From Minisyncoccota bacterium (GTDB lineage Bacteria; Patescibacteriota; Minisyncoccia; Minisyncoccales; JAQTPW01), in contig JAQTPW010000004.1 of the NCBI GenBank assembly GCA_028712565.1, forward strand, positions 838 through 64,837: DNA of 64,000 nt, given 5' to 3'. Both the position numbers and the translations under genes were made by a program. How positions within the stretch are numbered: position 1 is the stretch's first letter; each line of letters opens with the position of its first letter. This document shows positions 1-64,000 of this stretch, one piece after another. The notes under the pieces are model-generated. The model did not search any database. It was not told the DNA's origin and worked only from the letters and a program-made list of their open reading frames with translations.

Positions 1-192
1 GGCACAAAAAAACATCCGACCGAAGCATGGGTTATGTACCAAACAGTAATATCAAATTTTAAAAATCAAAAAACAAAAAAAATAAAAATTATCAGCGCTT
101 GGCGATATCCGGGAATTACCCCAAAGGGTACAAGGCCAATAATTCCGGAAAATGTCTTGGAGGACTTGAAAGAAATAATAGATAACTCTTGA
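1..192 (+). CDS. 3' end of an unidentified CDS that starts upstream of the window
   Basis: Frame 1 is open from base 1 to TGA at 190-192 (...IISAWRYPGITPKGTRPIIPENVLEDLKEIIDNS*). No family recognised. Confidence 0.3.
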   Translation, partial: GTKKHPTEAWVMYQTVISNFKNQKTKKIKIISAWRYPGITPKGTRPIIPENVLEDLKEIIDNS

Positions 193-217
193 CTTAGCTT
201 TTTATTAACTATATAAT
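189..217 (+). promoter_or_regulatory. sigma70-type promoter
   Basis: TTGACT 189-194, 17-nt spacer, TATAAT 212-217, upstream of the GTG start at 319. Confidence 0.45.
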
Positions 218-318
218 TATCTGTTGGGTATTTTTATAATGAAACAAGCTCTTTAAATTATGGGATATAGCGTGCGCAGATAGCGTACGCAAAAAATATT
301 GAAGGAGGAGACAAAAAG

Positions 319-714
319 GTGCAAAGTGAAGACGACAACCGAAGGGGATACCTTCCCGTCGCGGAATTAAAAAAATACCGCGAATTGTTGCTCAAAGAGG
401 AAGATAAAACTAAAAGCGAAATCAAAAAACTGGAAGGTCCACGCATAGAGGGCGAAGAAACACGAGATCGTATTAGAAAGAAACAACTTCAAGATGAAAA
501 TGATAAACTGGATATGATTAGAGCAAGATTCGATCAAATCCAGGCGAATCTCAAAGGACAGGGTAAAAGCTTCGAAGATTGCGATAAGTGCAATAAGTCA
601 ATTGAGAAATTCAGATTAGTTAATTTTCCCTGGTGCAATCTTTGCATTCCGTGTAAGGCAAAAAAAGATCAAACAACCCCAAATCCCCTAAGGATCCCTA
701 TTTATTCGAAGTAA
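319..714 (+). CDS. DksA/TraR-family C4 zinc-finger protein
   Basis: GGAGG 9 nt before the GTG start. Charged coiled-coil N-terminus followed by CDKC-x17-CIPC, typical of the DksA/TraR zinc finger. Confidence 0.6.
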   Translation: MQSEDDNRRGYLPVAELKKYRELLLKEEDKTKSEIKKLEGPRIEGEETRDRIRKKQLQDENDKLDMIRARFDQIQANLKGQGKSFEDCDKCNKSIEKFRLVNFPWCNLCIPCKAKKDQTTPNPLRIPIYSK

Positions 715-727
715 CCCAACAAACTCC

Positions 728-764
728 AAGCGCCAGCTTCCCAGGTCTGGCGCTTCATTTTTTG
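728..764 (+). terminator. rho-independent terminator
   Basis: Stem AAGCGCCAG 728-736 / CTGGCGCTT 747-755 followed by a T-run at 757-764. Confidence 0.75.
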
Positions 765-802
765 ATTTAAGTTGCCGGAAGTGATAAATTATATATGAAA
801 TT

Positions 803-2050
803 ATGAAATTTATCGCTGATTTCCACATCCATTCAAAATATTCCAGAGCCACGAGCCATGATATGGATTTGGAAAGTTTGGATAAATGGGCAAATATAAA
901 AGGCATTAAGGTTTTGGGAACCGGGGACTTTACTCACCCCGAGTGGTTTAGGAATTTAAAAGAAAAATTAGAGCCGGCAGAGCCCGGACTTTTTAAAATA
1001 AAAAATTCAAATAGCCAAACCCGCTTCATCTTAACTACAGAGATAAGCTGTATTTATTCAAAAAATAATCAGGTCAGGAAAATTCATATTATAATTTTTG
1101 CTCCTTCTTTTGCGGCTGTTGAAAAAATCAATGCCAATTTGGGCTGGATAGGAAACTTAAAATCCGACGGCCGGCCAATTTTAGGTTTGGATGCAAAAGA
1201 ATTGGCAAAAATCGTTTTAAATTCTTCTCCAGATTGCATGATAGTACCTGCTCACGCTTGGACGCCGTGGTTTTCAATATTCGGCTCAAAGTCAGGTTTT
1301 AATTCAATACAAGAATGTTTTGATGAATACACAAAATATATTTTCGCAATTGAAACGGGACTTTCCAGCGATCCGGCAATGAATTGGAGATTATCTGCTT
1401 TGGATAAAATAACTCTAATTTCCAATAGTGATAGCCATTCTCCAGCAAAAATTGGCAGAGAGGCCAATGTTTTTGATGCAGACATGAGTTATCAGGGAAT
1501 AATAGGGGCCATTAAAGAAAAAAATCCTCAAAAATTCCTTTATACGATTGAGTTTTTTCCGGAAGAAGGAAGGTATCATTTTGACGGCCATCGTGCCTGC
1601 GGGATTAATTTGTCTCCGCAGGAATCAAAAAAATATAATAATATCTGCCCGACTTGCGGAAGGCCTTTGACCATCGGGGTTTTAAACCGGGTTGAAGAAT
1701 TAGCAGACAGGCCAGAAGGCAAAAAACCCGAAGGAGCAATTCCTTTTAAAAGTTTAATTCCCTTGCCAGAGATAATTGCTGACGCTTTGGGAGTTCTTCC
1801 CGGCGCAAAATTAGTTGAGGGGGAATACAAAAATCTAATTAAAAAATTTGGAAATGAGTTTGAGATATTATTAAATGCTAGTCCCTTAGATTTAAAAAGC
1901 GCTACTTTGGCAGAAATTGCCGAAGGGATAACAAGAGTAAGAGAGGGTAAGGTTTTCATAACCCCCGGCTTTGATGGAGTTTACGGAAAAATAAATATTT
2001 TTTCGAAGGGTGAGCAGGAAAGATCTCTTAACCAAAAAACCTTATTTTAG
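803..2050 (+). CDS. EndoQ-like PHP-domain endonuclease (TIGR00375-type)
   Basis: N-terminal PHP motif DFHIHSKYS, PAHAWTPW, SNSDSHSP, a zinc-finger CPTCGRPLTIGVLNRV, and C-terminal PGFDGVYG. Length of about 415 aa fits EndoQ. Confidence 0.65.
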   Translation: MKFIADFHIHSKYSRATSHDMDLESLDKWANIKGIKVLGTGDFTHPEWFRNLKEKLEPAEPGLFKIKNSNSQTRFILTTEISCIYSKNNQVRKIHIIIFAPSFAAVEKINANLGWIGNLKSDGRPILGLDAKELAKIVLNSSPDCMIVPAHAWTPWFSIFGSKSGFNSIQECFDEYTKYIFAIETGLSSDPAMNWRLSALDKITLISNSDSHSPAKIGREANVFDADMSYQGIIGAIKEKNPQKFLYTIEFFPEEGRYHFDGHRACGINLSPQESKKYNNICPTCGRPLTIGVLNRVEELADRPEGKKPEGAIPFKSLIPLPEIIADALGVLPGAKLVEGEYKNLIKKFGNEFEILLNASPLDLKSATLAEIAEGITRVREGKVFITPGFDGVYGKINIFSKGEQERSLNQKTLF

Positions 2051-2053
2051 AGC

Positions 2054-2416
2054 ATGATTGAGGAATATAATTTCGGCGAAATTTTAATTGACGGAAAAAA
2101 ATACGATAGAGACATTGAGGTCAGATGGACTGGCGAAATTTTGCCTTGGCAAAAAAAGGAAAGCCATTTGATAGATTTAGAAGATGTTAAAAGAGCAATT
2201 GATCAAAATCCCGGTACGATTGTCATTGGCACTGGCGAATCGGGTCAAGTAAAAGTGACAGAAGAAGCAGAAAAAGAGATTAAGCAAAAAGGCATAAAAT
2301 TGATCATTGATTTGACAGAACAAGCAATAAGAACCTTCAATATTTTAAAAGAGGACTCTTTGGAAGAGGAAGGAGTGCAGGAAAAGGTAATCGGGCTCTT
2401 CCACTTGACTTGTTAA
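2054..2416 (+). CDS. Mth938-domain (DUF498) protein
   Basis: Begins 3 nt after the EndoQ-like gene. Pattern FGEILIDGKKY...IVIGTGESGQ...LHLTC resembles the Mth938/NDUFAF3-like fold family. Confidence 0.5.
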   Translation: MIEEYNFGEILIDGKKYDRDIEVRWTGEILPWQKKESHLIDLEDVKRAIDQNPGTIVIGTGESGQVKVTEEAEKEIKQKGIKLIIDLTEQAIRTFNILKEDSLEEEGVQEKVIGLFHLTC

Positions 2417-2434
2417 GGCGGGTATGCTATACTC
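2406..2434 (+). promoter_or_regulatory. sigma70-type promoter
   Basis: TTGACT 2406-2411, 17-nt spacer, TATACT 2429-2434. Predicts a leader of about 135 nt before the ATG at 2575. Confidence 0.45.
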
Positions 2435-2574
2435 TTTCTAGACCAATAAGTCGTATTGAGGCGCCCACTCGGGCAAATCAAGTATCTTAAATTAAGTTCC
2501 GTTTATCGAAACGAAATAAGTAGAGCGACCCAAGGTCATTAAAAGGTCGTTCTATTTAGTAAACGAAAACGTAT

Positions 2575-2757
2575 ATGGCATTCGAAAAATTCGATGAGCA
2601 GAGAAGAGATTTTCCTCCCAGACAAACTGTAAAAGGAGACTGGAAATGTGCCGATTGCGGAGCTGCAATAAATGAGCTCCCATTCGAACCATCACCAGAT
2701 CGCCCAATTTATTGCAGAGATTGCTGGTCAAAGAGGAGAAGTCAATTCAGACGCTAA
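2575..2757 (+). CDS. small CxxC...CxxC zinc-ribbon protein (resembles the CxxC-x17-CxxC family)
   Basis: CADC-x18-CRDC with an ELPFEPSPDRPIYC core, 60 aa, basic tail. Confidence 0.6.
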   Translation: MAFEKFDEQRRDFPPRQTVKGDWKCADCGAAINELPFEPSPDRPIYCRDCWSKRRSQFRR

Positions 2758-2776
2758 TCTCGATCCAGTAGAACTG

Positions 2777-2812
2777 GAAACCAAAACCCGCCGAGAGGCG
2801 GGTTTTGGTTTC
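2777..2812. terminator. bidirectional rho-independent terminator
   Basis: 16-bp stem GAAACCAAAACCCGCC / GGCGGGTTTTGGTTTC with loop GAGA, between convergent genes. It overlaps the ispH stop codon. Confidence 0.8.
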
Positions 2813-3671
2813 AACTCGGATTCCGAATAATAAGATTCCCCTTTGTTTTAAAATGCCCTTCTAAAAATTTTTTAATTTCTTCAATTTCCCAATCGGGAAC
2901 AGAAGTTCCAGAAACTATCCCCAAAGTAGAGATATTTTTAAAATCAACTTTTTTTAAATCTTTTCCGGAATTTACCAGCCAAACCGATTTTTTATTTTTT
3001 TTGACAATTTCCACCAATCTTTGGGTATTCGCTGACGTAAAAGAGCCTATCACTAAAACGCCTTCAATCTTTTTAATAATTTCAGAAAGTTCCTTTTGGC
3101 GGGAGAGGACTTGGGGGCAGAGAGTGTTTATCCATTCCAATTCTTTTGTTTTATCTTTCAGGATATTTATAATTTTATCAACCCGTTCAATGCTCTGGGT
3201 AGTTTGGCTTATCACTCCGGCTTTCTTTATCTTTTTTAACATTTTCGCCTGAGATTCTTTTTCAATTATTATAGCTTCGCCGTTTACGTATCCTTTTATC
3301 CCCTTTACCTCTGGATGATTTTTTTCTCCAATGATAATAATCTTATATCCTTTTTGAGAAAGAGTTTTCGCCGCCTCCTGGGCTCTTTTAACCAGGGGGC
3401 AAGTAGCGTCTCTTATTAGAATATTTTTTGGAAAAGTTAAGGGAGGAATACCATGGGCTCGAATTACCAGAGTGCCTTTTTTTGCCTCTTTCGGGTTAAA
3501 AATTATTTTTCCTCCTCTTTTTTCAAAATTTTTAATTACCTTTTCGTTATGAATAATTTCTCCTAAAAATTGAATCGGTTTTGGGTCCATTTCCAAAGAA
3601 TGATCAGCAATATCTAAAGTTCTTTTTACTCCGGTGCAGAGGCCGATATTTTTTGCGATTATTATTTTCAT
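2811..3671 (-). CDS. ispH: 4-hydroxy-3-methylbut-2-enyl diphosphate reductase
   Basis: [17 protein letters not shown]..., conserved Cys positions and overall LytB/IspH pattern, 286 aa. Confidence 0.8.
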   Translation of the reverse strand: MKIIIAKNIGLCTGVKRTLDIADHSLEMDPKPIQFLGEIIHNEKVIKNFEKRGGKIIFNPKEAKKGTLVIRAHGIPPLTFPKNILIRDATCPLVKRAQEAAKTLSQKGYKIIIIGEKNHPEVKGIKGYVNGEAIIIEKESQAKMLKKIKKAGVISQTTQSIERVDKIINILKDKTKELEWINTLCPQVLSRQKELSEIIKKIEGVLVIGSFTSANTQRLVEIVKKNKKSVWLVNSGKDLKKVDFKNISTLGIVSGTSVPDWEIEEIKKFLEGHFKTKGNLIIRNPS

Positions 3672-4735
3672 AATTTTTTCGGGTTCCAGACAATTAAATT
3701 ATCTTTTGTTTCAAACTTTCCTTCCAAAAACTTTTCAATTACCCAAATATTAGTTTTGCAATGATTTGTTATTTCAGAAACTAAAACTTGAGATTTACTT
3801 TGCGACAAAGCCATATAAGGCAAAATTTGGTCGGCTAAATTCCTATCAAGGCAAAATCCATCTTTTGCATCATTTAATAATTTCAAAGCCGCTTCTTTGC
3901 CGACATCCTCGGCTTTTTTGCCCAATTTTCCCAAATTGTCAGCGCCAAGAAGCGCGTTTTCGAATTCAGCCATCAAACAAATATTGCTTCCCGGGGATTG
4001 GACAGAATAGTATTCCTGTTTTTCTTCTGTCGGCAACTTTAACCTCCGTAAAATTTCCATAGCTCCTGCAATTTGGCGCTCAGCCACTTTATTATTTTTT
4101 AAAGATTCTGAGGCGCCGGAAATGATCAAAATTTTAATTAATTTGCCTCTTTCAGTTAAATCAATACGTCCTATCTTGGCTGGCTGGATGTTGGTTTTAA
4201 CTCGAGCTCCGCCTTCCGGATAATAGCCTCTTTTTAAAACATCAAGGCCTATTTCTGGCCCAATTTTCACTAAAGTTTTTAAGAAAACATTTTTAAAGTA
4301 ATCTATGGTTGGAGAGAAAAAAGTGTCGGTTGCCCCGCCGTCAAAAGAAATTTCTGTATTTTGAGGCGAAAACAAAGCAGGAGGTATCAATGCTTGCAGC
4401 AGCAAAGTAATGCTTGCCGCAGTATCAATTTTTATCTCAAAATTTTTTGCCAAAATTTCATCCGGATAAAAAAATATCTCTGTTGAGCCCAAATTATCTC
4501 CTTCTAGTTTTCCATTGCAAAGCTGGGATATTGTCTGAACCCCAAGAAGATGTTGGAGTGCCAAACCCGGCTTTTCCCTGCCCGCTCTTATATTAAAAAC
4601 ACGGCAGGGTTTTCTTGTGACTGCCGAAAGAGATAAGGCGGTTCTTAGAATTTGGCCGCCTCCTTCGCCAAAAGACCCGTCGACTTCGATTAAGGGCTGA
4701 TTTGCCATAGAATTGACTTTAGCAGATTCTAGCAT
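3668..4735 (-). CDS. rtcA: RNA 3'-terminal phosphate cyclase
   Basis: [19 protein letters not shown] signature and a length of 355 aa. The stop overlaps the ispH start by 4 nt. Confidence 0.8.
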
Positions 4736-4785
4736 ATTATTAAAAAATTATTAAAATTTACGAATAAAATTTTTCTTTTTAACTA

Positions 4786-4813
4786 TTGACAAGCATTCTT
4801 GTTGCAGTAAAAT
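4786..4813 (+). promoter_or_regulatory. candidate promoter of the greA leader
   Basis: TTGACA 4786-4791, 16-nt spacer, TAAAAT 4808-4813. About 265 nt upstream of the greA ATG. Confidence 0.35.
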
Positions 4814-5010
4814 GAAATGTACAAACAAAAAGAAATCACGGTAAATAAAAATAATTTCCACCTGAAAGCTTTCATAAAATTTTAATCAAAATTATTTATA
4901 ATCAAATGCATTATAGTTTGGAATTAATAAAATCAATTAAAAATTTAACCTGTCTAAAATGGAACCAAGCCATTGTTTCTGGCGCTCCATTTATTAGACT
5001 TATTCGTTGA

Positions 5011-5070
5011 GGGGATTTTGCTACTTTCAAACATTTTGAGAACGAAATCCCCCCAGAGAAGGGGATTTTT
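5011..5070 (+). promoter_or_regulatory. greA leader with mutually exclusive hairpins (candidate attenuator)
   Basis: GGGGATTTT 5011-5019 and GGGGATTTTT 5061-5070 can each pair with GAAATCCCCCC at 5044-5054. The second hairpin ends 10 nt before the ATG. Confidence 0.3.
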
Positions 5071-5079
5071 AAAAAAATT

Positions 5080-5556
5080 ATGGACGAAAAAAAGTATTAT
5101 TTAACTAAAGACGGATTAGAAAAATTAAAGAAAGAGTACGCGGATTTAAAAAATATAAAGCTTGCCAAGACCGAAGGAGAGGTTCCTAAGATTTGGCACT
5201 CCGAAGATTTAAATCCCGAATATTTGTCTTTTCAGGAAGATCTTGATTTTTTGAATTCAAGAATAGCTGAACTTGAATATATTTTAAAAAACACTGAAAT
5301 AATTAAAGTTCCATCTAAGGATAAAAAGAACACGGTTGGCTTGGGAGCCACGGTTACTTTGGAGGAAGCCGGAGGCCGGATTAATGAATTTACATTGGTT
5401 GGATCTTTGGAAGCAAATCCCTCATTAGGGAAGATTTCCAATGAGTCCCCGGTTGGGAAATTTCTTCTCGGCCACAAACTCAATGATGAAGTTGTAATTA
5501 CTTCACCGATTCAAATTATCTACAGAATTAAAAAAATCAGATATAATTTAACTTAA
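5080..5556 (+). CDS. greA: transcription elongation factor GreA
   Basis: YLTKDGLEKLKKEY N-terminal coiled coil and C-terminal ISNESPVGKFLLGHKLNDEV, 158 aa. Confidence 0.9.
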   Translation: MDEKKYYLTKDGLEKLKKEYADLKNIKLAKTEGEVPKIWHSEDLNPEYLSFQEDLDFLNSRIAELEYILKNTEIIKVPSKDKKNTVGLGATVTLEEAGGRINEFTLVGSLEANPSLGKISNESPVGKFLLGHKLNDEVVITSPIQIIYRIKKIRYNLT

Positions 5557-5606
5557 AATTAATTGAAATTTAAGTTACTTTATGTTAAAAATATATCAGT
5601 AAAACC

Positions 5607-5615
5607 TGGTATATT
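5607..5615 (+). promoter_or_regulatory. extended -10 element TGGTATATT
   Basis: TGnTATAnT-type motif 13 nt upstream of the ATG at 5628. The same TGGTAT core recurs at other gene starts in the window. Confidence 0.3.
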
Positions 5616-5627
5616 TTTTAATTTAAA

Positions 5628-6896
5628 ATGAAAAATTCTCTTAACTTTTTAATTGAAGCAAATAAGCTAAAAGAAATTCCAAGAACCGGCTGGGTTTTAA
5701 TGAAGGTAAAAAATCCCGAAACCATAGCTGAACATATTTTTAGAGTAGTTATTTCTGCCTGGGTTTTAGGATATTTAAAAAAATTTAATGAGAAAAAACT
5801 TGTAAAACTTGCACTAATTCACGATATAGTTGAAACTTATGCCGGAGACAAAACCCCCTTTTTATATTGGGAAGGGCTAGATAGAAAGAAAACAGAAGAT
5901 GAAGAAGTTTTGTTAAGGGGGGTAAGACTTTCTAAGGAAGAGAAAGAAAGAAGGGGAGAAATAAAATTTCAAAACGAAAAAAACTCGCTTTTAAAATTAA
6001 CTTCTTTCTTAAATCCTTCGCTAGGCAACGAAATTTTTTTATTGTGGTTTGATTATGAAAAAAGAATTTCTCGGGAAGGGAAATTTACTAAACAAATTGA
6101 TAGGATAGAAACACTAATTCAATCGATTGAATATTTTGGTTCCAAAAAGATTACAGGAGGAACTAGCTGGTGGGAGGGTACTGAAGAGATAGTTGAAGAT
6201 CCTATGCTTTTGGATTTTTTGCATATCATTCAAAATAAATTTTACGGAAAAAATTTTCCTAAAAATAAGGAATTAGAGAATATTTTAGATTTTCTGTTAG
6301 AAATAGGTAAATTAAAAAGAATGCCAAGGATGTATTGGATATTAAGAGGCATTAAAAATCCCGAAACTGTAGCCGGTCATATTTTTACCTTAACCTTAAT
6401 GGCTTTAATTTTTGGCAGAGAAAAGAAACAGCTCAATCAGGAAAAGCTATTAAAAATGGCGCTTTGCCACGAAATAACTGCGATTTGTACTGGGGATACA
6501 ATTCCTTATTATCTTGATTTGCCTAAAAGCCAAAAAGAACGGAATGAAGTCTTTAAAAAATTGCCTCGTTTATTAAAAGAACAAAAAGCAAAAAAATTTT
6601 TTATTGATTATAAGGCGGAAAAAATTGCTATTAAAAAAATTACTTCCAAATTAGATTCCAGTTTAAGAAATGAAATTATCAAACTTTGGGAGGAATATAG
6701 GACCAAAAGCAGCCCGGAAGGATCTTTCTTGAGCCAACTTAATGTTTTGGCCGCCTTGCTTCAAGGCCTTTTATACCAAAAGAAAGATAAAAATTTTTCT
6801 GTTGGCGCTCTTTGGGAATGGGCTTTTGAGGTTTGCGACGATCCCTTATGCATTCAATTAATGGATGAAATGAAAAGAAAATTGCACAGAAAATAA
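5628..6896 (+). CDS. tandem-duplicated HD-domain phosphohydrolase (two YfbR/HDDC2-like modules)
   Basis: Two repeats of PRTGW...NPETIAEH...HD. The first has LALIHDIVETYAGD; the second has MALCHEITAICTGD, a degenerate HD motif. Confidence 0.6.
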   Translation: MKNSLNFLIEANKLKEIPRTGWVLMKVKNPETIAEHIFRVVISAWVLGYLKKFNEKKLVKLALIHDIVETYAGDKTPFLYWEGLDRKKTEDEEVLLRGVRLSKEEKERRGEIKFQNEKNSLLKLTSFLNPSLGNEIFLLWFDYEKRISREGKFTKQIDRIETLIQSIEYFGSKKITGGTSWWEGTEEIVEDPMLLDFLHIIQNKFYGKNFPKNKELENILDFLLEIGKLKRMPRMYWILRGIKNPETVAGHIFTLTLMALIFGREKKQLNQEKLLKMALCHEITAICTGDTIPYYLDLPKSQKERNEVFKKLPRLLKEQKAKKFFIDYKAEKIAIKKITSKLDSSLRNEIIKLWEEYRTKSSPEGSFLSQLNVLAALLQGLLYQKKDKNFSVGALWEWAFEVCDDPLCIQLMDEMKRKLHRK

Positions 6897-6898
6897 CC

Positions 6899-6926
6899 TT
6901 GACTTTTCTAATTTAGGAGTTAGAAT
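6899..6926 (+). promoter_or_regulatory. sigma70-type promoter
   Basis: TTGACT 6899-6904, 16-nt spacer, TAGAAT 6921-6926. Confidence 0.4.
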
Positions 6927-6985
6927 AAGTGCAAAATCAGACGACCTTAACAATTAAAATTTCAGACACGAAAGGAGGAGAAGAT

Positions 6986-7429
6986 ATGGTAGGATCGGTA
7001 AAAACAATTGGGAAAAATAAAAGCAAGGGAATTTTGAAACCCCGAAAATCACCTGAAATTCAAGCCCAAACTCCAATCGGAAAATTTATTCGAAAGGAAA
7101 GAAAGAGGCGGAAACTAACGCTTCGGAAACTTGCATCTCTGTCTAATATTTCGGCATCCCATCTTGGCAGGATAGAACAGGGCAAGCGCAATCCTTCTGG
7201 AGTTGCTCTAGTTCATTTATCTCCCATATTTGATGTCCCCGTAGAGAAACTGTTTGTGACAGCCGGCTTCATGTCTCAGCAAACTAGCCCGGATGACGCG
7301 GCGTGTTTGATAAATCCTGAAGTAAAGAAAGCTCTGGAGCAAGAAACTTTCAAAACCCAGCGAGCAGTAGTAGCTATTTTTGGGTTAATTAAAGTTTTTG
7401 CCGAATTGCTAAACACGGAGGACGGATAA
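6986..7429 (+). CDS. XRE-family helix-turn-helix transcriptional regulator
   Basis: AAAGGAGGAG SD precedes the ATG at 6986, so the GTG at 6929 in the ORF track is probably too long. HTH segment LTLRKLASLSNISASHLGRIEQGKRNPS. Confidence 0.65.
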   Translation: MVGSVKTIGKNKSKGILKPRKSPEIQAQTPIGKFIRKERKRRKLTLRKLASLSNISASHLGRIEQGKRNPSGVALVHLSPIFDVPVEKLFVTAGFMSQQTSPDDAACLINPEVKKALEQETFKTQRAVVAIFGLIKVFAELLNTEDG

Positions 7430-7450
7430 AATATATCCGTCCTTTTTATT
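7419..7450 (+). terminator. rho-independent terminator
   Basis: Stem AGGACGGATA 7419-7428 / TATCCGTCCT 7434-7443 followed by TTTTTATTTT. It overlaps the stop codon. Confidence 0.75.
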
Positions 7451-7513
7451 TTCCCTAATTTTAAGGTAAAATACCTCAATGCGCGGATTAATAAACTAAG
7501 GTGCATCATAAGA

Positions 7514-8140
7514 ATGAAATTAGGCATTAATAAAGTTATTAGGACGTTAATTATTTCCGACTTTTTCCTTCAGTCCGGCTGGGGACTAATTGGGCCGATT
7601 TTCGCTATTTTTATAACAAAACAAATAAGTGGAGCCATTGAAGCAGTAGGTTTTATAGTTGCGACTTATTGGCTTACAAAATCAATTGTCCAACCATTCA
7701 TTGCCCATTTTTTTGACGTAGTAGGCGGAGAAAAGGACGATTTTAATTTTTTGGTAATCGGAATGTTTATATCAAACTTAATTCCCATAGGATATCTTTT
7801 TTCAACCCAAATTTGGCATTTATTTTTACTTGAATTTATCAGGGGTTTGGCCATGGCGTGCGTAATCCCAACTTGGTCGGCAATTTTCACAAGGCATATC
7901 GATAAAGGTTGGGAAGCTTTTTCATGGAGTATTGAGAGTACAGCTATTGGTTTTGCCGCAGGTGTTGCCGCCGCATTTGGAGGGGTGATTGCCGCAAGTT
8001 CTCTTGGGTTTAAAGCGCTTTTTATTTTAGTAAGCTCTCTGGGATTAATTTCCACCTTTATTTTGTTTTTAATCAGAGACCAGCTTTTTTTAAAAGACCA
8101 TTTTGCTCCTCGGGTTCCGCCTTCCGAAAAACCATTTTAA
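7514..8140 (+). CDS. six-TM membrane protein resembling the N-terminal half of an MFS transporter
   Basis: Hydrophobic pattern of about six helices in only 208 aa. No second half follows. Confidence 0.4.
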   Translation: MKLGINKVIRTLIISDFFLQSGWGLIGPIFAIFITKQISGAIEAVGFIVATYWLTKSIVQPFIAHFFDVVGGEKDDFNFLVIGMFISNLIPIGYLFSTQIWHLFLLEFIRGLAMACVIPTWSAIFTRHIDKGWEAFSWSIESTAIGFAAGVAAAFGGVIAASSLGFKALFILVSSLGLISTFILFLIRDQLFLKDHFAPRVPPSEKPF

Positions 8141-8177
8141 TTTTAAATTAAACCTGATTTTATAAATTATTAGAACT

Positions 8178-9902
8178 ATGATAAATCAGGAGATCGCAAA
8201 AATATTTTATGAGATTGCCGATTTTTTAGAAATGGATGGAATCCAATTTAAACCTTATGCTTACCAAAAGGCGGCGATCACTTTGGAAACCCTAGAAGAA
8301 GATATAGAAAAAATTTATAAACAAGGAGGAAGAAAGGCCCTACTTGAAATTCCTGGCATTGGAGAGAGCATGGCTGATAAAATAGAAGAATATTTAAAGT
8401 CGGGCAGAATAAAATATTACGATTCTTTAAAAAAGAGAACCCCGATTAATATGGAAGAATTAATTCAAGTAGAGGGTTTGGGTCCCAAAAGAGCAAAAGT
8501 TTTATATCAAAAATTAGGAGTGGCTAATTTAAAAGATCTAGAAAAAGCAGCAATTTCCCACAAAATTTCTCCTTTGTTTGGATTTGGTGAAAAAACAGAA
8601 AAAAATATTTTAGAAGGCATTGAATTTTTAAAAAGGTCAAAGGGGAGATTTTTATTGGGAGATATTTTGCCAAGAGTAAAAGAAATTTTGGAGAAATTAA
8701 AAAATTTCAAAGAAGTGGAAGAAATTTCTGTTGCCGGCTCTGTGAGAAGAATGAAAGAAACAATAGGAGATGTTGATATTTTGGTTATTTCAAAAAATCC
8801 AGCAAAGGTTATGGATTTTTTTGTTTCTCAGCCAGGGGTTGTGAAAATCTGGGGAAAGGGATCTACAAAATCATCAATAAGGCTAAAAGACGGGCTCGAT
8901 ATGGATTTACGAGTTTTGCCAAAAAGGTCTTACGGCGCGGCTTTGCAGTATTTCACGGGTTCTAAAGACCATAATATTGCTTTGAGAAAAATCGCAATTG
9001 ATAAGGGTTTAAAACTTTCAGAGTATGGATTATTTCGAGGCTCAAAAATAATTGCCGGCAAAACTGAAGAAGAAATTTATAAAGCTCTTGGTATGGTTTG
9101 GATGGCGCCGGAATTAAGAGAAAATCAGGGAGAAATTGAAGCCTCTATAAAAAACGAGCTCCCTAAAATTGTAGGTTATAAAGACGTAAGAGGAGATTTG
9201 CATTCCCATTCAAATTGGGATGGAGGGACAAATACTTTAGAAGAAATGGCAAAATACGCGATTAATATGGGATACGAGTATTTAGGAATTTCCGATCATA
9301 CAAAATTTTTACGAATTGAGCACGGTTTGGATGAGAAAAAATTAGATCAAAGAAATAAAAAAATAGACGAGCTAAATTCTAAATCCTCTATTCTAAATTC
9401 TAATTTCCGCCTCTTAAAGGGCGCGGAAACCAATATTTTAAACGACGGTTCAATTGATATCCGGGACGAGTCGCTGAAAAAATTGGATTATGTAATAGCC
9501 GGCATTCACTCTAATTTTAAAATGCCAAGGGAAAAAATGACGCAAAGAATGATAAATGCGATGAAAAATAAAAATGTTGATATAATCTCCCATCCGACAG
9601 GTAGAATCTTAAAAAAAAGAGATGAATATGAAATAGATTTCGATAAAATTTTAAGGGTGGCAAAGGAGACCGGAACAATTTTGGAAATAAATGCTTCGCC
9701 TTGGAGATTGGATTTGGATGACCAAAATATTCGTCGGGCAAAAGAAGCCGGAGTCAAAATGGTAATTAATACGGACTCTCACCATAGAGACCAGTTAAGA
9801 TTTATGGAATTAGGCATTGCCCAAGCAAGACGCGGCTGGGCAGAAAAAGGAGATATTATCAATTGCTGGCCTTTAGAAAAAATGTTAAAATTTTTAAAAT
9901 AA
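8178..9902 (+). CDS. polX: family X DNA polymerase with C-terminal PHP domain (PolX)
   Basis: HhH motifs (IPGIGESMADKI, VEGLGPKRAKVLY), the GSVRRMKETIGDVDIL catalytic motif, and PHP DLHSHSNWDGG...ISDHT...NTDSH. Confidence 0.85.
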   Translation: MINQEIAKIFYEIADFLEMDGIQFKPYAYQKAAITLETLEEDIEKIYKQGGRKALLEIPGIGESMADKIEEYLKSGRIKYYDSLKKRTPINMEELIQVEGLGPKRAKVLYQKLGVANLKDLEKAAISHKISPLFGFGEKTEKNILEGIEFLKRSKGRFLLGDILPRVKEILEKLKNFKEVEEISVAGSVRRMKETIGDVDILVISKNPAKVMDFFVSQPGVVKIWGKGSTKSSIRLKDGLDMDLRVLPKRSYGAALQYFTGSKDHNIALRKIAIDKGLKLSEYGLFRGSKIIAGKTEEEIYKALGMVWMAPELRENQGEIEASIKNELPKIVGYKDVRGDLHSHSNWDGGTNTLEEMAKYAINMGYEYLGISDHTKFLRIEHGLDEKKLDQRNKKIDELNSKSSILNSNFRLLKGAETNILNDGSIDIRDESLKKLDYVIAGIHSNFKMPREKMTQRMINAMKNKNVDIISHPTGRILKKRDEYEIDFDKILRVAKETGTILEINASPWRLDLDDQNIRRAKEAGVKMVINTDSHHRDQLRFMELGIAQARRGWAEKGDIINCWPLEKMLKFLK

Positions 9903-9904
9903 TT

Positions 9905-10354
9905 ATGTCCGTAGAAAAATCAGCCGGAGCTGTAATATTTCGTAAAGAGCCCTCTCAAAAAGAGGGTAAAATTTATTATTTGCTTTTAAATTACCCCGGC
10001 TTTAGGCGTCCTACTTCTTATTGGGATTTGCCAAAAGGCCATATTGAAAAGGGAGAAGCTTTGGAAGATACAATGAGGCGAGAAGTCAGAGAAGAGACCG
10101 GATTGGTAGATATTGAACTTGTTCCAGATTTTAAGGAAACAATAAAATATTTTTTCAAATGGGAAAATAGCAATATAATGAAATTTGTCACTTTTTTTAT
10201 AGCAAAAACCAAAACCAAAGAGGTAAAAGTTTCCGGTGAACATTTAGGATATGAATGGCTGCCTTACGAAGAAGCGATAAAAAAACTGACTTTCAAAAAT
10301 GCAAAAAATATACTCCAAAAAGTTAATGACTTTATTTCAAGAAAGGGTTTATAA
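9905..10354 (+). CDS. NUDIX hydrolase
   Basis: Nudix box GHIEKGEALEDTMRREVREETGL. The ATG at 9905 directly follows the polX stop, so the ORF-track start at 9863 is probably too far upstream. Confidence 0.8.
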   Translation: MSVEKSAGAVIFRKEPSQKEGKIYYLLLNYPGFRRPTSYWDLPKGHIEKGEALEDTMRREVREETGLVDIELVPDFKETIKYFFKWENSNIMKFVTFFIAKTKTKEVKVSGEHLGYEWLPYEEAIKKLTFKNAKNILQKVNDFISRKGL

Positions 10355-10652
10355 TATTGTCAAAAAAATTCCTCGCGGAAAGGTAATGACATATAAAGAA
10401 GTAGCAAAGTTGGCAGGAAGCCCGAAAGCCTATCGGGCAGTGGGGAATATTTTGAATAAAAATCCAAATCCAAAAATAATTCCTTGTCATAGAGTAATAA
10501 AATCTGATGGAAATGTCGGCGGATATAAATTCGGGTCTCAAAAGAAGGCCTCTTTACTTAAAAAAGAAAGAGTGGTAATTAAGAATAAGAAGATTGTCCT
10601 TTCCCAATCTATTATTGGGTCAAAGAAAGGAGAGAAGTGGCTAATAAATTAA
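10326..10652 (+). CDS. ogt: methylated-DNA-protein-cysteine methyltransferase (MGMT family, DNA-binding/active-site domain only)
   Basis: VMTYKEVAKLAGSPKAYRAVGNIL...IPCHRVI active-site motif. The start is ambiguous (10299 or 10326) and overlaps the NUDIX 3' end. Confidence 0.7.
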   Translation: MTLFQERVYNIVKKIPRGKVMTYKEVAKLAGSPKAYRAVGNILNKNPNPKIIPCHRVIKSDGNVGGYKFGSQKKASLLKKERVVIKNKKIVLSQSIIGSKKGEKWLIN

Positions 10653-10849
10653 AACAAGAATGGAAGCAGTGTGAAACGTGTGGTTTAGTTACTGATTTAG
10701 ATGAAATACGTTGTCCAAGCGGGAACTTAGTGCATCATTTAAGAAATGTCCAGCTTGCTGAAGAAGAAATAGCAAAGTTTTTCGGTGAGAGAATGGTTTA
10801 CACTAAGCATGCCGCGAACTTGCAAATAATAACAAAAGTCCACTCATAG
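10637..10849 (+). CDS. hypothetical small protein with a CxxC motif
   Basis: AAAGGAGAG SD before the GTG at 10637; CETCG...CPSG. The stop codon lies inside the first terminator-repeat hairpin. Confidence 0.4.
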   Translation: MANKLKQEWKQCETCGLVTDLDEIRCPSGNLVHHLRNVQLAEEEIAKFFGERMVYTKHAANLQIITKVHS

Positions 10850-10946
10850 GTGGACTTTTATATTTTTATTCAAAAGTCCACTCATAGGTGGACTTTTATA
10901 TTTTTATTCAAAAGTCCACTCATAGGTGGACTTTTATATTTTTATT
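10833..10946. repeat. three perfect tandem copies of a 38-bp unit, each a terminator hairpin
   Basis: Units at 10833-10870, 10871-10908 and 10909-10946. Each has stem AAAAGTCCAC / GTGGACTTTT, loop TCATAG, then ATATTTTTATT. The array lies between convergent genes. Confidence 0.9.
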
Positions 10947-10954
10947 TTAGACTT

Positions 10955-11302
10955 TTAACTCTTCACTTTCTCTATTATCTTTCCGAAGATTTTAGGATGA
11001 GTTTGAGCGAGATCAGAGAGAACCTTCCGGTTTAATTCAATTTTGTTTTTCTTAAGAGAATTGATGAATTTGTTGTAAGGAATTCCTAATCTTCTGCAGG
11101 CAGCATTTATTTGAAGCTCCCATAATTTTCTAAAGTTTCTCTTATTAGCTTTCCTATCTCTATAAGCATATTCCCAGGCATGAAGCAGGGCTTCTTCTGC
11201 AGCCCTATAATTTGTTTTTCTCCTCCATTTAAAACCTTTCGCATATTCCAAAAGATGTTTTCTTCTTTTTTGTGAAAATTTACCGCCTTTTATCCTGACC
11301 AT
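10955..11302 (-). CDS. rplT: 50S ribosomal protein L20
   Basis: MVRIKGG...RRK...AYRDRKANKRNFRKLWELQINAA, the canonical L20 pattern. Confidence 0.95.
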   Translation of the reverse strand: MVRIKGGKFSQKRRKHLLEYAKGFKWRRKTNYRAAEEALLHAWEYAYRDRKANKRNFRKLWELQINAACRRLGIPYNKFINSLKKNKIELNRKVLSDLAQTHPKIFGKIIEKVKS

Positions 11303-11315
11303 AATAGTAAATTAA

Positions 11316-11501
11316 TTAAATTACCAGTAATTTCTTTATTTTCTTTGCGTCAACGTGGGGAACCAAAACCCACTTCCGGCTTTTCCTTACTTCTTCGCCA
11401 GTTTTTTTTGCCCGGTAATGATTAAGCCCGGTAGCTCTTCTTAAAATTTTTCCGTTTTTTGTTATTTTGAAACGTTTTAAAATTGATTTTCTTGTCTTCA
11501 T
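11316..11501 (-). CDS. rpmI: 50S ribosomal protein L35
   Basis: MKTRKSILKRFKITKNGKILRR...HYRAKK, 61 aa, in infC-rpmI-rplT order. Confidence 0.9.
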   Translation of the reverse strand: MKTRKSILKRFKITKNGKILRRATGLNHYRAKKTGEEVRKSRKWVLVPHVDAKKIKKLLVI

Positions 11502-11582
11502 TTCGCGATGCTAATATACTAATGCATACGGATGATACGAATTTATTAGTATAATTAGTATTAATTCGTATATTGGTATCGA

Positions 11583-12092
11583 TTATCCTTTTGTGATAAT
11601 CATTGTAAAACCCTTTGGCTCTCTTTTCAAGTCCCGTTCAACTTTTAGAGGAATTTGCTTTTCTAAAATTTCGTAGAATTGCTTAATTTTATCTACGGCG
11701 AAATTAGATAGCCCTTTTTCTCTTCCACGCAATACCATTTCCACTCTTATCTTATCTCCTCCTTCTAAAAATTTTTTCGCCTGATTTGCTCTTGTCTCCA
11801 AATCATGCTGGGAAATATTAAAAGTCAATCTAATTCCCTTTAATTCCCCGCCTTTATTTTTTGAATTGTCTTTTTCTTTTTTCTCTTGCCAATAAAGAAA
11901 TTTTCCATAATCCATTATTTTGCAAACTGGAGGATCAGCTTTTTCAGAAATCTGTATTAAATCTAAATTACGCTCTCTGGCAATTTGGAGCGCTTCGTCC
12001 AAGCTAACTACTCCCAACTGCTTTCCAGCTTCGTCTATCACTCTTACTTTTTCAGCCCTTATTTGATTATTTAACGGAGGTCTTTTTATCAA
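11583..12092 (-). CDS. infC: translation initiation factor IF-3
   Basis: INNQIRAEKVRVIDEAGKQLGV... pattern. There is no ATG; the ORF opens with TTG (12090-12092) followed by ATA, consistent with the unusual start codons known for infC. Confidence 0.9.
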   Translation of the reverse strand: MIKRPPLNNQIRAEKVRVIDEAGKQLGVVSLDEALQIARERNLDLIQISEKADPPVCKIMDYGKFLYWQEKKEKDNSKNKGGELKGIRLTFNISQHDLETRANQAKKFLEGGDKIRVEMVLRGREKGLSNFAVDKIKQFYEILEKQIPLKVERDLKREPKGFTMIITKG

Positions 12093-12108
12093 TTATTAAA
12101 AATTTTAG

Positions 12109-12459
12109 TGGAGGTGTGGGGACTTGGACCCCAATCCAGAAATTTTGCCAAAATATTTCTACAAATGTATCCTGTTTATTTAAGATGCCGGATTTGAAAC
12201 AGGAAAAATTTCAGCATCTTTTGCCTCTGTTTTTTGATAGTTTCCCGAGGCAAAAAACTATCTATCTCGATGTGTGACACCTGATGACGCCTATCGAGAA
12301 TCAACGGTCAGATGGTTTACGCGATTAGGCGCAAACAGTAGCAAGTTTTGGACTTGCGAATAAGTTAGCACTTATTCTAGTTGCTGGAAGTTTAATGAGA
12401 TTCTAGCAAACTCAATTTGCGTATTTTGGTAAAAGTTTCCGTCGAATCCTTGCACCCCC
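12109..12459 (-). ncRNA. ssrA: tmRNA (SsrA), one-piece, about 351 nt
   Basis: 5' GGGGGUGCAAGGAUUCGACGG. 3' T-arm GGGGUCCAAGUCCCC followed by CACCUCCA, which pairs with the 5' end and includes a G3:U pair. Candidate tag frame GCT AAC...GCC TAA at 12369-12325 gives (A)NLFASPKLATVCA*. Lies next to smpB. Confidence 0.85.
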
Positions 12460-12463
12460 AATG

Positions 12464-12472
12464 GTAATACCA
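12464..12472 (-). promoter_or_regulatory. extended -10 element TGGTATTAC upstream of ssrA
   Basis: Reverse complement of 12464-12472 reads TGGTATTAC and ends 4 nt before the tmRNA 5' G. It shares the TGGTAT core with other promoters here. Confidence 0.3.
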
Positions 12473-12515
12473 AGTGAGGTCGCGGCGCTAAATTCTATAT
12501 TCTAAATTCTAAATC

Positions 12516-12965
12516 CTAAAAATGTTTCAGCTCTCTTTGCATTTCTCTTTCTGTTTCGCGGTTTTTTATGCTTTCTCTTTTATCAAACTCTCTTTTTCCT
12601 TTTGCCAATCCGAATTCTATCTTTATTTTACCTTTTTTAGTATATACCCTCAATGGTACCATCGTCAAGCCTTTCTGTCGCGACTTGCCCAATAAGTATT
12701 CAATCTCCCGTTTTTTTAAAAGAAGTTTCCGGGACCTGTCTGATCTGTAATCTGCAGGCATATTTTTTGGCTGATAGGGGGGAACATTAGCTCCGATTAA
12801 AAAAACTTCGCTATTTTTATCAATCACAACATAAGATCCGGCCAAACTAATCCGCCCGTCTTTTATTGATTTTACTTCCTGCCCAATCAAAGAAATCCCT
12901 GCTTCAAACTTTTCCAGGATTTCATAGTTAAAATATGCTTTTTTGTTGTCAGCAAGTATCTCCAT
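12516..12965 (-). CDS. smpB: SsrA-binding protein SmpB
   Basis: NKKAYFNYEILEKFEAGISLIGQEVKSIK...RSRKLLLKKREI, the canonical SmpB pattern. Confidence 0.9.
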   Translation of the reverse strand: MEILADNKKAYFNYEILEKFEAGISLIGQEVKSIKDGRISLAGSYVVIDKNSEVFLIGANVPPYQPKNMPADYRSDRSRKLLLKKREIEYLLGKSRQKGLTMVPLRVYTKKGKIKIEFGLAKGKREFDKRESIKNRETEREMQRELKHF

Positions 12966-13065
12966 AAAATGTCTTGTAATTTTACTTTAGCATTAAAATT
13001 TGTAATTTAAAAAGGCGAAAAATCATCTTGATTTTGACCTAAAATAACGATAAAATCAATATATA

Positions 13066-14610
13066 ATGGCTCGAAAAGATATAAAAAAACTAATTGAAAA
13101 AGCAGTAAAAGAACTCTACAAAATAGATGCCGAGGTTAAAATTGACCGGCCGCAGGATTTGGCCTTTGGTGATTATTCCACAAATGTGGCAATGACGATA
13201 AAGAAAAATCCGCAGGAAATCGCCAACGCCATAAAATCAGGTTTGTTGGAAAAAATTGAGGTAAAAAATGGCTTCGTCAATTTTTTTCTCTCAAAAGAAT
13301 ATTTGCAAAATCAGGTTAGAGAAATTTTAAAACAAAAAGAATCCTTTGGCGAAATAGAAACCGGAAAGGGGAAAAAAATAAATGATGAATTTATTTCGGC
13401 AAACCCAACCGGGCCTTTAACTTTGGGAAATGGCAGGGGAGGGTTCTGCGGAGATGTCTTGGCAAATATTTTAGAAAAAGCATCTTTTAAAGTCGTTCGA
13501 GAATACTACATTAACGATACGGGTGAACAAATCAGAAAGCTTGGCCATTCGGTTTTGGGAGATGAAGAAGCAGTTTATAAAGGGGCTTACATTGAAGAAC
13601 TAAGAAAAAAAATCAAAATAGATAATCCCGAAAAAGCTGGCGAAAAAGCCGCAAAGATTATTCTGGAAGAAATGATAAAGCCCGCTATTAAAAAAATAGG
13701 GATAAAATTTGATGTCTGGTTTTCAGAAAAAAGCCTTCATGAGAAAAAGCAAATTGAAAAGGCGCTGGAATTTTTAAAAGCTAAAAGCTTATCTTACGAA
13801 AAAGAAGGAGCCCTCTGGTTTAAAACAACTAATTTTGGTGACGATAAGGACAGAGTTTTAATAAAGGCAGATGGCGAGACGACTTATTTGGCTTCAGATG
13901 TTGCTTATTTAAAAAACAAATTTGAAAGAGGGTTCGAGAAACTAATATTTTTTTGGGGAGCAGACCATTATGGCTATATTGCAAGAATAAAAGCTGCGAC
14001 AGAAGCTTTGGGTTATAAAAAAGAACAAATAGATATTATAATTGAACAATTAGTTAGACTCATCGAAAACGGAAAAGAAGTAAAAATGTCAAAAAGGTCT
14101 GGAATTTATGTTACGATAGATGAGTTAATTGGTGAGGTAGGGTTAGATGCGGCAAGATTTTTCTTTTTGACGCGAGGAGCAGATAGCCATTTGAATTTTG
14201 ATTTGAATTTAGCAAAAGAAAAAACAGAGAAAAATCCAGTTTATTATGTGCAATACGCTCATGCAAGAATATGCAGTATTATTAAAAAATCAAAAATCAA
14301 AAATCAAAAATTAAAAAGCGAATACGAAGATTTAAAATTGTTGAATCACGCGTCGGAGCTTAACTTAATTAAACAATTGATTAGGTTGCCGGAGATTGTT
14401 GAAGATACGGCAGAGGATTACCAAATTCAAAGGTTGCCGCAATATTCTATTGATTTGGCGACCGCTTTCCATGTTTTTTATCGGGATTGCCGCGTTATTA
14501 ATGAGGACGGAAATTCAAATAACCAAAGAATAGCTTTGCTATTGGCAACAAAAACAGTTTTAGAAAATACCCTAAAATTAATGGGGATTTCCGCGCCGGA
14601 AAAAATGTAA
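13066..14610 (+). CDS. argS: arginine--tRNA ligase
   Basis: SANPTGPLTLGNGRGG (HIGH region), ADHYGYIARIKA, and the C-terminal anticodon-binding pattern VYYVQYAHARICSI. Confidence 0.9.
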   Translation: MARKDIKKLIEKAVKELYKIDAEVKIDRPQDLAFGDYSTNVAMTIKKNPQEIANAIKSGLLEKIEVKNGFVNFFLSKEYLQNQVREILKQKESFGEIETGKGKKINDEFISANPTGPLTLGNGRGGFCGDVLANILEKASFKVVREYYINDTGEQIRKLGHSVLGDEEAVYKGAYIEELRKKIKIDNPEKAGEKAAKIILEEMIKPAIKKIGIKFDVWFSEKSLHEKKQIEKALEFLKAKSLSYEKEGALWFKTTNFGDDKDRVLIKADGETTYLASDVAYLKNKFERGFEKLIFFWGADHYGYIARIKAATEALGYKKEQIDIIIEQLVRLIENGKEVKMSKRSGIYVTIDELIGEVGLDAARFFFLTRGADSHLNFDLNLAKEKTEKNPVYYVQYAHARICSIIKKSKIKNQKLKSEYEDLKLLNHASELNLIKQLIRLPEIVEDTAEDYQIQRLPQYSIDLATAFHVFYRDCRVINEDGNSNNQRIALLLATKTVLENTLKLMGISAPEKM

Positions 14611-14636
14611 TTAGTCTTATGTTTAATAATAGGGGT

Positions 14637-14658
14637 GGGGGCACAACCCCCTTTTTTT
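14637..14658 (+). terminator. rho-independent terminator
   Basis: GGGGG-CACAA-CCCCC followed by TTTTTTT, just after the argS stop. Confidence 0.7.
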
Positions 14659-14710
14659 ATTTGGAAAATGGCGAATATTAACATTTCAGATATTTTATAT
14701 TCAATCTTGT

Positions 14711-14853
14711 AGGGTGATAATAAATACAGGGTTGATAATAAATACAGGGTTGATAATAAATACAGGGTTGATAATAAATACAGGGTTGATAATAAATACA
14801 GGGTTGATAATAAATACAGGGTTGATAATAAATACAGGGTTGATAATAAATAC
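14711..14853. repeat. 18-bp tandem repeat: one degenerate plus seven perfect copies of AGGGTTGATAATAAATAC
   Basis: Perfect units start at 14728, 14746, 14764, 14782, 14800, 14818 and 14836. They are contiguous with no spacers. Confidence 0.95.
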
Positions 14854-14902
14854 TATATATACTAAATATACCAAACCCCATTTTGTGTGATAAATAATAC
14901 CA

Positions 14903-14911
14903 TGGTATAAT
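14903..14911 (+). promoter_or_regulatory. extended -10 element TGGTATAAT
   Basis: Perfect TGnTATAAT about 29 nt upstream of the ATG at 14940. A near-identical context (ATGGTATAA-ATTACAATAA) recurs at 15579. Confidence 0.45.
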
Positions 14912-14939
14912 TATTACAATAAATAATATATTTAATTTG

Positions 14940-15524
14940 ATGAGTTTTATGAAAAAAATTACGAAAATAAAAAATAAATATTACTCTAAAGAAATCCTAA
15001 AGTATTTATTATTAAGCGGCATGATTTTTATTGCGGCATCTTCTCCATATTTTATTCTTAGACTAATGAGGAATACCTCAAAGTTTAAACAATCGCCCAA
15101 GAGAAAATTTTTAGATGCATTTAGTTATTTAAGAAATAAAGGTTTTATTGAAATTGAAAGGCGTGGTCACGATATAAAAATTTCCCTAACAGACGAAGGG
15201 AAAAAGAGGGCGGGGAAATATCAAATAGATGATTTAGAAATTGATATTCCAAAGAGATGGGATAAAAAATGGAGAATTATTATTTTTGATATTCCCGACA
15301 GTCAAAGAATTAAAAGAAATGTTTTTAGGGGCAAGATAAAAGAATTTGGTTTCTTCCCTCTCCAGAAGAGCGTTTGGGTATATCCCTACAAATGCGACAG
15401 AGAGGTTGGGTTAATAAGAGATTTTTTGGGGGTTACAAAAAAAGATATACAGGTGATTACTGCGGAAAAAATTGATAGTGAGGATCGACTTAAAGAATTT
15501 TTTAAAATAAAACTTAATATATAA
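14940..15524 (+). CDS. membrane-anchored wHTH protein with a PaaX-like / Cas2-like C-terminal domain
   Basis: N-terminal TM helix (LLLSGMIFIAASSPYFIL). wHTH-like LDAFSYLRNKGFIEIERRGHDIKISLTDEGKKRA. WDKKWRIIIFDIPDSQRIKRNVFRGKIKEFGFFPLQKSVWVYP matches the PaaX / Cas2 beta1-alpha1 pattern. Confidence 0.5.
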   Translation: MSFMKKITKIKNKYYSKEILKYLLLSGMIFIAASSPYFILRLMRNTSKFKQSPKRKFLDAFSYLRNKGFIEIERRGHDIKISLTDEGKKRAGKYQIDDLEIDIPKRWDKKWRIIIFDIPDSQRIKRNVFRGKIKEFGFFPLQKSVWVYPYKCDREVGLIRDFLGVTKKDIQVITAEKIDSEDRLKEFFKIKLNI

Positions 15525-15578
15525 CTCCTGCTTTTTAAAAGTATGACTAAATTGTAAATCGTTGTAAAAATAATGCGA

Positions 15579-15587
15579 TGGTATAAA
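15579..15587 (+). promoter_or_regulatory. extended -10-like element TGGTATAAA upstream of ileS
   Basis: About 90 nt upstream of the ileS ATG. Same sequence context as the promoter at 14903. Confidence 0.3.
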
Positions 15588-15677
15588 AATTACAATAATT
15601 ATATGTTGCTAAAGGCGATGCGATCATTCGTCTTTCAGGTTGATTTTAAGAGTTAAAAGTGATATTTTAAATAATAT

Positions 15678-18600
15678 ATGGAGATAAATTTTGTAAAAAA
15701 CGAGGAAAAAATATTGAAATTTTGGAGAGAAAACAAAATTTTTGAAAAGAGCATAGAAAAAAGAAAAAATGCCAAAAAATTTGTTTTCTTTGAGGGCCCC
15801 CCAACTGCGAATGGCAAACCCGGAATTCACCATGTTTTAAGCAGGGTTTTTAAAGATATTATTTGCAGATACAAAACAATGCAGGGTTTTAGAGTGGAAA
15901 GGAAAGCCGGTTGGGATACCCATGGACTTCCAGTTGAGTTGGAAATTGAAAAAAAACTTGGACTAAAAAATAAAAAAGATATTGAGGATTACGGAATCGC
16001 ACGTTTTAACAAAAAATGCAAAGAATCTGTCTGGGAATATCTGCAGGATTGGGAAAAATTAACCGAAAGAATTGGCTTTTGGCTGGATCTAAAAAACCCC
16101 TATATTACCTACGAAACAGATTATATTGAGACTGTTTGGTTTATTTTAAAAGAAATTTATAAAAAAGGTTTATTATCTCAAGATTACAAAGTTGTTCCTT
16201 ATTGCCCGCGATGCGGAACGACTCTTTCCAGCCACGAAGTTGCTCAGGGATACAAAAAAGTAAAAGGGCCATCAATATATATTAAATTTCAAATTTTAAA
16301 TCCAGAATTTAAAGATTCTTATTTGTTGGTTTGGACGACGACTCCCTGGACGCTTCCCGGGAATGTAGCAGTTGCCATAAACCCGGCCTATACCTATATA
16401 AAGGTAAAATTTAATAATGAGAATTTAATTTTGGTAAAAGATAGAATGGAAGCCTGCGGATTAAAAGATGCAGAAATTTTAAAAGAATTTAAAGGAAAAG
16501 ATTTGTTGGATTTGTATTATCAGGCTCCTTATCCGATAGATTCAAAGAAAGAAATGACAACTTATAGGGTTTTGCCCGCAGAATTTGTTTCCTTAGAAGA
16601 TGGTTCAGGTATGGTTCATATAGCTCCTGCTTTTGGCTTGGATGATATGGAATTAATAAAAAAAGAAAATGTAAAACTAAGAAAAGAAAAAGAGCCTGAA
16701 TTCCCAATTTTGCTGACAGTAAACGAAGAAGGAAAATTTAAATTTGAGGTAAAAAAATGGGCAGGAATGTTTGTAAAAGATGCAGATCCCTTGATAATTG
16801 CTGACTTAAGAGAGAGGAGCCTGCTTTATAAAGAAGAATTATATGAACACGATTATCCTTTCTGTTGGAGGTGCAAATCTCCTTTATTGTATTACGCAAA
16901 ACAGAGCTGGTTTATAAATATGCAGGCGAAAAAGCAGGATTTAATAAAAAATAACCAAAAAATAAATTGGGTGCCTGGCCATTTGAAAGAAGGAAGGTTT
17001 GGCGAATGGTTAAAAGAAGTAAAAGACTGGGCAATATCTAGAGAAAGATATTGGGGGACGCCTTTGCCGATTTGGAAATGCAAAACCTGTAATGCTTTGG
17101 AGGTTTTGGGGTCAAAAACAGATTTGGTATCCCAAAAATTCAGCAAAAATAGCTATTTTGTAATAAGGCATGGCGAATCCTATAAAAATAAAAAAGACGT
17201 TCTTTCTTGCTGGCCGGAAAAAACCCCTTTTAATTTAACTGAAAAAGGGAAGGTGCAAATTGCCACGGTTGCTAAAAAATTAAAAAACAAAAAAATTGAT
17301 TTAATATTTTCTTCTGACATTTTAAGGACAAAGCAAACCGCCGAGATTATCGCCAAAGATCTTAATTTGAAGGTGAAGTTAGACAAGAGGTTAAGAGAAA
17401 TTAATATTGGTATTTTAAATGGTAAAAAACAAAAAGATGCTTTTGATTTTTGGGGAAAATCCACCCTTTCTCCAATTGAATATACGCAAAAAAGATTCCA
17501 AGTAACTCCTCCTGAGGGAGAAAATTATGCGGATGTTGAAAAGAGGATGTTGAGTTTTATGAAAGAAATGGAAAATAAATACCAAGGGAAAAATATTTTA
17601 TTAGTCAGTCACCAACGTCCAATAACTCTACTAGAAAAAGTAATGGAGGGCTTCGATATTAAAAAATTTGCTGATATTCTAGTTAAGGATAAAGAGATAA
17701 AATTGGGAGAAATCAGAGAATTTGATTTTGCAAATCTTCCTTACGATGAAAAAATGGAATTTGATTTCCATAGGCCCTATATAGACGAAGTGAAATTTTA
17801 TTGTAAAAAATGCGGGGCCCAAATGGAAAGAGTTCCCGAAGTTCTTGACTGCTGGTTTGATTCAGGTTCTATGCCTTTTGCCCAGAATCATTGGCCCTTT
17901 GTGAAAAATCTCCGCCCAAGGCGGACCAGCCTCGGGCTGGAAAACTTAAGACCACCAGAATTGTTTCCAGCAGATTATATTTGTGAAGCAATTGATCAGA
18001 CAAGAGGATGGTTTTATACTTTGCTGGCAGTTTCCACCTTGTTGGATTTCGAGTCGCCTTATAAAAATGTAATTTCCGTAGGCCATGTTTTGGATGAAAA
18101 AGGAGAGAAAATGTCAAAATCAAAAGGCAATATAGTTGATCCTTGGTATATTATCGGGAAATATGGCATAGATGCAGCAAGATGGTATTTCTATACAATA
18201 AATCAGCCCGGAGAACCAAAACTTTTTTCAGAAAAAGATATTGATGGCGCCTTGAAAAAATTTATTTTGACATTTTGGAACTGCTACATATTTCTGAAAA
18301 CTTACGGAGAAAAAATCAGCCCAAAGGTGAATTTAAAAACAAAAAATGTTTTAGATAGATGGATTATTTCAAGACAAAATCAGCTGATTTTTGACGTAAC
18401 AAATGCTTTGGAAAAATACGATGTGACGGGGGCTAGCCGACTGATTGAAAAATTTGTCGTTGATGACCTCTCTCTTTGGTATGTAAGAAGATCTCGAAGG
18501 AGATTCCAAAGGCCAGAGACAAAAAACGAAGCAAAGATCGCTTCTGAAGTTTTGGGCCAAGTTATTTTTACTATAACTAAATTAATGGCGCCATTTTTGC

Positions 18601-19223
18601 CATTTTTGAGTGAAGAAATTTATCAAGAAACTTTAAATTTAGAAAGTGCTAATAATTCAGTACATTTTCAAGATTGGCCAAAGGCGAATAAAAAAATGCT
18701 TGATAAAAAAATAATGGAAGAGATGGAAGGGGTAAGGGAAATCGTAGCTCAGGCTTTGGCAGAGAGGGCAAGGGTCGGGATTAAAGTGAGACAGCCGCTG
18801 AGGCGATTAAAAATTTCCGCCCTGGGCGGATCCGCCTCGGGCGGAAAAAATAAGGAATTATTGGGTTTGATTCGCGACGAGGTTAACGTAAAAGAAGTAG
18901 TTTTTGATTCTAAAATTAAAACCAAAGTGGAGTTAGATACTGAAATTACACCGGAGTTAAAAGAAGAAGGGACAGTCAGAGAAATTATTCGCAACATCCA
19001 AGAATTGAGGAAAAAGGCGAATTTCAAGCCGAGTGATAGCATTTCAGTGAGATATTCCGGGAGTCCGGATTTAGAGGAGATTTTAAGCAAAAACGAAAAA
19101 ATTATTTTAAAAGAGGGAAAAATCAAGGATCTCCAGAAAAAAACACAAGACGAAAAATTTAACATCGAAGAAGAAATAACGGTCGATCAGCAAAAAATAA
19201 TAATATCAATCAAAAAAATTTAA
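15678..19223 (+). CDS. ileS: isoleucine--tRNA ligase carrying a nested histidine-phosphatase domain
   Basis: PPTANGKPGIHH (15822-15833), WTTTPWTLPGN, editing-domain blocks, KMSKS at 18108-18122, DQTRGWFY. At 1181 aa it is about 200 aa longer than expected because of the insert at 17.15-17.75 kb. Confidence 0.9.
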   Translation: MEINFVKNEEKILKFWRENKIFEKSIEKRKNAKKFVFFEGPPTANGKPGIHHVLSRVFKDIICRYKTMQGFRVERKAGWDTHGLPVELEIEKKLGLKNKKDIEDYGIARFNKKCKESVWEYLQDWEKLTERIGFWLDLKNPYITYETDYIETVWFILKEIYKKGLLSQDYKVVPYCPRCGTTLSSHEVAQGYKKVKGPSIYIKFQILNPEFKDSYLLVWTTTPWTLPGNVAVAINPAYTYIKVKFNNENLILVKDRMEACGLKDAEILKEFKGKDLLDLYYQAPYPIDSKKEMTTYRVLPAEFVSLEDGSGMVHIAPAFGLDDMELIKKENVKLRKEKEPEFPILLTVNEEGKFKFEVKKWAGMFVKDADPLIIADLRERSLLYKEELYEHDYPFCWRCKSPLLYYAKQSWFINMQAKKQDLIKNNQKINWVPGHLKEGRFGEWLKEVKDWAISRERYWGTPLPIWKCKTCNALEVLGSKTDLVSQKFSKNSYFVIRHGESYKNKKDVLSCWPEKTPFNLTEKGKVQIATVAKKLKNKKIDLIFSSDILRTKQTAEIIAKDLNLKVKLDKRLREINIGILNGKKQKDAFDFWGKSTLSPIEYTQKRFQVTPPEGENYADVEKRMLSFMKEMENKYQGKNILLVSHQRPITLLEKVMEGFDIKKFADILVKDKEIKLGEIREFDFANLPYDEKMEFDFHRPYIDEVKFYCKKCGAQMERVPEVLDCWFDSGSMPFAQNHWPFVKNLRPRRTSLGLENLRPPELFPADYICEAIDQTRGWFYTLLAVSTLLDFESPYKNVISVGHVLDEKGEKMSKSKGNIVDPWYIIGKYGIDAARWYFYTINQPGEPKLFSEKDIDGALKKFILTFWNCYIFLKTYGEKISPKVNLKTKNVLDRWIISRQNQLIFDVTNALEKYDVTGASRLIEKFVVDDLSLWYVRRSRRRFQRPETKNEAKIASEVLGQVIFTITKLMAPFLPFLSEEIYQETLNLESANNSVHFQDWPKANKKMLDKKIMEEMEGVREIVAQALAERARVGIKVRQPLRRLKISALGGSASGGKNKELLGLIRDEVNVKEVVFDSKIKTKVELDTEITPELKEEGTVREIIRNIQELRKKANFKPSDSISVRYSGSPDLEEILSKNEKIILKEGKIKDLQKKTQDEKFNIEEEITVDQQKIIISIKKI
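17151..17700 (+). other. histidine phosphatase superfamily (PGAM-like) domain embedded in-frame in ileS
   Basis: RHGES 17166-17180, SSDILRTKQTAE, REINIG, LLVSHQ (His codon 17610-17612). Flanked by the IleRS blocks PIWKCKTC... and FHRPYID... Confidence 0.7.
17912..17940 (+). repeat. GC-rich twin-hairpin element, in-frame in ileS
   Basis: CCGCC-CAA-GGCGG at 17912-17924 and CCAGCC-TCG-GGCTGG at 17926-17940. Encodes RPRRTSLGL in an otherwise AT-rich gene. Confidence 0.8.
18816..18845 (+). repeat. GC-rich twin-hairpin element (30 nt), in-frame in ileS
   Basis: TCCGCC-CTG-GGCGGA followed by TCCGCC-TCG-GGCGGA. Encodes SALGGSASGG. Confidence 0.85.
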
Positions 19224-19227
19224 AAAT

Positions 19228-19653
19228 ATGGGATTTTTCGATAATAAATCTGCTTCGTCTTCAAATTCGGGTTTTTCCCCAAAATATAGCCCAGCTTCAA
19301 GGCCGAATTTCCCCGCCCCAAAGCCGAATATTTCCAAAGAACCGCAGAATAAAAGCTTACCGTCATTGTCAAAAAGAGGAGAATTTGGAGTACGAGATCT
19401 AGATTGGTCGCTTCGTTCACAGAAAGACAAAATTTACCGAAAATATAATATTTCCGGGAAAGAAGTAGATGAATTTGCCAATAATCTGAAAAAATACGAT
19501 TTAGACAAACGCGGATATTTGAGCAAATATGAATCTTCAAAAATGGAAAAGCCGTTAAAGACAAAGTCAACTTGGTCGGGGAATACAAAAGAAGGAATAA
19601 AGAGCGGAAAATGGCTGAAAATTCTCAGCGATCCAGAAATTTTTAAGAAATAA
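19228..19653 (+). CDS. hypothetical protein with a low-complexity Ser/Pro-rich N-terminus
   Basis: ATG 5 nt after the ileS stop, 141 aa. No family recognised. Confidence 0.4.
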   Translation: MGFFDNKSASSSNSGFSPKYSPASRPNFPAPKPNISKEPQNKSLPSLSKRGEFGVRDLDWSLRSQKDKIYRKYNISGKEVDEFANNLKKYDLDKRGYLSKYESSKMEKPLKTKSTWSGNTKEGIKSGKWLKILSDPEIFKK

Positions 19654-19668
19654 TTCTACAAATTTTAA

Positions 19669-20388
19669 ATGTTCGTCCATTACAGAAGCCAAGGTTTTAT
19701 CTTCAAAAAAGAAGACCGGGGAGATGCAGATCAATTATTTTTAATTTACACTAAAGATTTCGGGAAAGTTGAGATTTTGGGAAAGGCGATCAGGAAGATT
19801 TCCTCAAAGTTAAGGGCGGGCGCTGAAATTTTTTATTTATCGGAAATAGAGTTTATCCAAGGAAAAACCAGCAAAACCTTAACCGATGCCATTCCTATTG
19901 CGAAATTTAAAAACATAAGAAAAGATTTAAAGAGTTTAAAAATTGCCTATCGGATTTCCGGGATTTTAGAAAGCTTGATAAAGGGGCAAGAAGTTGACGA
20001 AGAAATCTGGCATCTTTTGATAGAAGTCTTTAGGATATTAGATAGCTCTTCTTTTGAAGGCGAACTGCCTTACTATTATTTTTTGTGGAATTTTTTGGCA
20101 ATTTTGGGATATCAGCTTTCTTTATATGATTGCGTTCTTTGCCAGAAAAAAATAACTCCGGAAAAAATATATTTTAGTCCGAGAGAAGGGGGAGTTATTT
20201 GCCAAAATTGTTCCAAAAGAGTAAGGTCCTGTAAAGAAGTAAGCCAGGAAATCGTGAAAATGATAAGAATTATTTTGAAAAAAAATTGGAAGAGTTTGTC
20301 CCGAATAAAATTAACTCCTGATTATATGAATTTTTTGGAGAAAATCTCCCAAAATTATTTGTCATATGTTTTGGAAGCGTTTAAATGA
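19669..20388 (+). CDS. recO: DNA repair protein RecO
   Basis: N-terminal OB pattern (GFIFKKEDRGDADQLFLIYTKDFGKVEILGKAIRK) and a C-terminal CVLC...CQNC zinc motif. Confidence 0.8.
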   Translation: MFVHYRSQGFIFKKEDRGDADQLFLIYTKDFGKVEILGKAIRKISSKLRAGAEIFYLSEIEFIQGKTSKTLTDAIPIAKFKNIRKDLKSLKIAYRISGILESLIKGQEVDEEIWHLLIEVFRILDSSSFEGELPYYYFLWNFLAILGYQLSLYDCVLCQKKITPEKIYFSPREGGVICQNCSKRVRSCKEVSQEIVKMIRIILKKNWKSLSRIKLTPDYMNFLEKISQNYLSYVLEAFK

Positions 20389-22076
20389 ATGCTATATTAA
20401 ATAATATGCGTATCAGAAATTTTCGGAAAAATTTTTTTACAACAGTGCTTATTTTGACGACAATTGCAGGAATTTTGGGCTTTTGGTATTGGGAAAAAAA
20501 CAATTACTCAAAAGACAGCTTAAAATTAGAAATTTTAGGAAAGGATAACGCAAATTTTGCCGAAGATTTTGATTATATAGTCAAGTATAAAAATACCGGG
20601 GATGTTAGGCTTGAAGATGCAAAATTAATTTTTGAATACCCGAAAAATTCAATAGTGGAAGGAGGTAAGCCCTTGCGGCAGGAAATTCCATTGGAAGATA
20701 TTTATCCTCTCGCCGAAAACTCATTTACGTTTTCCGCAAAACTAATTGGTCAGGAAGGCCAGGCTCTGACGGCAAAAGCAATTTTAAGTTATAGGCCTAA
20801 AAACTTAAACGCCACTTTTAATAGCGAAACTACTTTTACAACCCAAATGAATTCAGTGCCTATAAATTTTGAATTTGATTTGCCTTCAAAAATTGAAATC
20901 GGGAAAAATTTGACTTTTAGAATAAATTATTTTTCAAACGTGGACTATCCGCTTTTGGGATTGAGAGTTACCGCAGAATATCCTTTAGGTTTTGAATTTA
21001 TCAGCTCAAAACCTTCTTCATTGGAAAATATAGAATGGGAGATTCCGCCCCTGAACCGGGCTGAAGGCGGCAGGATTGAAATTTCAGGAAAGATGCAAGG
21101 AGATGTCGGAGCTCAGGGCATCTTTAAGGCAAAAATTGGCATGTGGCAGGATGGAGAATTCATTTTATTAAAAGAAATCGCAAAAGGGATAGAGGTTATA
21201 AAACCGAGCTTGCTGATCACCCAAAAAATTAATGGAGTCCAAAATTACATTGCCAGCCCCGGAAATCTTCTTCATTACGAAATCTTTTTCAAAAATTTAG
21301 GCGAGAGCACAATATCAAATCTCAATTTAGTTGATACTTTAGACGGAGATATCTTTGATCTCCAAACATTAAATGCGCCCTTTGGAGATTTTACTTTGGG
21401 CGATAATTCCATTATTTGGGACTGGAGAAAAGTAAGCCAGCTTCAGTACTTAGACCCGCAGGAAGAAAGCAAGATTGAGTTTTGGATAAAATTAAAATCC
21501 GATCTGGAAATTCCAAATTTGAATGGGAATTTAGTTATTAAAAACAATGTTTATGTCTCTCCTATAAGGGAAGAGTTTACAACAAAAGTTAATTCAAAAT
21601 TAGAAATATCACAAAAAGGATTTTTCCAAGATACGATTTTCGGAAATTTAGGGCAAATACCTCCAAAAGCGGGCGAAATTACAACTTACACTATAAATTG
21701 GCAGGCAAAAAATTATTATAATTCAGTTAAGAATGCACGAGTAAAAGCAATTCTGCCGGGAAATGTTCAGCTGACAGGAAAAATTTCTCCGGATAATTCA
21801 AGGTTAACTTTTGATTCAGTTTCCCGGGAAATAGTTTGGGAGATTGGAGATTTGCAAGTAGGGCAGGGCGTTTTAAATCCAGCCCCTAGTGTTTCTTTCC
21901 AAATTGAGTTTAGGCCGGTTAGTTCTCAAATCGGCCAGGCTCCGGAAATTATTGGCGAGGCAAGAATGACTGGAGAAGACAGCTGGACAGGAGAAATAAT
22001 TTTGGCAAAAAGTTCAGGCATTAATACAACCTTGCCCGACGATCCAAGTATAAATCAGCAAGGAACTGTTAGATAA
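20385..22076 (+). CDS. membrane-anchored protein with DUF11-like repeat domains
   Basis: The start overlaps the recO stop (ATGA). One N-terminal TM helix, then repeated beta-rich modules (e.g. YEIFFKNLGESTISNLNLVDTL). Confidence 0.45.
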   Translation: MNAILNNMRIRNFRKNFFTTVLILTTIAGILGFWYWEKNNYSKDSLKLEILGKDNANFAEDFDYIVKYKNTGDVRLEDAKLIFEYPKNSIVEGGKPLRQEIPLEDIYPLAENSFTFSAKLIGQEGQALTAKAILSYRPKNLNATFNSETTFTTQMNSVPINFEFDLPSKIEIGKNLTFRINYFSNVDYPLLGLRVTAEYPLGFEFISSKPSSLENIEWEIPPLNRAEGGRIEISGKMQGDVGAQGIFKAKIGMWQDGEFILLKEIAKGIEVIKPSLLITQKINGVQNYIASPGNLLHYEIFFKNLGESTISNLNLVDTLDGDIFDLQTLNAPFGDFTLGDNSIIWDWRKVSQLQYLDPQEESKIEFWIKLKSDLEIPNLNGNLVIKNNVYVSPIREEFTTKVNSKLEISQKGFFQDTIFGNLGQIPPKAGEITTYTINWQAKNYYNSVKNARVKAILPGNVQLTGKISPDNSRLTFDSVSREIVWEIGDLQVGQGVLNPAPSVSFQIEFRPVSSQIGQAPEIIGEARMTGEDSWTGEIILAKSSGINTTLPDDPSINQQGTVR

Positions 22077-22107
22077 ATTATTTAAAAGCTATGGAAAATT
22101 TAATAGA

Positions 22108-22141
22108 GCCCCGAAGGAAAGTCTTCGACTTCCTACGGGGC
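22108..22141. repeat. GC-rich long hairpin (REP-like) in the intergenic spacer
   Basis: GCCCCG...CGGGGC outer stem with inner AGGAAAGTC/GACTTCCT stem. No T-run follows. Confidence 0.6.
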
Positions 22142-22154
22142 AAGAAAATTATTT

Positions 22155-23543
22155 ATGGAAGAAAATTTGCCAAAAAAACAATTTAATTTAATGGAGAAGA
22201 TTACCAGTCTTTGCAAAAGGCGGGGGTTTATTTTTCAAACTTCAGAGATTTACGGCGGAGTCGAGGCGCTTTGGGACTATGGACCCTTAGGCGCTCTTTT
22301 GAAAAATAATATAAAGCAAGAATGGTTAAAATCATTTGTTCAGGCAAGGGATGATATTGCCTTAATTGATACGCCAGTCATTATGCATCCTAAAACCTGG
22401 GAAGCATCGGGTCATCTTAAAAACTTTACCGATCCCCTGATTGAATGCAAGCATTGCCATGCCCGTTTCAGGGCCGACCATATGAAAGAAGGCAATTTTG
22501 TAGGCCAAGGCAGGGCAAAAGAAAAAAATCAATGCGTTCAGTGCGGCGAAAAGGAATTTACAGAAACAAAGCAATTCAATCTGATGTTTAAGACTTTTTT
22601 GGGGCCCATAGAAGATGAATCCCATATTGCATATTTGCGACCGGAAACAGCACAGGCTATGTTTGAAGATTTTGCCCAAGTTTTGGAAACAATGAGATTT
22701 AAAATTCCTTTCGGAATTGCCCAAATCGGCCATTCGTTTAGAAATGAAATAACTACCGGAAATTTTATCTTCAGATCAAGGGAATTTGAACAGGCAGAAA
22801 TTGAATATTTTGTAAAGCCAGGAGAAGATGAAAGGGCATTTGACGAATGGGTAGAAAGCTGGGAAAAATTTATTACTGGGCTCGGCGTAAAAAAAGAGAA
22901 TTTAAGAAGATACGAGCATAAAAAAGAAAATTTATCGCATTATTCCAAAAGAACAATCGATATAGAATATAAATTTCCATTTGGTTGGTCAGAATTAACA
23001 GGCATTGCAAATCGGACAAATTACGACCTTTCTCAGCATTCCAAGTTTTCAGGAAAAGCTCTCGTTTATTTTGACGAAGAAAAAAAAGAAAAGTATACGC
23101 CTTACGTAATTGAGCCGAGTTTGGGAATTGACCGCTTGGTTTTGGCAATTTTAATTGATGCTTATGAAGAAATAAAAGGAGGCAGGACGGAAACTACAAA
23201 ATCAACAAAAGGGGAAGAGGTGGTTCTGAAGATTTGCAAAAAAATATCTCCAATAAAGGTTGCGATATTGCCTTTGGTGAAGAACAAGCCCGATTTAGTA
23301 AATAAGGCAAAAGAAGTTTACAAATTAATAAAAAATAAATTTTATTGCCAGTATGATGAAGTAGGGTCAATTGGCAGGAGGTATAGAAGGCAGGATGAAA
23401 TCGGAACTCCTTATTGCGTAACCGTTGATTTTGAAACCTTGGAAAAAGAAGATGTGACAGTAAGAGATAGAGATACGATGAAGCAGGACAGGATAAAAAT
23501 AAATAATTTAATTGAATTCTTAAGCGGAAAATTAGATTTATGA
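22155..23543 (+). CDS. glyQS: glycine--tRNA ligase (dimeric GlyQS type)
   Basis: RRGFIFQTSEIYGG...WDYGPLGALLKNNIK, FRNEITTGNFIFRSREFEQAEIEYF, and the C-terminal anticodon-binding domain. Confidence 0.9.
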   Translation: MEENLPKKQFNLMEKITSLCKRRGFIFQTSEIYGGVEALWDYGPLGALLKNNIKQEWLKSFVQARDDIALIDTPVIMHPKTWEASGHLKNFTDPLIECKHCHARFRADHMKEGNFVGQGRAKEKNQCVQCGEKEFTETKQFNLMFKTFLGPIEDESHIAYLRPETAQAMFEDFAQVLETMRFKIPFGIAQIGHSFRNEITTGNFIFRSREFEQAEIEYFVKPGEDERAFDEWVESWEKFITGLGVKKENLRRYEHKKENLSHYSKRTIDIEYKFPFGWSELTGIANRTNYDLSQHSKFSGKALVYFDEEKKEKYTPYVIEPSLGIDRLVLAILIDAYEEIKGGRTETTKSTKGEEVVLKICKKISPIKVAILPLVKNKPDLVNKAKEVYKLIKNKFYCQYDEVGSIGRRYRRQDEIGTPYCVTVDFETLEKEDVTVRDRDTMKQDRIKINNLIEFLSGKLDL

Positions 23544-24268
23544 CTCAAATCCCGATTATAACGATCACGAGCAATGTTATACTTGTTTTCATTTTATTTG
23601 TGACGATCAAGATTTATTTATCTTGGCAAAAATCAAAGAGCAAAACAGTAGGTTATCTTTTAAAGGTTTTTCTTTCTTTCACAACGGCTTTGCTTGTTTT
23701 TGCACCTAACGGAATAATTATAAAAGACCCTCGGATTATAAATTTAATTTTTAACATCTACACCTTCTTTTTCTTCTTAGGATTAGGTTATTTTGTAATG
23801 CTCACCTTTGAAATTAATCACCGGCAGTTGTTAAAAAGAATAATTTTTCCCATAATTATAATTTATGGCTTACTGCTTTCAATTATTCCCTCTATCAATT
23901 TGAAACCAGCTTTAGTTGGGGTTCAAAAGCCATTTATATTTTGGGAGGATACGAGAGGGCCCCTGATAAATACTTTTATTGGGGCAGGCCTTGGAATTTT
24001 GTCGTTCTGGGTTATTTTTTTCTTTTTTAATAATGGAATAAAAGTTAAGGAAAAATACGTCAGGCAAAGGTCTTTTTTAATATCCGGCGGCGTGCTTTGT
24101 TTTTTGCTTTCCTCAATAACCGATTTTGTTTTCGGGGCAAACCCCAACATATTTTATATCAGTATTTACACAATGTTTTTTAATGCTTTAGCGATCGGGT
24201 TATTATTATTTGCTGTCGAGTATAAAAAAGAAGAAAAAATTTCCGATAAATATTTTGGCAATGTATAA
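23540..24268 (+). CDS. polytopic membrane protein (about 7 TM), hypothetical
   Basis: Overlaps the glyQS stop (ATGA). Strongly hydrophobic periodic pattern. Confidence 0.45.
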   Translation: MTQIPIITITSNVILVFILFVTIKIYLSWQKSKSKTVGYLLKVFLSFTTALLVFAPNGIIIKDPRIINLIFNIYTFFFFLGLGYFVMLTFEINHRQLLKRIIFPIIIIYGLLLSIIPSINLKPALVGVQKPFIFWEDTRGPLINTFIGAGLGILSFWVIFFFFNNGIKVKEKYVRQRSFLISGGVLCFLLSSITDFVFGANPNIFYISIYTMFFNALAIGLLLFAVEYKKEEKISDKYFGNV

Positions 24269-25532
24269 AAAAATAAATCTAAAAAATGGCCTAAGGATTA
24301 TTACAGTTCCTGCAAAAAATACCCAGGCAGTGACAGTTTTGGTTTTAGTTGGGACGGGGTCTAAATATGAGACAAAAAAAATAAACGGAATCTCTCATTT
24401 TTTAGAACATATGTATTTTTCCGGGACAAAGAAAAGGCCTTCAACCATAGCTGTGGCTGAAACCTTGGACAAGGTGGGCGGGATTTATAACGCCTTTACT
24501 TCCGAAGAGTATACTGGATATTTTGCAAAAGTAGATTCTGCCTATTTTGAAATTGCCCTTGACTGGGTTTCCGATATATTTTTAAACAGCTTGCTTCCCG
24601 AAAAAGAACTTAAAAAAGAAAAGGGAGTGATAATTGAGGAAATTAACATGTATCAGGATCAGCCGATGAGCTATGTCAGGGTTTTATGGCAAAAAATTTT
24701 ATATGGGGATCAGCCAGCCGGCAGATCTGTTGCCGGAACAAAAGAAAGTGTTTCTGGGATCGAAAGGAAGGATTTATTAAATTATATGGAAAGCCAATAT
24801 GTGGCCAAAAACACTATTGTCTGTGTTGCCGGAAATATAAAGGAAGAGGAATCAATTGAAAAAGTTAAAAAATACTTTTCTAAAATGCGGGAAAGTTTGC
24901 CAAAGCCAAAACCCAAGGTTTTTGAAAAACAAACAAGGCCCGAAGTTTTAGCGCATTTTCGCCAAACTGACCAAACACATTTGTGTTTAGGGGCAAGGGC
25001 ATACAATATTTTTCATCCCAAAAGATATGCCCAAGAAATATTGGGGACGATTTTGGGCGGAGGAGGGATGATGAGTTCAAGATTATTTGAAGAAGTGAGG
25101 ACGAAATTGGGAATTGCCTACTATGTTGACACAGATATTGATGACAACACCGACACCGGATGTTTGGTAACTCAAGCCGGCGTTGACAATAGCAAAGTGG
25201 AAAAAGCGATTTCTACAATTTTAAGAGAGTATAAAAGAATTAGCCAAACGGAAGTCCCCAAAGCCGAGCTTAAAAAAGCAAAAGACAATATGAAAGGAAA
25301 GCTGTCTTTGCTTTTGGAAACTTCCGACGCCAAAGCCTCTTTTTATGCGGGCCAGGAACTTCTGGAGAAAAAAATATTAACACCGGAAAAAATCTTTGAA
25401 AAAATTGATAAAATTTCTGCAGATGATATTCTAAAGGTAGGAAGAGATATTTTCCAGCCCAAAAATTTGAATCTGGCTTTAATCGGGCCCTTTAAGGAAA
25501 AAGAGAAATTTGAAAGATTATTAAAGTTCTAA
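24261..25532 (+). CDS. M16-family (pitrilysin/insulinase-like) zinc peptidase
   Basis: HFLEHMYFSGT (HxxEH motif). The start is probably the ATG at 24261 (MYKKINLKNGLRIITVP), overlapping the upstream stop by 8 nt. Confidence 0.8.
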   Translation: MYKKINLKNGLRIITVPAKNTQAVTVLVLVGTGSKYETKKINGISHFLEHMYFSGTKKRPSTIAVAETLDKVGGIYNAFTSEEYTGYFAKVDSAYFEIALDWVSDIFLNSLLPEKELKKEKGVIIEEINMYQDQPMSYVRVLWQKILYGDQPAGRSVAGTKESVSGIERKDLLNYMESQYVAKNTIVCVAGNIKEEESIEKVKKYFSKMRESLPKPKPKVFEKQTRPEVLAHFRQTDQTHLCLGARAYNIFHPKRYAQEILGTILGGGGMMSSRLFEEVRTKLGIAYYVDTDIDDNTDTGCLVTQAGVDNSKVEKAISTILREYKRISQTEVPKAELKKAKDNMKGKLSLLLETSDAKASFYAGQELLEKKILTPEKIFEKIDKISADDILKVGRDIFQPKNLNLALIGPFKEKEKFERLLKF

Positions 25533-25535
25533 AAA

Positions 25536-26588
25536 ATGGAAGGTGAAAAAATTTTAGATATATCTTGGGGAACAATTTTTAAGATCGGGATGGGCATTTT
25601 TATTTTATATGCTCTTTACTCATTAAGAGATATTTTAATGTTGGTCATTTTCGCCCTGATTATTTCCTCTTTATTTAATCCAGCGATTGATTTTTTCACC
25701 AAAAAGAAAATACCAAGAATTTTGGCAGTCGGCCTGATCTATTTTATTGTCTTTGGGATTTTGGGGATTTTGATATATTTTTCTGCAAAAGACATAGCGG
25801 TGCCAAAACAAATCGGCGGCGAATCCGAATTCCAGCAAATTGCCCAAACCCTGCCCCAATATTTTAACAAGGCCTCTCCAGTATTAAAGAATTTATTTGG
25901 ACAAAATTTCGCAAATTTTGATACTTTTACAAAAGCAATACAGGGTTGGCTAAATAGTGCATCTTCCAGTATTTTTAACGCAATAGGAGCTATTTTCGGA
26001 GGAATTTTTTCATCGATAACTATTTTTTCGCTGGCAGTCTTTTTTTCTTTGGAAGAAAAAGGGATTGAAAAAACTATTTCTTTGCTTTTCCCCAAAAGAT
26101 ATGAAGCATATGTTTTAAGCATTTGGGAAAGAGTCCAAATAAGGGTTTCCGCTTGGTTTGGAACAAGGGTTTTGTCTTCAATTTTTGTCGGCATTTTGAC
26201 TTTTATTGCCTGCGAGATTTTAGCAATAGGGCACGCGGCCCCCTTCAGTTTATTGGCAGCGATAACAAACATTGTTCCAATTGTAGGTCCCCTTATCGCA
26301 GGTGCAATCATTGCGATTTTCGCAATATTGGGATCTTGGCAAAAGGCAATATTTTTTATAATTATTTTTACCCTCATTCATCAAATTGAAGGAAATATTT
26401 TAACTCCGCTTTTAACGAGAAAATTCATCGGAATGCCGCCAGTTTTGGTAATTATTGCCTTATTGGTAGGGGGAAAATTATGGGGAGGGTTGGGGGCTAT
26501 TCTTGCCATTCCGCTTTTTGGTATTTTAGTTGAATTTACAAAAGATTATTTGAAGAAAAAACGAGAAGAAAAAGTAGTTGTGCTGTAA
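25536..26588 (+). CDS. AI-2E family transporter (PerM/UPF0118)
   Basis: About 8 TM helices with the conserved C-terminal IHQIEGNILTPLL...PPVLVIIALL block. Confidence 0.75.
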   Translation: MEGEKILDISWGTIFKIGMGIFILYALYSLRDILMLVIFALIISSLFNPAIDFFTKKKIPRILAVGLIYFIVFGILGILIYFSAKDIAVPKQIGGESEFQQIAQTLPQYFNKASPVLKNLFGQNFANFDTFTKAIQGWLNSASSSIFNAIGAIFGGIFSSITIFSLAVFFSLEEKGIEKTISLLFPKRYEAYVLSIWERVQIRVSAWFGTRVLSSIFVGILTFIACEILAIGHAAPFSLLAAITNIVPIVGPLIAGAIIAIFAILGSWQKAIFFIIIFTLIHQIEGNILTPLLTRKFIGMPPVLVIIALLVGGKLWGGLGAILAIPLFGILVEFTKDYLKKKREEKVVVL

Positions 26589-26597
26589 ATTAATTTA

Positions 26598-27305
26598 ATG
26601 CCTGTTTTTTACATTGTTGCGACTCCAATTGGAAACTTAAAAGATATCAGCCTCCGCGCCATAGACGCATTAAAGGAGGTTGATTTAATTTTATGTGAGG
26701 ATACGAGAATGACTCAAAAACTACTGGAGAGGTATGAAATAAAAAAGCCGCTTTTGAGTTATCATCAGCACTCGGAATTGCAAAAAATAGATTATATTAT
26801 CAAGATTTTAAAAGCCGGAAAAAATTTAGCATTAGTGTCAGATGCTGGGACCCCCGGCATTTCTGACCCGGGAAATAAATTAATTGAGGAATTGGGAAAA
26901 AACAAAATTGAAGATTTAAAAATAATTCCTATCCCTGGGCCTTCGGCATTGATTTCTGCAATTTCTATTTCTGGTTTTCCAATGGACAGGTTTTTATTTT
27001 TGGGTTTTCCCCCAGCTAAAAATAAAAGGAAAAAATTCTTTGAAGAAGTTATAAATTCGAAATACCCCGTAATTTTTTACGAGTCGCCTTATCGAATTCT
27101 TAAAACCTTAAAAGAATTGTGCAAAACTCACCTTACGTACAATTGTAGCCATGGCTACAATTGTACGGCAAGTGAGGTTGTTGTTTGCCGGGAATTGACG
27201 AAAAAATTCGAGACAATTTATCGAGGAGAAATATCCGAAGTGATTGAAAAAATAGAAAAAGATAAAATCTTAGGAGAATTTACTGTAATCGTAAAAAATA
27301 AATAG
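26598..27305 (+). CDS. rsmI: 16S rRNA (cytidine1402-2'-O)-methyltransferase
   Basis: YIVATPIGNLKDISLRAIDALKEVDLILCEDTR, SDAGTPGISDPG, RELTKKFE. Confidence 0.85.
   Translation: MPVFYIVATPIGNLKDISLRAIDALKEVDLILCEDTRMTQKLLERYEIKKPLLSYHQHSELQKIDYIIKILKAGKNLALVSDAGTPGISDPGNKLIEELGKNKIEDLKIIPIPGPSALISAISISGFPMDRFLFLGFPPAKNKRKKFFEEVINSKYPVIFYESPYRILKTLKELCKTHLTYNCSHGYNCTASEVVVCRELTKKFETIYRGEISEVIEKIEKDKILGEFTVIVKNK
27127..27176. repeat. 50-bp near-perfect palindrome in-frame in rsmI
   Basis: 22 of 25 arm positions pair, centred on GCCATGGC at 27148-27155. Encodes HLTYNCSHGYNCTASEV just before the conserved RELTK block. Confidence 0.85.
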
Positions 27306-27744
27306 AAATTAAAATTACTAAAACTTGGCTAAGAATTCTCACAAAGACGGGAATTTTTTTATTACTGAAAAAATGCACCTTAAGGTGAAAATTAAAAATT
27401 ATTTTAAAAAGTTTAAATTTTAATAATTTTGGGAAAAATAAAAAAATATTGTCAAAATCCGGCAAAATTGCCAAAAAACCGCCTAAAAAAGCCAAAGATT
27501 TATTTTTAGATATAAAAAGCAAAATTAATCCTCCTATTAAAAAATCTGCAGCTACTTTTACAGAATCCGCTGCCAAATTTTTCTTAATTTCATCGGGATT
27601 GGCTTTTGAAGAACTAATATATTCTATATGAGGGATAAAATCCAAAAAGTAATGGGAGACAAAAGCTAAAAACAGCCCCAAAAACACATTTGGGTTTTTT
27701 GTCGCCAAGGTTGCTCCGGCTAAGAGATGGACAGTTGCAATCAT
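27280..27744 (-). CDS. membrane protein, possibly a YdjM/DUF457-like metal-dependent hydrolase
   Basis: Four or five TM helices with His-rich motifs (HLLAG, SHYFLDFIPH). The 3' end overlaps convergent rsmI by 26 nt. Confidence 0.35.
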   Translation of the reverse strand: MIATVHLLAGATLATKNPNVFLGLFLAFVSHYFLDFIPHIEYISSSKANPDEIKKNLAADSVKVAADFLIGGLILLFISKNKSLAFLGGFLAILPDFDNIFLFFPKLLKFKLFKIIFNFHLKVHFFSNKKIPVFVRILSQVLVILISIYFLRLQ

Positions 27745-27769
27745 GATATCTAAGGATTATATATAAATA

Positions 27770-27778
27770 TGATACAAT
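27770..27778 (+). promoter_or_regulatory. extended -10 element TGATACAAT upstream of metG
   Basis: TGnTAnAAT motif 35 nt upstream of the metG ATG. Confidence 0.3.
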
Positions 27779-27812
27779 AATCTAAATTATACAAGATTTT
27801 TGTTAATATATT

Positions 27813-29246
27813 ATGGCAAAAAATAAGTTTTATATCACAACCAGTATAGCTTACACCAATGCCCAACCTCATTTGGGATATGCTTTGGAATTGATTCAAG
27901 CAGATGTTTTAGCAAGATACAACCGGATTCAAAATAACGATGTTTTCTTTTTGACCGGAACTGACGAACATGGACAAAAAGTTGTAAAAGCAGCCGAGGC
28001 AGCAGGCAAATCGCCCGAAGAATTTACTGATGAAATTTCAGAAAAATTCAGGTCTTTAAAGTCGGTTTTAAATCTATCAAATAATGATTTTATAAGAACC
28101 ACCGATCAGATCCTTCACTGGCCAAAAGTTAAAGAAATTTGGTTGGAAATTAAAAAAAACGGGGATATTTACAAAAAAGAATACGAAGGTTTATATTGTG
28201 TCGGTTGCGAGGCGTTTATTACAAAAAAAGATTTAGTTTCCGGGAAATGCAAAATTCACCAAAAAGAGCCGGAAGTTATTAAAGAAGAAAATTATTTTTT
28301 CAAGCTCTCAAAATATTCAAAAGAAATAGAGAAAATTTTAGAAAAAGACGCAGTTAAAATAATCCCAAAAGAAAGGAAGAATGAAATGTTAAGTTTTGTC
28401 AGGCAGGGCTTGGAAGATGTCAGTTTTTCAAGACCGAGGAAGGATTTAAAATGGGGAATACCTGTTCCCGACGACGATTCTCAAACCATATATGTCTGGG
28501 CAGATGCTCTTGTGAATTATCTTTCGGCTTTGGAATATCCAAACGGCCAAAAATTTAAAGAATACTGGCCGCCAGATATTCAGTGTTTGGGAAAAGATAT
28601 TTTAAGATTCCATTCCACTATTTGGCTTGGCATGCTTTTATCTCTAAAATTAGCATTACCTAAAAACATTTTTGTCCATGGATTTATAACTTCAAGCGGC
28701 CAAAAAATGTCAAAATCATTGGGAAACGTGATTGATCCGATTGAATTGGTTAAAAATTATGGGAAGGATTCAGTCCGCTATTTCCTTTTGAAGGAAATTC
28801 CGTCTTCAGAAGATGGAGATTTTACTTATGAAAAATTTAAAGAAAGATACAATGCCGATTTAGCTGGGGGTTTGGGAAATTTAACAGCAAGAGTAATTAA
28901 ACTTGCCGAAATTTCCAATTATCAATTTTCAATTTCCAATAAATTTTCAAACTCTAATTTTCAAAAAGAGATCACTAAAGCGCAGAAAGATTACCAGAGA
29001 TTCTTAAATGGTTTTAAATTTAACGAAGCGTTGGGGACGGCTTGGAAGCTAATAACTTATTGCGATAAAGTTGTTAATGAAGAAAAGCCTTGGGAAGGTG
29101 GAAAGGAAAAAATAATTGAAGATTTATTAAGGGTAATCTCTGAAATTTCTAATTTATTAAAGCCTTTTTTACCCGAAACCTCAGAGAAAATATTTGAGCA
29201 GTTGAAAACCAAAAAAAGCGAATCATTATTTCCTCGTTTAAAATGA
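27813..29246 (+). CDS. metG: methionine--tRNA ligase (short form)
   Basis: ITTSIAYTNAQPHLGYALE, zinc knuckle CVGCEAF...CKIH, KMSKSLGN. Confidence 0.9.
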   Translation: MAKNKFYITTSIAYTNAQPHLGYALELIQADVLARYNRIQNNDVFFLTGTDEHGQKVVKAAEAAGKSPEEFTDEISEKFRSLKSVLNLSNNDFIRTTDQILHWPKVKEIWLEIKKNGDIYKKEYEGLYCVGCEAFITKKDLVSGKCKIHQKEPEVIKEENYFFKLSKYSKEIEKILEKDAVKIIPKERKNEMLSFVRQGLEDVSFSRPRKDLKWGIPVPDDDSQTIYVWADALVNYLSALEYPNGQKFKEYWPPDIQCLGKDILRFHSTIWLGMLLSLKLALPKNIFVHGFITSSGQKMSKSLGNVIDPIELVKNYGKDSVRYFLLKEIPSSEDGDFTYEKFKERYNADLAGGLGNLTARVIKLAEISNYQFSISNKFSNSNFQKEITKAQKDYQRFLNGFKFNEALGTAWKLITYCDKVVNEEKPWEGGKEKIIEDLLRVISEISNLLKPFLPETSEKIFEQLKTKKSESLFPRLK

Positions 29247-29249
29247 CTT

Positions 29250-30068
29250 ATGCTAATTGATACTCATGCTCATGTAAATTTTAATGCTTTCAAGGATGAT
29301 GTTGATGAGGTGACAAGGAGGACTTTAAATAATGATGCTTGGATGATAAATGTGGGTTCCCAGTACGATACAAGCAAAAGGGCTATAGGGCTTTCTCAAA
29401 AATATCCAGAAGGAGTTTATGCTTCAGTAGGTCTTCATCCGATACATTTGGCCGGCGGGATTTTTAAAACAAAAATTGATACAGAAGAAATAGAATTTAA
29501 AACCAGAGAAGAAAATTTTGATTACAATAAATACAAGGGATTGGCAAAGTCAGAAAAAGTTGTCGCTATCGGCGAAATTGGTTTGGATTATTATTACAAA
29601 CCAAAAACAAAAATTAGGTTAGATTTATTTAAAAATCTGCAAAAAGAAATTCTTCTAAAACAGATAGATTTAGCAAAAGAATTAAATCTGCCAATAATTT
29701 TTCACTGCCGGATGGCGCACGACGATCTAATTCAAATTTTAGAAAATATTAAGGGAATTTTTGGAGTAATACATTGTTTTACTGGAAACTTAGAAGAAGC
29801 CAAAAAATATTTAGAAATGGGTTTTTATTTAGGGCTTAATGGCATAATTTTTAAGCTAAATCTTGATGAAGTAATAAAAAATACGCCCCTAGATAAGATT
29901 TTGGTCGAAACAGATTGTCCTTATTTGACACCGCCGCCGATGGCTGGCAGAAATGAGCCGTTGTATGTAAAATATGTGGTCGAAAAAATAGCGAATTTAA
30001 AAAATTTAAGCATTGAAGAGATAACTAAAATTACAACCCAAAATGCAAAAAAACTATTCAAAATATAA
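29250..30068 (+). CDS. tatD: TatD-family metal-dependent hydrolase
   Basis: LIDTHAHVNF, IGEIGLDYYY, IFHCR, VETDCPYLTP. Confidence 0.85.
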   Translation: MLIDTHAHVNFNAFKDDVDEVTRRTLNNDAWMINVGSQYDTSKRAIGLSQKYPEGVYASVGLHPIHLAGGIFKTKIDTEEIEFKTREENFDYNKYKGLAKSEKVVAIGEIGLDYYYKPKTKIRLDLFKNLQKEILLKQIDLAKELNLPIIFHCRMAHDDLIQILENIKGIFGVIHCFTGNLEEAKKYLEMGFYLGLNGIIFKLNLDEVIKNTPLDKILVETDCPYLTPPPMAGRNEPLYVKYVVEKIANLKNLSIEEITKITTQNAKKLFKI

Positions 30069-30849
30069 AAATGGACCCGAAATCGCAATAATTGGCGGGA
30101 CTGGTGTTTATGACCCGTCAATTTTTAAAAAAGAAAAAGAAGTAATAATTAAAACTCCTTATGGTAATCCCTCTTCGCCAATTGAAATAGGCAGCTTTTT
30201 GGGTAAAAGAATTGCTTTCCTTGCTAGACATGGGAAAAGGCATCAGTTTCCTCCTCATTTAGTTCCTCAGAAAGCTAATATTTTTGCCCTAAAAGAGTTA
30301 GGAGTAGAAAGAATAATAGGGATATGCGCTGTTGGTTCGCTGAAAGAAGAATTTAAGCCAGGTGATATCGTTATTAATGATCAATTTATTGATTTCACAA
30401 AAAAAAGAAATTACACTTTTTACGACAAAGAGGCAGTTCATATTTCTTTAGCTGATCCATTTTGTCCAGAAATGCGAAAATTATTTATAAAAGAAGCTAA
30501 AAATGCGCATATGCCCATTCATAACGATGGAACTTACTTTTGTATTGAGGGGCCGAGATTTTCAACAAGAGCCGAATCTAAATTTTTCAGAAATTTCGCC
30601 GATATTATTGGTATGACATTAATGCCTGAGGCGGCACTGGCTAGAGAGAAAGAAATTTGTTATTTATCGTTAGGGATGATAACAGATTACGATGTTTGGC
30701 AAGAAAATCCAGTTTCAGCAAATGAGGTTGTAAAAACAATGAAAGAAAATTTAGAGAAAATAAAAGAATTATTGAAATTATCAATTCCTAAAATAAACGA
30801 AAAAAGAAGCTGCTTTTGCGAGACTGCATTAAAAAATGCAAAACTCTAA
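30043..30849 (+). CDS. mtnP: S-methyl-5'-thioadenosine phosphorylase / purine nucleoside phosphorylase family
   Basis: IAIIGGTGVYD, FLARHGKRHQFPPHLVPQKANIFALKELGV, GMTLMPEAALAREKEICY. Confidence 0.7.
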   Translation: MQKNYSKYKNGPEIAIIGGTGVYDPSIFKKEKEVIIKTPYGNPSSPIEIGSFLGKRIAFLARHGKRHQFPPHLVPQKANIFALKELGVERIIGICAVGSLKEEFKPGDIVINDQFIDFTKKRNYTFYDKEAVHISLADPFCPEMRKLFIKEAKNAHMPIHNDGTYFCIEGPRFSTRAESKFFRNFADIIGMTLMPEAALAREKEICYLSLGMITDYDVWQENPVSANEVVKTMKENLEKIKELLKLSIPKINEKRSCFCETALKNAKL

Positions 30850-32467
30850 TAAAAAAATCATAGAGGGAAATATTTGTGATTTGGACAAGGAAAAATTTTT
30901 TTCCGGCAGAATTCATATTAAAAACGGGAATATTTCAAAAATAGAAAAGAGTTCAAAAAAATATAAAAATTATATATTGCCGGGGTTCATCGACTCTCAC
31001 TGCCACATTGAGAGCTCTTTTTTGTCTCCGCAGCTTTTTGCTTCTTTAGCTGTTTCTCACGGTACGGTTTGCGTTATTGCCGACTCTCATGAAATCGCTA
31101 ATGTTTTTGGCGAAAAAGGAATTTTATGGATGCTAAAATCGGCCAAGGGGTTCCCTTTTAAATTTTTTTGGGCGTTGCCTTCCTGTGTGCCGGCAACTCC
31201 TTTTGAAACTACTCCAAATAAGATTGGGATAGCAGAAACTAAAAAATTATTGAGGAAAAAAGAATTTTTTTCTTTGGGAGAAATGATGAATTATCCGGGA
31301 GTAATTTATGAAGACAAGGAGGTTTTAGAAAAAATTAAGATTGCAAAAGGACTCAAAAAACCGATTGACGGCCATTGTCCCGGATTGTCGGGCAAAGATT
31401 TAGAAAAATATATTTCTGCTGGTATATCCACGGATCATGAATGCACGAATTTGAAAGAGGCAAAAGAAAAACAAAAATCAGGGATGATAATCCAAATTAG
31501 GGAAAGTTCTTCGGCAAAAAACTTAAAAGATTTGATTGGCCTCGATTACGATAAATGCTTTTTAGTTACCGACGATATAGATGTTAAAGATTTATTAGAG
31601 GGTCATCTTAATGAAAATATTAAGAAAGCAATAAAGTTAGGCGTGCCATTTTTTAAGGCGATAAAAATGGCGACAATTCTGCCGGCAAAACATTATGATT
31701 TGAATTTTGGGGAAATAAAAGTTGGCAGAGAAGCGAACCTTGCAGAATTTAAAAATTTAAAGGATTTTGCACCCGAAAGGGTTTGGGTAGGAGGAGAGCT
31801 TGTATTCCAAAATAATAAAGTTTTATTTCCAGTAAAAACAATAAAATTGGATACTAATATAAAAGTAAAAAATAAGAGACCGGGAGATTTTAAAATAAAA
31901 ACCGACAAGAAAAAGATGAAAATAGCTGTAATTCAAATTATTCCAAATCAAATTATAACAAAAGAAAATATTTTGGAAGTAAAACCAAAAAACGGCTTAT
32001 TGGGGCCGGATCTAAAAAAAGATATTTTAAAAATCGCAGTCATTAATCGTTATGGCAAAGAATATATTGGTTTGGGATTTGTTCGAGGGTTTGGGATAAA
32101 AAGTGGAGCTTTTGCATCATCAATTGCCCACGACTCGCATAATTTAATTTGCGTCGGCACAAACGATAAAGATATGGCGCGGGCAATTAATATCTTAAGG
32201 GTTGAGGGCGGATTTGTTTTTGTTGATAAAAACAAAGTTTATAAGGTTAAACTGCCCCTTGCTGGCTTAATGACTAACGAAAACCCCCTGCGGCTTAAAA
32301 ATAAAATTGAAAGATTAGAACGAGGATTAAAAAGGGCTGGTTGTAAGATAGAGAATCCTTTATCCCAAATTGTTTTTTTAGCATTGGTGGTTATCCCGGA
32401 ATTAAAAATTTCCGATAAAGGATTATTCGACGTAAAAAAATTCCAATTCAAGAGTTTAATTGTTTAG
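30836..32467 (+). CDS. ade: adenine deaminase
   Basis: GFIDSHCHIESS, DSHEIANVFGEKGI, PSCVPAT, LGEMMNYPGV, DGHCPGLSGKDL, TDHECT. Overlaps mtnP by 14 nt. Confidence 0.8.
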   Translation: MQNSNKKIIEGNICDLDKEKFFSGRIHIKNGNISKIEKSSKKYKNYILPGFIDSHCHIESSFLSPQLFASLAVSHGTVCVIADSHEIANVFGEKGILWMLKSAKGFPFKFFWALPSCVPATPFETTPNKIGIAETKKLLRKKEFFSLGEMMNYPGVIYEDKEVLEKIKIAKGLKKPIDGHCPGLSGKDLEKYISAGISTDHECTNLKEAKEKQKSGMIIQIRESSSAKNLKDLIGLDYDKCFLVTDDIDVKDLLEGHLNENIKKAIKLGVPFFKAIKMATILPAKHYDLNFGEIKVGREANLAEFKNLKDFAPERVWVGGELVFQNNKVLFPVKTIKLDTNIKVKNKRPGDFKIKTDKKKMKIAVIQIIPNQIITKENILEVKPKNGLLGPDLKKDILKIAVINRYGKEYIGLGFVRGFGIKSGAFASSIAHDSHNLICVGTNDKDMARAINILRVEGGFVFVDKNKVYKVKLPLAGLMTNENPLRLKNKIERLERGLKRAGCKIENPLSQIVFLALVVIPELKISDKGLFDVKKFQFKSLIV

Positions 32468-32545
32468 GTATCCTATTAAAAGAAGAGAAATTCCGGCTTG
32501 AAAGGGCCGATTTTTTGTGGTAAATTAGAGAATACAAATCAAAAA

Positions 32546-35101
32546 ATGGAAAATTACAATCCTCAAAAAATAGAAGAAAAATGGCGTAAAATTTGGGAAG
32601 CTAAAAAGGTTTTTCAAGCTGATTTAAAAGAGGCAAAAAACCCATATTACAACCTGATGATGTTCCCTTATCCCTCAGCTGAGGGGCTGCACGTCGGGAA
32701 TGTTTACGCCTTTACCGGTTCCGATATCCATGGCCGCTTTCGCAGACATCAAGGGTTTGATGTTTTTGAGCCGATTGGTTTTGATGCTTTTGGGATTCAC
32801 TCGGAAAATTTTGCAATTAAAAAAGGAATTCATCCCAAAATCTTAGTTAAAAAAAATGTTGATAATTTCCGCCATCAGCTGAAAAATTTAGGCTGTCTTT
32901 TTGATTGGGGGCACGAAGTAAATACTACCGATCCCAAATATTACAAATGGACCCAGTGGCTGTTTTTGCAGTTATATAAAGCGGGTTTGGCCTGCAGGAA
33001 AAAGGCTCCTGTTGATTGGTGCCCTTCTTGCAAAACTGTTTTGGCGGATGAACAAGTCATTAATGGAAAATGCGAAAGATGCGACAGTCAAGTTATTCAA
33101 AAAGAAACCGAACAGTGGTTTTTAAAAATAACTAATTATGCCGAAAAGCTGTTAAAAAACTTAGAGCATTTATCTGAAGGCGCCTTAGGGTCCAAAATAA
33201 AAATTACTCCAGAGATGGCGAAGGCGGGAATAGATTGGTCGGAAAAAACAAAATTCAGCCAAAAAAACTGGATTGGCAAATCTGAAGGGGCATTAATTAA
33301 ATTTAAAATAAAAAAAGAGCCCTACGAAGAAAAGAAGGGAAGTTCGGAAATAGAAGTGTTTACAACTCGGCCCGACACTTTGTTTGGCTGCACTTATTTA
33401 GTTTTGGCTCCCGAGCACCCGGTAATTAAAGAATTTAAAACAAAAATTTTAAACCTAAAAAATGTTGAAAAATATATTGAAGAGACCCGAAAAGAAAGTG
33501 AAACAGATAGATTGAACGAAGAAAAAGAAAAAGTTGGAGTAGAGTTAAAAGGGATAAAAGTTATAAATCCCGTCAATCAGAGAGAGATTCCTGTTTGGAT
33601 TGCCGACTACGTTTTAGTCCATTATGGGACGGGGGCTGTTATGGCGGTCCCTTGCCACGATCAAAGAGATTTTGATTTTGCCAAAGCCTATAATTTGCCA
33701 ATGATAGAGGTGATAAGTTCTTATCAGAAAGAACCCTTGCCCAAAAAAGTGAGTCAGGTTGTTTCAAATGGAACGTTTGAAAAAGCTTACGAAGGCGATG
33801 GTGTTTTAATTAATTCTGGAAGATTTGACGGAATGAATTCAAAAGAAGCGCAAGAAAAAATTGTCGAATGGTTAAATAAAAAAGACCAGAGCGCAAAAAA
33901 ATCTGTCTGTTATAAGTTAAGAGATTGGTTAATTTCTCGCCAAAGATATTGGGGAGCTCCAATACCTATGATTTATTGCGAAAAGTGCGGCTGGCAGCCA
34001 GTGCCCGAAAAAGATCTGCCGGTTTTACTGCCCTATACAAAAAATTTCAGGCCAAAAGGAACCGGAGTTTCGCCCTTGGATTCTATTGAGTCGTTTGTGA
34101 AAGCAAAATGCCCAAAATGCAAGGGAAATGCCAAAAGAGAAACTGATGTTTGTGATACTTTTATGGATTCCTCTTGGTATTTTATCCGTTATCCTTCAAC
34201 AAACTTCAATAATAAAGCTTTTGATAACGAGATTACTAAAAAATGGTTGCCGGTTGACATGTATATCGGAGGCCATGAGCACGCGGTATTACACTTAATG
34301 TACAGCAGATTTATAACTATGGCTTTAAAAGATATGGGTTTAATTGATTTTGAAGAGCCATTCAAAAAATTCAGAGCCCATGGGCTTTTGACAAAAGAAG
34401 GAGCAAAAATGTCGAAATCAAAAGGGAATGTGGTAAATCCAGATGATTATTATAAAAAATTCGGGACAGATACTTTAAGAACTTATTTAATGTTTTTAGG
34501 GCCATTTGAGCAAGGCGGCGATTGGCAGGATTTGGGGATTAACGGAGTTAAAAGATTTCTGGAAAAAATTTGGTTATTGAGCGGGGAAATTAAAAATAAA
34601 TCCGGAGGGGAAAATGATATCTTATTAAACCAGACAATAAAAAAGGTTACGGAAGATCTGGAAAACCTGAGATACAATACCGCAATTTCGGCTTTGATGA
34701 TTTTGGTAAATCACTTGTCAGAAAACAAAGATCAGTTAACGGTAAAAAGTTTCAAAACTTTATTACTGCTTTTGTCTCCTTTTGCTCCGCATCTGACTGA
34801 AGAATTATGGCAAAAAATAAATTATCCAGGCGCAAAGCTCTCTGCTTATTTATCAGGAAATTCAATTCATTCTCGGCCTTGGCCAGAATATAACCCAAAA
34901 TTAATTAAAGAAAAAACAGCAACCTTAATTATCCAAGTGAATGGCAAGATCAGAGACAAAATTGAAGTCAATGTGAATATATCTAAGGAAGAAGCGGAAG
35001 CCCTTGCAATTTCCCGCGAAAAGGTTAAGAATTGGGTAGCGGGGAAAGAAATAAAAAAAGTCATTTTCGTCCCCGAAAAACTAATAAATATCGTAATCTA
35101 A
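32546..35101 (+). CDS. leuS: leucine--tRNA ligase
   Basis: MENYNPQKIEEKWRKIW start (the ORF-track TTG at 32498 is probably too long), PYPSAEGLHVGN, TRPDTLFG, KMSKSKGN. Confidence 0.9.
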   Translation: MENYNPQKIEEKWRKIWEAKKVFQADLKEAKNPYYNLMMFPYPSAEGLHVGNVYAFTGSDIHGRFRRHQGFDVFEPIGFDAFGIHSENFAIKKGIHPKILVKKNVDNFRHQLKNLGCLFDWGHEVNTTDPKYYKWTQWLFLQLYKAGLACRKKAPVDWCPSCKTVLADEQVINGKCERCDSQVIQKETEQWFLKITNYAEKLLKNLEHLSEGALGSKIKITPEMAKAGIDWSEKTKFSQKNWIGKSEGALIKFKIKKEPYEEKKGSSEIEVFTTRPDTLFGCTYLVLAPEHPVIKEFKTKILNLKNVEKYIEETRKESETDRLNEEKEKVGVELKGIKVINPVNQREIPVWIADYVLVHYGTGAVMAVPCHDQRDFDFAKAYNLPMIEVISSYQKEPLPKKVSQVVSNGTFEKAYEGDGVLINSGRFDGMNSKEAQEKIVEWLNKKDQSAKKSVCYKLRDWLISRQRYWGAPIPMIYCEKCGWQPVPEKDLPVLLPYTKNFRPKGTGVSPLDSIESFVKAKCPKCKGNAKRETDVCDTFMDSSWYFIRYPSTNFNNKAFDNEITKKWLPVDMYIGGHEHAVLHLMYSRFITMALKDMGLIDFEEPFKKFRAHGLLTKEGAKMSKSKGNVVNPDDYYKKFGTDTLRTYLMFLGPFEQGGDWQDLGINGVKRFLEKIWLLSGEIKNKSGGENDILLNQTIKKVTEDLENLRYNTAISALMILVNHLSENKDQLTVKSFKTLLLLLSPFAPHLTEELWQKINYPGAKLSAYLSGNSIHSRPWPEYNPKLIKEKTATLIIQVNGKIRDKIEVNVNISKEEAEALAISREKVKNWVAGKEIKKVIFVPEKLINIVI

Positions 35102-35103
35102 CC

Positions 35104-36924
35104 ATGTGCGGAATAGTAGGCTACATAGGCAAGGATCAAAATATAAAAATGGGTTTGGATGCTTTAAGAAGGCTCGAATACCGAGGCTATGATTCGGCTG
35201 GCGCCGCTTGGTATAATCAAAATCAAAAAGAAATATTCTGCCTTAAAAAAACTGGCAGAATAGATAATTTAGAAAAGGCAATTTCAGAGAGCAATTTAAA
35301 TCTTACAGGAAATCCTTTTATTTTTCATACTCGCTGGGCAACTCATGGCGGAGTGACAGACCAAAATGCTCACCCGCATTTTGATTGCAAAAAAGATATC
35401 TATTTAGCTCATAACGGAATTATCGAAAACTATCAGGAATTGAAAGAAAAATTGATAAAAGAAGGCCATCAATTCGTTTCTCAGTGCGATACAGAAGTGG
35501 TTCCCCATTTGATAGAAAAATATTTCCAAGGGAATTTAGAAGAAGCGGTTAGAAAAGCCTTAAAAGAAATTAGAGGAACTTATGGAATAGCAGTGATTTC
35601 AAAAAAAGATCCGGGAAAAATTGTGGCTGCAAGATTATCTTCTCCACTGCTTTTGGGAATTAATCAAAACCAAGTTTTAGTAGCTTCTGATCCTGCTGCA
35701 GTTATTACTCATACAAGGCAGATTATAAATTTAGACGACAACGAAATTGCAGTTTTGAAGCCGGAAAACTTTTTCATTTTAAAAGAAAAGCCAATAGTCC
35801 AAATTGAATGGACGCAGGAAGAAGCCCAAAAAGGAGGATATAAACATTTTATGCAAAAAGAAATAATGGAAGCGCCAGAAACTATTAAAAATGCCATTCG
35901 CGGAAGGCTGCTTCCGAATGAAGGGCAGGTGAGATTGGGAGGGTTAAATACAGTTTCAAATAAGTTAAGAGAAATTGACCGGATTTCTTTAATCGCTTGC
36001 GGGACGGCAAGCTATGCCGCTCGGGTTGGCGAATATATGTTAGAAGAATACGCGGGAATTCCTTCTGAATTTGATGTGGCTTCCGAATTCCGTTATAGAA
36101 AGCCGGTAGTTGATAAAAAAACCGCTGCGATTTTTATTTCTCAGTCAGGCGAAACAGCCGACACTCTTGGAGCTTTAAGGGAAATGAAGCAAAAGGGGAT
36201 TCTAACTATTGGCATTACAAATGAAGTAGGTTCTACCCAGTCCAGAGAAACCGATGCCGGCATTTATACAAGATCCGGCCCGGAAATTGCTGTTGCCTCT
36301 ACAAAAGCCCTAATCGGACAATTGGTAACTTTGGCAATGTTAACCGTGTATTTGGGCAGGCAAAGAGATATGGCTTTGGTAATGGGAAACAGGATTGTTA
36401 CAGAATTGGAAAAATTGCCAGAATTGGCAAATGAGGTTTTAAAACAAGGACCAGAAATTGAAAAATTAGTTGAGAAATACAAAGATTATAATAATTTCTG
36501 GTTTATCGGCAGAAAATATAATTATCCGATTGCCTTGGAAGGCGCTTTAAAATTGAAAGAAATTTCTTATTTGCATGCCGAAGGAATAGCAGCTGGTGAA
36601 TTAAAGCATGGGCCTTTGGCTTTAGTTGACGAAAATTTCCCAACAGTAGCCCTTTGCCCTTCGGATTCGGTTTACGAAAAAATGGTTTCGCATGTCCAGC
36701 AAATTAAGGCAAGAAACGGTAAGGTAATTGCTATTGCCACTCAAGGAAACGAAGATATTAAAAAAATAGCAGATGATGTAATTTATATTCCAAAAACTTT
36801 GGAAATGCTAACCCCGATTTTATCAGTCATTCCTTTGCAATTTTTTGCCTATTATATGGCAATATTGCGTGGTTGCGACGTGGACAAGCCAAGAAATCTG
36901 GCAAAGTCAGTTACTGTAGAATAA
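35104..36924 (+). CDS. glmS: glutamine--fructose-6-phosphate aminotransferase
   Basis: MCGIVGYIG N-terminal nucleophile, two SIS domains, C-terminal KSVTVE. The ATG at 35104 lies 2 nt after the leuS stop. Confidence 0.9.
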   Translation: MCGIVGYIGKDQNIKMGLDALRRLEYRGYDSAGAAWYNQNQKEIFCLKKTGRIDNLEKAISESNLNLTGNPFIFHTRWATHGGVTDQNAHPHFDCKKDIYLAHNGIIENYQELKEKLIKEGHQFVSQCDTEVVPHLIEKYFQGNLEEAVRKALKEIRGTYGIAVISKKDPGKIVAARLSSPLLLGINQNQVLVASDPAAVITHTRQIINLDDNEIAVLKPENFFILKEKPIVQIEWTQEEAQKGGYKHFMQKEIMEAPETIKNAIRGRLLPNEGQVRLGGLNTVSNKLREIDRISLIACGTASYAARVGEYMLEEYAGIPSEFDVASEFRYRKPVVDKKTAAIFISQSGETADTLGALREMKQKGILTIGITNEVGSTQSRETDAGIYTRSGPEIAVASTKALIGQLVTLAMLTVYLGRQRDMALVMGNRIVTELEKLPELANEVLKQGPEIEKLVEKYKDYNNFWFIGRKYNYPIALEGALKLKEISYLHAEGIAAGELKHGPLALVDENFPTVALCPSDSVYEKMVSHVQQIKARNGKVIAIATQGNEDIKKIADDVIYIPKTLEMLTPILSVIPLQFFAYYMAILRGCDVDKPRNLAKSVTVE

Positions 36925-36950
36925 AGATTCTGGAAATTTATTTATACAAA

Positions 36951-36990
36951 TTATCAAGCCCCGCTCTTTAGGGCGGGGCTTGATAATTTT
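36951..36990 (+). terminator. rho-independent terminator
   Basis: 14-bp stem TTATCAAGCCCCGC / GCGGGGCTTGATAA with an 8-nt loop, followed by TTTT. Confidence 0.8.
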
Positions 36991-37014
36991 CGGCAAGCAG
37001 GTAAAATTAATCAA

Positions 37015-38664
37015 ATGGAGGAGATTTTTTCGAAAAATTCAGGGAAGGCAATTTTATTGGGAAACGAAGCTATTGTTCGAGGCGCCTTGGAATCGGGCGT
37101 CAATTTTGTTTCTACTTACCCTGGAACCCCGGCTTCGGAAATCGGGAATATTTTTTATAAAATTTCAAAAGAAGCTGGCGTTTATTTTGAATTTTCTACA
37201 AACGAAAAGGTGGCTTTGGAAGCTTCAATTGGAGCCAGCTTTTCGGGTTTAAAAACACTGGTAGCTATGAAAAATTTTGGTTTGAATGTTTGCCTGGACG
37301 CTTTGTTTCCGTTTGTTTATACGGGCTCTAAAGGCCCTACGGTAATCATTGTTGCCGATGATCCTTCCTGCCACAGTTCTGCCCAGTCAGAAGAAAACAG
37401 CCGGGGAATTTTGCTCGCAACTCATATTCCGGTTTTAGAGCCGTCAGATCCTCAGGAATGCAAGGATTTTGTAAAATTAGGATACCAGATTTCAGAAAGA
37501 TTCAAAACTCCCGTGGTAATAAGAACTACGACAAGAGTGGCTCATCAGAAAGCGCCAGTAAAACTGAATGAAATCCCAAATAACAAATCCCAAATTACAA
37601 AAGGTGAGTTTGTGAGAAATAAGCATCAGTTTGTTACTTTGCCGCCTAGAGTTTTTGAAATGAAGGCAGAATTATTGGAAAAAATCGAGAGAATAAAGGA
37701 ATTTTCTGAAAAATCGATTATTAATAAAATTTCAGGCAATGGAAAAATTGGAATCATAACCTCAGGAGTTTCTTATTTAAATGTAATGGATGCGCAGGAA
37801 GAACTTGGGGTTAATCTCTCGGTTTTTAAACTCGGATTTTTTAATCCCTTGCCCGAAGAAAAAATTAAAGCGTTTTTAAGGCCTTTAAAAAAAGTTTTAG
37901 TTGTTGAAGAGTTAGAGCCATTTTTAGAGGACGAAATTAAAAGATTGGCAAAAGAAGTAAACTGCAAGCTGGAAATTTTCGGAAAAGGATTAATCCCAGA
38001 AATTGGCGAAACAAAACCAGAAGATGTGATCTTTGCTCTGGCAAAAGTGCTAAATCCTAAATCCCAAATCCCAAATCCTAAACAAATTCAAAATACAAAA
38101 ACCAAAATACAAACTACGGGACGCCTTCCCCAGCTCTGTCCCGGTTGCCCTTACTGGATGGTAATTTCTGCAATCAAAAAGGCCGTTAACGAAAACGAGG
38201 TGATATTTGGCGGGGAAATCGGATGCTATATGCTTTTTGGAAACGCACCGGTAAATTTGCAAGATTATTTATTTTGCATGGGGTCTTCAATGGGAATTGC
38301 CCACGGAATTAAAAAAGCTACCAAAGGCCAACAAAAGCTTATTACTTTTATCGGCGATTCTTCATTTTTCCATTCGGGAATTCCGCCTTTGATAAACACA
38401 GTTTTTAATAAATCGAATCCTTTAGTTATTATTTTAAATAATGAAACAACAGCCATGACCGGGCACCAGCCGCATCCAGTTTCTGCTGGAATGGAAAACA
38501 ATATAAACATTGAAAATATTGTCAGGGCTTGCGGAGTAAAATATGTAAAAACGATTGACCAGGCAAATCAGGAAGAATTTACCAATACGGTAAAAGATTT
38601 TTTGGAAAAAGATACGGTTTCTGTAATAATTGCAAAACATCCGTGCAAATTCGTTAAGAAGTAA
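37015..38664 (+). CDS. iorA: indolepyruvate:ferredoxin oxidoreductase alpha subunit-like (no C-terminal ferredoxin domain seen)
   Basis: LLGNEAIVRGALESGVNFVSTYPGTPASEI, CPGCPY, GDSSFFHSG TPP-binding motif. Confidence 0.75.
   Translation: MEEIFSKNSGKAILLGNEAIVRGALESGVNFVSTYPGTPASEIGNIFYKISKEAGVYFEFSTNEKVALEASIGASFSGLKTLVAMKNFGLNVCLDALFPFVYTGSKGPTVIIVADDPSCHSSAQSEENSRGILLATHIPVLEPSDPQECKDFVKLGYQISERFKTPVVIRTTTRVAHQKAPVKLNEIPNNKSQITKGEFVRNKHQFVTLPPRVFEMKAELLEKIERIKEFSEKSIINKISGNGKIGIITSGVSYLNVMDAQEELGVNLSVFKLGFFNPLPEEKIKAFLRPLKKVLVVEELEPFLEDEIKRLAKEVNCKLEIFGKGLIPEIGETKPEDVIFALAKVLNPKSQIPNPKQIQNTKTKIQTTGRLPQLCPGCPYWMVISAIKKAVNENEVIFGGEIGCYMLFGNAPVNLQDYLFCMGSSMGIAHGIKKATKGQQKLITFIGDSSFFHSGIPPLINTVFNKSNPLVIILNNETTAMTGHQPHPVSAGMENNINIENIVRACGVKYVKTIDQANQEEFTNTVKDFLEKDTVSVIIAKHPCKFVKK
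38049..38113 (+). repeat. AT-rich AAATCC(C/T)-type module in-frame in iorA
   Basis: GCTAAATCCTAAATCCCAAATCCCAAATCCTAAACAAATTCAAAATAC... encodes NPKSQIPNPKQIQNTKTKIQ. The 18-mer at 38059-38076 is identical to the reverse complement of 63768-63785 in mfd. Confidence 0.85.
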
Positions 38665-38722
38665 TCCGAATCTACAAATACGGCATTCGGATACGATTCG
38701 GATAATATTAGGATTATATTTT

Positions 38723-39298
38723 ATGGAACAAAAAAAATTCGATATGTTAATCGTCGGAACTGGAGGCCAGGGTTTGATTACCCTTTTGCAAATAATTTCA
38801 GAAGCAGCAACTTCTGAAGGTTATGATATAAAAACTTCCGAACTTCATGGATTATCTCAAAGAGGAGGTTCAGTAGAAGTCCACATTAGATTTGGAAAGA
38901 AAATTTACTCCCCCATGGTGGCGCAAGGAAAAGCTGATTTGATTTTGGCTTTGGAAGAGCAGGAATCTTTAAATGGGGCTTATTTTGCCAATCCCAAAAC
39001 GCAATTTTTAATAAACCAATTTGTAATTCCCATTCCTTTGAAAACATCTTTTACAGAGAAAGAAATTTTAAAACAATTGGGAAAAATAACCAAAAATATT
39101 ACTTTAGTCCCGGCAGATAAAATCTGCCAAGAAAAGCTCGGAACCACTGTTGTTTCCGGAATTTATTTAGTTAGCTTTGCGGCTTTTCATAATTTGATTC
39201 CTCTGAAACCAGAATCAATAAAAGCTGCAATTAAAAAAATAATTCCACCAAATTATATGGAGTTAAATATAAAAACTTTCGAATTAGCAAAAAGCTAG
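38723..39298 (+). CDS. iorB: indolepyruvate:ferredoxin oxidoreductase beta subunit-like
   Basis: FDMLIVGTGGQGLITL...ELHGLSQRGGSV. The ATG at 38723 is preferred over the ORF-track start, which runs through a repeat-rich spacer. Confidence 0.75.
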   Translation: MEQKKFDMLIVGTGGQGLITLLQIISEAATSEGYDIKTSELHGLSQRGGSVEVHIRFGKKIYSPMVAQGKADLILALEEQESLNGAYFANPKTQFLINQFVIPIPLKTSFTEKEILKQLGKITKNITLVPADKICQEKLGTTVVSGIYLVSFAAFHNLIPLKPESIKAAIKKIIPPNYMELNIKTFELAKS

Positions 39299-39320
39299 CT
39301 TATTTTAAGGAGGTAAGCGA

Positions 39321-39491
39321 TGGAAGAAAATAAAAAAGGTGACTACGCAAATGTCGTTCTTCCGATACTAGACGAAATCAAGGAAGCCGGTCTGGTCGGC
39401 GAGCAAAACGGATATCGGTTTACCGAAGATCCGTGGCATAGAAGAGTTAAGCGCTGGGTCCTCCGCACCTTCAGCCATCTATTTAAATAGG
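39321..39491 (+). CDS. hypothetical 56-aa protein (below the ORF-track cutoff)
   Basis: AAGGAGG SD at 39308-39314 and ATG at 39321. Translates as MEENKKGDYANVVLPILDEIKEAGLVGEQNGYRFTEDPWHRRVKRWVLRTFSHLFK*. The stop lies inside a terminator hairpin, and the ORF is GC-richer than its neighbours. Confidence 0.45.
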
Positions 39492-39507
39492 TGGCTTTTA
39501 TTTTTTC
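39474..39507 (+). terminator. rho-independent terminator
   Basis: Stem AGCCATCTA 39474-39482 / TAGGTGGCT 39489-39497 (one G:U pair), followed by TTTTATTTTTT. Confidence 0.65.
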
Positions 39508-39510
39508 TAT

Positions 39511-39539
39511 TGACAAAAAAATATGCTGTCATTAGAATA
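39511..39539 (+). promoter_or_regulatory. sigma70-type promoter
   Basis: TTGACA 39511-39516, 17-nt spacer, TAGAAT 39534-39539. Confidence 0.5.
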
Positions 39540-39609
39540 CTAGTAAAACAATAAAAAAATAAAATTAATAGGAAATTTAATAAAAATTAATAAAATTAAT
39601 CTACTAATT

Positions 39610-40251
39610 ATGAAAAAAGCACATATATTCTTAGCAATTATTGTTGTGATGATCGGAATTTTAGGAATAAGTTCTAATGTTTTTGCCGATCAGCAGATTT
39701 TGACTTCTATGATAATTCAGCCTGGACCGGTAACTCTAAGTGTTGGAGAAAAAGGAGCATATACAGTCTACCCTTTAGACCAAAACGGGAATCCTTTCTT
39801 GGAGCGATTTACTGTAACTTGGGAGAGCTTAATACCAACAGTTGCTACTATAAACAATTCGGGGTTAATTAAAGGTATTTCTTCTGGTATTGCTACAATG
39901 ATTGTGACAGTTACTAGCGGAAATTTTACGCCAATATATGGAGTAGTCCCTGTATATGTGACATCTCCGGAAGATCCTATTCCGACTACGTTTAAAATTT
40001 CTCCTTCTCAGGTTTCAATTAAAATAGGAAAAACTCAAATGCTCAAAATTTCAGTTTTAGATCAAGATGGAGATCGTTTTACGGGAAACCTTTTAAAGAT
40101 GTTTGTTTCCTATGATAGGCAAATCGCAATAGCTGATGGCCAAGGTATTATAACCGGAATCTCTGCGGGTAATACCGGAATTTTTGTTGTGGTAACTGAC
40201 GGAATTCATCCTTTGCTTTCCGCAACTGTGGATGTTATTGTAAGGCAGTAA
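39610..40251 (+). CDS. secreted protein with two bacterial Ig-like (Big_2-type) domains
   Basis: Signal peptide MKKAHIFLAIIVVMIGILGISSNVFA. Two repeats containing ATINNSGLIKGISSGIATMIV / AIADGQGIITGISAGNTGIFV. Confidence 0.65.
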   Translation: MKKAHIFLAIIVVMIGILGISSNVFADQQILTSMIIQPGPVTLSVGEKGAYTVYPLDQNGNPFLERFTVTWESLIPTVATINNSGLIKGISSGIATMIVTVTSGNFTPIYGVVPVYVTSPEDPIPTTFKISPSQVSIKIGKTQMLKISVLDQDGDRFTGNLLKMFVSYDRQIAIADGQGIITGISAGNTGIFVVVTDGIHPLLSATVDVIVRQ

Positions 40252-40265
40252 TCTTTGAGAGATCA

Positions 40266-40305
40266 CAAAAAGCCGCCCGTTCGATGTGACTCAGGGCGGT
40301 TTTTT
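40266..40305 (+). terminator. rho-independent terminator built from a TTCGAT...CTCAGGGC family element
   Basis: AAAAAGCCGCCC ... GGGCGGTTTTTT. The loop carries GTTCGATGTGACTCA, whose inverted copy TGAGTCGCATCGAAC lies at 40311-40325. Confidence 0.6.
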
Positions 40306-40375
40306 ACAATGAGTCGCATCGAACTTTCCGAAGGGAAAATAGGATGGAGCGAAAATTAAATACTTAATTTTTGTC

Positions 40376-40403
40376 TTTGACTTTTATAAAAAGAATTGTA
40401 AGA
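40376..40403 (+). promoter_or_regulatory. candidate promoter
   Basis: TTGACT 40376-40381, 16-nt spacer, TAAGAT 40398-40403, upstream of the strong SD AGAGGAGGTGAGG. Confidence 0.35.
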
Positions 40404-40454
40404 TATAGCATACTTTAAAAACTGAATAATTTCAAAAAAGAGGAGGTGAGGTAA

Positions 40455-41831
40455 ATGACTATAAATTCTGGTTCAATTTTTCCAGGAGAAAAGGTCCCAT
40501 TTAGTTACGGATTCCATCCGAAATTCGAGCATTCTTATAGAAGGTTTTATAGGGAGATGATAAGAAAAGCCAGAAAAGGAGTGTTCTACGAGAAAAAGGT
40601 ATCTCTGACTGATATTCGAAAGAGCGGGAACGTATATCTTGTCCCTCGGGATAGATATATGGAGGTTGTTGATGAATTTGGAGATATAGTTGCCGTCGGC
40701 AATCTTGATAAGGCAATGTTTCCATTCAGCTCCTATGATTTTTATGCAGATATCCTTGAAGAAAAATATTTCCAAGAACTTCTTTCTCAGGCATTCTATC
40801 GGTTAGGAGAAATCAGCCAGCTTGGTTATTTGGTCCCGCCAAGACCCGAAGATTGGGATCCCAACATATCTATCTCATATTATGTTCCTGCTTTTCCGCA
40901 TACGCGTTGGGCACATTCCAGATTAGTTGCTTTTTTAATGGAGGCCGTTTTGGCCAGCCATGGTTTTATGGAAAAAGAGCGGCTTCCGATAATTTTGACG
41001 GCTGCTTATCATGATATAGCAATCCCTGCCGGAGGTGATTCGATAAAGCGCGTTAATATGGAAGAGCTGGATGAAGAAAATAACTTCGAATGGGTGTTGA
41101 ATCATTATGGGTTGGTCGAAGAATGGTCTAAAGAGTACGGGTTTGATATACAAGTAGCCAAACAATGGGTAAAAAACCAGGGGTTATTCGGAAGACTATT
41201 AGACGTCATCGATAAGATGGCATATACAGCCCTTGATTGCTACTACGTCGGCGTCGACCGTCCGTGTAATGTCAGAACTTTCGGGTTAAAAAATCCTTTG
41301 ATTATGGATGTTTGGCAGGACATAAAGATTAAAGAAGACCGGAGCGATTTGGCCTTCACAAATCCCGACAGGCTTTTCAATTTCTTGCTCTTCAGGGCAT
41401 ACGAGCATACAGATCTTTTAATGAATCCTTATTCCCGAGCCCTGGACTTTTTTCTAACGAAGTTAGTCCAGCCCCTCTATGAAAAAGGTATAGTCACGCG
41501 AGAACAGCTTCTCACCCAGGACGATATGTGGCTAAAGGATGTGTTGCGGGTTTCTTATCCGAAAAGAAATGCCTCGATCATTATTGAACCAGAGCTTATA
41601 AGTTGGAAGAAGTTTGACGATCGGGAGCAGTTTGAAAAATTCTGCTCCGAAAATAAAGAAGCAGATCATACAGAATACATTAAAGGGTTTAACTTGGGTT
41701 TGGACTTTAAAGTATACGATGGGAATAAAATAACATCGGCCAGAGAAGTCTTTTCAAAAAACCAAATTGAAGAGTTGGAGGAGGCGAATAGGAAAGTAAA
41801 AGGATATTACATATATTATGCAAAGGAGTAG
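40455..41831 (+). CDS. divergent SAMHD1/dGTPase-like HD-domain phosphohydrolase
   Basis: FYRLGEISQLGYL...PHTRWAHSRLVAFLM (H..H), TAAYHDIAIPAGGD (HD), VIDKMAYTALDCYYVG. This is collinear with the FQRL..QLG / HxRxxHS / HD / DxxDYxxRD motifs of dNTP triphosphohydrolases. Confidence 0.55.
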   Translation: MTINSGSIFPGEKVPFSYGFHPKFEHSYRRFYREMIRKARKGVFYEKKVSLTDIRKSGNVYLVPRDRYMEVVDEFGDIVAVGNLDKAMFPFSSYDFYADILEEKYFQELLSQAFYRLGEISQLGYLVPPRPEDWDPNISISYYVPAFPHTRWAHSRLVAFLMEAVLASHGFMEKERLPIILTAAYHDIAIPAGGDSIKRVNMEELDEENNFEWVLNHYGLVEEWSKEYGFDIQVAKQWVKNQGLFGRLLDVIDKMAYTALDCYYVGVDRPCNVRTFGLKNPLIMDVWQDIKIKEDRSDLAFTNPDRLFNFLLFRAYEHTDLLMNPYSRALDFFLTKLVQPLYEKGIVTREQLLTQDDMWLKDVLRVSYPKRNASIIIEPELISWKKFDDREQFEKFCSENKEADHTEYIKGFNLGLDFKVYDGNKITSAREVFSKNQIEELEEANRKVKGYYIYYAKE

Positions 41832-41832
41832 G

Positions 41833-41865
41833 GCCCGTTTGAACTAAAAGACGGGCTTTTTCTTT
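41833..41865 (+). terminator. rho-independent terminator
   Basis: GCCCGT...ACGGGC stem followed by TTTTTCTTTT, immediately after the stop. Confidence 0.7.
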
Positions 41866-41946
41866 TAACCATGAAGTTAAAAATGTTCTAGGGTCGTCCG
41901 CCCCTCAGAAATGAGATTTCGCAACCTCGCATAGGGTGTGACTTTT

Positions 41947-41955
41947 TGGTAGGAT
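41947..41955 (+). promoter_or_regulatory. extended -10-like TGGTAGGAT; implies a leaderless or near-leaderless mRNA
   Basis: The element ends 6 nt before the ATG at 41962, and no SD is present. Confidence 0.3.
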
Positions 41956-41961
41956 ATATAA

Positions 41962-42699
41962 ATGGTAGAAGGCGCTATAAAAAATCACAAATTGGCGGCG
42001 GAGAGGCTGGATTTGGTTAAGGATAGAGCTTTTAGTTTTATAAAGAATAATCTTGGGAAAGTTTCAGAATACGACGTAAACAAATTTATTTTTTCGGAGT
42101 TTAAAAAATCTGGGTTCACTCCTGACAGAAATTATCCAGCTGTGATTGTTGCGGTAAACGAAAATGCCCAAAATCCTCATTATTTTCCGAACAAAAAAGG
42201 ATCTAAGATTATAAAAAAGAATGATTTAATTTTATTGGATATTTGGGCAAATCTTAAGGGAGAAGATTCTCATTTTGCCGACATTACTTGGATGGCTTAT
42301 GCGGGAAGAGAAATCCCCGGTGAAATTAAAGCAACTTTTGAAAGGGTTATTGGAGCTAGGGATTTTACGGTAAAATTCATCAAAAAAATATTAGGAAGGA
42401 AACAATTGCCAAATACGCAGATAGTGGATAGGGCGGTAAGAAAGTATTTTGGGAAAATGGGAAAATATTTTATTCACGGCACCGGACACAGTTTGGGCAT
42501 TAAAGAATGCCACGGTAAATATTTCCGCTTTGACAAGAGAAGTAATGCCAAAATGAAAATTGGAATTCCGTTTACAATTGAGCCGGGCCTTTATTTTCCC
42601 GGCAAATTTGGTATAAGAAGTGAAATAAACTGCTATATTACTAAAAATTATAAATTAGAAATAACCACAAAAGTTCAAAAACAAATAATAAAAATTTAG
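41962..42699 (+). CDS. M24-family metallopeptidase catalytic domain (Xaa-Pro peptidase/creatinase fold)
   Basis: LLDIWA...ADITWMAY, HGTGHSLG, FTIEPGLYF metal-ligand blocks. The N-terminal domain is missing (245 aa). Confidence 0.7.
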   Translation: MVEGAIKNHKLAAERLDLVKDRAFSFIKNNLGKVSEYDVNKFIFSEFKKSGFTPDRNYPAVIVAVNENAQNPHYFPNKKGSKIIKKNDLILLDIWANLKGEDSHFADITWMAYAGREIPGEIKATFERVIGARDFTVKFIKKILGRKQLPNTQIVDRAVRKYFGKMGKYFIHGTGHSLGIKECHGKYFRFDKRSNAKMKIGIPFTIEPGLYFPGKFGIRSEINCYITKNYKLEITTKVQKQIIKI

Positions 42700-42735
42700 C
42701 ACTTCGGTGCGTTCAGTATTTTCGGCCCGAAATTT

Positions 42736-43059
42736 ATGAAAGAATTAACGTTAAGAGAAATTCAAAAAAGGATTTGGGATAACAAAGTAAAAAAAGGTTT
42801 TAATACTACTGATGTCAGTAAAGAATTTTTATATTTGGCCGAGGAATTGGGCGAGGCGGTCAAGGCATATCGCAAAAACAGCAAAGACGAACTGGCTGAA
42901 GAAATCGTTGATTTGATAATTTATTCATTGGGGCTGCTTGAGATGACAAAAAAAGACGGATATGAAGAGATAATGAAGAAGATTGAAAAGAATGAAAAAA
43001 GAGAATATCACGGCAAAAAAGGCGGCTTCAGACAGTTGAGAGACGACCAAAAATCTTAA
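42736..43059 (+). CDS. MazG-like nucleotide pyrophosphohydrolase (all-alpha NTP-PPase)
   Basis: LTLREIQKRIWDNKVKKGF...FLYLAEELGEAVKAYRK...LAEEIVDLIIYSLGLLEM (EExxE/D motifs). Confidence 0.7.
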   Translation: MKELTLREIQKRIWDNKVKKGFNTTDVSKEFLYLAEELGEAVKAYRKNSKDELAEEIVDLIIYSLGLLEMTKKDGYEEIMKKIEKNEKREYHGKKGGFRQLRDDQKS

Positions 43060-43102
43060 ATAAAAAAATTACCATCAAAACGATTTTTTGGGCAGATGAG
43101 AT

Positions 43103-43507
43103 ATGAATAAAAAACTTCAAGAAATAATCGAAAACAGCAGTTTTACGATAGAGGAAGGAAAATTTATATATGCGAAAGTAAAAAGAGCACCTCATATGGA
43201 TTGTCATTTTACGGTTGCTAAGGATTCAGATGAGATAACCGTTATTACCAAAAAAGAGAATTTAAACAAATTAGATTTGATTGAAAAAAATAAAGATTTT
43301 TACAGACTAATTGCGCTTAATGTTTCGGTGCCGTTTTATTCCGTAGGGTTTTTATCTGCAGTCAGCGACGCTGTTGCCAAAGAAGGGATGAATATCTTGA
43401 TAGTTTCTACCTACTCCAAAGATTATATTATGGTAAAAGATGACTGCTTAGAGAAAGTTCGACTCGTATTACTATCCTTGGGCTTTAAACGCAAAAAAGA
43501 AATTTAA
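43103..43507 (+). CDS. ACT-domain small-molecule-binding protein (ACT_7-like)
   Basis: C-terminal VGFLSAVSDAVAKEGMNILIVSTYSKDYIMVK is a typical ACT beta-alpha-beta ligand-binding pattern. Confidence 0.5.
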   Translation: MNKKLQEIIENSSFTIEEGKFIYAKVKRAPHMDCHFTVAKDSDEITVITKKENLNKLDLIEKNKDFYRLIALNVSVPFYSVGFLSAVSDAVAKEGMNILIVSTYSKDYIMVKDDCLEKVRLVLLSLGFKRKKEI

Positions 43508-43574
43508 ACTTTTATTAAACAGATTTGATGTCGTTCAGCAAGCGGAGTCATTAGTTTTAGCTATTAGGTTTAAA

Positions 43575-43600
43575 CAAGCCGTTCGGGCTTGATTTTCTTT
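43575..43600 (+). terminator. rho-independent terminator
   Basis: CAAGCC-GTTCG-GGCTTG followed by ATTTTCTTTT. Confidence 0.65.
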
Positions 43601-43646
43601 TGAGATCTACTAAAATTTGCAATTAAGGAAAGGAGTTCTTTAATAG

Positions 43647-43655
43647 TGATATAAT
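43647..43655 (+). promoter_or_regulatory. extended -10 element TGATATAAT
   Basis: Perfect TGnTATAAT 19 nt upstream of the ATG at 43674, with the SD GAAGGAGAAG in between. Confidence 0.45.
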
Positions 43656-43673
43656 AATCGAAGGAGAAGTAAT

Positions 43674-44183
43674 ATGAAATATATAGCTATCAGCGGAAGC
43701 TGGCGAAAAACAAGCGAGAAATTGGAAAAAGATGTAAGAGATGCCGTAAGAGAAATTATAACCAAAGGAGATGGCATTATTGCCGGAGGTGCTTTGAATG
43801 TAGATTTTATTGCCACCGATGAGGCATTAAAATTAGATCCGACCGCTAAGAAAATAAAAATTTTTCTACCGATCACATTAAGGATTTTTGCTAAACATTA
43901 TCGTAAACGTGCCAAAGAAGGCGTAATCACAGGAGAACAAGCAGAAGCCCTTGTTGCCCAATTAAAGAGAATTCAAGAAGTTAATCCATCTTCGTTGAAT
44001 GAAAACAAGAATAATACCGTAGTAAATACGGAAACATATTATGAGAGAAATTCGGATATTGTTAATGCGGCAGATGGATTAATGGCATTTCACGTTAATA
44101 AAACCTTAGGTACGCAAGATGCTATTGATAAAGCTCGTAAAAGAGGAATTCCGGTGAAGGTTTCCACTTATACTATCGGATAA
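43674..44183 (+). CDS. standalone DprA/SMF-like (SLOG-superfamily, DUF2493-like) Rossmann protein
   Basis: YIAISGSWRK...GDGIIAGGALNVDFIATDEAL...ADGLMAFHVNKTLGTQDAIDKARKRGIPV parallels the GSR / GGAxGxD / GT motifs of the DprA and LOG-like fold. Confidence 0.45.
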   Translation: MKYIAISGSWRKTSEKLEKDVRDAVREIITKGDGIIAGGALNVDFIATDEALKLDPTAKKIKIFLPITLRIFAKHYRKRAKEGVITGEQAEALVAQLKRIQEVNPSSLNENKNNTVVNTETYYERNSDIVNAADGLMAFHVNKTLGTQDAIDKARKRGIPVKVSTYTIG

Positions 44184-44195
44184 AAAACTAATCTT

Positions 44196-44221
44196 AAGCG
44201 GCTATAAATGCCGCTTTTTTA
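44196..44221 (+). terminator. rho-independent terminator
   Basis: AAGCGGC-TATAAAT-GCCGCTT followed by TTTTTATTT. Confidence 0.75.
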
Positions 44222-44280
44222 TTTCTTCTGATTTATATTTTGTTTTTTTATAATAAATTAATTAGCAAAACAACAAAAAA

Positions 44281-44352
44281 ATCGCCCTGAGTTTATCGTC
44301 CTTCAAATTCTTCAGGACGACCCTGCGGAATTCGAACGGGTCGAAGACGATT
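44281..44352 (-). repeat. GC-rich composite palindromic element downstream of murA (TTCGAC...CTCAGGGC family)
   Basis: The minus strand reads CGTCTTCGACCCGTTCGAATTCCGCAGGGTCGTCCTGAAGAATTTGAAGGACGATAAACTCAGGGCGAT. It shares CTTCGACCC-TTCGA and CTCAGGGC with the in-frame copy at 60801-60850. Confidence 0.75.
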
Positions 44353-44362
44353 TTTTGTTAGA

Positions 44363-45622
44363 TTATATTCTTTTTATTTGAGCTCCGAGATTTTTTAGTT
44401 TTTCTTCAATTTTTTCGTGGCCTCTTTCAATTTGAGAGATGTTTTCAATTGTAGTTTCGTCTTTTGCAACCAATCCCGCTAAAATTAGTGCGGCTCCTGA
44501 CCTGATATCGGAAGCGTTTATTTTGCCGCCAACCAATTCTGTCTTCCCAAAAATCAGGGCTCTGTGAGGGTCAACAACTTCAATATCAGCTCCTAATTTT
44601 CTTAATTCATGCAAATGCTGAAAACGGTTTTCATACAAAGGATCATGAATCAAACTTTTTCCTTTTGCCTGAGTCAGCAAAACAGAGGTTTGGGGCTGCA
44701 AATCGGTGGGGAAGCCGGGGTACGGCAAAACCTGAATTTTGGTTCCCGTAAATTCATCGGATTTTTTTACAAAAATTTCGTTGCCGGATATTTCAAAATT
44801 AACTCCGATATCTTTCATTTTTTCCAAGAAAAAGGTTAAATGCTCAGGATTTACATTTTTTATTTTTCCTTCGCCTCCGGTTATTGCAAAAGCTATAAAG
44901 AAAGTCCCTGCTTCCAATAAATCCGGGCAGATGGAAAATTCCGCGCCAGATAATTTTTCTTTGCCCGTAATTTCAATTGAATTAGTCCCCAAGCCCTCAA
45001 CTTCTGATCCCATTTTTCTTAAAAAATTTCCCAAATCCTGAACTTGGGGTTCGGCTGCAGCAATTTCGATTTTAGTTATGCCTTTTGCGCGGCTCGCCAG
45101 CATCATTATAATTTCAGTTGCAGTTACCGAAAATTCTTTTAAAACAACTCTTTTCCCTTCTAATTTTTCCGGAGCTTTGAAATGGTAAAAACCGTCTTTT
45201 TCTTCGGTTTTTATCCCGAAGCTTTCCAGCGCCTGCAAATGCGTAGCTATGGGTCGTAGCCCAATTTTATCTCCGCCGGGATGCGGAATTTTAAAATTTT
45301 TAAACCTGATAACCAGCGGCCCGATTAATAAAACCGAAACCCTCATTTTTTCAAAAAGATTTATCGGGATTTTTTCAGGATTAATGTTTTTTGGATTTAT
45401 TTTTACTTTCCTTTGACTCAACCACTCAACTTCCGCCCCCATTTGTTTTATGATTTCAATTTGGTCTAAAACATCGGTTACCTGCGGCAGATTGTCAATA
45501 ATAGAGGGTTCTTCGGAAAGCAAAACAGCCGAGATGATTGCACCGGCTGAATTTTTATAACCTGAAATTTCCACCTCTCCCGAGAGAGGAGCTCCGCCTT
45601 TTATAAGAAATTTGTTCGTCAT
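44363..45622 (-). CDS. murA: UDP-N-acetylglucosamine 1-carboxyvinyltransferase
   Basis: FLIKGGAPLSGEVEISGYKNSA, GGDKIGLRPI, and the C-terminal IERGHEKIEEKLKNLGA. Confidence 0.9.
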   Translation of the reverse strand: MTNKFLIKGGAPLSGEVEISGYKNSAGAIISAVLLSEEPSIIDNLPQVTDVLDQIEIIKQMGAEVEWLSQRKVKINPKNINPEKIPINLFEKMRVSVLLIGPLVIRFKNFKIPHPGGDKIGLRPIATHLQALESFGIKTEEKDGFYHFKAPEKLEGKRVVLKEFSVTATEIIMMLASRAKGITKIEIAAAEPQVQDLGNFLRKMGSEVEGLGTNSIEITGKEKLSGAEFSICPDLLEAGTFFIAFAITGGEGKIKNVNPEHLTFFLEKMKDIGVNFEISGNEIFVKKSDEFTGTKIQVLPYPGFPTDLQPQTSVLLTQAKGKSLIHDPLYENRFQHLHELRKLGADIEVVDPHRALIFGKTELVGGKINASDIRSGAALILAGLVAKDETTIENISQIERGHEKIEEKLKNLGAQIKRI

Positions 45623-45680
45623 CCCCAGTATATTTTTCTTTGACTTAACGCTATTTTTAATCTACGATAAAAAAGAAGAT

Positions 45681-46664
45681 ATGTCAAAAAAAAGAAAAAA
45701 AATCGTTTGTTTTGGCGGAGGCGGAGGCATGCCGAAATTGATATTGGAGCCGTTAAAAGATTTAGATTTGGATTTAGTTGCGATTACTTCAATGGTTGAC
45801 AATGGCGGATCCACCGGCGCCCTAAGAAAAGAATTTAATGTTTTGCCTGCCGGGGATATCAGAAGACATTTATTGGCCTTGTCCGAAGCTGAGGAATGGA
45901 AGAAAAAACTTTGGAATTTCCGATTTGCAAAGAATATTGAAATTTCTCCGGAGCATTTCGGACATAATTTTGCAAATGTCTTTATTTCTGGGCTTGAATA
46001 CCTTCTTGGTGATTTTGAAAAAGCGCTGGAAATTACTCATGAATTTTTGAAAGTGAAAGGAAAAGCAATGCCAGTTACATTAGATAAGGTCCAAATAATA
46101 GCGGAATTAGAAGATGGAAGTTTGGTAGAGGGGGAGGACGAAATCGATCTTGGCCAAAATCACAATCGAAATTTAAAAATAAAAAGAGCGTACCTAAATC
46201 CAGGCGGGAAAACTTATAAAAAGGCAATTGAGGAAATTGAGACGGCTGATTTTATTATTATTGGTCCCGGAGATCTTTATTCAAGTTTAATCGCCTGCTT
46301 TTTGACTGAGGGCATAAAAGAAGTAATGAAAAAAACGAGTGCTAAAAAAATATTTATTTGTCCCGCGATGAATAAACTTGGGGAAACGCAAGGATACTCG
46401 GTTAAAGATTTCGCCGAAAAAATCGAGGAATATATGGGAATTTCTTTAGATTTCGTAATTTTCAATAATAATATCTCTGCCGACGAAAGGATAGAGAAAT
46501 TTAAGGAAGAAATGAAAAAAGAATTCGTACTCGACCTTCCAAAAATTAATTATGGATTAGATGAAAATAAATTCATTGGTGCGGATTTGCTTTTAGATGA
46601 GGGGGAAATAAAATACGATAAAAATAAAATTTTTAAAGTTTTAAAAAGAATTGTTAATTTTTAA
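45681..46664 (+). CDS. YvcK/CofD-family protein (UPF0052, gluconeogenesis factor-like)
   Basis: IVCFGGGGGMPK, ITSMVDNGGSTGALR, LPAGDIRRHLLAL. The ATG at 45681 is preferred because the longer ORF overlaps murA. Confidence 0.75.
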   Translation: MSKKRKKIVCFGGGGGMPKLILEPLKDLDLDLVAITSMVDNGGSTGALRKEFNVLPAGDIRRHLLALSEAEEWKKKLWNFRFAKNIEISPEHFGHNFANVFISGLEYLLGDFEKALEITHEFLKVKGKAMPVTLDKVQIIAELEDGSLVEGEDEIDLGQNHNRNLKIKRAYLNPGGKTYKKAIEEIETADFIIIGPGDLYSSLIACFLTEGIKEVMKKTSAKKIFICPAMNKLGETQGYSVKDFAEKIEEYMGISLDFVIFNNNISADERIEKFKEEMKKEFVLDLPKINYGLDENKFIGADLLLDEGEIKYDKNKIFKVLKRIVNF

Positions 46665-46669
46665 ATATT

Positions 46670-47950
46670 ATGCAAACTCAAGCTATAATTTTGGCGGCCG
46701 GAGAATCTTCGAGATTCTGGCCATTAAACAAATCGCATAAATCCCAAATTAAAATTTTAGGGAAACCTTTGGTTTATTGGACAATAAAGAGTTTGTCTCA
46801 GAGAAATATTAGGGACATTATTATAATTGCCAGCCCAAATAATATTTCTGATTTGAAAACAGAATTAAAAACAGAGACAAAAGAGCTTGGAGTAAATATT
46901 TCTTTTGTTGTGCAAGAAAAACCGTTAGGCACTGGAGATGCAATTTTCAAGGCTCGGGGTTTAATTCGCGGCCCATTTTTCGTTTTTTGGCCCTACCAGA
47001 TTATAGCTGGAGAGATTGCTTTAAATATGTTGAGTTTGGCCGGGAAAGAAAAAAACAGTTATGTTTTCACCGGGGTCGAAACAAAAACACGGGACTACGG
47101 CATTCTTAAAATGGAGCATGATAAGCTTGTTGGGATAGTGGAAAAACCAAAAAATGGGCAGGAGTTTTCTCCTTTTCGTGTGGTCGGCAGTTATTTTTTG
47201 CAGCCGGATTTCTTTGAATATTTCCAGAAGGTAAAACACCATCCAGAAGATTTCGTAGATGCATTAAATCTTTCTATTAAAGATAAGACGCCGGGATTAA
47301 TTATTTTAAAAAAAGATGTGGCTACTTTAAAATTTCCTTGGGATATTTTGGGCCTGCAAAAAATCTTGTTAGATTCTGCGGAGATGAAAAATTATGTAGA
47401 TCTTTCTGCAAAAGTTAGGCAAAATGTCACAATGGGCGGCCTGGTTTCAATCGGAGAAAATACGATTGTCGGAGAAAATACTGTAATTTTGGGCCCTTGT
47501 CATATAGGTCCTAACTGTAAAATCGGAGCCAATAATGTCTTAAGGGGCCCTTTGGATATTGAAGGTGAGGTAGTAACGGGCGCTTTTTGCGAATTAAAAA
47601 ATTCTTTGATACAAAAAGGAACTCATTTTCATTCAGGTTATTTTGGAGATTCGGTTATTGGAGAGAATTGTCGATTTGGAGCAGGATTTATAACTGCAAA
47701 TAGGAGAATTGATAGAGGGAATATTAATTCTATAGTAAAAGGTAAAAAAATAGATACGGGATTAACTTATTTTGGAATGGTTTGCGGAAATAATACCCGT
47801 TTTGGAATACATTCGGGAACTATGCCCGGAATTTTAATTGGTTCAAATTGCGCAATAGGGCCCGGTTCTATTGTTTCTGAAAATATCGAAGACGGTATAA
47901 AATATTTCACCGAATTCAAAGCAACTAAGAAAAAAATTAATGCCGAATAA
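46670..47950 (+). CDS. sugar-phosphate nucleotidyltransferase with a C-terminal left-handed beta-helix (GlmU/GCD1-like)
   Basis: AIILAAGESSRFWPL and GTGDAI N-terminal motifs; hexapeptide repeats in the C-terminal half. Confidence 0.7.
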   Translation: MQTQAIILAAGESSRFWPLNKSHKSQIKILGKPLVYWTIKSLSQRNIRDIIIIASPNNISDLKTELKTETKELGVNISFVVQEKPLGTGDAIFKARGLIRGPFFVFWPYQIIAGEIALNMLSLAGKEKNSYVFTGVETKTRDYGILKMEHDKLVGIVEKPKNGQEFSPFRVVGSYFLQPDFFEYFQKVKHHPEDFVDALNLSIKDKTPGLIILKKDVATLKFPWDILGLQKILLDSAEMKNYVDLSAKVRQNVTMGGLVSIGENTIVGENTVILGPCHIGPNCKIGANNVLRGPLDIEGEVVTGAFCELKNSLIQKGTHFHSGYFGDSVIGENCRFGAGFITANRRIDRGNINSIVKGKKIDTGLTYFGMVCGNNTRFGIHSGTMPGILIGSNCAIGPGSIVSENIEDGIKYFTEFKATKKKINAE

Positions 47951-48614
47951 TTTTAAGAAGGAAATTTTGCTTGGGATTACGGGTGAAAAAGAAGATTGGA
48001 AAGAAAAGTTATCCGATATAAACAAACTCGGAATTTCCGAAGCAGCTTTATTTTTAGAAAGATTTGACGAAACACAGAGAAAAAATATTTACCGGGAACT
48101 TTTAGATTCAACCTTAAAAGAAATTCCGCTTTGTCATATTAAAAATGATATGGAAGTGGAAGAATTGGTTTTTATGGAAAGTAAATTCAAGACAGATTAT
48201 TTTACAATTCACGAAAACAGTTTTAGTTTTTTGGAGAAATGGCCAACTTTTCATAAAAAATTATATTTGGAAATGGATGCTAATGATTATGTTTCCCAAA
48301 AAGTAGTTTTAGAAAGAATTGGCGGATTTTGCGTAGATTTATCCCATTTTAAAATGGCTCAGACTCTGTGGTCAAAAGAATTTGAGTATACCTACTTTAA
48401 AAAGGGAAAAGCGAATTTTGCCTGCAATCACATAAATGGCTATGACGAAGAAAAAAATACAGATCTTCATGTGGTAAATAGCCTTAAAGATTTTGCTTAT
48501 TTGAAAACTTTACCAAGCTTTTTATTCGGGAAAATAATAGCTATTGAAACAGATAACCCAATCTCAGATCAAATTAAGTTTAAAAATTATTTAGAAAAAT
48601 TTTTCCAGAGTTGA
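47940..48614 (+). CDS. hypothetical protein
   Basis: Overlaps the upstream stop by 11 nt, 224 aa. No motif recognised. Confidence 0.4.
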   Translation: MPNNFKKEILLGITGEKEDWKEKLSDINKLGISEAALFLERFDETQRKNIYRELLDSTLKEIPLCHIKNDMEVEELVFMESKFKTDYFTIHENSFSFLEKWPTFHKKLYLEMDANDYVSQKVVLERIGGFCVDLSHFKMAQTLWSKEFEYTYFKKGKANFACNHINGYDEEKNTDLHVVNSLKDFAYLKTLPSFLFGKIIAIETDNPISDQIKFKNYLEKFFQS

Positions 48615-48656
48615 CAAAAATAATTTTAGTATTAATATCATTGATTACAGTTCGAT

Positions 48657-48679
48657 TGGAGGCAAGGCCTCCAGTTTTT
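48657..48679 (+). terminator. rho-independent terminator
   Basis: TGGAGGC-AAG-GCCTCCA followed by GTTTTT. Confidence 0.6.
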
Positions 48680-48722
48680 AATAATAAAATATGGATTGAA
48701 AACAAATAAGGAGTAAAAACGG

Positions 48723-49868
48723 ATGAAAAAGATAGTAATGTTAAGTTTCCCCTTCTTTCTTATTTTTTTTGGTTTTGATGCAGTCCAACAATATGTTACT
48801 AATTTTTTCCAAGAGGAGGGAATAGTCCAAGCAGGTTTTATTTCATTGGCCTTGATTTATTTTTGTTTTGCAATTTCTACTTTTTTTGCAGCGCGGGCAG
48901 TTTCCAAATATGGAGCGAAAAAATGCATGATCTTTTCGGCCATATTCTACGGTCTTTTTATTTTTTCCCTTTTAGGTAAGTTTTTGGTTCTAATCTATCT
49001 GGCTTCGGCATTAATAGGGTTTTCTGCAGCTTTTCTTTGGACAGCTGCAAACAGCTATGTGATAAGGGCTAGCACTGAGAAAAATTATGGTGCAAATTCT
49101 GGCTTTTTCACGGCGGCAAAAAATTTAGGATCAGCATTGGGGACAATACTAATTGGCCTTTTCTTGATAAGACTTTCTTTTAACTCTTCTTTTTTAATTT
49201 TCGCATTCTTTCCCTTGCTTGGATCCCTATTTTTGACTTCATTGCCTGATGTGCGGGTTGAAAAAAATACAAATAATCCCGGTTTTTTTAGAAATCTATT
49301 TATCAATAAAATGTCATTACAACTTTCGATCGTACAGTTTTACTGGAGTTTTGTTTTGGGGCTGGTCATCGGGATAATACCTTTGCAGATCGGTAGTATA
49401 CTTGGCAAGCAGTATGTAGGAATATTATCATCATTATATTTTGTAATTCTTTTATCGTCCTACTCTTTTGGTAAGATATCTGATCGAAAAAAGAGAAGAA
49501 TAATGATAATACTTTCCTATATCACATGTTTATTTGGATTAGTTTTTCTCTATTTTGCTAAAAGTGCTCCAATTCTAATTTTTGGTTTTATCTTTATCGG
49601 CATAACGGAAGCGGTGATCATTCCCGTAATGAACGCGGTTATCGGAGATATCTCTAAAGAATATGCTGAATCTCTGACTGCCCTCTTCTTGCTTTTCCAG
49701 ACAATCGGTGTAATTTCAGCATTGCTTCTTTCCCAAGTATTAACTACAAATATAAGCCTAATTTATCTTATATCAATTGCCGTAGTAATTGTTTCATTTT
49801 TTATTTCTCCATTTCTCAGAAAAAATATCGAACAGCTTAAAAAAGAGGTAGTAAAAGATATAACTTAA
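48723..49868 (+). CDS. MFS transporter (about 12 TM)
   Basis: Hydrophobic 6+6 organisation, 381 aa. AAGGAG SD upstream. Confidence 0.7.
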   Translation: MKKIVMLSFPFFLIFFGFDAVQQYVTNFFQEEGIVQAGFISLALIYFCFAISTFFAARAVSKYGAKKCMIFSAIFYGLFIFSLLGKFLVLIYLASALIGFSAAFLWTAANSYVIRASTEKNYGANSGFFTAAKNLGSALGTILIGLFLIRLSFNSSFLIFAFFPLLGSLFLTSLPDVRVEKNTNNPGFFRNLFINKMSLQLSIVQFYWSFVLGLVIGIIPLQIGSILGKQYVGILSSLYFVILLSSYSFGKISDRKKRRIMIILSYITCLFGLVFLYFAKSAPILIFGFIFIGITEAVIIPVMNAVIGDISKEYAESLTALFLLFQTIGVISALLLSQVLTTNISLIYLISIAVVIVSFFISPFLRKNIEQLKKEVVKDIT

Positions 49869-49880
49869 TTGGGAGGGTTT

Positions 49881-50186
49881 ATGCTGAAAGACTTTGAGAG
49901 AGTTAAATTACCTCCAAATACTTTTAATGTCTTGGAATATTTTGCCAGAAAATATTGTCTAGAAAATCAAGAAATCAGTGGATTATGGGAGAGAATAAAG
50001 GATGGACAAGAAAACCATGGACCGATCACTCAAAAAGAAATAGCCTCTTTAATTCCTTTTGTGAGAAAGGATTACGATAGGTTAATAAATGGTAAGGCAA
50101 TTACCTTTGGATATTGCAAAATATCAGAGGTTAAATATTTATTAGAGATCTTGAATTTTTACCATCTTATGGCCGTCAGTTTTTAA
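49881..50186 (+). CDS. hypothetical protein
   Basis: GGGAGGG SD then the ATG at 49881 (the ORF-track TTG at 49869 is less likely). 101 aa, followed by a terminator. Confidence 0.4.
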   Translation: MLKDFERVKLPPNTFNVLEYFARKYCLENQEISGLWERIKDGQENHGPITQKEIASLIPFVRKDYDRLINGKAITFGYCKISEVKYLLEILNFYHLMAVSF

Positions 50187-50203
50187 CTGCCGGCCTTTTT
50201 ATT
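50171..50203 (+). terminator. rho-independent terminator
   Basis: GGCCGTCAG...CTGCCGGCC stem followed by TTTTTATTTT. It overlaps the stop codon. Confidence 0.7.
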
Positions 50204-50226
50204 TTATTTTATGATATACTAAAAAA

Positions 50227-51177
50227 ATGATAAAAGTTGAAAATAAATACATAATTGGCGTTGATGGCGGAGGAACAAAAACGGTAGCAGCTATTAGCGA
50301 TCTTGAAGGGAAAATTCTAAAGACGAAAAGTTCTGGCCCTTCGAATCCTCACAATGTTGGCATTAAAAATTCAGCTAATAATATTTTTAATGCAATCAAC
50401 GATTGGGTTAAGAAAAGAGTAATTTTATCTATTTTTATTGGTTTGGCCGGAGTTGAAGAAGATGAGAAAATTGGCAAATTGGTGAAAAAAGAAATTTTAA
50501 AGAAAATTAAAAATTTTAAAGGCAAGTTAATTGTTGGGAGCGATCAAATTGTGGCTTTTTCTGCAGGAAGCAACAAAGAAGATGGAATAATATTAATTGC
50601 CGGAACAGGCTGTGTAGCTCATGGGTGGAAAGGAAATAAAGAGGTAAAAGCGAGCGGTTGGGGATGGTTAGCTGACGAGGGTTCGGCTTTTTGGGTAGGC
50701 CAGAAAGTATTCCAGAAAGTTTTAAAAGATTCAGATGGACGGCCCTTCGACGTGGCTCAGGGTAAAGCCCAAAAAACCTTATTAACAAAGGAAGTTTTTT
50801 CGGATTTTAAGGTAAGAAACCCAAAAGAGCTGATGGCTTTTGTATACGCAAATCCAATTCAAATTATCCCAAAACTCTCAATTATTTGCGACAAGGTAAG
50901 TAAAAAAGGAGATAAGGTCTCAATAGAAATTATGCAAAAGGCAGGGAGGGAGCTGGCGGCTTCGGCGAATACGGTAATCAAAAAACTGGATTTTCGGGAG
51001 GAAAAATTTCCTTTAATTTTAGCAGGAGGAATGTTCAAATCAGAAATTATTTTAGATACCGTAAAAAAAGAAATAAAAAAATTTGCCCCGCGAGCTGAAT
51101 TTATTCAACTGAAAGAAAAACCGGTTTTGGGCGCAGTGAAATTAGCAATTAAGGAGGTAAGGGATGAAAATAGATAA
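50227..51177 (+). CDS. BadF/BadG/BcrA/BcrD-type ATPase (N-acetylglucosamine kinase-like)
   Basis: IIGVDGGGTKT, LIAGTGCVA, GWGWLADEGSAFW. Confidence 0.7.
   Translation: MIKVENKYIIGVDGGGTKTVAAISDLEGKILKTKSSGPSNPHNVGIKNSANNIFNAINDWVKKRVILSIFIGLAGVEEDEKIGKLVKKEILKKIKNFKGKLIVGSDQIVAFSAGSNKEDGIILIAGTGCVAHGWKGNKEVKASGWGWLADEGSAFWVGQKVFQKVLKDSDGRPFDVAQGKAQKTLLTKEVFSDFKVRNPKELMAFVYANPIQIIPKLSIICDKVSKKGDKVSIEIMQKAGRELAASANTVIKKLDFREEKFPLILAGGMFKSEIILDTVKKEIKKFAPRAEFIQLKEKPVLGAVKLAIKEVRDENR
50738..50775 (+). repeat. TTCGAC...CTCAGGG family element in-frame in the kinase gene
   Basis: GACGGCCCTTCGACGTGGCTCAGGGTAAAGCCC encodes DGRPFDVAQGKAQ. It is a GC-rich patch and resembles 40277-40299. Confidence 0.65.
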
Positions 51178-51742
51178 GGTTGGGAAAATCACTATAAATA
51201 AAATAGTTGATTTAATGAAAAAAGGAGAAGTTTTTATTTTTCCGACAGATACGGTTTATGGATTAATAGCTGACGCAACTAATAAAAAAGCAGTTGGAAA
51301 AATTTTTAAAATTAAAAAAAGAGAAAAGGGAAAATCATTACCAATTTTTGTAAAAAGCATCGAAGATGCAAGAAAAATTGCAAAAATTGATAAATACCAA
51401 GAAAAACTTTTAAAAAAATTCTGGCCGGGAAAAATAACGACAGTGCTTTTCCGCAAAAAGACGAAAGTAAAATTATACGGGGTTGATAAAAAAACAATTG
51501 CTTTAAGGATTCCAAAATATAAATTAATTAATGACTTGCAAAATAAAATAGATTTCCCGCTTACTGGAACCTCAGCTAATATTTCTGGAAAACCTGCATC
51601 TATAAAAATTGACGAAGTGATTCAACAATTTAAAAGCCAAAAAACAAAGCCAGACTTTATAATTAATGCGGGCAATCTAAAACCCTCAAAATCTTCGCGA
51701 GTGTTTGATTTAACCGGAAAAAAGCTTAAAATATTAAGATAA
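51164..51742 (+). CDS. tsaC: L-threonylcarbamoyladenylate synthase (YrdC/TsaC domain)
   Basis: VFIFPTDTVYGLIADATNKKAVGKIFKIKKREKGKSLPIFV, LTGTSANISG. Confidence 0.8.
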   Translation: MKIDKVGKITINKIVDLMKKGEVFIFPTDTVYGLIADATNKKAVGKIFKIKKREKGKSLPIFVKSIEDARKIAKIDKYQEKLLKKFWPGKITTVLFRKKTKVKLYGVDKKTIALRIPKYKLINDLQNKIDFPLTGTSANISGKPASIKIDEVIQQFKSQKTKPDFIINAGNLKPSKSSRVFDLTGKKLKILR

Positions 51743-51758
51743 TACTAATTTAAAAAAT

Positions 51759-53090
51759 ATGAACTTAGAACAAACCGATCCAAAAATTTATGAATTAATT
51801 GAGGCCGAAAAACAGAGGCGTAGAGATGGATTGGAAATGATTCCTTCGGAAAATCACACTTCGCCTTCTGTTCTTGAGGCATTGGGTTCGATACTTACTG
51901 ATAAATATTCCGAAGGCTATCCGGGAAAAAGATATTACGGCGGAAACCAAGTTATAGACCGGATTGAAAATTTGGCAATTGAGCGGGCAAAACAGGCCTT
52001 TGGAGTGCCTTTTGCAAATGTTCAGCCATATTCTGGAAGTCCGGCAAATTTTGCCGTTTATCTTGCGGTCTGCAATTTCGGAGATACAATTATGGGCCAA
52101 AATCTTCCCGACGGAGGCCATATCAGCCACGGCTGGAAAGTGAATATTACTTCCAAAATTTTTAAAAGCGTTTCTTATCATGTAAAATCCGATGGCTACA
52201 TTGATTTGGAAGAAGTTAGAAATCTCGCAGTTGAAAACAAGCCAAAATTAATTTGGTGCGGAGCCACGGCTTATGTTAGAGAATTCCCCTTTGAAGAAAT
52301 TTCAAAAATAGCTGATGAGGTTGGAGCTTATTTTGTAGCAGATATCGCTCATATTGCGGGTCTAGTTATAGCCGGCGCTCATAAAAGCCCAGCACCTTTT
52401 GTTCATATTATTACAACAACTACTCATAAAACCTTAAGGGGGCCACGAGGGGGGTTGATAATGGTGACTGAAAAAGGATTAAAAAAAGATGCAGAGCTTG
52501 GAGAAAAAATAAATAAAGCTGTTTTCCCGGGAGGAGTTCAGGGAGGGCCGCATAACCATCAGACAGCCGCGATTGCTGTTGCATTGGGCGAGGCATTAAA
52601 GCCCGAATTCAAAGAATACGGAAAACAAATTGTAAAAAATTCCAAAAAGTTAGCCGAAGGATTAATGGAAAGAGGAGTAAAGCTTGTTTCCAACGGCACG
52701 GATAATCATATGGTGGTCGTAGATTTGACTCCCGACGGCCCGGGCAGAGGAGTGTTTTTACAGGATGCCTTGGATATGGCAGGAATTACAGTGAATAAAA
52801 ATACGATACCGGCTGACCCGTCAACGCCATTTTATCCGAGCGGAGTTCGCATAGGCACTCCCGCAATCACCACAAGAGGAATGAAAGAAAAAGAAATGGA
52901 ACTAATTTCTGACTGGATAGCAAGAGTTGCAGATTTAATAAAAAATTACAAACTGCCGGGAACCAAGGAAGAAAGGATAGAATATCTGAAAAGGTTTAAA
53001 AGCGAAATAGAAAATAACGACCAAATAAAAAAAATAAAGTCAGAAATCTCGGAATTTGGCAAAAATTTTCCGATTCCAGCCATAAATTAA
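51759..53090 (+). CDS. glyA: serine hydroxymethyltransferase
   Basis: LEMIPSENHTSPSV, GYPGKRYYGG, TTTTHKTLRGPRGG (PLP lysine). Confidence 0.95.
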   Translation: MNLEQTDPKIYELIEAEKQRRRDGLEMIPSENHTSPSVLEALGSILTDKYSEGYPGKRYYGGNQVIDRIENLAIERAKQAFGVPFANVQPYSGSPANFAVYLAVCNFGDTIMGQNLPDGGHISHGWKVNITSKIFKSVSYHVKSDGYIDLEEVRNLAVENKPKLIWCGATAYVREFPFEEISKIADEVGAYFVADIAHIAGLVIAGAHKSPAPFVHIITTTTHKTLRGPRGGLIMVTEKGLKKDAELGEKINKAVFPGGVQGGPHNHQTAAIAVALGEALKPEFKEYGKQIVKNSKKLAEGLMERGVKLVSNGTDNHMVVVDLTPDGPGRGVFLQDALDMAGITVNKNTIPADPSTPFYPSGVRIGTPAITTRGMKEKEMELISDWIARVADLIKNYKLPGTKEERIEYLKRFKSEIENNDQIKKIKSEISEFGKNFPIPAIN

Positions 53091-53921
53091 ATGAAGCTTT
53101 TAGACGGAAAAAAATTATCAGAAAAAATATTGGCGGATTTAAAGGGAGAAATTAAAAAAAATAACCTAAAATTGGCTTTGGCAGTAGTTTTGGTCGGGAA
53201 TAATTCCATTTCTAAAATTTACATTAAACAAAAAGAAAATGCCTGTAAAAAAATTGGAGCCGGCTTTAGATTGTTTAAATTTTCGGAAAATATAAAAGCA
53301 AATGAATTAAAAAAAGGAATTGAACAGATTGTTCAGGATCCCGATAATTCCGGAATAATAATTCAATTGCCTTTGCCTAAAAACATAATTAATACTCAGG
53401 AAATCTTGGACATTATCCCTGCCGAAAAAGATGTTGATGTTTTATCGGAAAAAAGTTTGGGAAAACTTTATACCGGAGAACTAAAAATTTTGCCCCCGGT
53501 TGTTTGCGGAATTTCCCACTTTTTTGACATCAATAATATCAATATAAAAGGAAAAAATATCCTTTTGGTTGGGACTGGAAAATTGGTCGGAAAACCTTTG
53601 ATGCTTTGGTTTTTACGGAAAGAAGCTGCGGTTTCTGTGGTTAATAAATTCACAAAAGATATTTCTGTTTTTGCCAAAAATGCAGATGTTATTATTTCTG
53701 GGGCTGGCGTTCCCAAGTTAATAAAAGGAAGCATGGTAAAGCAGGGGCTCGTGGCAATTGACGCAGGTACCGTAATAGAAAAAGGGAAATTGGCAGGAGA
53801 TATTGATTTTGAATCCGTTTCAGAAAAAGCAAGCTACATTACGCCTCTTCCGGGAGGGGTTGGGCCCATGACAGTTGCTTGTTTATTAGAAAATTTAGTT
53901 AAATTAAACCAGAAAAAATGA
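53091..53921 (+). CDS. folD: bifunctional methylenetetrahydrofolate dehydrogenase/cyclohydrolase
   Basis: LLDGKKLSEKI, VVLVGNNSISKIYIKQK, GIIIQLPLP, PGGVGPMTVACLLEN. Confidence 0.9.
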   Translation: MKLLDGKKLSEKILADLKGEIKKNNLKLALAVVLVGNNSISKIYIKQKENACKKIGAGFRLFKFSENIKANELKKGIEQIVQDPDNSGIIIQLPLPKNIINTQEILDIIPAEKDVDVLSEKSLGKLYTGELKILPPVVCGISHFFDINNINIKGKNILLVGTGKLVGKPLMLWFLRKEAAVSVVNKFTKDISVFAKNADVIISGAGVPKLIKGSMVKQGLVAIDAGTVIEKGKLAGDIDFESVSEKASYITPLPGGVGPMTVACLLENLVKLNQKK

Positions 53922-54433
53922 ATTTTGATCAAAACTTATTTCATTTTATTAATCAATTTGCCGGAAAAAATATTTGTTTAGATTCCGCTGCAATTTTTTT
54001 TGCCGAATATTTCCAATACGTTGTTGTTTTTCTCTTTTCATTATTTTTAATTTTTCGGCCAAGGAAAAATTTTAAAATGGTATTTTCTGCAATTTTGGCA
54101 GCATTTTTTGCCAGGTTTGTATTTACGGATTTAATTCGTTATCTTTTTCCAAGGATGCGGCCTTTTGTTGAAAATAATATTAACTTGCTCCTTCCTCATA
54201 ATCCGAATGAGTCCTCTTTCCCGTCGGGCCATGCCGCTTTCTTTTTCGGCTTATCTGCTGTTGTTTTTTATTACAATAAAAAGGCTGGCGCCGCTTTCTT
54301 TTTCGCCAGCTTTTTAATTTCTATCTCCAGAGTTTTTATTGGCATTCATTGGCCATTGGATATTTTATCCGGGTTTGCGGTTGGGCTTCTATCTGCTTCG
54401 CTTATTTTAGAATTTACAAAAAAATTTTCCTGA
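53918..54433 (+). CDS. PAP2-family phosphatase (undecaprenyl-diphosphatase-like)
   Basis: FPSGHAAFFF and SRVFIGIHWPLD motifs, about 5 TM helices. Confidence 0.75.
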   Translation: MNFDQNLFHFINQFAGKNICLDSAAIFFAEYFQYVVVFLFSLFLIFRPRKNFKMVFSAILAAFFARFVFTDLIRYLFPRMRPFVENNINLLLPHNPNESSFPSGHAAFFFGLSAVVFYYNKKAGAAFFFASFLISISRVFIGIHWPLDILSGFAVGLLSASLILEFTKKFS

Positions 54434-54450
54434 AAAATATTTAAACTAGA

Positions 54451-54480
54451 AAAAAGTTCCGCTACCGCGGAACTTTTTTT
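54451..54480. terminator. bidirectional rho-independent terminator
   Basis: AAAAA-GTTCCGC-TACC-GCGGAAC-TTTTTTT between convergent genes. It overlaps the minus-strand stop codon. Confidence 0.75.
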
Positions 54481-55022
54481 AGTTTATACTCCTTTCCTTT
54501 TTGTTCCAAACTATAAACTGCATCTTGTGAAACCTCAATCTTTTTTGATTTAAAATCTGTTTGGCAATAATTTATTAATATCGTCCTTGCCGGTCCTCCA
54601 TGCGTGACTAATAAAATTTTCTTAAATTTTTTGGTAAAAAAAGATTGGATAAATGAAATTACGCGCTTTCTTAATTGGTTTAAACTTTCTCCGCCCGGCG
54701 CTTTTTCATTTAGATTAGATAGGTCGATTTTCTCTTTAATTTTTTCATATACCTTGCCATTAAATTTTCCAAAATCTCTTTCGCGCAATTTTTTGGTAAA
54801 AACTATTTTTACTTCAAGCCATTGGTTTATAATTTCAGCGGTTTTGGCGCATCTGCCCAAATCGCTGGAATAAATAATCTCAACCCCTTTTTTATTCAAG
54901 AGTTTTGCTTTTTTCTCTGCTGACTTTATTCCTTTTTGAGTTAACGAAGAATCCTTATGGCCCTGAATAATTCCTTTTTTATTCCAAATCGTTTGCCCGT
55001 GGCAGGTAAAATAAATAATCAT
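54462..55022 (-). CDS. histidine phosphatase family protein (PGAM-like) with CHG in place of RHG
   Basis: IIYFTCHGQT, SSDLGRCAKTAE, RERDFG, LLVTHGG. Confidence 0.7.
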   Translation of the reverse strand: MIIYFTCHGQTIWNKKGIIQGHKDSSLTQKGIKSAEKKAKLLNKKGVEIIYSSDLGRCAKTAEIINQWLEVKIVFTKKLRERDFGKFNGKVYEKIKEKIDLSNLNEKAPGGESLNQLRKRVISFIQSFFTKKFKKILLVTHGGPARTILINYCQTDFKSKKIEVSQDAVYSLEQKGKEYKLKKVPR

Positions 55023-55400
55023 TTACTTAAAAACTAGATTTTTCTTAATTTTTTTAGCAAGAGAAAAATTTGTTAAGATCTGCGGTTTATTTTCAAAAAG
55101 ATCAAAGCCCTCTTCTTTATAACGGGGAATTAAATGCCAGTGGACATGATTCAATTCGTCCATATAAACTAAATAAACTTTTTTTATTTTTAGAGTTTTT
55201 AAAATAGCATTCCTTGTGGCAAATACGGTATCCATTAAATAATCGTAATCTCTGTCGGGAAGCAGGCCCAAATCAGGAACTTCTTTTTTCCAGACAATAA
55301 CTGTATGGCCTTTTGTAATTGAATCGTTTGCTAAACAAACATACAGATGTTCGTCATCATAAATAATTGATTCTTTTTTGGGCCTTGGGAGTTTGCTCAT
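55023..55400 (-). CDS. HIT-family nucleotide hydrolase/transferase
   Basis: Histidine triad NHVHWHLIPR. The stop abuts the start of the phosphatase gene. Confidence 0.8.
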   Translation of the reverse strand: MSKLPRPKKESIIYDDEHLYVCLANDSITKGHTVIVWKKEVPDLGLLPDRDYDYLMDTVFATRNAILKTLKIKKVYLVYMDELNHVHWHLIPRYKEEGFDLFENKPQILTNFSLAKKIKKNLVFK

Positions 55401-55489
55401 TGTTTTAGAATAACAAATTAAGTAGAAAATAAAAAGCGCCTTGCAGAATTCGTTTTACAAATCCACGGCGCTTTAAAAAAGAGCAATAT

Positions 55490-56503
55490 TTATTTAGATA
55501 ACATGCGTTCTGCGATAGCTCGTACGTGCTGAGCTTCTTGTTTGGGCATCTGTTTTAAGATGTCCTTCGCTTCATCAATTTTCTGAGCCCGAATGGCGTG
55601 GCGTATCAAAACGAGAAGAGCTGTGACTTTTACCTCATTCGCGTCTTTGCCTTCGCCAACGGCTCGTAAAACTTCAAAGGCATTAGGATCACCTTTGCTA
55701 TATATATCTATAGCCCGGACGAATTCCGCAGAAGTCGCTATTTCGGAAGAACCTGTCATTCTATCTGCTGCGGCAATAACCATGGCAACCCAATTCTTCA
55801 AATCGGGATTGCTCATCTGATTCAGCCAGATAGTGGTTTCAATCATATGAATCGGTCCATTGATTTGTCCCCACTGGACTTCAACCGAAGATCCTTTCGT
55901 TGCATCAACTAGTATTAAGAATCTTTTCTCCAACTCAGAGAAAATTTCTTTGGTTTCGATGCCCTTAAGTAAGGCATTCCTAAGTTGGCATAGCGTTTCC
56001 ATAAAATAAGCAATCGCTGCGCCAGTCTTGTCGCCAATGATGGTCGCTATTTCGGCTGATTTTCTTTGGGCTTCTTCTGCAAGATCAAAATGTTCATAGT
56101 TGGAATAAAAAATACCCATGTGATAATAAAACAAAGATTCAAGGCGGAGTTTTCTTGTACTGTCCGGTAAATTAGTGATAATGTTTTTCGTTTCCCTCGC
56201 AATCTGCAAGACAAATTCCTCACGTTCTGGGCTGACAGGGAGAAGCCGTTCGCCGCGAAGAATGGCAAGACATGCCAATGCTCCCATTTCAGGCAGATCG
56301 CGGACCCTCAGAGATACTCGTCGGCCAATCTCTGCGAATGTTTTGGGGTCATTAAGATCAATTGCTACAAATCGGTCAACTATTTGGAAAAGTACATCAG
56401 TCAGCCATCCTACCCATTGATTTTTTGGGTCGGGAAAGGTAGTATCGATTCTCGCCCGATCAACAATTAAATCAACCAAGATATCAATTTCAAAATCTTT
56501 CAT
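55490..56503 (-). CDS. hypothetical all-alpha (TPR-like?) protein, GC-richer than its surroundings
   Basis: GGAGGTG SD then the ATG at 56503 (MKDFEIDILVDL...). The longer ORF-track version runs through tRNA-Leu. No family recognised. Confidence 0.45.
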   Translation of the reverse strand: MKDFEIDILVDLIVDRARIDTTFPDPKNQWVGWLTDVLFQIVDRFVAIDLNDPKTFAEIGRRVSLRVRDLPEMGALACLAILRGERLLPVSPEREEFVLQIARETKNIITNLPDSTRKLRLESLFYYHMGIFYSNYEHFDLAEEAQRKSAEIATIIGDKTGAAIAYFMETLCQLRNALLKGIETKEIFSELEKRFLILVDATKGSSVEVQWGQINGPIHMIETTIWLNQMSNPDLKNWVAMVIAAADRMTGSSEIATSAEFVRAIDIYSKGDPNAFEVLRAVGEGKDANEVKVTALLVLIRHAIRAQKIDEAKDILKQMPKQEAQHVRAIAERMLSK

Positions 56504-56599
56504 TTGTTCACCTCCAAAATAGCAATAGCATAAAATATCCAGCTTGTCAAATATAAATGCAAACAAAAAAGAAACCTTATAAGGTTTCTTTTTAAACGG

Positions 56600-56682
56600 T
56601 GGGCGGGGAGGGAGTCGAACCCTCATGAGATTGCTCTCATGGCATTTTGAGTGCCACGTGTCTGCCATTCCACCACTCGCCC
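56600..56682 (-). tRNA. tRNA-Leu (anticodon CAA)
   Basis: Cloverleaf by eye: acceptor GGGCGAG/CCCGCCC (one A:C mismatch), anticodon arm TGGCA-CTCAAAA-TGCCA, long variable arm TGAGA-GCAA-TCTCA, T-arm GAGGG-TTCGACT-CCCTC. Confidence 0.8.
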
Positions 56683-56725
56683 AACTCAATTTTTGAGTTT
56701 ACCAAAATTTTGGTTGTTTTTCAAC

Positions 56726-58798
56726 CTACCCGGCACAGTCTTTTTTTGAACATTTAATCTGTTTTCTTTTTGTTTCAACCATAGGCGAGCCGCATTTTTC
56801 GCATAATTTTCCTGTCGGCTTATCCCACGCGGCAAAATCGCATTTTGGCCAATTTGTGCAGCCGTAAAATATTTTTTTTCTTTTAGTCCTTTTTGCTACA
56901 ATTTCGCCATTTTTACATTTGGGGCATTTCATTCCCAGCTTATTCTCTTTTAAGGATTCGGTATATCTGCACTTTGGAAATTTTGAACAGGCATAAAATT
57001 TTCCAAATTTCCCCAAGCGGATTAAAAGCGAAGAGCCGCATTTGGGGCATTTTTTTTCAGTCGGCTTTTCGGTAAATTCCTTCTTTGAAACTTCCTTATA
57101 TTTTTCTTCCAGATTTTTTTCAAAAGGGGTGTAAAATTCTCTGATCATCGGAACCCATTCATTTGAATCTTGGGCGATTTCATCTAATTTTTTTTCCATT
57201 TCAGCGGTAAATTTAATATCAACGATTTCCGGAAAGTTCTTAACTAACAAATCGTTTACTATAATCCCGATTTCAGTAGGCTTGAATCTTCTATTTTCAT
57301 CTTTTTCTATATAATTTCTATCTTGTATGGTTGATAAAATCGGAGCGTAAGTTGACGGCCTGCCGATTCCGTTTTCTTCAAGCGCGCGGATCAAACTTGC
57401 TTCATTATATCTTGGAGCTGGTTCGGTAAAATGCTGGGAGGAAATTAATTTTATTAATTCTAAAATTTCATCTTTTTCCAAAGAAGGCAATTCATTCTCC
57501 TCGAATTTAATCGGATAAATCTTCAAAAATCCATCAAATTTTAAAATTTGTCCCGTCGCCCGAAAAGCATATTTGTAATTTGTAATTTGTAATTTGGGAT
57601 TTCCAGCTTTGATATCTATTGCGGTAGAATCAAAAATTGCCTGGTTCATCTGGCTGGCAATAAATCTGTTCCAGATCAAGCTATAAAGCTTGAATTGGTT
57701 ATTGTCGAGCTCTGCAGTTTTTAAATTTTCAGGATTTCTGTCGGCATAGGTTGGCCTGATTGCTTCGTGCGCTTCCTGGGCGCCTTTTGATTTTGTTTTA
57801 TATCTTCTCAAATATCCTGCCCAATAATTTTCTCCATAATTTTCGATAATAAATTTTTTTGCGGCGAATAAAGACAAGTCGGAAAGATTAAGAGAATCCG
57901 TTCTATGGTAGGTGATGAAACCTCTTTCGTATAATTTTTGGGCAATCTGCATTGTAAATCTTGCGGGAAAATGAAATTTTTGCCAGGCGCTTTGCTGCAA
58001 AGTGGAAGTTGTAAAGGGCGGCAGGGGATTCCTTTTTTCCTCTTTTTTATCAACATTTACTACTTTATATTCGGCACCATCTAAATCTTTTATAATTTTA
58101 TCCGCCTCTTTTTTGTTTTTAATTTCCAGTTTTTCAAGCGTTTTATCATTTATCCTAATTAAGGTTGCGTCAAATTCGTTATTTTTGATTTTTGATTTTT
58201 GAGTTTTGAGTTTCGCAATTATCTGCCAATATTCCTGCGGCACAAATTTTTCTCTTTCTCTTTCCCTTTCCACCACCAATCTTACGGCAACTGATTGGAC
58301 TCTTCCTGCGGACAAACCCCGGGCGATTTTTTTCCATAAAAAAGGAGATAATTTATATCCGACAAGCCGATCTAAAATCCTTCTTGCCTGCTGGGAGTCA
58401 ACTAAATTTATATCAATTTGCCTCGGGTTTTTTAACGCTTCTTCAATGGCGGGCTTGGTAATTTCGTGGAAAACAATTCTTTCATAGGGTTCTTTGTCGC
58501 CGCCGAGCTTTAGCGCCTGCACCAGATGCCAAGCTATTGCTTCTCCTTCCCGGTCTTCATCGGTTGCTATAATCGCGGAGTCGGTTTCTTTTACGGCATC
58601 GGAAAGAAATTTTACAGTTTTTCTGGCTTTGGTCGGAATTATATATCTTGGCTCAAAATTTTTTTCAACATCAATTCCCAATTCGCTTTTTGGCAAATCT
58701 CTGACGTGGCCATAAGAAGCCAAGACCTTATATCCAGGCCCTAAAAATTTTTGTATTGTATTTGCCTTAGCCGGGCTTTCAACTATGATTAGTTGCAT
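56726..58798 (-). CDS. topA: DNA topoisomerase I
   Basis: Toprim start LIIVESPAKA, ATDEDREGEAIAWH, YITYHRTDS active-site Tyr, and C-terminal CPKCG zinc ribbons. Confidence 0.9.
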   Translation of the reverse strand: MQLIIVESPAKANTIQKFLGPGYKVLASYGHVRDLPKSELGIDVEKNFEPRYIIPTKARKTVKFLSDAVKETDSAIIATDEDREGEAIAWHLVQALKLGGDKEPYERIVFHEITKPAIEEALKNPRQIDINLVDSQQARRILDRLVGYKLSPFLWKKIARGLSAGRVQSVAVRLVVEREREREKFVPQEYWQIIAKLKTQKSKIKNNEFDATLIRINDKTLEKLEIKNKKEADKIIKDLDGAEYKVVNVDKKEEKRNPLPPFTTSTLQQSAWQKFHFPARFTMQIAQKLYERGFITYHRTDSLNLSDLSLFAAKKFIIENYGENYWAGYLRRYKTKSKGAQEAHEAIRPTYADRNPENLKTAELDNNQFKLYSLIWNRFIASQMNQAIFDSTAIDIKAGNPKLQITNYKYAFRATGQILKFDGFLKIYPIKFEENELPSLEKDEILELIKLISSQHFTEPAPRYNEASLIRALEENGIGRPSTYAPILSTIQDRNYIEKDENRRFKPTEIGIIVNDLLVKNFPEIVDIKFTAEMEKKLDEIAQDSNEWVPMIREFYTPFEKNLEEKYKEVSKKEFTEKPTEKKCPKCGSSLLIRLGKFGKFYACSKFPKCRYTESLKENKLGMKCPKCKNGEIVAKRTKRKKIFYGCTNWPKCDFAAWDKPTGKLCEKCGSPMVETKRKQIKCSKKDCAG

Positions 58799-59657
58799 AA
58801 GAATTTCCTCCTAAGTTTCGTATGATACCTTTTATTTCTAAAATAGCAACAGTGCTTGCCACTGTTGCCGCAGGAAGTTTTGTTTTTTCAATAATTTTTT
58901 CAATATCTAAATTCCCTTCTTTTAAAACATCTAAAATTAAATTTTCTTCCGAAGTTTCGCCTAAAATCTTTTGTCCCGCACCCGATGAATGAGTTTTTAT
59001 TTTTAGTTCTTTCAAAATATCTTCTGCATTTCCGGCGAGCTTTGCAAATCCTTTCTTGATCAGCCAATTCGGCCCCCAAGAATTTGGAGAATGGACAGAT
59101 CCTGGAACTGCAAATAATTTTTTACCTTGTTTTCTGGCAAAATCCGCAGTGATTAAAGAGCCAGATTTTTCTTTAGCTTCTATAACTAAAACTCCCAAAG
59201 ACATTCCTGAAACTATTCTGTTTCTATGCGGGAAAGTTAATTTTGATCCATGAGTTCCAGCGGGGTATTCGGAAAGTAGTGCGCCTCCTGTTTCTAAAAT
59301 ATTTTTTGCAAGTTCTAAATTTGTTTGCGGGTATATTGTTTTTTCATCAAGCCCTGTTCCTAAAACCGCAATAGTCCTTTTATTTCTTTCTACGGCTGTC
59401 GTATGCGAGAAAGTATCAATTCCCGGAGCCAAACCAGAAACAATTGTTAATCCTGCTTCTGATAAATCTCCAGAGATTTCTAAAGCAATTTGTTTTCCGT
59501 AATCAGAGCACCTTCTTGTCCCGACAATCGCAAAACAATTTTCTTTTTCTTTTAATTCTCCCCGATAATATAAAACTTCAGGCGCGTCTTTTATTTCTTT
59601 TAAAATTTTCGGATAACTTTTATCTCTAATAGAGATTGACTTTATTTCATCTGTCAT
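58779..59657 (-). CDS. dprA: DNA-processing protein DprA (Smf)
   Basis: AIVGTRRCSDYG, SGLAPGIDTFSHTTAV, EAKEKSGSLITA, C-terminal wHTH. Confidence 0.85.
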   Translation of the reverse strand: MTDEIKSISIRDKSYPKILKEIKDAPEVLYYRGELKEKENCFAIVGTRRCSDYGKQIALEISGDLSEAGLTIVSGLAPGIDTFSHTTAVERNKRTIAVLGTGLDEKTIYPQTNLELAKNILETGGALLSEYPAGTHGSKLTFPHRNRIVSGMSLGVLVIEAKEKSGSLITADFARKQGKKLFAVPGSVHSPNSWGPNWLIKKGFAKLAGNAEDILKELKIKTHSSGAGQKILGETSEENLILDVLKEGNLDIEKIIEKTKLPAATVASTVAILEIKGIIRNLGGNSYATNHS

Positions 59658-59764
59658 TTTTATAAGTATAGCATCATTGTTTAAAATAAAAAAAAGTGCT
59701 AAATTATCTAATTGAAAATCTTAATTGCTAAATGCTATATTCTAAGTTCTGAGTTCTAAATTCT

Positions 59765-60940
59765 ATGTCTCTTTCCGTCGGCATTGTCGGGTTGGCAAAT
59801 GTAGGCAAATCTACTTTATTTGAAACCCTGACAAAAAAACAAGTTAATATTTCAAATTATCCTTTTTGCACCATAGATCCGAATATCGGAATTGTTGAGG
59901 TTCCGGACGAACGGCTTGAAGAATTGGCCGCGATTTTTCATTCGGCAAAAAAAATTCCAGCGATTGTAAACTTTACCGATATTGCGGGTTTGGTAAGAGG
60001 AGCCAGTAAGGGAGAAGGGCTGGGAAATCAATTTTTGGCGCATATTAGAGAAGTGGACGCTATTTTGTTTATTGTCAGGTGTTTTGAAAATCAAGAAATT
60101 ATCCATGTGGAAAAAAGCGTAGATCCTATTCGAGATATAGATATTGTTAATATGGAGTTGATTTTTAAGGATTTGGAAACCTTGCAAAAAAGAATAGAAA
60201 AAGCAGAGGCAGACGCAAAAACTGGAAAGAAAGTAATTATTAACGAGTTGGAATTATTGAAAAATTTAAAAACCGCCCTCGAAAAGGGAATTTTGGCAAG
60301 GCAGTTTGTTGAACAAAGCAAAAATCTATTTGATGAAAGTACGGCATCGGGTTTGGAGAATTTGAAAACTTTAAAAGAAATCCAGTTATTAACTGCAAAA
60401 CCTGGCATATATATTTTAAACGCCCAGCCCAAGGCTGGTCCGCCTGGGGCGGAAAATACTTTCGAGGTGTCTCCAGAACTTGTCAAAAAAATAAAAGATC
60501 TGAATTCAGAATATATTGTCGCCAGTTTAAGGGATGAATATGACAGCAGCAAATTTACAGAAGCAGAGAAAAATGAATTGGGTTTAACTGAATCAAAATT
60601 AAATGAAATTATTGTAAAATCTTACAAAACTCTGGATTTGATTACTTTTTTCACAACAGGTCCTGACGAAACCCGCGCTTGGACAATAAGGCGGGGGACG
60701 AAAGCTCCGCAGGCCTCGGGAGTAATCCATACTGATTTTGAAAATAAATTTATTTGTGCAGATACTATCAATTGGGAAAAGTTGGTGGAGATCGGCAAAA
60801 GTAGCCCTTCGACCCATTCGACAAGCTCAGGGCAAGCTGACGCTTGGAGTTTGGCTGGAAAGCAAGGACTATTAAGAATGGAAGGCAAAGAATATATTGT
60901 TCAAGACGGCGATGTGATTGAAGTGAAGCACGGTCAGTAA
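59765..60940 (+). CDS. ychF: ribosome-binding ATPase YchF
   Basis: GIVGLANVGKSTLFETLT, FTDIAGLV, FFTTGPDETRAWTI, C-terminal EGKEYIVQDGDVIE. Carries two repeat-derived in-frame inserts. Confidence 0.9.
   Translation: MSLSVGIVGLANVGKSTLFETLTKKQVNISNYPFCTIDPNIGIVEVPDERLEELAAIFHSAKKIPAIVNFTDIAGLVRGASKGEGLGNQFLAHIREVDAILFIVRCFENQEIIHVEKSVDPIRDIDIVNMELIFKDLETLQKRIEKAEADAKTGKKVIINELELLKNLKTALEKGILARQFVEQSKNLFDESTASGLENLKTLKEIQLLTAKPGIYILNAQPKAGPPGAENTFEVSPELVKKIKDLNSEYIVASLRDEYDSSKFTEAEKNELGLTESKLNEIIVKSYKTLDLITFFTTGPDETRAWTIRRGTKAPQASGVIHTDFENKFICADTINWEKLVEIGKSSPSTHSTSSGQADAWSLAGKQGLLRMEGKEYIVQDGDVIEVKHGQ
60424..60453 (+). repeat. GC-rich twin-hairpin element (30 nt), in-frame in ychF
   Basis: CCAGCC-CAA-GGCTGG followed by TCCGCC-TGG-GGCGGA. 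Encodes QPKAGPPGAE. Same architecture as the ileS copies. Confidence 0.85.
60801..60850 (+). repeat. TTCGAC...CTCAGGGC family element in-frame in ychF
   Basis: GTAGCCCTTCGACCCATTCGACAAGCTCAGGGCAAGCTGACGC encodes SSPSTHSTSSGQADA. It sits where other YchF proteins have a short linker and resembles the minus strand of 44281-44352. Confidence 0.75.
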
Positions 60941-61087
60941 TACAACTTTGGCTCGCTTTGCGACGATACCCCGCCTTATATATGGCGGGGTGCCAAAGAT
61001 GATATACTGACCACGGTCAGTAATTGATTTTGCATTCCAAATGTTTTATTGATAGAATAGCTTAAATAACAGTTAATTATTTAAAAA

Positions 61088-61309
61088 ATGATTAAAAAGA
61101 TAATTTTATTAACCATTTTATTGTTAAGCTGTATTTTATTTCCCGAAATTTCTTTAGCGAATGATATCTCTACTGTGGATGCAATTTTTCTTGTTGTCGT
61201 TTTCTTTGGAGTGCCATTAATAATTTTAATAGTATTTGTGGTTCTAGGCATATTTTTTCTGAGGAAAATAAGAAAGAAAAATAAAGAAGATAGCCAAAGA
61301 AAATTATAA
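61088..61309 (+). CDS. small membrane protein (signal peptide plus one TM, basic tail)
   Basis: MIKKIILLTILLLSCILFPEISLA then VVVFFGVPLIILIVFVVLGIFFL then RKIRKKNK. Confidence 0.45.
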   Translation: MIKKIILLTILLLSCILFPEISLANDISTVDAIFLVVVFFGVPLIILIVFVVLGIFFLRKIRKKNKEDSQRKL

Positions 61310-61314
61310 ATTCT

Positions 61315-61713
61315 ATGTATAATATTAATGTTGGAGGTTATTTGATAAGTTTTTTTCTGACGGTTTTGATTGAATTTACTGTTGCTTTTATTTTTAAATA
61401 TAGAAATAAAAGATTTTTCTTAACTATTTTATTAATAAATTTAATTACTCAGCCATCCTTAAATATTTTACTTTGGGTTATCTGGCATTTTGTACATCCA
61501 CAATACTTAATACGGATATTTTTTGAAATAGCCGTTGTTTTTATAGAGTGGGGGTTATTAATTTATGCGTGGCCTCAGGAAAATAAAAAAAGATTATTTT
61601 TATTATCTCTAATAATGAATTTGGCTTCTTTTGCGATACCATATATTATTTTCAACACATTTATTTTTCGATTTTTATACAGATTTTTACCCATAAGAAG
61701 AATTTATTTTTAA
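61315..61713 (+). CDS. four-TM membrane protein, hypothetical
   Basis: Begins 5 nt after the previous stop. Hydrophobic helices with conserved-looking LIEFTVAF / EIAVVFIEWG motifs. Confidence 0.45.
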   Translation: MYNINVGGYLISFFLTVLIEFTVAFIFKYRNKRFFLTILLINLITQPSLNILLWVIWHFVHPQYLIRIFFEIAVVFIEWGLLIYAWPQENKKRLFLLSLIMNLASFAIPYIIFNTFIFRFLYRFLPIRRIYF

Positions 61714-61753
61714 TTAAAGTACTGCACTCGAAAAAGTTAATAAGGAGGATGAA

Positions 61754-61921
61754 ATGAAACTTGGTTGCTATAGAATAGGGAAAACGAATAAAAAAGAAAA
61801 AAGCCAATTAAAAGATGGCATTGCCAAATTTAGGCAAGCGATTATAAATGATGAGGAAAAAGAAAGGAACAAAATTTCAAATCTGCCGAAAGATTGGGCA
61901 AGTCGTCTAATAAGAAGCTAA
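61754..61921 (+). CDS. hypothetical 55-aa basic protein (below the ORF-track cutoff)
   Basis: AAGGAGGA SD at 61742-61749 and ATG at 61754. Translates as MKLGCYRIGKTNKKEKSQLKDGIAKFRQAIINDEEKERNKISNLPKDWASRLIRS*. Confidence 0.35.
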   Translation: MKLGCYRIGKTNKKEKSQLKDGIAKFRQAIINDEEKERNKISNLPKDWASRLIRS

Positions 61922-61931
61922 AGGAGGAAAA

Positions 61932-62159
61932 ATGAAATTGATAATTGAGGTTATGCCGGGGCATTTTTATAGGGTTTGGCAAGAAGGTGCCACGGGCACG
62001 CGCGGGCCATTGTCTGAAAGGATGGAGGCGAGAGAATATTTTTCTAAAAGAGAAGTTCTTGAGGCTATTGAAACGATGCTCCCCGAAGGCAATCCCGAGA
62101 CAGAAGAGAAGATTAGGAAAGCACAGCAAGAGCTCTTTAACCTGCCTTGGAAAAAGTAG
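61932..62159 (+). CDS. hypothetical 75-aa acidic protein
   Basis: A second AAGGAGGA SD at 61921-61928 then the ATG at 61932. GC-richer. The terminator hairpin at 62190-62215 follows. Confidence 0.4.
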   Translation: MKLIIEVMPGHFYRVWQEGATGTRGPLSERMEAREYFSKREVLEAIETMLPEGNPETEEKIRKAQQELFNLPWKK

Positions 62160-62187
62160 ACAGAGAGGAAATGGCTTCGATAGTTTT

Positions 62188-64000
62188 TTAAGCTCTACTT
62201 TCCAAAGTGGAGCTTTTAATTTTTTCTATGCTTTCCGATAGCATCTGGGCATAAAGATTCAAACCAATGGCATTTATGCTTCCTGACTGCTCTTTGCCTA
62301 AAATGTTTCCGGCGCCTCTGATTTCTAAATCTTTCATCGCGATTTTATAACCAGATCCCAGCTCTTCTGCTTCTTTCAAAGCTGTTAACCTTTCAGCTGC
62401 CAAAGCAGAAAGATTTTTTCCATAAAGAAAATAAGCAAAAGCTTGAATATAAGAACGGCCTATTCTTCCGCGAATCTGATATGCCTGAGAAAGCCCTAAT
62501 TTCGTCGCGTCGTCGGAAATCAAAGTATTTACATTCGGCAAATCGATTCCGTTTTCAATAATAGTTGTTGCAATTAATACATCGATTTTTTTATTCTGTT
62601 CGCCCGAGGCGGAAAAATCATTCATAACTTTCACCAAATCTTTTTCTTTCATCCTTCCGTGAGCGATGCCAAAACTGGCAGCCGGAAGTAATTTTTCTAA
62701 ATAATTTTTTACAGTTCCAATCGTTTCAACTCTATTGTGCAAATAATAAACCTGGCCATTTCTTTTTAATTCATTATTAATTGCTTCCTTTATAATTTCT
62801 TTTGACCAGGGTTTTATAAAAGTTTTAACCGGTAATCTTCCAGAAGGGGGAGTCTGCATTAAACTTATATTTTTCAAAGAAGACAAAGCTAAATACAGGG
62901 TCCTGGGTATTGGAGTAGCAGAAAGAGATAAAACATCTAAAGAAGTTCTGATTTTCTTTAGTTTTTCTTTTTGCTTTACCCCAAATCTTTGTTCATCATC
63001 GATTACCAGCAGCCCCAGATTTTTAAATTCAACATCATTTGATAAAACTCGGTGGGTCCCGATTACAATATCTACCCCGTTAAAAATCACGCTCGCGCTT
63101 GCGCGCCCGAAGGGTCTGCGAGGCGGGCTATTTCTAACGGGGTCTATTTTCCCCTTTAGTCTTTCGATTATATTTTCCTGCTCTCTCTTTGATTGCAGTC
63201 TGGAGAGTAAGGATACATTAATTGGCAGATTTTTTAATCTTTCTTTGAAATTATGAAAATGCTGGTTTGCTAAAATTGTTGTGGGGCAAATCATTGCTGC
63301 CTGATACCCCGAATTTACCGCTTTTACCAATGTTCTCAGGGCAACCTCTGTTTTTCCGAAACCAACATCTCCGCAGACAATCCTGTCCATTGGCTCTGGT
63401 TTCGCAAGATCGCTTTTTATATCTTCAATTGTCTGGATTTGGTCTGGAGTTTCTTCATATTTAAAACCCGAGGCGACTTGAAGATCTATCTCATTGTCGG
63501 GCAAATAAGGAGGCCGAGTGGCAACCTCTCTTTTTGCATAAATTTCTAATAATTCTCTTGCTAATTTTTCCGCCTCTTCTCTTACTCGTTTTTTTGTTCT
63601 TTGCCAAGTTAAAGAGGTTAATCTGGAAATTTTTGGTTCTGCAAATCCGATATAACGGGAAAGTTTTCTTTCCAAGCCAACCGGCACGTAAAGCTTATCT
63701 CCTTGCGCATAGTCAAGAACGTAGTAATCTTCGGTATTTTGAATTTGTGATTTGAGATTTGTTTGTAATTTGGGATTTGGGATTTGGATTTTTTCAATTC
63801 CGCGAAATTGTCCGATTCCGTGATCCAAGTGTACCAAATAATCTCCGGGTTTTATTCCCTTTAAGTCCGAAAATAATTTTTGGGATTTCAACCTCTTTTT
63901 CAGAATATCTTTTGCCTGCCTTTCGTCTTCAAAAGTTGCCGGCAATTCAAAAATTTCCTCAATTTTGTTTCCGAACAATTCAAAACGAACCGCTTGGTTC
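62188..64000 (-). CDS. mfd: transcription-repair coupling factor Mfd (5' end beyond the window)
   Basis: LKPGDYLVHLDHGIGQFRGI, helicase motifs CGDVGFGKTEVA, DDEQRFG, SATPIPRT, and the TRG-like QIRGRIGRS. The frame stays open to base 64000. Confidence 0.85.
   Translation of the reverse strand, partial: NQAVRFELFGNKIEEIFELPATFEDERQAKDILKKRLKSQKLFSDLKGIKPGDYLVHLDHGIGQFRGIEKIQIPNPKLQTNLKSQIQNTEDYYVLDYAQGDKLYVPVGLERKLSRYIGFAEPKISRLTSLTWQRTKKRVREEAEKLARELLEIYAKREVATRPPYLPDNEIDLQVASGFKYEETPDQIQTIEDIKSDLAKPEPMDRIVCGDVGFGKTEVALRTLVKAVNSGYQAAMICPTTILANQHFHNFKERLKNLPINVSLLSRLQSKREQENIIERLKGKIDPVRNSPPRRPFGRASASVIFNGVDIVIGTHRVLSNDVEFKNLGLLVIDDEQRFGVKQKEKLKKIRTSLDVLSLSATPIPRTLYLALSSLKNISLMQTPPSGRLPVKTFIKPWSKEIIKEAINNELKRNGQVYYLHNRVETIGTVKNYLEKLLPAASFGIAHGRMKEKDLVKVMNDFSASGEQNKKIDVLIATTIIENGIDLPNVNTLISDDATKLGLSQAYQIRGRIGRSYIQAFAYFLYGKNLSALAAERLTALKEAEELGSGYKIAMKDLEIRGAGNILGKEQSGSINAIGLNLYAQMLSESIEKIKSSTLESRA
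62190..62230 (+). terminator. rho-independent terminator overlapping the mfd 3' end
   Basis: Stem AAGCTCTAC 62190-62198 / GTGGAGCTT 62207-62215 (one G:U pair), followed by TTAATTTTTT. Confidence 0.55.
63075..63142. repeat. 68-bp GC-rich element with 13-nt terminal inverted repeats, in-frame in mfd
   Basis: CCCCGTTAAAAAT ... ATTTCTAACGGGG (12 of 13 complementary) flank a GC-rich core. Encodes DPVRNSPPRRPFGRASASVIFNGV, inserted just before the conserved DIVIGTH block. Confidence 0.8.
63735..63793 (-). repeat. AT-rich AAATCC(C/A)-type module in-frame in mfd
   Basis: The minus strand reads AAATCCAAATCCCAAATCCCAAATTACAAACAAATCTCAAATCACAAATTC and encodes IQIPNPKLQTNLKSQIQN. It shares an exact 18-mer with iorA 38059-38076. 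Confidence 0.85.

Follow-up and report, generated by a model that had tools for sequence, protein, structure and literature searches.

A palindrome-bracketed variant of the PaaX repressors in Patescibacteria points to a self-repressing regulator

The gene that follows an 18-bp tandem array in the 64-kb window (i.e. the whole stretch of 64,000 nt that was analysed) encodes a short protein, here called mini-PaaX, which appears to be a variant of the known PaaX kind of repressor and whose gene lies between two copies of a palindrome. Together these properties point to a self-repressing regulator and not to a membrane-anchored system that uses iterons. When about 45 homologous loci from across Patescibacteria were compared, the conserved cis-element of the family, as judged from sequence, is the matching pair of palindromes around the gene and not the tandem array. 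The features of the locus are:

14637..14660, plus strand: intrinsic-terminator-like hairpin GGGGGCACAACCCCC with a T-run, ending argS (13066-14610); terminator scan
14711..14853, no strand assigned: 18-bp tandem array, one 17-nt copy and then seven perfect copies of AGGGTTGATAATAAATAC, unique in the 64-kb window; TRF and repeat search
14887..14917, no strand assigned: PAL-L, imperfect palindrome GTGATAAATAATACCATGGTATAATTATTAC with its centre CCATGG at 14900-14905, probable operator; palindrome search and comparison of homologues
14949..15524, plus strand: mini-PaaX gene, 191 aa, with 14940 and 14937 as other possible starts; open reading frame table
14970..15230, plus strand: predicted winged-helix DNA-binding domain (residues 8-94), including the hydrophobic segment; AlphaFold2, Foldseek and hhalign
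15252..15485, plus strand: Cas2-like (PaaX_M) ferredoxin-fold domain, presumed to mediate dimerisation; Pfam PF20803 and AlphaFold2
15563..15593, no strand assigned: PAL-R, second copy of the palindrome, TGTAAAAATAATGCGATGGTATAAAAATTAC, containing TGGTATAAA; repeat search
15678..19223, plus strand: ileS, candidate co-regulated target downstream of PAL-R; Pfam tRNA-synt_1, E 2e-120

The NCBI record of the gene (hypothetical protein PHF44_02260, 191 aa) and the homologues begin at the ATG at 14949; the length of 194 aa given by the first-pass annotation is that of the open reading frame from the ATG at 14940. Close homologues in Patescibacteria number 623, with a length of about 187 aa. The family as a whole is very large: clustering at 50% identity gives 5249 clusters, genomes hold several paralogs each, and nearly all of the best 150 representatives are about 180-200 aa long. 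The 64-kb window itself contains no second paralog.

The C-terminal region had at first been read as matching both the PaaX effector domain and the Cas2 core, and it is the second part of this reading that held. Residues 105-182 of the 194-aa form match PF20803 (PaaX_M, 'PaaX central Cas2-like domain') with E 1.1e-19 and 70.8 bits against a cutoff of 24, i.e. the region corresponds to the central, Cas2-like dimerisation domain, which AlphaFold2 models with a pLDDT of about 90. The effector domain PaaX_C gave no Pfam match, and the protein stops about 10 residues past the Cas2-like domain, so there is no obvious means of sensing phenylacetyl-CoA. The profile check proposed in the first-pass annotation also placed the Cas2 models below their cutoffs (PF09827, 16.3 vs 23.8 bits; TIGR01573, 22.5 vs 24.5 bits), with weak matches spanning E 1e-4 to 0.01; the best PADLOC Cas2 match is likewise weak (E 2.8e-5 over 43 residues). 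Four residues, D114, Q139, S141 and W143, do not vary among 143 family members. The first of these is the signature Asp of Cas2, which is replaced by Tyr in a PaaX homologue from Rhodococcus; the Cas2-like domain of mini-PaaX may therefore do more than dimerise.

The winged-helix-like segment that had been noticed ahead of this domain is supported by three comparisons. AlphaFold2, run with the 143-sequence alignment, gave the topology H8-22, E27-30, H35-42, H51-63, E67-72, E75-80, H82-94, in which residues 8-80 form the a1-b1-a2-a3-b2-b3 order of a canonical winged helix and residues 51-63 are taken as the recognition helix. Foldseek aligned the model best to E. coli PaaX (8a39, E 9e-7, 184 columns) and next to Rv0674 and 3l09, with further matches of the winged-helix part to PaaX, AF1382, F-93 and AspA. 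In a third comparison, hhalign gave a match to an annotated Rhodococcus PaaX-family regulator (probability 94.9%, E 4.8e-8) that begins at residue 57 and takes in the recognition helix and wing as well as the Cas2-like core. The Pfam match to the DUF6293_C wHTH (E 1.2e-5) lies just under its cutoff, the Pfam PaaX N-terminal domain gave no match at E<=1, and a sequence search of the PDB gave no PaaX match. The profile matches and the structural model support the assignment of the protein as a winged-helix, PaaX/Cas2-like DNA-binding protein.

The same model bears on the transmembrane helix that the first-pass annotation had placed at the N-terminus. The hydrophobic stretch YLLLSGMIFIAASSPYFIL has a Kyte-Doolittle 19-residue mean of 1.73, which is at the threshold for a transmembrane segment (the family median is 1.60), and is flanked on both sides by positive charge. 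In the AlphaFold2 model it is folded into the winged helix, with modest confidence in this part (pLDDT 54-69), and a shallower alignment gave unpacked helices. Given the winged-helix model and the 184-column alignment with PaaX 8a39, the transmembrane reading lacks support, and the supposed membrane anchor is more likely to be helix 1, strand 1 and helix 2 of the modelled winged helix. The only sequence match in the PDB was between the hydrophobic segment and the signal peptide of OXA beta-lactamases, at chance level (E 0.05), and a secreted DNA-binding protein is unlikely because of the strongly positive flank that follows the segment.

The position of the promoter had been read correctly: an extended -10 element, TGGTATAAT, lies at 14903-14911, with the array ending 50 bp before it, and a -35-like TTGTGT is found at 14883-14888, 17 nt upstream of the -10. 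PAL-L overlaps both elements. As a palindrome it is weak (9/10 inner pairs match and the outer arms are imperfect), and its second copy, PAL-R, lies 39 bp past the stop codon and 85 bp ahead of the ileS start. The two copies match at 23/31 positions, and a direct-repeat search independently returned 34 nt at PAL-R that are 85% identical to 14892-14925. The motif AAATAATRCSATGGTATAAWWATTAC occurs exactly twice in the 64 kb, where 0 occurrences are expected. The immediate neighbours of the gene are argS and ileS, and the contig also carries tmRNA, smpB and infC.

This arrangement recurs across the family. Nearly every family gene that we examined is bracketed by two copies of a paralog-specific palindrome of 24-40 bp, one over the promoter and one shortly behind the stop codon. 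In the 150 bp upstream of 37 family genes, the best palindrome had a median score of 11.5, compared with 6.5 for 155 controls (Mann-Whitney p 2e-10), and the same palindrome was present again downstream in 32/35 loci, mostly 1-50 bp past the stop codon and in a few cases up to about 100 bp. Pairing is specific to the locus: the best match of the upstream palindrome was its own downstream region in 28/36 non-redundant loci, and mean identity was 0.82 within a locus vs 0.57 between loci. DNA just beyond the palindromes is unconserved between the two copies (0.39 vs a null of 0.32), which argues against a recent segmental duplication as the source of PAL-L and PAL-R. Paralogs of one genome have different palindrome arms (loci L018, L019, L023 and L034), and the other paralog in the same MAG has an identical palindrome-gene-palindrome design; it was recovered from run SRR22315508, which probably contains the present genome. 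In relatives, too, the palindrome lies over the -35 or -10, at a conserved spacing. The downstream copy is kept even where the next gene is convergent or is a tRNA, and since a T-run follows only a minority of the downstream copies, intrinsic termination is rejected as their general role. From this co-occurrence and co-variation of protein and palindrome, both of which also track phylogeny, we infer that each protein recognises its own palindrome.

PaaX is composed of a wHTH, a dimerisation motif and an effector domain; its operator is TGATTC-N27-GAATCA, and it shuts down its own promoter through steric hindrance (PMC9493321). Mini-PaaX would consist of a winged helix and a Cas2-like dimerisation module, with no effector C-terminal domain and probably no membrane anchor. 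Its homodimer is predicted to bind the long paralog-specific palindrome that is present in two copies around its own gene. As PAL-L spans the -35 and the extended -10, binding there would occlude RNA polymerase and turn off the gene's own transcription, as PaaX does at Px. PAL-R, with the second TGGTATAAA, most likely either puts ileS under the same repressor or loops cooperatively with PAL-L, or does both. The array would be a recent amplification within an intergenic region that holds an extra palindrome copy in some relatives. We consider the model as a whole, i.e. self-repression by mini-PaaX at the bracketing palindromes with the array outside the conserved design, to be moderately probable.

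Mini-PaaX shares with PaaX (E. coli W, PDB 8a39; PaaX-like 3l09; Rv0674, 3kfw) the order of a winged helix (predicted in mini-PaaX) followed by a Cas2-like central domain and a long palindromic operator over its own promoter, the operator of mini-PaaX being predicted from its palindromes at the sequence level. It differs from the repressor of the phenylacetate catabolon in being about 40% shorter (191 aa, without PaaX_C), in scoring far below the PaaX equivalog TIGR02277 (32.2 bits vs a cutoff of 264.55) with no paa genes nearby, in keeping the Cas2-type Asp, in being bracketed by two predicted operator copies, and in occurring only in Patescibacteria, where each genome has several paralogs. 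With Cas2/VapD-like proteins it has in common the b-a-b-b-a-b fold and the signature 'hhhhYDI...R...L...G...Q.SV'; Foldseek matches it to S. pyogenes Cas2 and some pipelines label family members 'Cas2', whereas its scores stay under all Cas2 cutoffs and its Cas2-like domain is fused to a predicted winged helix. The window contains no repeat-spacer array, its direct-repeat families being head-to-tail tandems of 18 bp and 38 bp only; the 18-bp array, with its period of 18 bp and no spacers, is thus not a CRISPR, as the first-pass annotation had already noted. That annotation could match the locus to no described system, and we likewise found no published description of the mini-PaaX family in the literature searched.

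In Patescibacteria genomes are tiny, recognisable regulators are few, and culture is possible for hardly any of these bacteria. Members of this family are labelled in databases as 'hypothetical', 'PaaX' or, wrongly, 'Cas2', and our results speak against a membrane-anchored or CRISPR-related family. To each member there can now be assigned a readable palindrome, specific to the paralog and present on either side of the gene; this pairing amounts to a directly testable protein-DNA recognition code, and local regulons (here possibly ileS) become predictable in organisms where genetics is unavailable. The array is of lesser weight. It appears to be a very recent tandem amplification beside a predicted palindromic operator, and could serve as a strain marker or as a modest modulator of repression.

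The array itself is as first described, with seven perfect copies and one degenerate copy between 14711 and 14853 (TRF: period 18, 8.0 copies, 99% matches, score 279). The seven perfect AGGGTTGATAATAAATAC units occupy 14728-14853, as seen in the sequence and by repeat search. The first unit, AGGGTGATAATAAATAC at 14711-14727, is 17 nt long with one T missing, and the perfectly periodic part covers 139 bp (14715-14853). As a terminator-like hairpin follows argS, the array is predicted to lie in a spacer that is not transcribed, between argS and the promoter that follows. The search for the 18-mer beyond the array, proposed earlier for the genome and run here on the window, gave 9 matches with <=3 mismatches (0.14 expected), only 1 of them outside the array. 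The array is peculiar to this genome: it is missing from all 45 homologous loci compared, including those that share argS-X synteny (L002, L004, L028 and L042), and in L042 and L043 the orthologous argS-X spacer holds a distal palindrome in its place. None of its units qualified as a sigma-70 promoter in a promoter scan, and Rfam gave no family at the array or at the palindromes.

The array lies 33 bp upstream of PAL-L and is related to this probable operator in sequence, a relationship supported by gapped alignment only. The gapped alignment scored 15 against a null of 6.6-7.7 (p 0.0007-0.007, in the top 0.5% of intergenic 36-mers), a result that depends on the gaps and comes from several tests tried. 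The best ungapped match between the unit and PAL-L (11/14) was equalled by 4.5-17% of intergenic windows and is not significant, so we rejected the unit as a plain half-site of PAL-L on its own evidence. The sequence comparisons are best explained by a tandem amplification of operator-like DNA that took place recently and in this genome alone: that the copies are perfect implies a recent expansion, and a second perfect tandem in the contig (38 bp x 3, 10833-10946) suggests that this genome makes such duplications. Its role may be at most accessory, e.g. weak binding or titration of the repressor, without a conserved function.

The first-pass annotation had instead proposed a functional iteron or operator array for the adjacent protein. 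Rep/iteron replicons have direct repeats, an inverted repeat over the promoter and a winged-helix gene, and the theta plasmids of this type (pPS10 RepA, R6K pi, P1 RepA) have the same order with repeats of 17-22 bp, the likeness being one of layout. The direct repeats would then be sites for monomers and the inverted repeat at the promoter a site for dimers, so that the gene would be controlled by titration or cooperatively. Consistent with this, the direct repeats of such plasmids are related in sequence to the inverted-repeat arms, and here the array resembles PAL-L in the gapped alignment, the degenerate first unit GTGATAATAAATAC matches the left arm of PAL-L at 12/14 positions, and the 18-bp period is close to the arm-to-arm offset within PAL-L. 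Tandem repeats before homologues, another check proposed at the outset, are also slightly enriched (7/32 vs 8/106 intergenic regions, p 0.045 when the window is counted too), e.g. 17 bp x about 10 in L016 and 12 bp x 6 in L040, with further cases in L035 and L008; this would be unexpected if the array were purely neutral. However, this particular array is conserved in no homologue, argS-X synteny or not, and the arrays at the other loci show no likeness to their own palindromes (p 0.29-1.0), so we rejected an operator origin for them. The ungapped similarity to PAL-L is not significant, a period of 18 bp does not correspond to full turns of the helix, and perfect identity suits recent slippage better than a maintained array of sites. 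The protein has no Rep-family homology, the context is chromosomal with housekeeping neighbours, and there are no origin features, the lack of a GC-skew switch leading us to reject a replication origin at the locus. Viral, phage and plasmid collections contained no relatives except distant actinobacterial PaaX regulators on plasmids. These results, together with the weak PADLOC Cas2 matches, also led us to reject membership of a phage, plasmid or defence system. We therefore regard the iteron reading as unlikely, and the palindrome pair as the family's conserved cis-element in its stead.

Short-read metagenome assembly is unlikely to have produced the array, or at least its number of copies, as an artefact. 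The periodic run of 139 bp is about as long as a typical read or k-mer, and the real copy number may therefore be different, and no second assembly or copy-number variant of the locus was found in the metagenome contigs searched; the array junction and right flank had 0 matches in that collection and the exact protein had no entry in the gene-position index. Against this, both flanks of the array are unique sequence, the first copy is distinct and 17 nt long as at a real array border, the second perfect tandem suggests a genuine property of the genome, and assemblers usually collapse or break repeats and rarely create them.

We also considered a selfish or DNA-rearranging cassette, in which a Cas2-fold nuclease acts at the paired palindromes by excision, inversion or duplication and the array is a by-product at the left border. 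The Cas2 signature residues are invariant in the 143 members (the PaaX homologue has Tyr for Asp), the bracketing repeats are the size of CRISPR repeats (24-40 bp) whatever the neighbouring genes, several paralogs occur per small genome (with a tandem gene pair in L022), and additional palindrome copies lie near eight of the loci. The small gene between two family-specific palindromes, which differ between paralogs, is also reminiscent of RAYT/REP, although mini-PaaX is not an HUH/Y1 transposase and its palindromes are not dispersed (2 copies in 64 kb) and coincide with promoter elements. Paralogs within a genome are old (45-55% identical) with diverged palindromes, unlike an active mobile element; gene order is kept within subgroups (argS-X; recG-tRNA-X); and the palindrome sits over the core promoter at conserved spacing, as an operator would. 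Neither target-site duplications nor conserved flanks were seen, and the absence of relatives from the viral, phage and plasmid collections again argues against mobility. Such a cassette is improbable. It is slightly less probable still that self-bracketing cassettes are found throughout Patescibacteria with the Asp-keeping Cas2-fold protein enzymatically active on the palindromes, the array being a border-duplication footprint and a spacer-less relative of Cas1-Cas2 action at the CRISPR leader.

Finally, expression of the array, either as a leftward transcript from the minus-strand extended -10-like TGGTATTAT in the left arm of PAL-L, which ends 12 nt before the ATG at 14881, or as a repeat peptide from the minus-strand open reading frame 14881-14678 (67 aa, (IYYQPC)7), is very improbable, because open frames (5/6 through the unit) follow mechanically from an 18-nt (3 x 6) repeat, the perfect DNA identity shows no coding constraint, neither conservation in a relative nor an Rfam match was found, and a divergent promoter is not general, other loci having upstream genes in the same direction, or tRNAs that have promoters of their own. 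A near-copy of the array unit in inverted orientation (13/14 match) also lies inside the mini-PaaX gene at 15002-15015; matches with <=2 mismatches number 4 across the window against 2.1 expected, so this copy is probably due to chance, and the segment encodes the conserved KYLLL motif.

The tandem array reported by the first-pass annotation is real: its bases read as AGGGTGATAATAAATAC, a single copy of 17 nt, and then as AGGGTTGATAATAAATAC in seven perfect repeats, and TRF describes head-to-tail repeats with a period of 18 bp, 8.0 copies, 99% matches and a score of 279. Its perfectly periodic stretch is 139 bp long, it ends, as described, 50 bp before TGGTATAAT (14903-14911), and it was rightly said not to be a CRISPR. 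When the 18-mer was sought outside the array, one match with three mismatches was found in the 64-kb window (0.14 expected by chance). The source MAG is a low-GC (~35%) member of the Patescibacteria ('Pacebacteria'), and the genes around the array and the gene for mini-PaaX, the short PaaX-like protein studied here, are infC, tmRNA, smpB, argS and ileS. The features are as follows.

12106-12459, minus strand: tmRNA (Rfam, 123.5 bits; tag ASPKLATVCA), adjoining smpB
14637-14651: argS terminator hairpin, followed by a T-run; the array lies downstream of it
14711-14853: the 18-bp tandem array
14887-14917: PAL-L, the palindrome upstream of the mini-PaaX gene, GTGATAAATAATACCATGGTATAATTATTAC; covers a -35-like TTGTGT through the extended -10
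14949-15524, plus strand: the mini-PaaX gene
15563-15593: PAL-R, the palindrome downstream of the gene, TGTAAAAATAATGCGATGGTATAAAAATTAC; 39 bp past the stop codon and 85 bp ahead of ileS; contains TGGTATAAA
15678-19223: ileS, for an 1181-aa IleRS with a His_Phos_1 (histidine-phosphatase) insert at residues 494-669 (E 6e-36)
56598-56682: tRNA-Leu, the only tRNA in the 64-kb window

The ORF downstream of the array had been given as 194 aa, which is correct when counted from the ATG at 14940, but the homologues and the NCBI record use the ATG at 14949, i.e. 191 aa. Its prediction as a PaaX/Cas2-like DNA binder stands: residues 105-182 match PaaX_M, the 'PaaX central Cas2-like domain' (Pfam, E 1.1e-19, well above the cutoff). 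The Cas2 models score below their cutoffs and cover only the first 35-45 residues of this domain, and the PaaX equivalog model reaches 32 bits where its cutoff is 265. The C-terminal PaaX effector domain claimed earlier was not recovered, as profile searches found no PaaX_C in mini-PaaX and the domain that had been matched is the central PaaX_M. With 38 close homologues as input, AlphaFold2 gave no structure for residues 1-57; with 143 sequences of greater diversity (mean pLDDT 76) it modelled residues 8-94 as a canonical winged helix (a1-b1-a2-a3-b2-b3-a4), followed by a b-a-b-b-a-b domain (pLDDT ~90). In the PDB, Foldseek ranked E. coli PaaX first (8a39, aligned over 184 columns, E 9e-7), then Rv0674 and a Jannaschia PaaX-like protein, and after these Cas2 and small winged-helix proteins. 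Aligned by profile with a Rhodococcus protein annotated as a PaaX-family regulator (probability 94.9%, E 4.8e-8), mini-PaaX matches over recognition helix, wing and Cas2-like core. The hydrophobic stretch previously taken for an N-terminal TM helix is borderline in hydropathy (1.73, with a family median of 1.60) and has positive charge on both sides; the better model places it, at modest confidence, in the winged helix, where it makes up strand 1, helix 2 and the last part of helix 1. Given this hydropathy and this modelled position, a membrane anchor appears unsupported. The Cas2 signature residues D114, Q139, S141 and W143 are invariant in the family, whereas the PaaX homologue has Tyr in place of the Cas2-type Asp (D114).

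Close relatives of mini-PaaX number 623 (~187 aa), and a profile search of a representative library gave 5249 clusters at E<=1e-3, the best 150 of which are nearly all ~180-200 aa. Named sources are almost all Patescibacteria, and pipelines label the members as hypothetical, PaaX or Cas2. We found no treatment of the family in the searchable literature, in agreement with the earlier remark that it matched no described system. Several genomes carry 2-4 paralogs: the window's MAG has a second one on another contig, and one locus (L022) has a tandem pair (774-1352 and 3155-3737), co-oriented and ~1.8 kb apart, with a separate palindrome for each member.

We compared related loci, 37 from species-representative genomes and 8 further contigs that cover four close homologues and the same-MAG paralog. 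The suggestion that the array is the operator was not supported by this comparison: it is absent from all 45 loci, including those that keep argS followed by the family gene (L002, L004, L028, L042/43), and neither its junction sequence nor its right flank had a match in the metagenome collection. The conserved element is instead a pair of palindromes. With 300 bp upstream of each gene printed, a 24-40 bp palindrome stood directly ahead of nearly every start codon (e.g. GTATTACAAATTGCGTATATACGCAATTTGTAATAC in L012 and GCTTAATAATATTGCTATAGCAATATTATTAAGC in L030). In the 150 bp upstream, the highest-scoring palindrome had a median of 11.5 among family genes versus 6.5 among 155 other genes of the same loci (p 2e-10), and several top-scoring 'controls' were the gene just 3' of a family gene, with the same palindrome. 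A systematic scan found the family gene bracketed by two copies in 32/35 loci; in most, the upstream copy lies 1-70 bp ahead of the start and the downstream copy 1-50 bp past the stop, often just 3-8 bp. In the window, an independent repeat search returned PAL-L and PAL-R as a 34-nt direct repeat of 85% identity, and a degenerate motif that fits both has exactly two matches in the 64 kb, where chance would give none.

A gene's own two copies share a mean identity of 0.82, versus 0.57 between loci, own-with-own is the best pairing in 28/36 non-redundant loci, and the outer arms differ between paralogs of one genome. Just beyond the palindromes the sequences at the two sites are not conserved, so it is the palindrome itself that is being maintained. 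A downstream copy is found irrespective of the next gene, be it convergent, co-directional or a tRNA. The upstream one falls on core promoter elements: in the close subgroup the palindrome centre supplies the TG of the extended -10, and in a distant subgroup the centre is TTGCTA or TTGCAT, 16-17 nt ahead of TATAAT. Paired, paralog-specific palindromes bracketing the gene are a family-wide design and a new variation on the PaaX repressor theme, a notable result that is open to direct testing. Third or fourth copies, up to 2 kb off, occur in several other loci (L015, L016, L019, L024, L026, L036, L040, L042) and hint at possible small local regulons.

PaaX, which combines a winged helix with a dimerisation motif, binds TGATTC-N27-GAATCA and sterically represses the promoter of its own gene (PMC9493321). 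From the analogy with PaaX and the anatomy of palindrome and promoter, we infer that mini-PaaX most likely dimerises via its Cas2-like domain and that the dimer most likely binds its own palindrome. Binding at PAL-L would silence the mini-PaaX promoter, and the second site would control the next transcription unit (here ileS), or loop with PAL-L, or both. PaaX has an effector domain, whereas mini-PaaX is without it. A possible but much less likely alternative is that the palindrome-gene-palindrome unit is a mobile or nuclease cassette, as the retained Cas2 Asp and the bracketing repeats of CRISPR-repeat size would suggest. However, synteny is conserved within subgroups, the paralogs are old and diverged, the palindromes overlap promoters, and relatives in mobile elements are lacking: none was found in the viral contigs and phage genomes searched, and a plasmid search yielded only distant actinobacterial PaaX regulators.

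An ungapped comparison of array and PAL-L was not significant, but gapped local alignment of two array units with the whole of PAL-L scored 15 against a null of 6.6-7.7 (p 0.0007-0.0015 by palindrome shuffles, 0.0035-0.007 by unit shuffles), within the top 0.5% of intergenic 36-mers. The palindromes of L007, L005, L010 and L011, which belong to the same subgroup, score high against the array too, whereas those of distant subgroups do not. The orthologous spacer in L042/43 has an extra, distal palindrome. Tandem repeats before homologues, raised as a possibility by the first-pass annotation, are weakly enriched (7/32 versus 8/106 other intergenic regions, p 0.045, the window itself counted), but they are of other sequence (L016, 17 bp x ~10, degenerate; L040, 12 bp x 6; L035, L008, L017) and do not resemble their own palindromes. 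We read the array as operator-like DNA that was putatively amplified in tandem not long ago, in a spacer susceptible to changes of this sort. That it binds the repressor weakly or is analogous to iterons seems, for the two taken jointly, rather improbable. Neither Rep homology nor a skew switch was seen, the surroundings are chromosomal housekeeping genes and relatives do not share the array, all of which makes an iteron-type origin unlikely. For expression of the array, whether as peptide or RNA, mechanical ORFs are the only support.

The 18-bp unit is open in 5/6 reading frames, and a minus-strand ORF (14678-14881, 67 aa, (IYYQPC)7) starts 12 nt past a minus-strand TGGTATTAT in the left arm of PAL-L; it is not conserved in relatives. 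Within the mini-PaaX gene lies TTAATAATAAATAC (15002-15015, minus strand), an inverted sequence that matches the repeat core at 13/14 positions and codes for the conserved KYLLL motif; paired with the last array unit plus flank, it makes a 16/18 inverted repeat on either side of the promoter. As such matches number 4 window-wide against 2.1 expected, it is probably due to chance.

Directly 3' of the mini-PaaX gene in L003 is a free-standing gene (2808-3398, up to ~196 aa) that bears an RHGE motif; apparently the same downstream gene, with a nearly identical start region, occurs in L002 (3663-4097), and both are apparently of the same putative kind as the His_Phos_1 insert of IleRS. A second perfect tandem at 10833-10946 (38 bp x 3.0, unit CAAAAGTCCACTCATAGGTGGACTTTTATATTTTTATT) consists of a terminator-like hairpin plus T-run, i.e. 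a terminator tripled between two genes, and is a second very recent intergenic tandem duplication on the contig that carries the array. Heptanucleotide runs (CTAAATC / CTAAATT / AAAAATC type; 4-8 copies, both orientations) were also seen.

Window: 9372-9407, 12488-12520, 14285-14317, 38050-38117, 57571-57602, 58181-58213, 63738-63791
Relatives: L002 2532-2582; L004 2240-2291

These runs lie mostly within ORFs, although their 7-nt unit is not divisible by 3, and the argS run is also present in two other genomes, at an apparently corresponding part of the gene.

Follow-up and report, generated by a model that had tools for sequence, protein, structure and literature searches.

A 30-nucleotide twin-hairpin insertion element in ileS and ychF of a Patescibacteria genome and its putative link to small GIY-YIG nucleases

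The ileS and ychF genes of this bacterium contain, between them, three short GC-rich sequences that can each form a pair of hairpins. What are these sequences, and how did they come to lie in essential genes without breaking the reading frame? We analyzed them within a 64-kb window (the whole stretch of DNA under study), which has a GC content of 35.5% and encodes a YchF protein that is identical to one in a cluster database from a “MAG: Candidatus Pacebacteria bacterium” (P0121). A first-pass annotation of this DNA had reported three loci with a common two-hairpin architecture, and we found all three of them (Table 1). It had also described them as GC islands in AT-rich genes, and indeed, neither ileS nor ychF has a longer stretch of 70% GC or more than these.

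Table 1. Twin-hairpin elements in the window and the genes that contain them.
Feature	Position	Strand	Sequence or product	Remarks
Twin-hairpin copy 1	17911..17940	.	TCCGCC-CAA-GGCGGA + CCAGCC-TCG-GGCTGG	in ileS
Twin-hairpin copy 2	18816..18845	.	TCCGCC-CTG-GGCGGA + TCCGCC-TCG-GGCGGA	in ileS
Twin-hairpin copy 3	60424..60453	.	CCAGCC-CAA-GGCTGG + TCCGCC-TGG-GGCGGA	in ychF
Host gene ileS	15678..19223	+	isoleucyl-tRNA synthetase, 1181 aa; E = 1e-254 to 1ILE	copies 1 and 2
Host gene ychF	59765..60940	+	ribosome-binding ATPase, 391 aa	copy 3

Each copy is exactly 30 nt long and is made up of two abutting, perfect 15-nt hairpins, each with a GC-rich stem of 6 bp and a loop of 3 nt. Copy 1 had been thought to start at 17912; its real start is 17911, so copy 1 is also exactly 30 nt long, and the in-frame length that had been claimed for just two of the copies holds for all three. 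The stem consensus needed correction as well: the proposed (T)CCRSCC-NNN-GGSYGG(A) misses the TCCGCC stems, and CCRSCC...GGSYGG finds only two hairpins. The actual consensus is YCMGCC-NNN-GGCKGR, occurring twice, and the stems in the window are either TCCGCC/GGCGGA or CCAGCC/GGCTGG. Perfect hairpins with a GC-rich 6-bp stem and a 3-nt loop occur seven times in the window, and six of the seven are inside the three twins. After shuffling, the window contained about one hairpin of 5 bp or more on average and no twins (three twins observed versus zero expected), and chance matches to sub-patterns of the twin hairpin ranged from 0 to 0.55. RNA folding predicts twin hairpins for copies 1 and 3 (-18.7 and -18.5 kcal/mol, respectively), while copy 2, which has two identical stems, may alternatively form one long hairpin (-23.5 kcal/mol). 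Copy 1 and the reverse complement of copy 3 agree in 28 of their 30 nt. Outside the window, the same 30 nt as copy 1 are found in another Patescibacteria genome (L066), and the sequence of copy 3 recurs unchanged in a cassette in L096, directly next to a GIY-YIG gene.

Copies 1, 2, and 3 are read in codon phases 2, 1, and 3, and the reading frame is kept in all of them. Since the element is ten codons long and GC-rich, it can enter a gene in any codon phase without breaking the frame, and the protein gains ten residues. The resulting peptides are LRPRRTSLGLE for copy 1 (element residues (L)RPRRTSLGL(E), IleRS amino acids 745-755), SALGGSASGG for copy 2 (IleRS 1047-1056), and (A)QPKAGPPGA(E) for copy 3 (YchF 220-230). 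Given the three phases and the orthologs without these residues (see below), the elements are DNA-level insertions and not conserved peptides. We rejected the idea that the element is “designed” to avoid stop codons: 45% of copies have no stop codon in any of the six frames, versus 42% of random 30-mers of the same composition.

Residues at these sites in orthologs had been named as evidence against insertion, and the alignments do not go that way. In YchF, all 36 of 36 relatives (57–82% identity) show a clean 10-column gap at copy 3. For copy 1, there is a 10-residue gap in the IleRS of T. thermophilus (1ILE), IleRS has the same length as a relative (P0002) once the element is subtracted, and among 120 homologs, only the IleRS from the window has an element there. 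The IleRS loop that contains copy 2 varies in length; 118 of 120 homologs have no element in it, and copy 2 is not a clean net insertion relative to the homologs. Its codon boundary is also occupied in an unrelated genome (L220, GCA_030648315.1), whose IleRS is 48% identical and whose element has different loops. Among other proteins with elements, Tgt and HisRS have clean 10-residue gaps in comparison to solved homologs. In UvrB, the element’s peptide aligns without a gap, which makes this case ambiguous and not a clean net insertion.

The first-pass annotation had also expected the insertions to map to surface loops, and structure models agree with this for two of the three copies. In AlphaFold models, copy 2 lies between a strand (348-353) and a helix (366-376), where pLDDT dips to 77, and copy 3 is a coil directly after the strand at 214-219 of YchF, with pLDDT of 57 versus 91 and 76 around it. 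The invariant Asn of YchF's G4 region immediately precedes copy 3. Thus, both are in low-confidence coils between regular secondary-structure elements. The model of the C-terminal half of IleRS has pLDDT under 50 throughout its N-terminal third and is therefore uninformative about the site of copy 1.

Scanning a genome collection, we identified at least 120 twin-hairpin loci. About 43% of the loci listed are from CPR/Patescibacteria, and other hosts among the loci listed are PVC, Omnitrophota, Gammaproteobacteria, Ignavibacteria, and Bacteroidota. Besides MAGs from short-read assemblies, which make up most of the carriers, there are single-cell genomes, a closed long-read chromosome, and the cultured isolate Marivirga aurantiaca S37H4. 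Because the pattern used for the scan prescribed 8 of every hairpin’s 12 stem positions, or 16 of the 24 in an element, decayed copies are underrepresented. Phages are not the element’s main reservoir, given that 2.9 million viral contigs yielded just 19 twin-hairpin loci. Overall, the pattern is strongly over-represented both in the window and across genomes. Together with the ortholog alignments, this supports the earlier suggestion of a mobile or recombinogenic mini-element that is tolerated as an in-frame insert in surface loops. We found no published description of the twin-hairpin element in the literature that we searched, no match to it in Rfam 15 (the window gave a tmRNA and tRNA only, and 17 element-bearing loci matched tRNAs alone), and no strain-level polymorphism in its presence or absence.

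Copies of the family occur within genes, between genes, and inside copies of tRNA genes. About half are inside genes. Open reading frames of at least 100 aa contain 82 of 125 copies, versus 88% of random positions, so some copies are intergenic. The host proteins include aminoacyl-tRNA synthetases (IleRS and HisRS among them), YchF, Tgt, UvrB, and RecG. The 75 genic copies are split 45:15:15 among the three phases, and the most common phase encodes Ser, Ala, and Gly (SAxGGSAxGG); surviving genic copies favor this phase and sit in loops. The loops of the two hairpins are of the form NNA and TNN, in mutually inverted sense. Both hairpins have the same stem type in 60 of 150 copies, and only then are the outer arms inverted repeats; the stem type of one half does not depend on that of the other.

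Even though the search pattern did not demand complementarity, 236 of 250 hairpins were perfectly complementary. In the stems, 99.3% of cells were paired (versus 89.6% in shuffles), and there were 97 double-sided changes versus 25 in shuffles (0 of 500 shuffles reached this number), while sliding the stem registers reduced pairing to 22–47%. Hence, paired changes preserve the complementarity of the stems. In one orthologous pair, identity is 28/30 in the element but just 48–62% in the flanks. The covariation could reflect hairpin-templated correction or the amplification of a few master types instead of selection. We also considered two further kinds of pairing and rejected both: complementarity between the two loops (“kissing”) was seen 18 times versus 15.5 expected, and a flanking T..A helix that would close both hairpins was paired in 63% of cases without excess covariation. 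The flanks of the element reflect a sequence preference, not a helix.

Copies of tRNA genes show how exact the insertion is. In eight loci (L077, L095, L120, L140, L141, L143, L147, and L219), the interrupted tRNA copies have precisely the 30 nt more than their intact paralogs, and target bases are neither duplicated nor lost. The points of insertion are at TT(N)|AA in the D-, anticodon-, and T-loops. In AT-rich genes, the preferred junction is similarly T-rich|A-rich, approximately AAAT-N|AAAA. Without the 30 nt, the junctions in ileS and ychF of the window would read AAAAATC|AAAACTT, AAAAATT|AAAAATA, and TAAACGC|AAATACT. We also observed a nested copy (in L067) and tandem copies (in L137).

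Members of the family often have a small nuclease gene as a neighbor, and this gene in turn lies beside tRNA genes. In loci that were selected for the element (0.93 Mb), there were 10 stand-alone GIY-YIG ORFs (PF01541, E = 7e-17 to 7e-12), and nine of these were within 180 nt of an element. These ORFs encode a catalytic domain of about 85 aa and no recognizable DNA-binding domain. In 80 loci that were chosen by the GIY-YIG protein alone, 31 of 37 family hairpins were in the 12% of sequence that flanks the ORFs, which is a 37-fold enrichment (p = 6e-23). A tRNA lies within 300 nt of 59 of 91 GIY-YIG ORFs, always on the same strand (59/59), and for 26 of 53 ORFs, 12 nt or more of the neighboring tRNA reappear as a duplicate on the opposite side. 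Hairpins are more common in cassettes that have such a duplicated fragment than in those that do not (12/26 versus 2/27, p = 0.0018). The hairpins lie within the fragment, and in eight of nine cassettes, the element is 4–12 nt from the fragment’s end at the cassette junction, whatever the tRNA coordinate. Nevertheless, we rejected the twin hairpin as an obligatory part of the GIY-YIG cassette. Among the 80 protein-selected loci, just 20 (25%) have a family hairpin nearby and just eight (10%) have a twin, and 14 of the 26 duplicated tRNA fragments are uninterrupted. As more than half of the fragments lack an interruption, the link could be indirect, via a preference for neutral tRNA-like DNA. 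Also, no GIY-YIG gene lies within the 64-kb window, and about 130 of 150 copies have no nuclease gene in the surrounding 8 kb that we fetched. We know of no GIY-YIG transposase in bacteria.

We propose that the three sequences in the window are probably copies of a miniature, non-coding, dispersed DNA insertion element, with putative mobilization or capture by the GIY-YIG system. Specifically, the stand-alone nuclease of about 85 aa would mobilize the elements, or its breaks would capture them. The nuclease’s gene would itself be a selfish cassette: it would settle next to a tRNA gene and make a second copy of part of the tRNA, and hairpins would build up in this partial copy within a few bases of the cassette junction. 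The conservation of tRNA genes between phyla would let the cassette carry hairpins from one distant host to another, and from cassettes the hairpins may reach further sites, ileS and ychF among them. A stronger version, which is possible but which we consider doubtful, is that the nuclease and the 15/30-nt hairpin module form an unrecognized two-part mobile system, in which the nuclease homes into tRNA genes and cuts or mobilizes the hairpin module to give precise 30-nt insertions.

Could the element have a different origin? It seems rather unlikely that it is a mobile or repair-derived element that moves independently of the nuclease, prefers structured T|A loop DNA, and survives in neutral, duplicated tRNA fragments, while insertions into functional tRNAs are purged. 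This would account for the insertion points in tRNA loops, the many copies (and the window itself) with no nuclease gene around them, and the duplicated fragments without hairpins, which indicate that the element arrives secondarily. But it leaves the mover of the element unexplained, a preference for loops would not by itself be expected to produce the 4–12 nt spacing from the junction, and a 37-fold enrichment beside the ORFs is very large for a passive landing pad. It is also unlikely that the element is REP/REPIN-like and is moved by an HUH (Y1, IS200/RAYT-type) single-strand transposase, with the hairpins as its binding sites and an incidental link to GIY-YIG. Several features do fit the biology of IS200/IS605 and REPs (PMC3733652): the element is small and its hairpins are GC-rich, its two units are inverted relative to each other (loops NNA and TNN), it makes no target-site duplication, and it has a sequence preference 5' of the insertion point. 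However, a GTAG or CGTC tag is within 8 nt of just 7 of 148 copies, which is below the chance level of about 15%; about half of the copies are genic, whereas REPs are extragenic; and REP families are normally lineage-specific and not common to several phyla. A tblastn search with one IS200 TnpA sequence, which is a weak test, gave no match in 1.38 Mb of element-bearing loci, while the 0.93 Mb of element-selected loci contain 10 GIY-YIG ORFs.

Alternatively, the sequences might not be mobile at all but rather a structured motif that is selected in place, either as a pair of RNA or DNA hairpins (with a role in mRNA stability, processing, pausing, or protein binding) or as a flexible peptide linker. 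The strong covariation in the stems, the orthologous element that is more conserved than its flanks, the excess of the Ser/Ala/Gly phase (45/75), and the ileS site that is occupied in two distant genomes could all be read this way. We nonetheless consider it improbable. A single peptide function does not fit, because the three phases give three unrelated peptides and copies also lie in intergenic DNA and tRNA pseudo-copies; the element has no T-tract and hence is no terminator; no Rfam family matches, and there is neither a loop-loop pairing nor a flanking helix; and nearly all orthologs lack the element, which argues against a conserved role in ileS or ychF. Some copies may have been exapted. 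Finally, because most carriers are short-read MAGs, an adapter, chimera, or other artifact of sequencing, assembly, or binning might be suspected. This explanation is effectively refuted: loops and stems vary with compensatory changes, reading frames stay open through the copies, the same site is filled in assemblies made independently of each other (L011 and L066; the window and L220), and the carriers extend to cultured M. aurantiaca, single-cell genomes, and a closed long-read chromosome. To our knowledge, the element does not resemble any familiar sequencing adapter.

A dispersed insertion element, as we propose, invites comparison to known systems. The first-pass annotation had likened the sequences to Rickettsia palindromic elements (RPEs). 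RPEs are roughly 100–150 bp and are confined to Rickettsia and relatives. The resemblance is functional: both are short palindromic repeats that are dispersed in a reduced bacterial genome, insert in-frame into essential genes, and are read as extra surface peptides. The element described here is nevertheless not an RPE, as it is 30 nt, is modular (15 + 15), is found in other taxa and across phyla, is linked to GIY-YIG genes and tRNAs, and inserts without duplicating its target. Double-hairpin elements are also known from Allomyces, and yeast GC clusters occur within and beside free-standing endonuclease-like ORFs. Like the twin hairpin, mitochondrial GC clusters and the repetitive hairpin-forming elements of sponges are GC-rich (double-)hairpin mini-elements in AT-rich genomes, and they are mobile and sometimes lie in coding or RNA genes (PMC4478555, PMC2800124). 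The twin hairpin, too, is a GC-rich double hairpin in an AT-rich genome, with intergenic, RNA-gene, and coding sites. In contrast to the mitochondrial elements, which are organellar and lineage-specific (and were compared by description only), it has a fixed length of 30 nt and a tRNA-linked GIY-YIG partner gene, and it is found in the chromosomes of free-living or episymbiotic bacteria of many phyla.

REPs and REPINs are similar in being GC-rich, high-copy palindromes of 20–40 nt, often in inverted doublets, that make no target duplication and have one presumed trans-acting enzyme (RAYT). REPs are marked at one end by a conserved tetranucleotide, GTAG or CGTC (PMC3733652). The twin hairpin lacks this tag, is genic in about half of its copies (including all three in the window, which are in essential genes), spans phyla, and had no Y1 transposase nearby in the weak search described above. 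The GIY-YIG cassettes, in turn, resemble free-standing homing genes such as SegB in the tRNA gene cluster of phage T4, in that a GIY-YIG ORF lies between or beside tRNAs, next to a conserved target gene with flanking homology. Duplicated target flanks of the ORF are expected under intronless homing (PMC2330249). Unlike the Seg genes, these ORFs are just ~85 aa, have no recognizable DNA-binding domain, and are in the chromosomes of diverse bacteria instead of in phages, and the Seg systems have no counterpart to the dispersed hairpin mini-element. Coxiella QMITEs and other bacterial MITEs are also small, non-autonomous repeats, and some QMITEs extend or interrupt ORFs (PMC5896051). MITEs, however, have IS-derived terminal inverted repeats and target-site duplications, while the twin hairpin makes no such duplications and is several-fold shorter; no IS element that could be its parent was identified. 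Overall, the twin hairpin is a fresh variant among the small palindromic elements that insert in-frame (RPEs, mitochondrial GC clusters and double-hairpin elements, and REPs).

If confirmed, the twin hairpin would be among the smallest dispersed insertion elements known in bacteria, with the unusual trait that the same sequence occurs in distant phyla. If the two-part system is real, it would be smaller than any other mobile element known from bacteria and would be the first to depend on a GIY-YIG enzyme, and its targets, which are conserved in all bacteria, would allow it to jump between phyla. The element also provides a route by which conserved essential proteins in the reduced genomes of Patescibacteria (aminoacyl-tRNA synthetases, YchF, Tgt, HisRS, and RecG) could gain ten-residue loops, which bears on alignment, phylogeny, and structure prediction for these lineages. 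For annotation, it implies that neither the GC-rich islands nor the odd peptides should be taken for errors. The statistical link to GIY-YIG genes beside tRNAs makes the small and long-unannotated “GIY-YIG nuclease family proteins” a testable selfish-element system and suggests tRNA genes as a vehicle for inter-phylum transfer, and since M. aurantiaca is cultured, experiments are feasible.

The three loci picked out by the first-pass annotation are all present as twin hairpins, with one correction: it had placed the start of copy 1 one base late, so all three copies are exactly 30 nt. Each is a pair of abutting perfect hairpins with 6-bp stems and 3-nt loops, in a window whose GC content is 35.5%. 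The whole window has seven perfect GC-rich hairpins of this kind, six of them inside the three twins; shuffled sequence has, on average, about 1 hairpin of at least 5 bp. RNA folding gives twin hairpins for copies 1 and 3 (about -18.6 kcal/mol), and copy 2, whose stems are identical, could also form one long hairpin. The copies begin at codon positions 2, 1, and 3, respectively, and are translated as LRPRRTSLGLE, SALGGSASGG, and AQPKAGPPGAE. With three phases and three different peptides, what the copies have in common is DNA, not peptide. The window's YchF is a 100% match to a protein from a MAG annotated as "Candidatus Pacebacteria bacterium."

Features of the window, in window positions (hairpins are written arm-loop-arm)
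Feature	Position	Strand	Details
Copy 1	17911-17940		TCCGCC-CAA-GGCGGA + CCAGCC-TCG-GGCTGG; in ileS
Copy 2	18816-18845		TCCGCC-CTG-GGCGGA + TCCGCC-TCG-GGCGGA; in ileS
Copy 3	60424-60453		CCAGCC-CAA-GGCTGG + TCCGCC-TGG-GGCGGA; in ychF
ileS	15678-19223		E = 1e-254 to T. thermophilus IleRS
IleRS loop of copy 1	~17905-17945		low-complexity inserts in relatives
IleRS inserted domain	17100-17780		aa ~475-700
ychF	59765-60940		host ORF of copy 3
Second ychF insert	60817-60837		aa ~350-358; TTCGACAAGCTCAGGGCAAGC
tmRNA gene	12106-12459	-	Rfam RF00023, 123.5 bits
tRNA gene	56600-56682	-	in window
Listed 399-aa ORF	55490-56689	-	overlaps tRNA gene

That homologues lack these residues had been expected, and the alignments bear this out. 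At copy 3, all 36 YchF relatives (57-82% identical) have a clean 10-column gap (FILNS----------NTLEISPEL). At copy 1, there is a 10-residue gap relative to the T. thermophilus IleRS structure, IleRS minus copy 1 equals its relative P0002 in length, and no other IleRS among 120 homologues has an element at this site. Copy 2 lies in a loop of variable length and is absent from 118 of 120 IleRS homologues. One homologue, P0085 (48% identical), has SARGGSATGG in the same alignment columns, and its DNA (L220) carries an element with different loops at the same codon boundary (TTA AAA GTT/E/AAA AAT AAA versus TTA AAA ATT/E/AAA AAT AAG in the window, where E is the element). A third element-bearing IleRS homologue (P0023; locus L221) has it at yet another site. 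In other genomes, the hosts Tgt and HisRS show clean 10-residue gaps relative to solved homologues, and the comparison for UvrB is ambiguous.

The elements are tolerated in protein loops. The placement in loops that had been proposed agrees with the AlphaFold models for two copies: copy 3 is predicted as coil directly after strand 214-219 (pLDDT 57 versus 91 and 76 on either side) and copy 2 lies between a strand and a helix (77 versus 93-95). The model is uninformative at copy 1. Separately, several relatives (P0003-P0006, P0012, P0017, P0029, and P0081) have low-complexity inserts of ~10 amino acids in the IleRS loop of copy 1 (such as QNSKVKSQK, NQKSKIKNQK, and IPNSKFQIPK). From their sequences, these would be short AT-rich inserts of tandem or hairpin type, and the loop may be a hotspot where insertions recur.

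The twins belong to a real, widespread family. When one genome per species was scanned for exact matches (YCMGCCNNNGGCKGR x2), at least 120 loci were found; this and the three twins in the window versus zero in shuffles support the over-representation that had been predicted. About 51 among the matches listed are from Patescibacteria, and the other listed hosts are mainly PVC-group, Omnitrophota, Gamma/Pseudomonadota, Ignavibacteria, and Bacteroidota. (Two matches in genomes of >70% GC look like chance.) Viral contigs have few copies (19 loci), one with two elements in tandem. Phyla share stem subtypes, and lineages are only modestly biased toward particular ones. L066, from a different Patescibacteria genome, has an element with the same 30 nt as copy 1, and an element in L096 matches copy 3 at every position. 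When copy 3 is reverse-complemented, it agrees with copy 1 at 28 of 30 positions. In the orthologous pair L011/L066, the element is 28/30 identical versus 48-62% for the flanking coding DNA.

The complementarity of the hairpins is maintained. The scan pattern imposed no complementarity between stem arms, and 236 of 250 hairpins were perfectly complementary, with four covarying stem types. Among 100 distinct copies, 99.3% of stem cells were paired (89.6% in shuffles; 22-47% in slid registers), and there were 97 double-sided stem changes versus 25 expected, a number reached in 0 of 500 shuffles. Stem types of the two halves vary independently. The first hairpin has an NNA loop and the second a TNN loop, which makes the units inverted relative to each other; no complementarity between the two loops was found beyond chance. 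The flanks have T at -2 (98/124) and A at +2 (95/124). We rejected a flanking helix, and the T/A flanks are a sequence preference; the genic target consensus among the sites seen is roughly AAAT-N/AAAA. Open frames of at least 100 amino acids contain 82 of 125 copies (88% for random positions), so copies occur within genes as well as between them. The 75 clearly genic copies are split 45:15:15 by phase, with the Ser/Ala/Gly reading commonest, as would be expected if elements insert in any phase and purifying selection then acts on them. The elements are no freer of stop codons than random GC-rich 30-mers.

To see the sequence before insertion, we compared element-interrupted tRNA fragments with the intact tRNA paralogue beside them. 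The junctions include ggggttc/E/aaatccc in a T-loop (L219; ggggttcaaatccc when intact), gtggttg/E/aaggc in a D-loop (L077), gtggttt/E/aactgg (L095), gtcttg/E/aaaac in an anticodon loop (L120 and L067), and ggcc/E/gagt (L140 and L147), and there are further loci. Each time, exactly 30 nt were gained, and target bases were neither duplicated nor lost, so insertion is precise. The family also includes single 15-nt modules and split hairpin pairs, and in L067 one element is nested in another. In L219 (70-230), a near-full-length tRNA-Gln duplicate upstream of a GIY-YIG ORF has the complete twin in its T-loop and a 19-nt half element (CCCGCCAGAGGCGGA + CAAG) in its D-loop, so single modules can insert too. 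In L144 (2900-3340), the two hairpins lie 9 nt apart within a tRNA-Ser-like repeat unit, so the twin is not the sole arrangement; this unit forms direct repeats around a GIY-YIG ORF, with its start in three copies.

When we clustered all ORFs of the element-bearing loci, the sole recurrent non-housekeeping neighbor was a stand-alone GIY-YIG catalytic domain of ~85 amino acids (PF01541, E = 1e-12 to 1e-17). It lies within 180 nt of the element in 9 of 10 occurrences, in loci selected for the element. Because of this selection, we also retrieved 80 metagenome loci with the protein as the sole criterion. In this second set, a twin lies within 200 nt of the ORF in 8 loci and any family hairpin in 20, and 31 of 37 hairpins fall within the 12% of sequence flanking GIY-YIG ORFs (37-fold enrichment, p = 6e-23). 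The ORFs (in L140-L219 from metagenomes and in L022, L025, L067, L077, L095, L096, and L120) have a tRNA within 300 nt in 59 of 91 cases, always on the same strand (59/59); these tRNAs include Arg, Ser, Glu, Asn, and others. In 26 of 53 cassettes, at least 12 nt of the tRNA are duplicated on the far side of the ORF. This architecture is what would be expected if a free-standing homing-type gene inserted into a tRNA gene and restored it, and from sequence the cassettes look like intronless homing into tRNA genes in many phyla. The element is tied to these cassettes strongly, not universally: more than half of the tRNA duplicates are uninterrupted, so it is an optional, secondary occupant, and there is no GIY-YIG ORF within the 64-kb window.

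The DNA-level insertions of the mini-element first proposed are observed, and mobilization by the nuclease is what we infer. The GIY-YIG nuclease would supply the break or mobilization, and the cassette, which would target genes conserved in all bacteria, could carry the hairpins between phyla. That nuclease and hairpin module form a new two-part mobile system is a tentative proposal. Hairpins are present in 12 of the 26 cassettes with a tRNA duplicate versus 2 of the 27 without (p = 0.0018). Passive accumulation in neutral tRNA fragments is an alternative that we consider unlikely. In 8 of 9 cassettes, 4-12 nt separate the hairpin from the end of the duplicated tRNA stretch, irrespective of the tRNA coordinate. 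This junction-proximal position and the enrichment are explained better by the nuclease than by passive accumulation or by any of the following.

Mobilization of a REP-like element by an HUH enzyme seems rather improbable: REP tags are absent from the elements, and no IS200-type transposase matched in 1.38 Mb of loci (a weak test). The maintained stems might point to a functional motif selected in place, which we think highly unlikely. As for an artefact, the carriers include the cultured isolate Marivirga aurantiaca S37H4, single-cell genomes, and a closed chromosome, and we give this explanation almost no weight.

Full-text literature searches found no description of the 30-nt twin-hairpin element. 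The likeness to Rickettsia palindromic elements that had been suggested holds for functional behavior and not for length or taxon. The element also differs from REPs, which are defined by a tag and an extragenic location, and from MITEs, which are defined by target duplication. Double-hairpin elements of chytrid mitochondria are functionally comparable to it. Similar functional behavior is seen in Coxiella QMITEs (PMC5896051), yeast mitochondrial GC clusters, and sponge mitochondrial hairpin elements (PMC4478555, PMC2800124). The partner ORF resembles T4 segB, a free-standing GIY-YIG homing gene in a tRNA cluster (PMC2330249).

In three loci from PVC genomes (Kiritimatiellae/Verrucomicrobia; L003, L012, and L072), the twin lies within a longer conserved repeat (…cataggaattt/E/caatccgt…) that is present in two or more copies in one locus and may be a lineage-specific composite element; in L003 it is 177 nt from a divergent GIY-YIG-like ORF. 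An Omnitrophota RecG-like helicase (L056, aa ~341-365) has SPPKAGPPTAE and, five residues on, GGSAYGG, which hints that another element, partly decayed, or a lone module lies beside the first.

The window's ychF has a second, different short GC-rich in-frame insert, which reads HSTSSGQA and is modeled as a low-confidence loop (pLDDT <50 at 350-357). Its core, AAGCTCAGGGCAAGC, is also in a Saccharibacteria locus (L080). Two YchF relatives (P0132 and P0161) have SFDKLRTG at another site, which is what this motif would encode in another frame. The insert probably represents a further family of miniature insertion elements. The 5' part of the listed 399-aa ORF is probably spurious because it overlaps the tRNA gene. 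Finally, the halves of the IleRS catalytic core are separated by a ~200-aa histidine-phosphatase domain (PF00300 His_Phos_1, E = 2.5e-37, with an RHG motif). It is unusual for an aminoacyl-tRNA synthetase to have a phosphatase fused within it; among the best 120 IleRS matches, a large share have PF00300 listed, and the domain is common to many Patescibacteria IleRS.

Follow-up and report, generated by a model that had tools for sequence, protein, structure and literature searches.

Between iorAB and murA in a metagenome-assembled Paceibacteria (CPR) genome lies a 4.9-kb block of seven ORFs, and a preliminary description of the window (the whole 64,000-nucleotide stretch of DNA analysed) suggested that it might be a nucleotide-depletion or nucleotide-sensing module or, equally, a coincidental collection of salvage genes. 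Do these genes form one system? Table 1 lists the features of the block and its flanks. All seven of the ORFs originally described were found, at least six of them covered by the GenBank annotation (from PHF44_02355 onward), and their assignments as a protein with two Big_2 domains, a SAMHD1-like HD protein, an M24 core, a MazG, an ACT and a DprA/SLOG-like protein were borne out by Pfam and Foldseek. As set out below, the block is most probably a lineage-specific patchwork of real, independently conserved genes and not a single functional system.

Table 1. Features of the block between iorAB and murA, in window coordinates.
Feature	Position	Strand	Remarks
iorA	37015-38664	+	left flank; indolepyruvate ferredoxin oxidoreductase subunit; NCBIfam IOR_alpha E 7e-179
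iorB	~38735-39298	+	left flank; indolepyruvate ferredoxin oxidoreductase subunit; NCBIfam IOR beta E 7e-40
orf56, 56 aa	39320-39490	+	hypothetical PHF44_02355; strong SD AAGGAGG
orf56 intrinsic-terminator-like hairpin	39473-39496	+	overlaps orf56 stop codon; 10-bp stem, then T-run; fold -13 kcal/mol, z -4.85
sigma-70-like promoter match	39510-39538	+	TTGACA-17-TAGAAT; upstream of Big_2 gene; 11/12 consensus positions, best in region; pattern match only
secreted two-domain Big_2 (bacterial Ig-like) protein	39610-40251	+	Pfam Big_2 E 1.4e-13, two stretches; no SD
hairpin element 1	40272-40338	+	3' of Big_2; terminator stem GCCGCCC...GGGCGG then T6, nested with 15-bp hairpin GTTCGATGTGACTCA / TGAGTCGCATCGAAC
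promoter-like site	40377-40404	+	TTGACT-16-TAAGAT; upstream of HD gene; 9/12 consensus positions; pattern match only
HD-domain protein, 458 aa	40455-41831	+	SAMHD1 fold; strong SD
HD gene intrinsic terminator	41830-41859	+	11-bp stem, then T-run; fold -17.9 kcal/mol, z -3.28
single-domain M24 metallopeptidase	41962-42699	+	catalytic pita-bread core, Xaa-Pro peptidase type; Pfam M24 E 1.8e-30; no SD
MazG-like all-alpha NTP pyrophosphohydrolase, 107 aa	42736-43059	+	Pfam MazG 28.2 bits, cut-off 22
ACT_7 ligand-binding protein, 134 aa	43103-43507	+	VC0802/Atu0741 type; Pfam ACT_7 37.6 bits, cut-off 27, E 2e-9
weak terminator-like hairpin	43575-43591	+	3' of ACT gene; 6-bp stem, then T-run; fold z only -1.55
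promoter-like sites	43589-43645	+	upstream of SLOG gene; TTGATT-16-TAAAAT; TG-n-TATAAT extended -10 at ~43637-43645; pattern matches only
stand-alone SLOG-fold protein, 169 aa	43674-44183	+	DprA/YpsA-like Rossmannoid (Foldseek); strong SD
SLOG gene intrinsic terminator	44196-44216	+	7-bp stem, then T6; fold -11.6 kcal/mol, z -4.47
hairpin element 2	44276-44352	-	3' of murA; compound GC-rich hairpin ending in T-run
murA	44363-45622	-	right flank; NCBIfam murA E 1e-145

The AlphaFold2 (AF2) model of the HD protein (pLDDT 89.5) returned SAMHD1 for all 50 of its top 50 Foldseek matches (best E 7e-10, TM 0.53), the fold being shared over its full length (~460 aligned columns, TM ~0.5). The protein keeps the H...HD...D metal site of SAMHD1 and dGTPases (H154, H186-D187, D253) and has the SAMHD1-like motifs QLG..V.P, H.R..HS and D.DK..Y.A.DC..G; in the homologue alignment Q122-L123, R151, H154, H186-D187, D253, Y257 and D261 are invariant. 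It differs from SAMHD1 in a sequence identity of only 14-16% and in a beta-rich N-terminal segment of its own, and its Pfam HD score falls under the family cut-off, with a profile search against PDB sequences giving E 0.046. The homologues also carry an invariant HDIA[ITM]PAGGDS at the position of the SAMHD1 loop HDxGHxPFSH, and the second catalytic histidine pair would then presumably be missing. A total of 143 homologues was found; in this analysis the family appeared in no sequences other than those of CPR bacteria and metagenomes. Family membership predicts a SAMHD1-fold metal-dependent phosphohydrolase, most likely of (d)NTPs or related nucleotides.

The SLOG protein was modelled with AF2 at pLDDT 96.9 and matched Helicobacter pylori DprA (E 1.6e-7), YpsA (3e-6), ShosA (4e-5), the SLOG domain of ThsA (5e-4) and also LOG proteins in Foldseek, with TM 0.64-0.69 to H. 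pylori DprA and YpsA (PDB 2nx2) over the Rossmannoid SLOG fold. It keeps the GxD/E-type motif of the superfamily (as defined in PMC6459960) in the form GGAL[NG]VD, the aspartate of which, D44, is invariant in the homologue alignment. However, DprA's SAM and winged-helix domains are both lacking, and the protein scores 21 bits with the TIGR dprA model against a cut-off of 191; unlike ThsA it carries no SIR2 or transmembrane effector, unlike Shosta it has no phosphoribosyltransferase partner, and gpsB, the typical neighbour of ypsA in Firmicutes, was not seen among the listed families of genes adjoining SLOG. The protein is predicted from its family to bind or process a nucleotide derivative. 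Its 434 homologues are 168-170 aa long and share 57-74% identity, and the 352 homologues of the ACT protein are 131-134 aa long, share 60-81% identity and come from several CPR lineages, named Uhrbacteria, Buchananbacteria and Daviesbacteria. The conservation of both proteins (uniform length, 57-81% identity) looks like that of housekeeping genes.

The ACT protein resembles VC0802/Atu0741 in its length (~133 aa) and its ACT_7 score above the Pfam cut-off, and it aligns weakly with VC0802 from end to end, although similarity to solved structures is marginal (E ~0.02); the ACT_7 domain also occurs in the arginine sensor CASTOR1, and a regulatory role involving the binding of a small ligand is predicted. 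The M24 protein is closest to the Xaa-Pro dipeptidases and aminopeptidase P (M24B), matching PDB 5xev and other prolidases at their C-terminal domains (E 6e-23), but without their N-terminal domain of ~140 aa. Proteins consisting of the core alone make up a genuine short family (~245 aa; closest representatives mostly 237-256 aa), and Xaa-Pro-type peptidase activity is predicted. The NCBIfam methionine aminopeptidase model gave 26 bits (cut-off 171), and that assignment was rejected. The MazG protein is a single small domain of the SSO3215 type (PDB 1vmg, E 7.8e-5) with acidic EExxE and EExxD motifs (AEELGEA and AEEIVD) and a match to a PHROG pyrophosphatase (E 2.5e-10); it is far shorter than the two-domain Escherichia coli MazG and has no mazEF context. 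As a small NTP pyrophosphohydrolase it would probably clear unwanted nucleotides from the pool ('house-cleaning').

The translation of the Big_2 gene begins with an obvious signal-peptide-like stretch, MKKAHIFLAIIVVMIGILGISSNVFA, and the protein also matches PHROG Ig-domain structural proteins. orf56 is a singleton cluster with no Pfam, NCBIfam, PADLOC or PHROG match, nor did tblastn find a match in 1.13 Mb of related loci. An antisense ORF of 57 aa (39343-39516) overlaps it.

The survey of gene neighbourhoods covered 108 related loci (1.13 Mb in all), with homologues of HD, SLOG or ACT as anchors. None of the 20 distinct HD loci (flanks up to +/-10 kb) contained homologues of M24, MazG, ACT, SLOG, Big_2, orf56, iorAB or murA, and each neighbour family recurred in at most 4 of them; downstream of the closest HD orthologue found (77% identity) lie CSD, PDZ and ATP-cone genes. 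In 80 metagenome loci with a SLOG homologue (43 with a length of 6 kb or more) there were no homologues of HD, M24, ACT or murA, and the closest orthologue found (73% identity) has unannotated ORFs on both sides. The ACT gene was found in seven contexts, each with a different pair of immediate neighbours, and in all six of the others neither MazG nor M24 adjoins it; the closest orthologues found (80-81% identity) lie between CTP_transf_like and Peptidase_S51 or, on a short contig, downstream of a RibD_C gene. Pooling all 108 loci at E <= 0.1 left the outcome unchanged, although a MazG or ACT homologue that had diverged very far might escape tblastn with one short query (107-134 aa). Within ~10 kb of the anchors (20 distinct HD loci, 81 SLOG loci and 6 distinct ACT contexts), the sole other block member seen was one MazG-like ORF, at a distance of 4 kb from SLOG. 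Since each of the seven genes has different neighbours in related bacteria, they look like a chance grouping. The preliminary description had named as contrary evidence a block that is syntenic and universal in relatives together with families that do not co-occur; synteny of the block is not kept in the relatives surveyed and the first part does not hold as worded, whereas the lack of co-occurrence, which is what counts, was indeed found.

A rival proposal is a lineage-specific anti-phage module, in which HD and MazG would destroy (d)NTPs under the control of ACT and SLOG as ligand sensors. The domains do fit the themes of defence systems, given the SAMHD1 fold of the HD protein and the matches of the SLOG fold to ShosA and ThsA, and the block is loosely packed. 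In GC3 the HD gene ranks first among the window's 60 ORFs of 100 aa or more (0.423, z 2.7; overall GC 0.407, z 1.75), which is compatible with acquisition from outside; the block had been described as GC-richer in places, which holds for this gene only, the remainder being typical of the window. However, PADLOC, with its models of known defence systems, matched nothing in six of the seven proteins, HD, MazG and ACT included, and its weak partial hits for SLOG, to PsyrA (2e-4) and ShosA (0.01), cover only a shared Rossmann motif of ~55 residues. The block contains no partner toxin (no ShosT-like phosphoribosyltransferase, PsyrT, SIR2 or TIR). In other genomes HD genes have housekeeping and not defence genes as neighbours (methyltransferases made up 2 of 97 ORFs), and the uniformity of ACT and SLOG is unlike the turnover of defence genes. 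IMG/VR viral contigs held no relatives of HD and only fragments of 35-50 residues for SLOG. With the components failing to co-occur, save for the one MazG-like ORF, we regard an anti-phage module as highly improbable; the nucleotide-depletion or -sensing reading finds no support, and the evidence favours the coincidental collection.

The organisation of the block was also examined. It is more loosely packed than its surroundings, as had been noted: its gaps of 93, 203, 130, 36, 43, 166 and 179 nt have a median of 130 nt, whereas the window's 52 other gaps have one of 7 nt (Mann-Whitney p 0.0012). The view that it is cut into small units, each with its own promoter, strong SD and terminator, stands only in part. 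It can be seen from Table 1 that terminators delimit about five units rather than seven (orf56; Big_2; HD; M24-MazG-ACT; SLOG), and a strong SD precedes only orf56, HD and SLOG; that of ACT is weak and none lies upstream of Big_2, M24 or MazG. Neither promoter-like nor terminator-like sites were more numerous in the region than in shuffled sequence (31 versus 28.2 +/- 5.1 and 14 versus 9.7 +/- 3.3, respectively). orf56 is possibly transcribed with iorAB, as the tail of that transcript. The terminators and long gaps would mean separate transcription of the units, which would favour a patchwork.

Two repeat elements had also been reported, one within the block and one just beyond it. Both are real GC-rich hairpins (folds of -30 kcal/mol, z -3.16, and -31.5 kcal/mol, z -3.44), but they share little sequence: alignment gave ACTCAGGGCGRTTTTTT and CCCGTTCGA as common to both, and the shared sequence is limited to a 17-mer (with a single mismatch), a 9-mer and an A-run (blastn-short E ~1). 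Neither the window nor ~1.1 Mb of related loci yielded further copies. Element 1 probably terminates the Big_2 gene at its 3' end, and element 2 probably terminates murA.

Within this arrangement M24, MazG and ACT stand closest together. They are probably co-transcribed, with M24 as first gene, since their gaps are only 36 and 43 nt and a hairpin/T-run scan with folding revealed no terminator between them; a genuine terminator of the HD gene lies ahead of M24, and a single terminator-like hairpin follows ACT. A local functional link among the three is therefore conceivable, and they alone might form an operon of shared function, for example with ACT as a ligand-sensing regulator of MazG, the rest of the block being unrelated. 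Co-transcription in compact CPR genomes, however, often reflects packing rather than function. In the six other ACT contexts, including those of the 80% and 81% orthologues, MazG and M24 do not adjoin ACT, and the ACT-anchored loci contained no homologue of either at E <= 0.1. We consider a functional operon of these three genes unlikely.

The only recurrent link in the survey was between SLOG genes and NUDIX hydrolases. NUDIX was the commonest immediate neighbour of SLOG, accounting for 10 of 130 adjacent ORFs compared with 12 of 636 non-adjacent ones (odds ratio 4.3, Fisher p 0.0015), or with 14 of 946 when the ORFs of HD loci were included in the background (odds ratio 5.5, p 2e-4). Macro, Maf and LigT genes also adjoin SLOG in other genomes, and two of the six other ACT contexts have NUDIX-Maf-Ham1 or NUDIX/HD_3/Ham1 genes within a few kb (loci L106 and L103). 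For the YpsA clade of SLOG proteins a tie to NAD or ADP-ribose has been suggested (PMC6459960), and this too would fit a loosely organised yet genuine 'nucleotide house-cleaning neighbourhood' of CPR bacteria, in which SLOG pairs with a nearby pyrophosphatase, NUDIX in many genomes and MazG here. Yet the adjacency is confined to 10 of 77 SLOG loci, or ~7 independent cases once near-duplicate contigs are considered. The MazG gene of the window lies two genes from SLOG, with a terminator-like hairpin and promoter-like sites intervening, and just one other MazG-like ORF was seen near SLOG, 4 kb away. We give such a neighbourhood a modest chance.

The patchwork of independently conserved genes remains the preferred explanation. 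CPR bacteria rely on salvaged nucleotides, and as a consequence nucleotide enzymes are common in their genomes and often lie near each other. The adjacency seen here would be happenstance within a loosely packed, rearrangement-prone stretch, though genes for nucleotide hydrolases do turn up now and again close to the anchors in other genomes, and there may be a weak tendency for them to be neighbours.

The genes between iorAB and murA had been put forward either as a nucleotide-depletion or nucleotide-sensing module or as a coincidental collection of salvage genes. All seven reading frames described there were found, each on the forward strand, and the domain assignments made for them were upheld, those of the Big_2, M24, MazG and ACT_7 proteins by Pfam and those of the HD and SLOG folds by AlphaFold2 models searched with Foldseek. 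GenBank proteins of the source contig (MDD5145658-62, locus tags PHF44_02355 onward), which comes from a metagenome-assembled 'Candidatus Pacebacteria/Paceibacterota' genome of the Candidate Phyla Radiation (CPR), match the HD, ACT and SLOG proteins and, by exact-sequence look-up, four others. The Big_2 protein has two Big_2 stretches (Pfam E 1.4e-13) and a clear signal peptide, and its family membership predicts a secreted surface protein. The MazG protein (Pfam 28.2 bits, cut-off 22) has the acidic metal-binding motifs EELGE and EEIVD, and is likewise predicted to be an NTP pyrophosphohydrolase that clears unwanted nucleotides from the pool. The M24 protein (Pfam Peptidase_M24 E 1.8e-30, 106.7 bits, cut-off 23) aligns with the catalytic domains of prolidases but lacks their N-terminal domain. 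Since most of its nearest representatives are equally short (mostly 237-256 residues, around 245), a truncated pseudogene was rejected in favour of membership in a genuine family of short proteins; from this family an Xaa-Pro-type peptidase is predicted. The first frame, orf56, matched no family in Pfam, NCBIfam, PADLOC or PHROG and formed a singleton cluster. An antisense frame covers nearly all of it (see table), and of the two strands it is that of orf56 that has the strong Shine-Dalgarno (SD) sequence and the GenBank annotation.

We compared the neighbourhoods of the HD, SLOG and ACT families in related genomes. For HD, GTDB species genomes and two contig look-ups supplied 20 distinct loci, in which the flanks extended as far as 10 kb on either side. 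When all of the proteins of the block and its flanks were used as tblastn queries, none was found accompanying HD in these 20 loci, and all-against-all clustering of the neighbouring ORFs gave no family present in more than four of them. The three genes on either side of HD (97 ORFs, analysed using Pfam and PADLOC) were a mix of ordinary genes with only two methyltransferases, and no family occurred more than three times among them. A metagenome scan provided 80 SLOG loci, 43 of at least 6 kb, which contained no HD, M24, ACT or murA gene; the single exception to the lack of block members was one MazG-like ORF 4 kb away. The SLOG orthologue at 73% identity, on a 117-kb contig, has unannotated ORFs on both sides. 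Neither MazG nor M24 was present in six further ACT contexts, the neighbours of which are listed in the table. Across all 108 loci (1.13 Mb, E <= 0.1) co-occurrence of the block families came down to that one MazG-like ORF, although tblastn with queries of 107-134 residues may miss very divergent homologues. Nowhere in these loci were the same families adjacent in several lineages, and the closest relatives compared (long-contig identity up to about 80%) do not have the block.

These results provide no support for a nucleotide-centric module, for which PADLOC was also close to empty, and favour the coincidental collection, the families being unlinked in relatives. CPR genomes commonly contain genes for handling nucleotides, and the presence of several within 5 kb is therefore unsurprising. 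We conclude that the block is probably not a module but a patchwork specific to the lineage, made up of genes that are each conserved on their own and situated in a loosely packed CPR region.

The loose packing noted in the preliminary description is real. The intergenic gaps of the block are 93, 203, 130, 36, 43, 166 and 179 nt, with a median of 130 nt, whereas the remaining 52 gaps of the window have a median of 7 nt (Mann-Whitney p 0.0012). The further proposal of small units each with its own promoter, strong SD and terminator held in part. Convincing intrinsic terminators were found 3' of orf56, Big_2, HD and SLOG and a weak one 3' of ACT, and strong SD sequences only at orf56, HD and SLOG, with none at Big_2, M24 or MazG. 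Since no terminator was found between M24, MazG and ACT, the block appears to comprise around five transcription units rather than seven. The promoters are pattern matches only, and the totals of promoter-like and terminator-like sites in the region showed no excess over shuffled controls. M24, MazG and ACT are thus probably co-transcribed in the window, which could point to a local functional link between them; the ACT contexts in other genomes, however, point the other way, and we regard such a link as very unlikely.

Two hairpins lie in the 36-nt spacer between M24 and MazG, one a tetraloop hairpin, GCAC-UUCG-GUGC, and the other a short GC hairpin, TTTCGGCCCGAAA, which abuts the start codon of MazG, itself without an SD. 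These hairpins could be a candidate element for RNA processing, stability or translation control. Two larger structures that had been described as repeat elements are GC-rich hairpins with terminal T-runs (fold z about -3.2 and -3.4), located at the 3' end of Big_2 on the forward strand and the 3' end of murA on the reverse strand. The hairpins are real but their likeness is marginal: they have in common a 17-mer with one mismatch, a 9-mer and an A-run (blastn-short E around 1), and no further copies occur in the window or in about 1.1 Mb of related loci. As they are inverted around the HD to SLOG genes we considered whether they might be the ends of a mobile element. This was rejected because each occupies the expected terminator site of the preceding gene; the shared matches are short, and neither a transposase nor an integrase is encoded in the block. 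The hairpins are accordingly read as terminators. Searches of the window with Rfam and ARAGORN identified only a tmRNA and a tRNA-Leu gene, both distant from the block.

NCBIfam confirms the flanking genes as leuS, glmS, iorA and iorB, then the block, then murA on the reverse strand, a yvcK-like gene and a glmU-like gene. UDP-GlcNAc and peptidoglycan precursor genes lie on both sides (glmS to the left; murA, the UDP-GlcNAc-binding yvcK-like gene and the glmU-like gene to the right), and iorAB and the block occupy the middle of this neighbourhood.

Features of the window and of related loci. L022-L101 are SLOG-anchored loci, L102 carries the closest SLOG orthologue and L103-L109 are ACT-anchored; percentages are identities of the ACT orthologue.
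Feature	Sequence	Position	Strand	Detail
tmRNA gene	window	12106-12459	-	tag peptide ASPKLATVCA
glmS	window	35104-36924
Block	window	39321-44221	+	seven genes
orf56	window	39320-39490	+
Antisense ORF	window	39343-39516	-	57 aa; local GC 0.46
Hairpin element 1	window	40272-40338	+	3' of Big_2
HD gene	window	40455-41831	+
M24-MazG spacer	window	42701-42735		two hairpins
Hairpin element 2	window	44276-44352	-	3' of murA
murA, yvcK-like, glmU-like	window	44363-47950
tRNA-Leu(CAA) gene	window	56598-56682	-
NUDIX adjoining SLOG	L022	38-448
NUDIX adjoining SLOG	L063	5559-6050
NUDIX adjoining SLOG	L069	10504-10971
NUDIX adjoining SLOG	L082	1272-1733
Defence-like run	L102	1-4939		ATP-cone + Mrr_cat protein, nucleotidyltransferase, N6_N4 methyltransferase, DndB-like protein
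Defence-type run	L103 (same in L104)	26-3416		N6_N4 methyltransferase, MutH-like nuclease, SMODS + AGS_C protein (CBASS-type nucleotide cyclase)
secA-ACT region	L105	7165-10399
secA-ACT region	L106	6740-10399
ACT context	L103/L104			80%; CTP_transf_like and Peptidase_S51 adjoin
ACT context	L107			81%; RibD_C upstream
ACT context	L105			66%; SecA upstream, unannotated ORF downstream
ACT context	L106			66%; acetyltransferase upstream, SecA one gene beyond
ACT context	L108			64%; unannotated ORFs
ACT context	L109			65%; methyltransferase and 3-dmu-9_3-mt

At 18.9 bits the HD protein falls short of the Pfam HD cut-off of 22, phmmer found no relative for it among PDB sequences, and a profile search of these gave E values of 0.046-0.9. 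A match to kanamycin nucleotidyltransferase (E 0.9) in the sequence-only PDB search was dismissed as noise. Recognition of the relationship to SAMHD1 required structure prediction. When the AlphaFold2 model (pLDDT 89.5, pTM 0.90, from an alignment of 19 homologues) was compared with the PDB using Foldseek, the best 50 matches were all SAMHD1 (best E 7e-10, around 460 aligned columns, TM about 0.5), with the fold in the model spanning the whole catalytic core. The HD-superfamily metal-binding residues H154, H186-D187 and D253 are invariant in the 19 homologues, as are Q122-L123, R151, Y257 and D261, and a weak profile alignment places the invariant residues on the SAMHD1 motifs H.R..HS, HD and D.DK..Y.A.DC..G. 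However, the loop following the HD dyad reads HDIA[ITM]PAGGDS in all 19, whereas in SAMHD1 it is HDxGHxPFSH, with H210 and H215 as the second histidine pair; this pair would be absent from the PAGGDS loop. The likeness is one of fold and metal-binding residues, with no significant match to the SAMHD1/dGTPase family at the sequence level. The label 'divergent SAMHD1-like' is therefore fair, but it does not describe a regular member of the family. Family membership predicts a metal-dependent phosphohydrolase of this fold, with (d)NTPs or related nucleotides as its substrates.

All 143 HD homologues are from CPR or metagenomes, and they are full-length down to 40% identity. The block had been described as GC-richer in places (window GC about 0.35), which proved true of the HD gene alone: its GC3 of 0.423 is the highest among the 60 window ORFs of at least 100 residues (z 2.7), and no other gene of the block stands out. 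The HD gene also departs further from typical codon usage than do other genes of comparable length. Taken with the variety of its neighbours elsewhere, this suggests that the HD gene moves between genomes or positions.

The 169-residue protein is, as judged from its AlphaFold2 model (pLDDT 96.9), a stand-alone SLOG-fold protein. Foldseek matched it to the Rossmann domain of DprA, YpsA, ShosA, the SLOG domain of ThsA and LOG-type proteins, and its GxD/E-type motif is [NG]-V-D44 with the Asp invariant. It reaches the cut-off for DprA proper in neither TIGR00732 (21 bits against 191) nor Pfam DNA_processg_A (23.2 against 29.6), and at this length, with no extra domains, it does not have the full DprA architecture. 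Its 434 homologues are of 168-170 residues at 57-74% identity, and the family is predicted to bind or process a nucleotide derivative. The ACT protein (Pfam ACT_7 37.6 bits, cut-off 27) has 352 homologues of 131-134 residues at 60-81% identity, whose names span Uhrbacteria, Buchananbacteria and Daviesbacteria; family membership predicts a small-ligand sensor. ACT_7 lies just downstream of secA in two different CPR lineages (L105 and L106), where murB and hpf precede secA in that order. An acetyltransferase gene separates ACT from secA in L106, and a NUDIX-Maf-Ham1 run follows there 2-4 kb further on. Around ACT in L103 are HD_4, NUDIX, HD_3 and Ham1 genes.

In L022-L101 no gene is found directly beside SLOG more often than that of a NUDIX hydrolase, a weak general tendency: 10 of 130 adjacent ORFs are NUDIX, compared with 12 of the 636 that are not adjacent (Fisher p 0.0015), counts in which several loci are near-duplicates. 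They make up 2 of 310 ORFs in the HD loci, and p falls to 2e-4 with a background that combines these with the non-adjacent ORFs. An iterated HMM was used for detection because a Nudix-box regular expression was too strict, finding four of the 10 neighbours detected by Pfam. Macro (3), Maf (2) and LigT (2) genes also adjoin SLOG, and this adjacency suggests an ADP-ribose-like or other nucleotide-diphosphate compound as the substrate of the SLOG family. A suggested link of YpsA-clade SLOG proteins to NAD or ADP-ribose has been mentioned (PMC6459960). NUDIX, Maf, Ham1 and HD_3 genes also occur near ACT in two contexts. On these grounds MazG could play here the part that NUDIX plays beside SLOG elsewhere, although we consider this unlikely. 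A broader proposal, that SLOG and a nucleotide pyrophosphatase (NUDIX in about one-eighth of loci, MazG here) form a loose CPR pair processing an ADP-ribose-like or nucleotide-derived metabolite and that, separately, the CPR-specific HD family, with PAGGDS in place of the second histidine pair, hydrolyses (d)NTPs by a modified catalytic mechanism, is unlikely to hold as a whole.

HD, MazG and SLOG-type proteins recur in phage defence, and the block could on this basis be a defence module. PADLOC gave no match for six of the seven proteins, with none for HD at E <= 0.1 against the defence-family HMMs, and only partial, weak ones for SLOG (PsyrA, 2e-4, over residues 3-57; ShosA, 0.01), which reflect a shared Rossmann motif. 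Thoeris ThsA, Shosta ShosA and PsyrTA PsyrA require a full-length match and a partner, and the SLOG protein has neither: no SIR2 or transmembrane protein with TIR ThsB, ShosT phosphoribosyltransferase or PsyrT was found in the block. An N6_N4 methyltransferase occurs within 10 kb of HD in four of the 20 loci, but methyltransferases make up only two of the 97 nearest ORFs, the others being housekeeping genes, and a defence-island setting for HD in these loci was rejected. A phage origin was also rejected, as no HD relatives were found in IMG/VR viral contigs and the SLOG-like matches there were fragments of 35-50 residues; the PHROG matches of MazG, M24 and Big_2 are to generic domains. We therefore regard a defence role for the block as extremely improbable. 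Two related loci carry defence genes of their own. The run in L103 and L104 precedes the ACT orthologue by about 7-10 kb and has the look of a real defence cluster, unrelated to the block. In L102 a defence-like run precedes the closest SLOG orthologue by about 5-10 kb.

As a cluster the block matters little. It illustrates that a suggestive list of nucleotide domains can arise in a CPR genome without conserved linkage, and that defence-island-style inference, when it uses nothing but domain content, makes too many calls in genomes of this kind. Its individual families are of modest value: an HD family, here confined to CPR and metagenomes, that Pfam does not cover and that combines a SAMHD1 fold with an altered catalytic loop; a highly conserved stand-alone SLOG family of 169 residues that tends to adjoin NUDIX hydrolases; and an ACT_7 family of about 132 residues that is highly conserved across several CPR lineages. 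These three families, none of them tied to this locus, are reasonable targets for the biochemistry of CPR nucleotide salvage.
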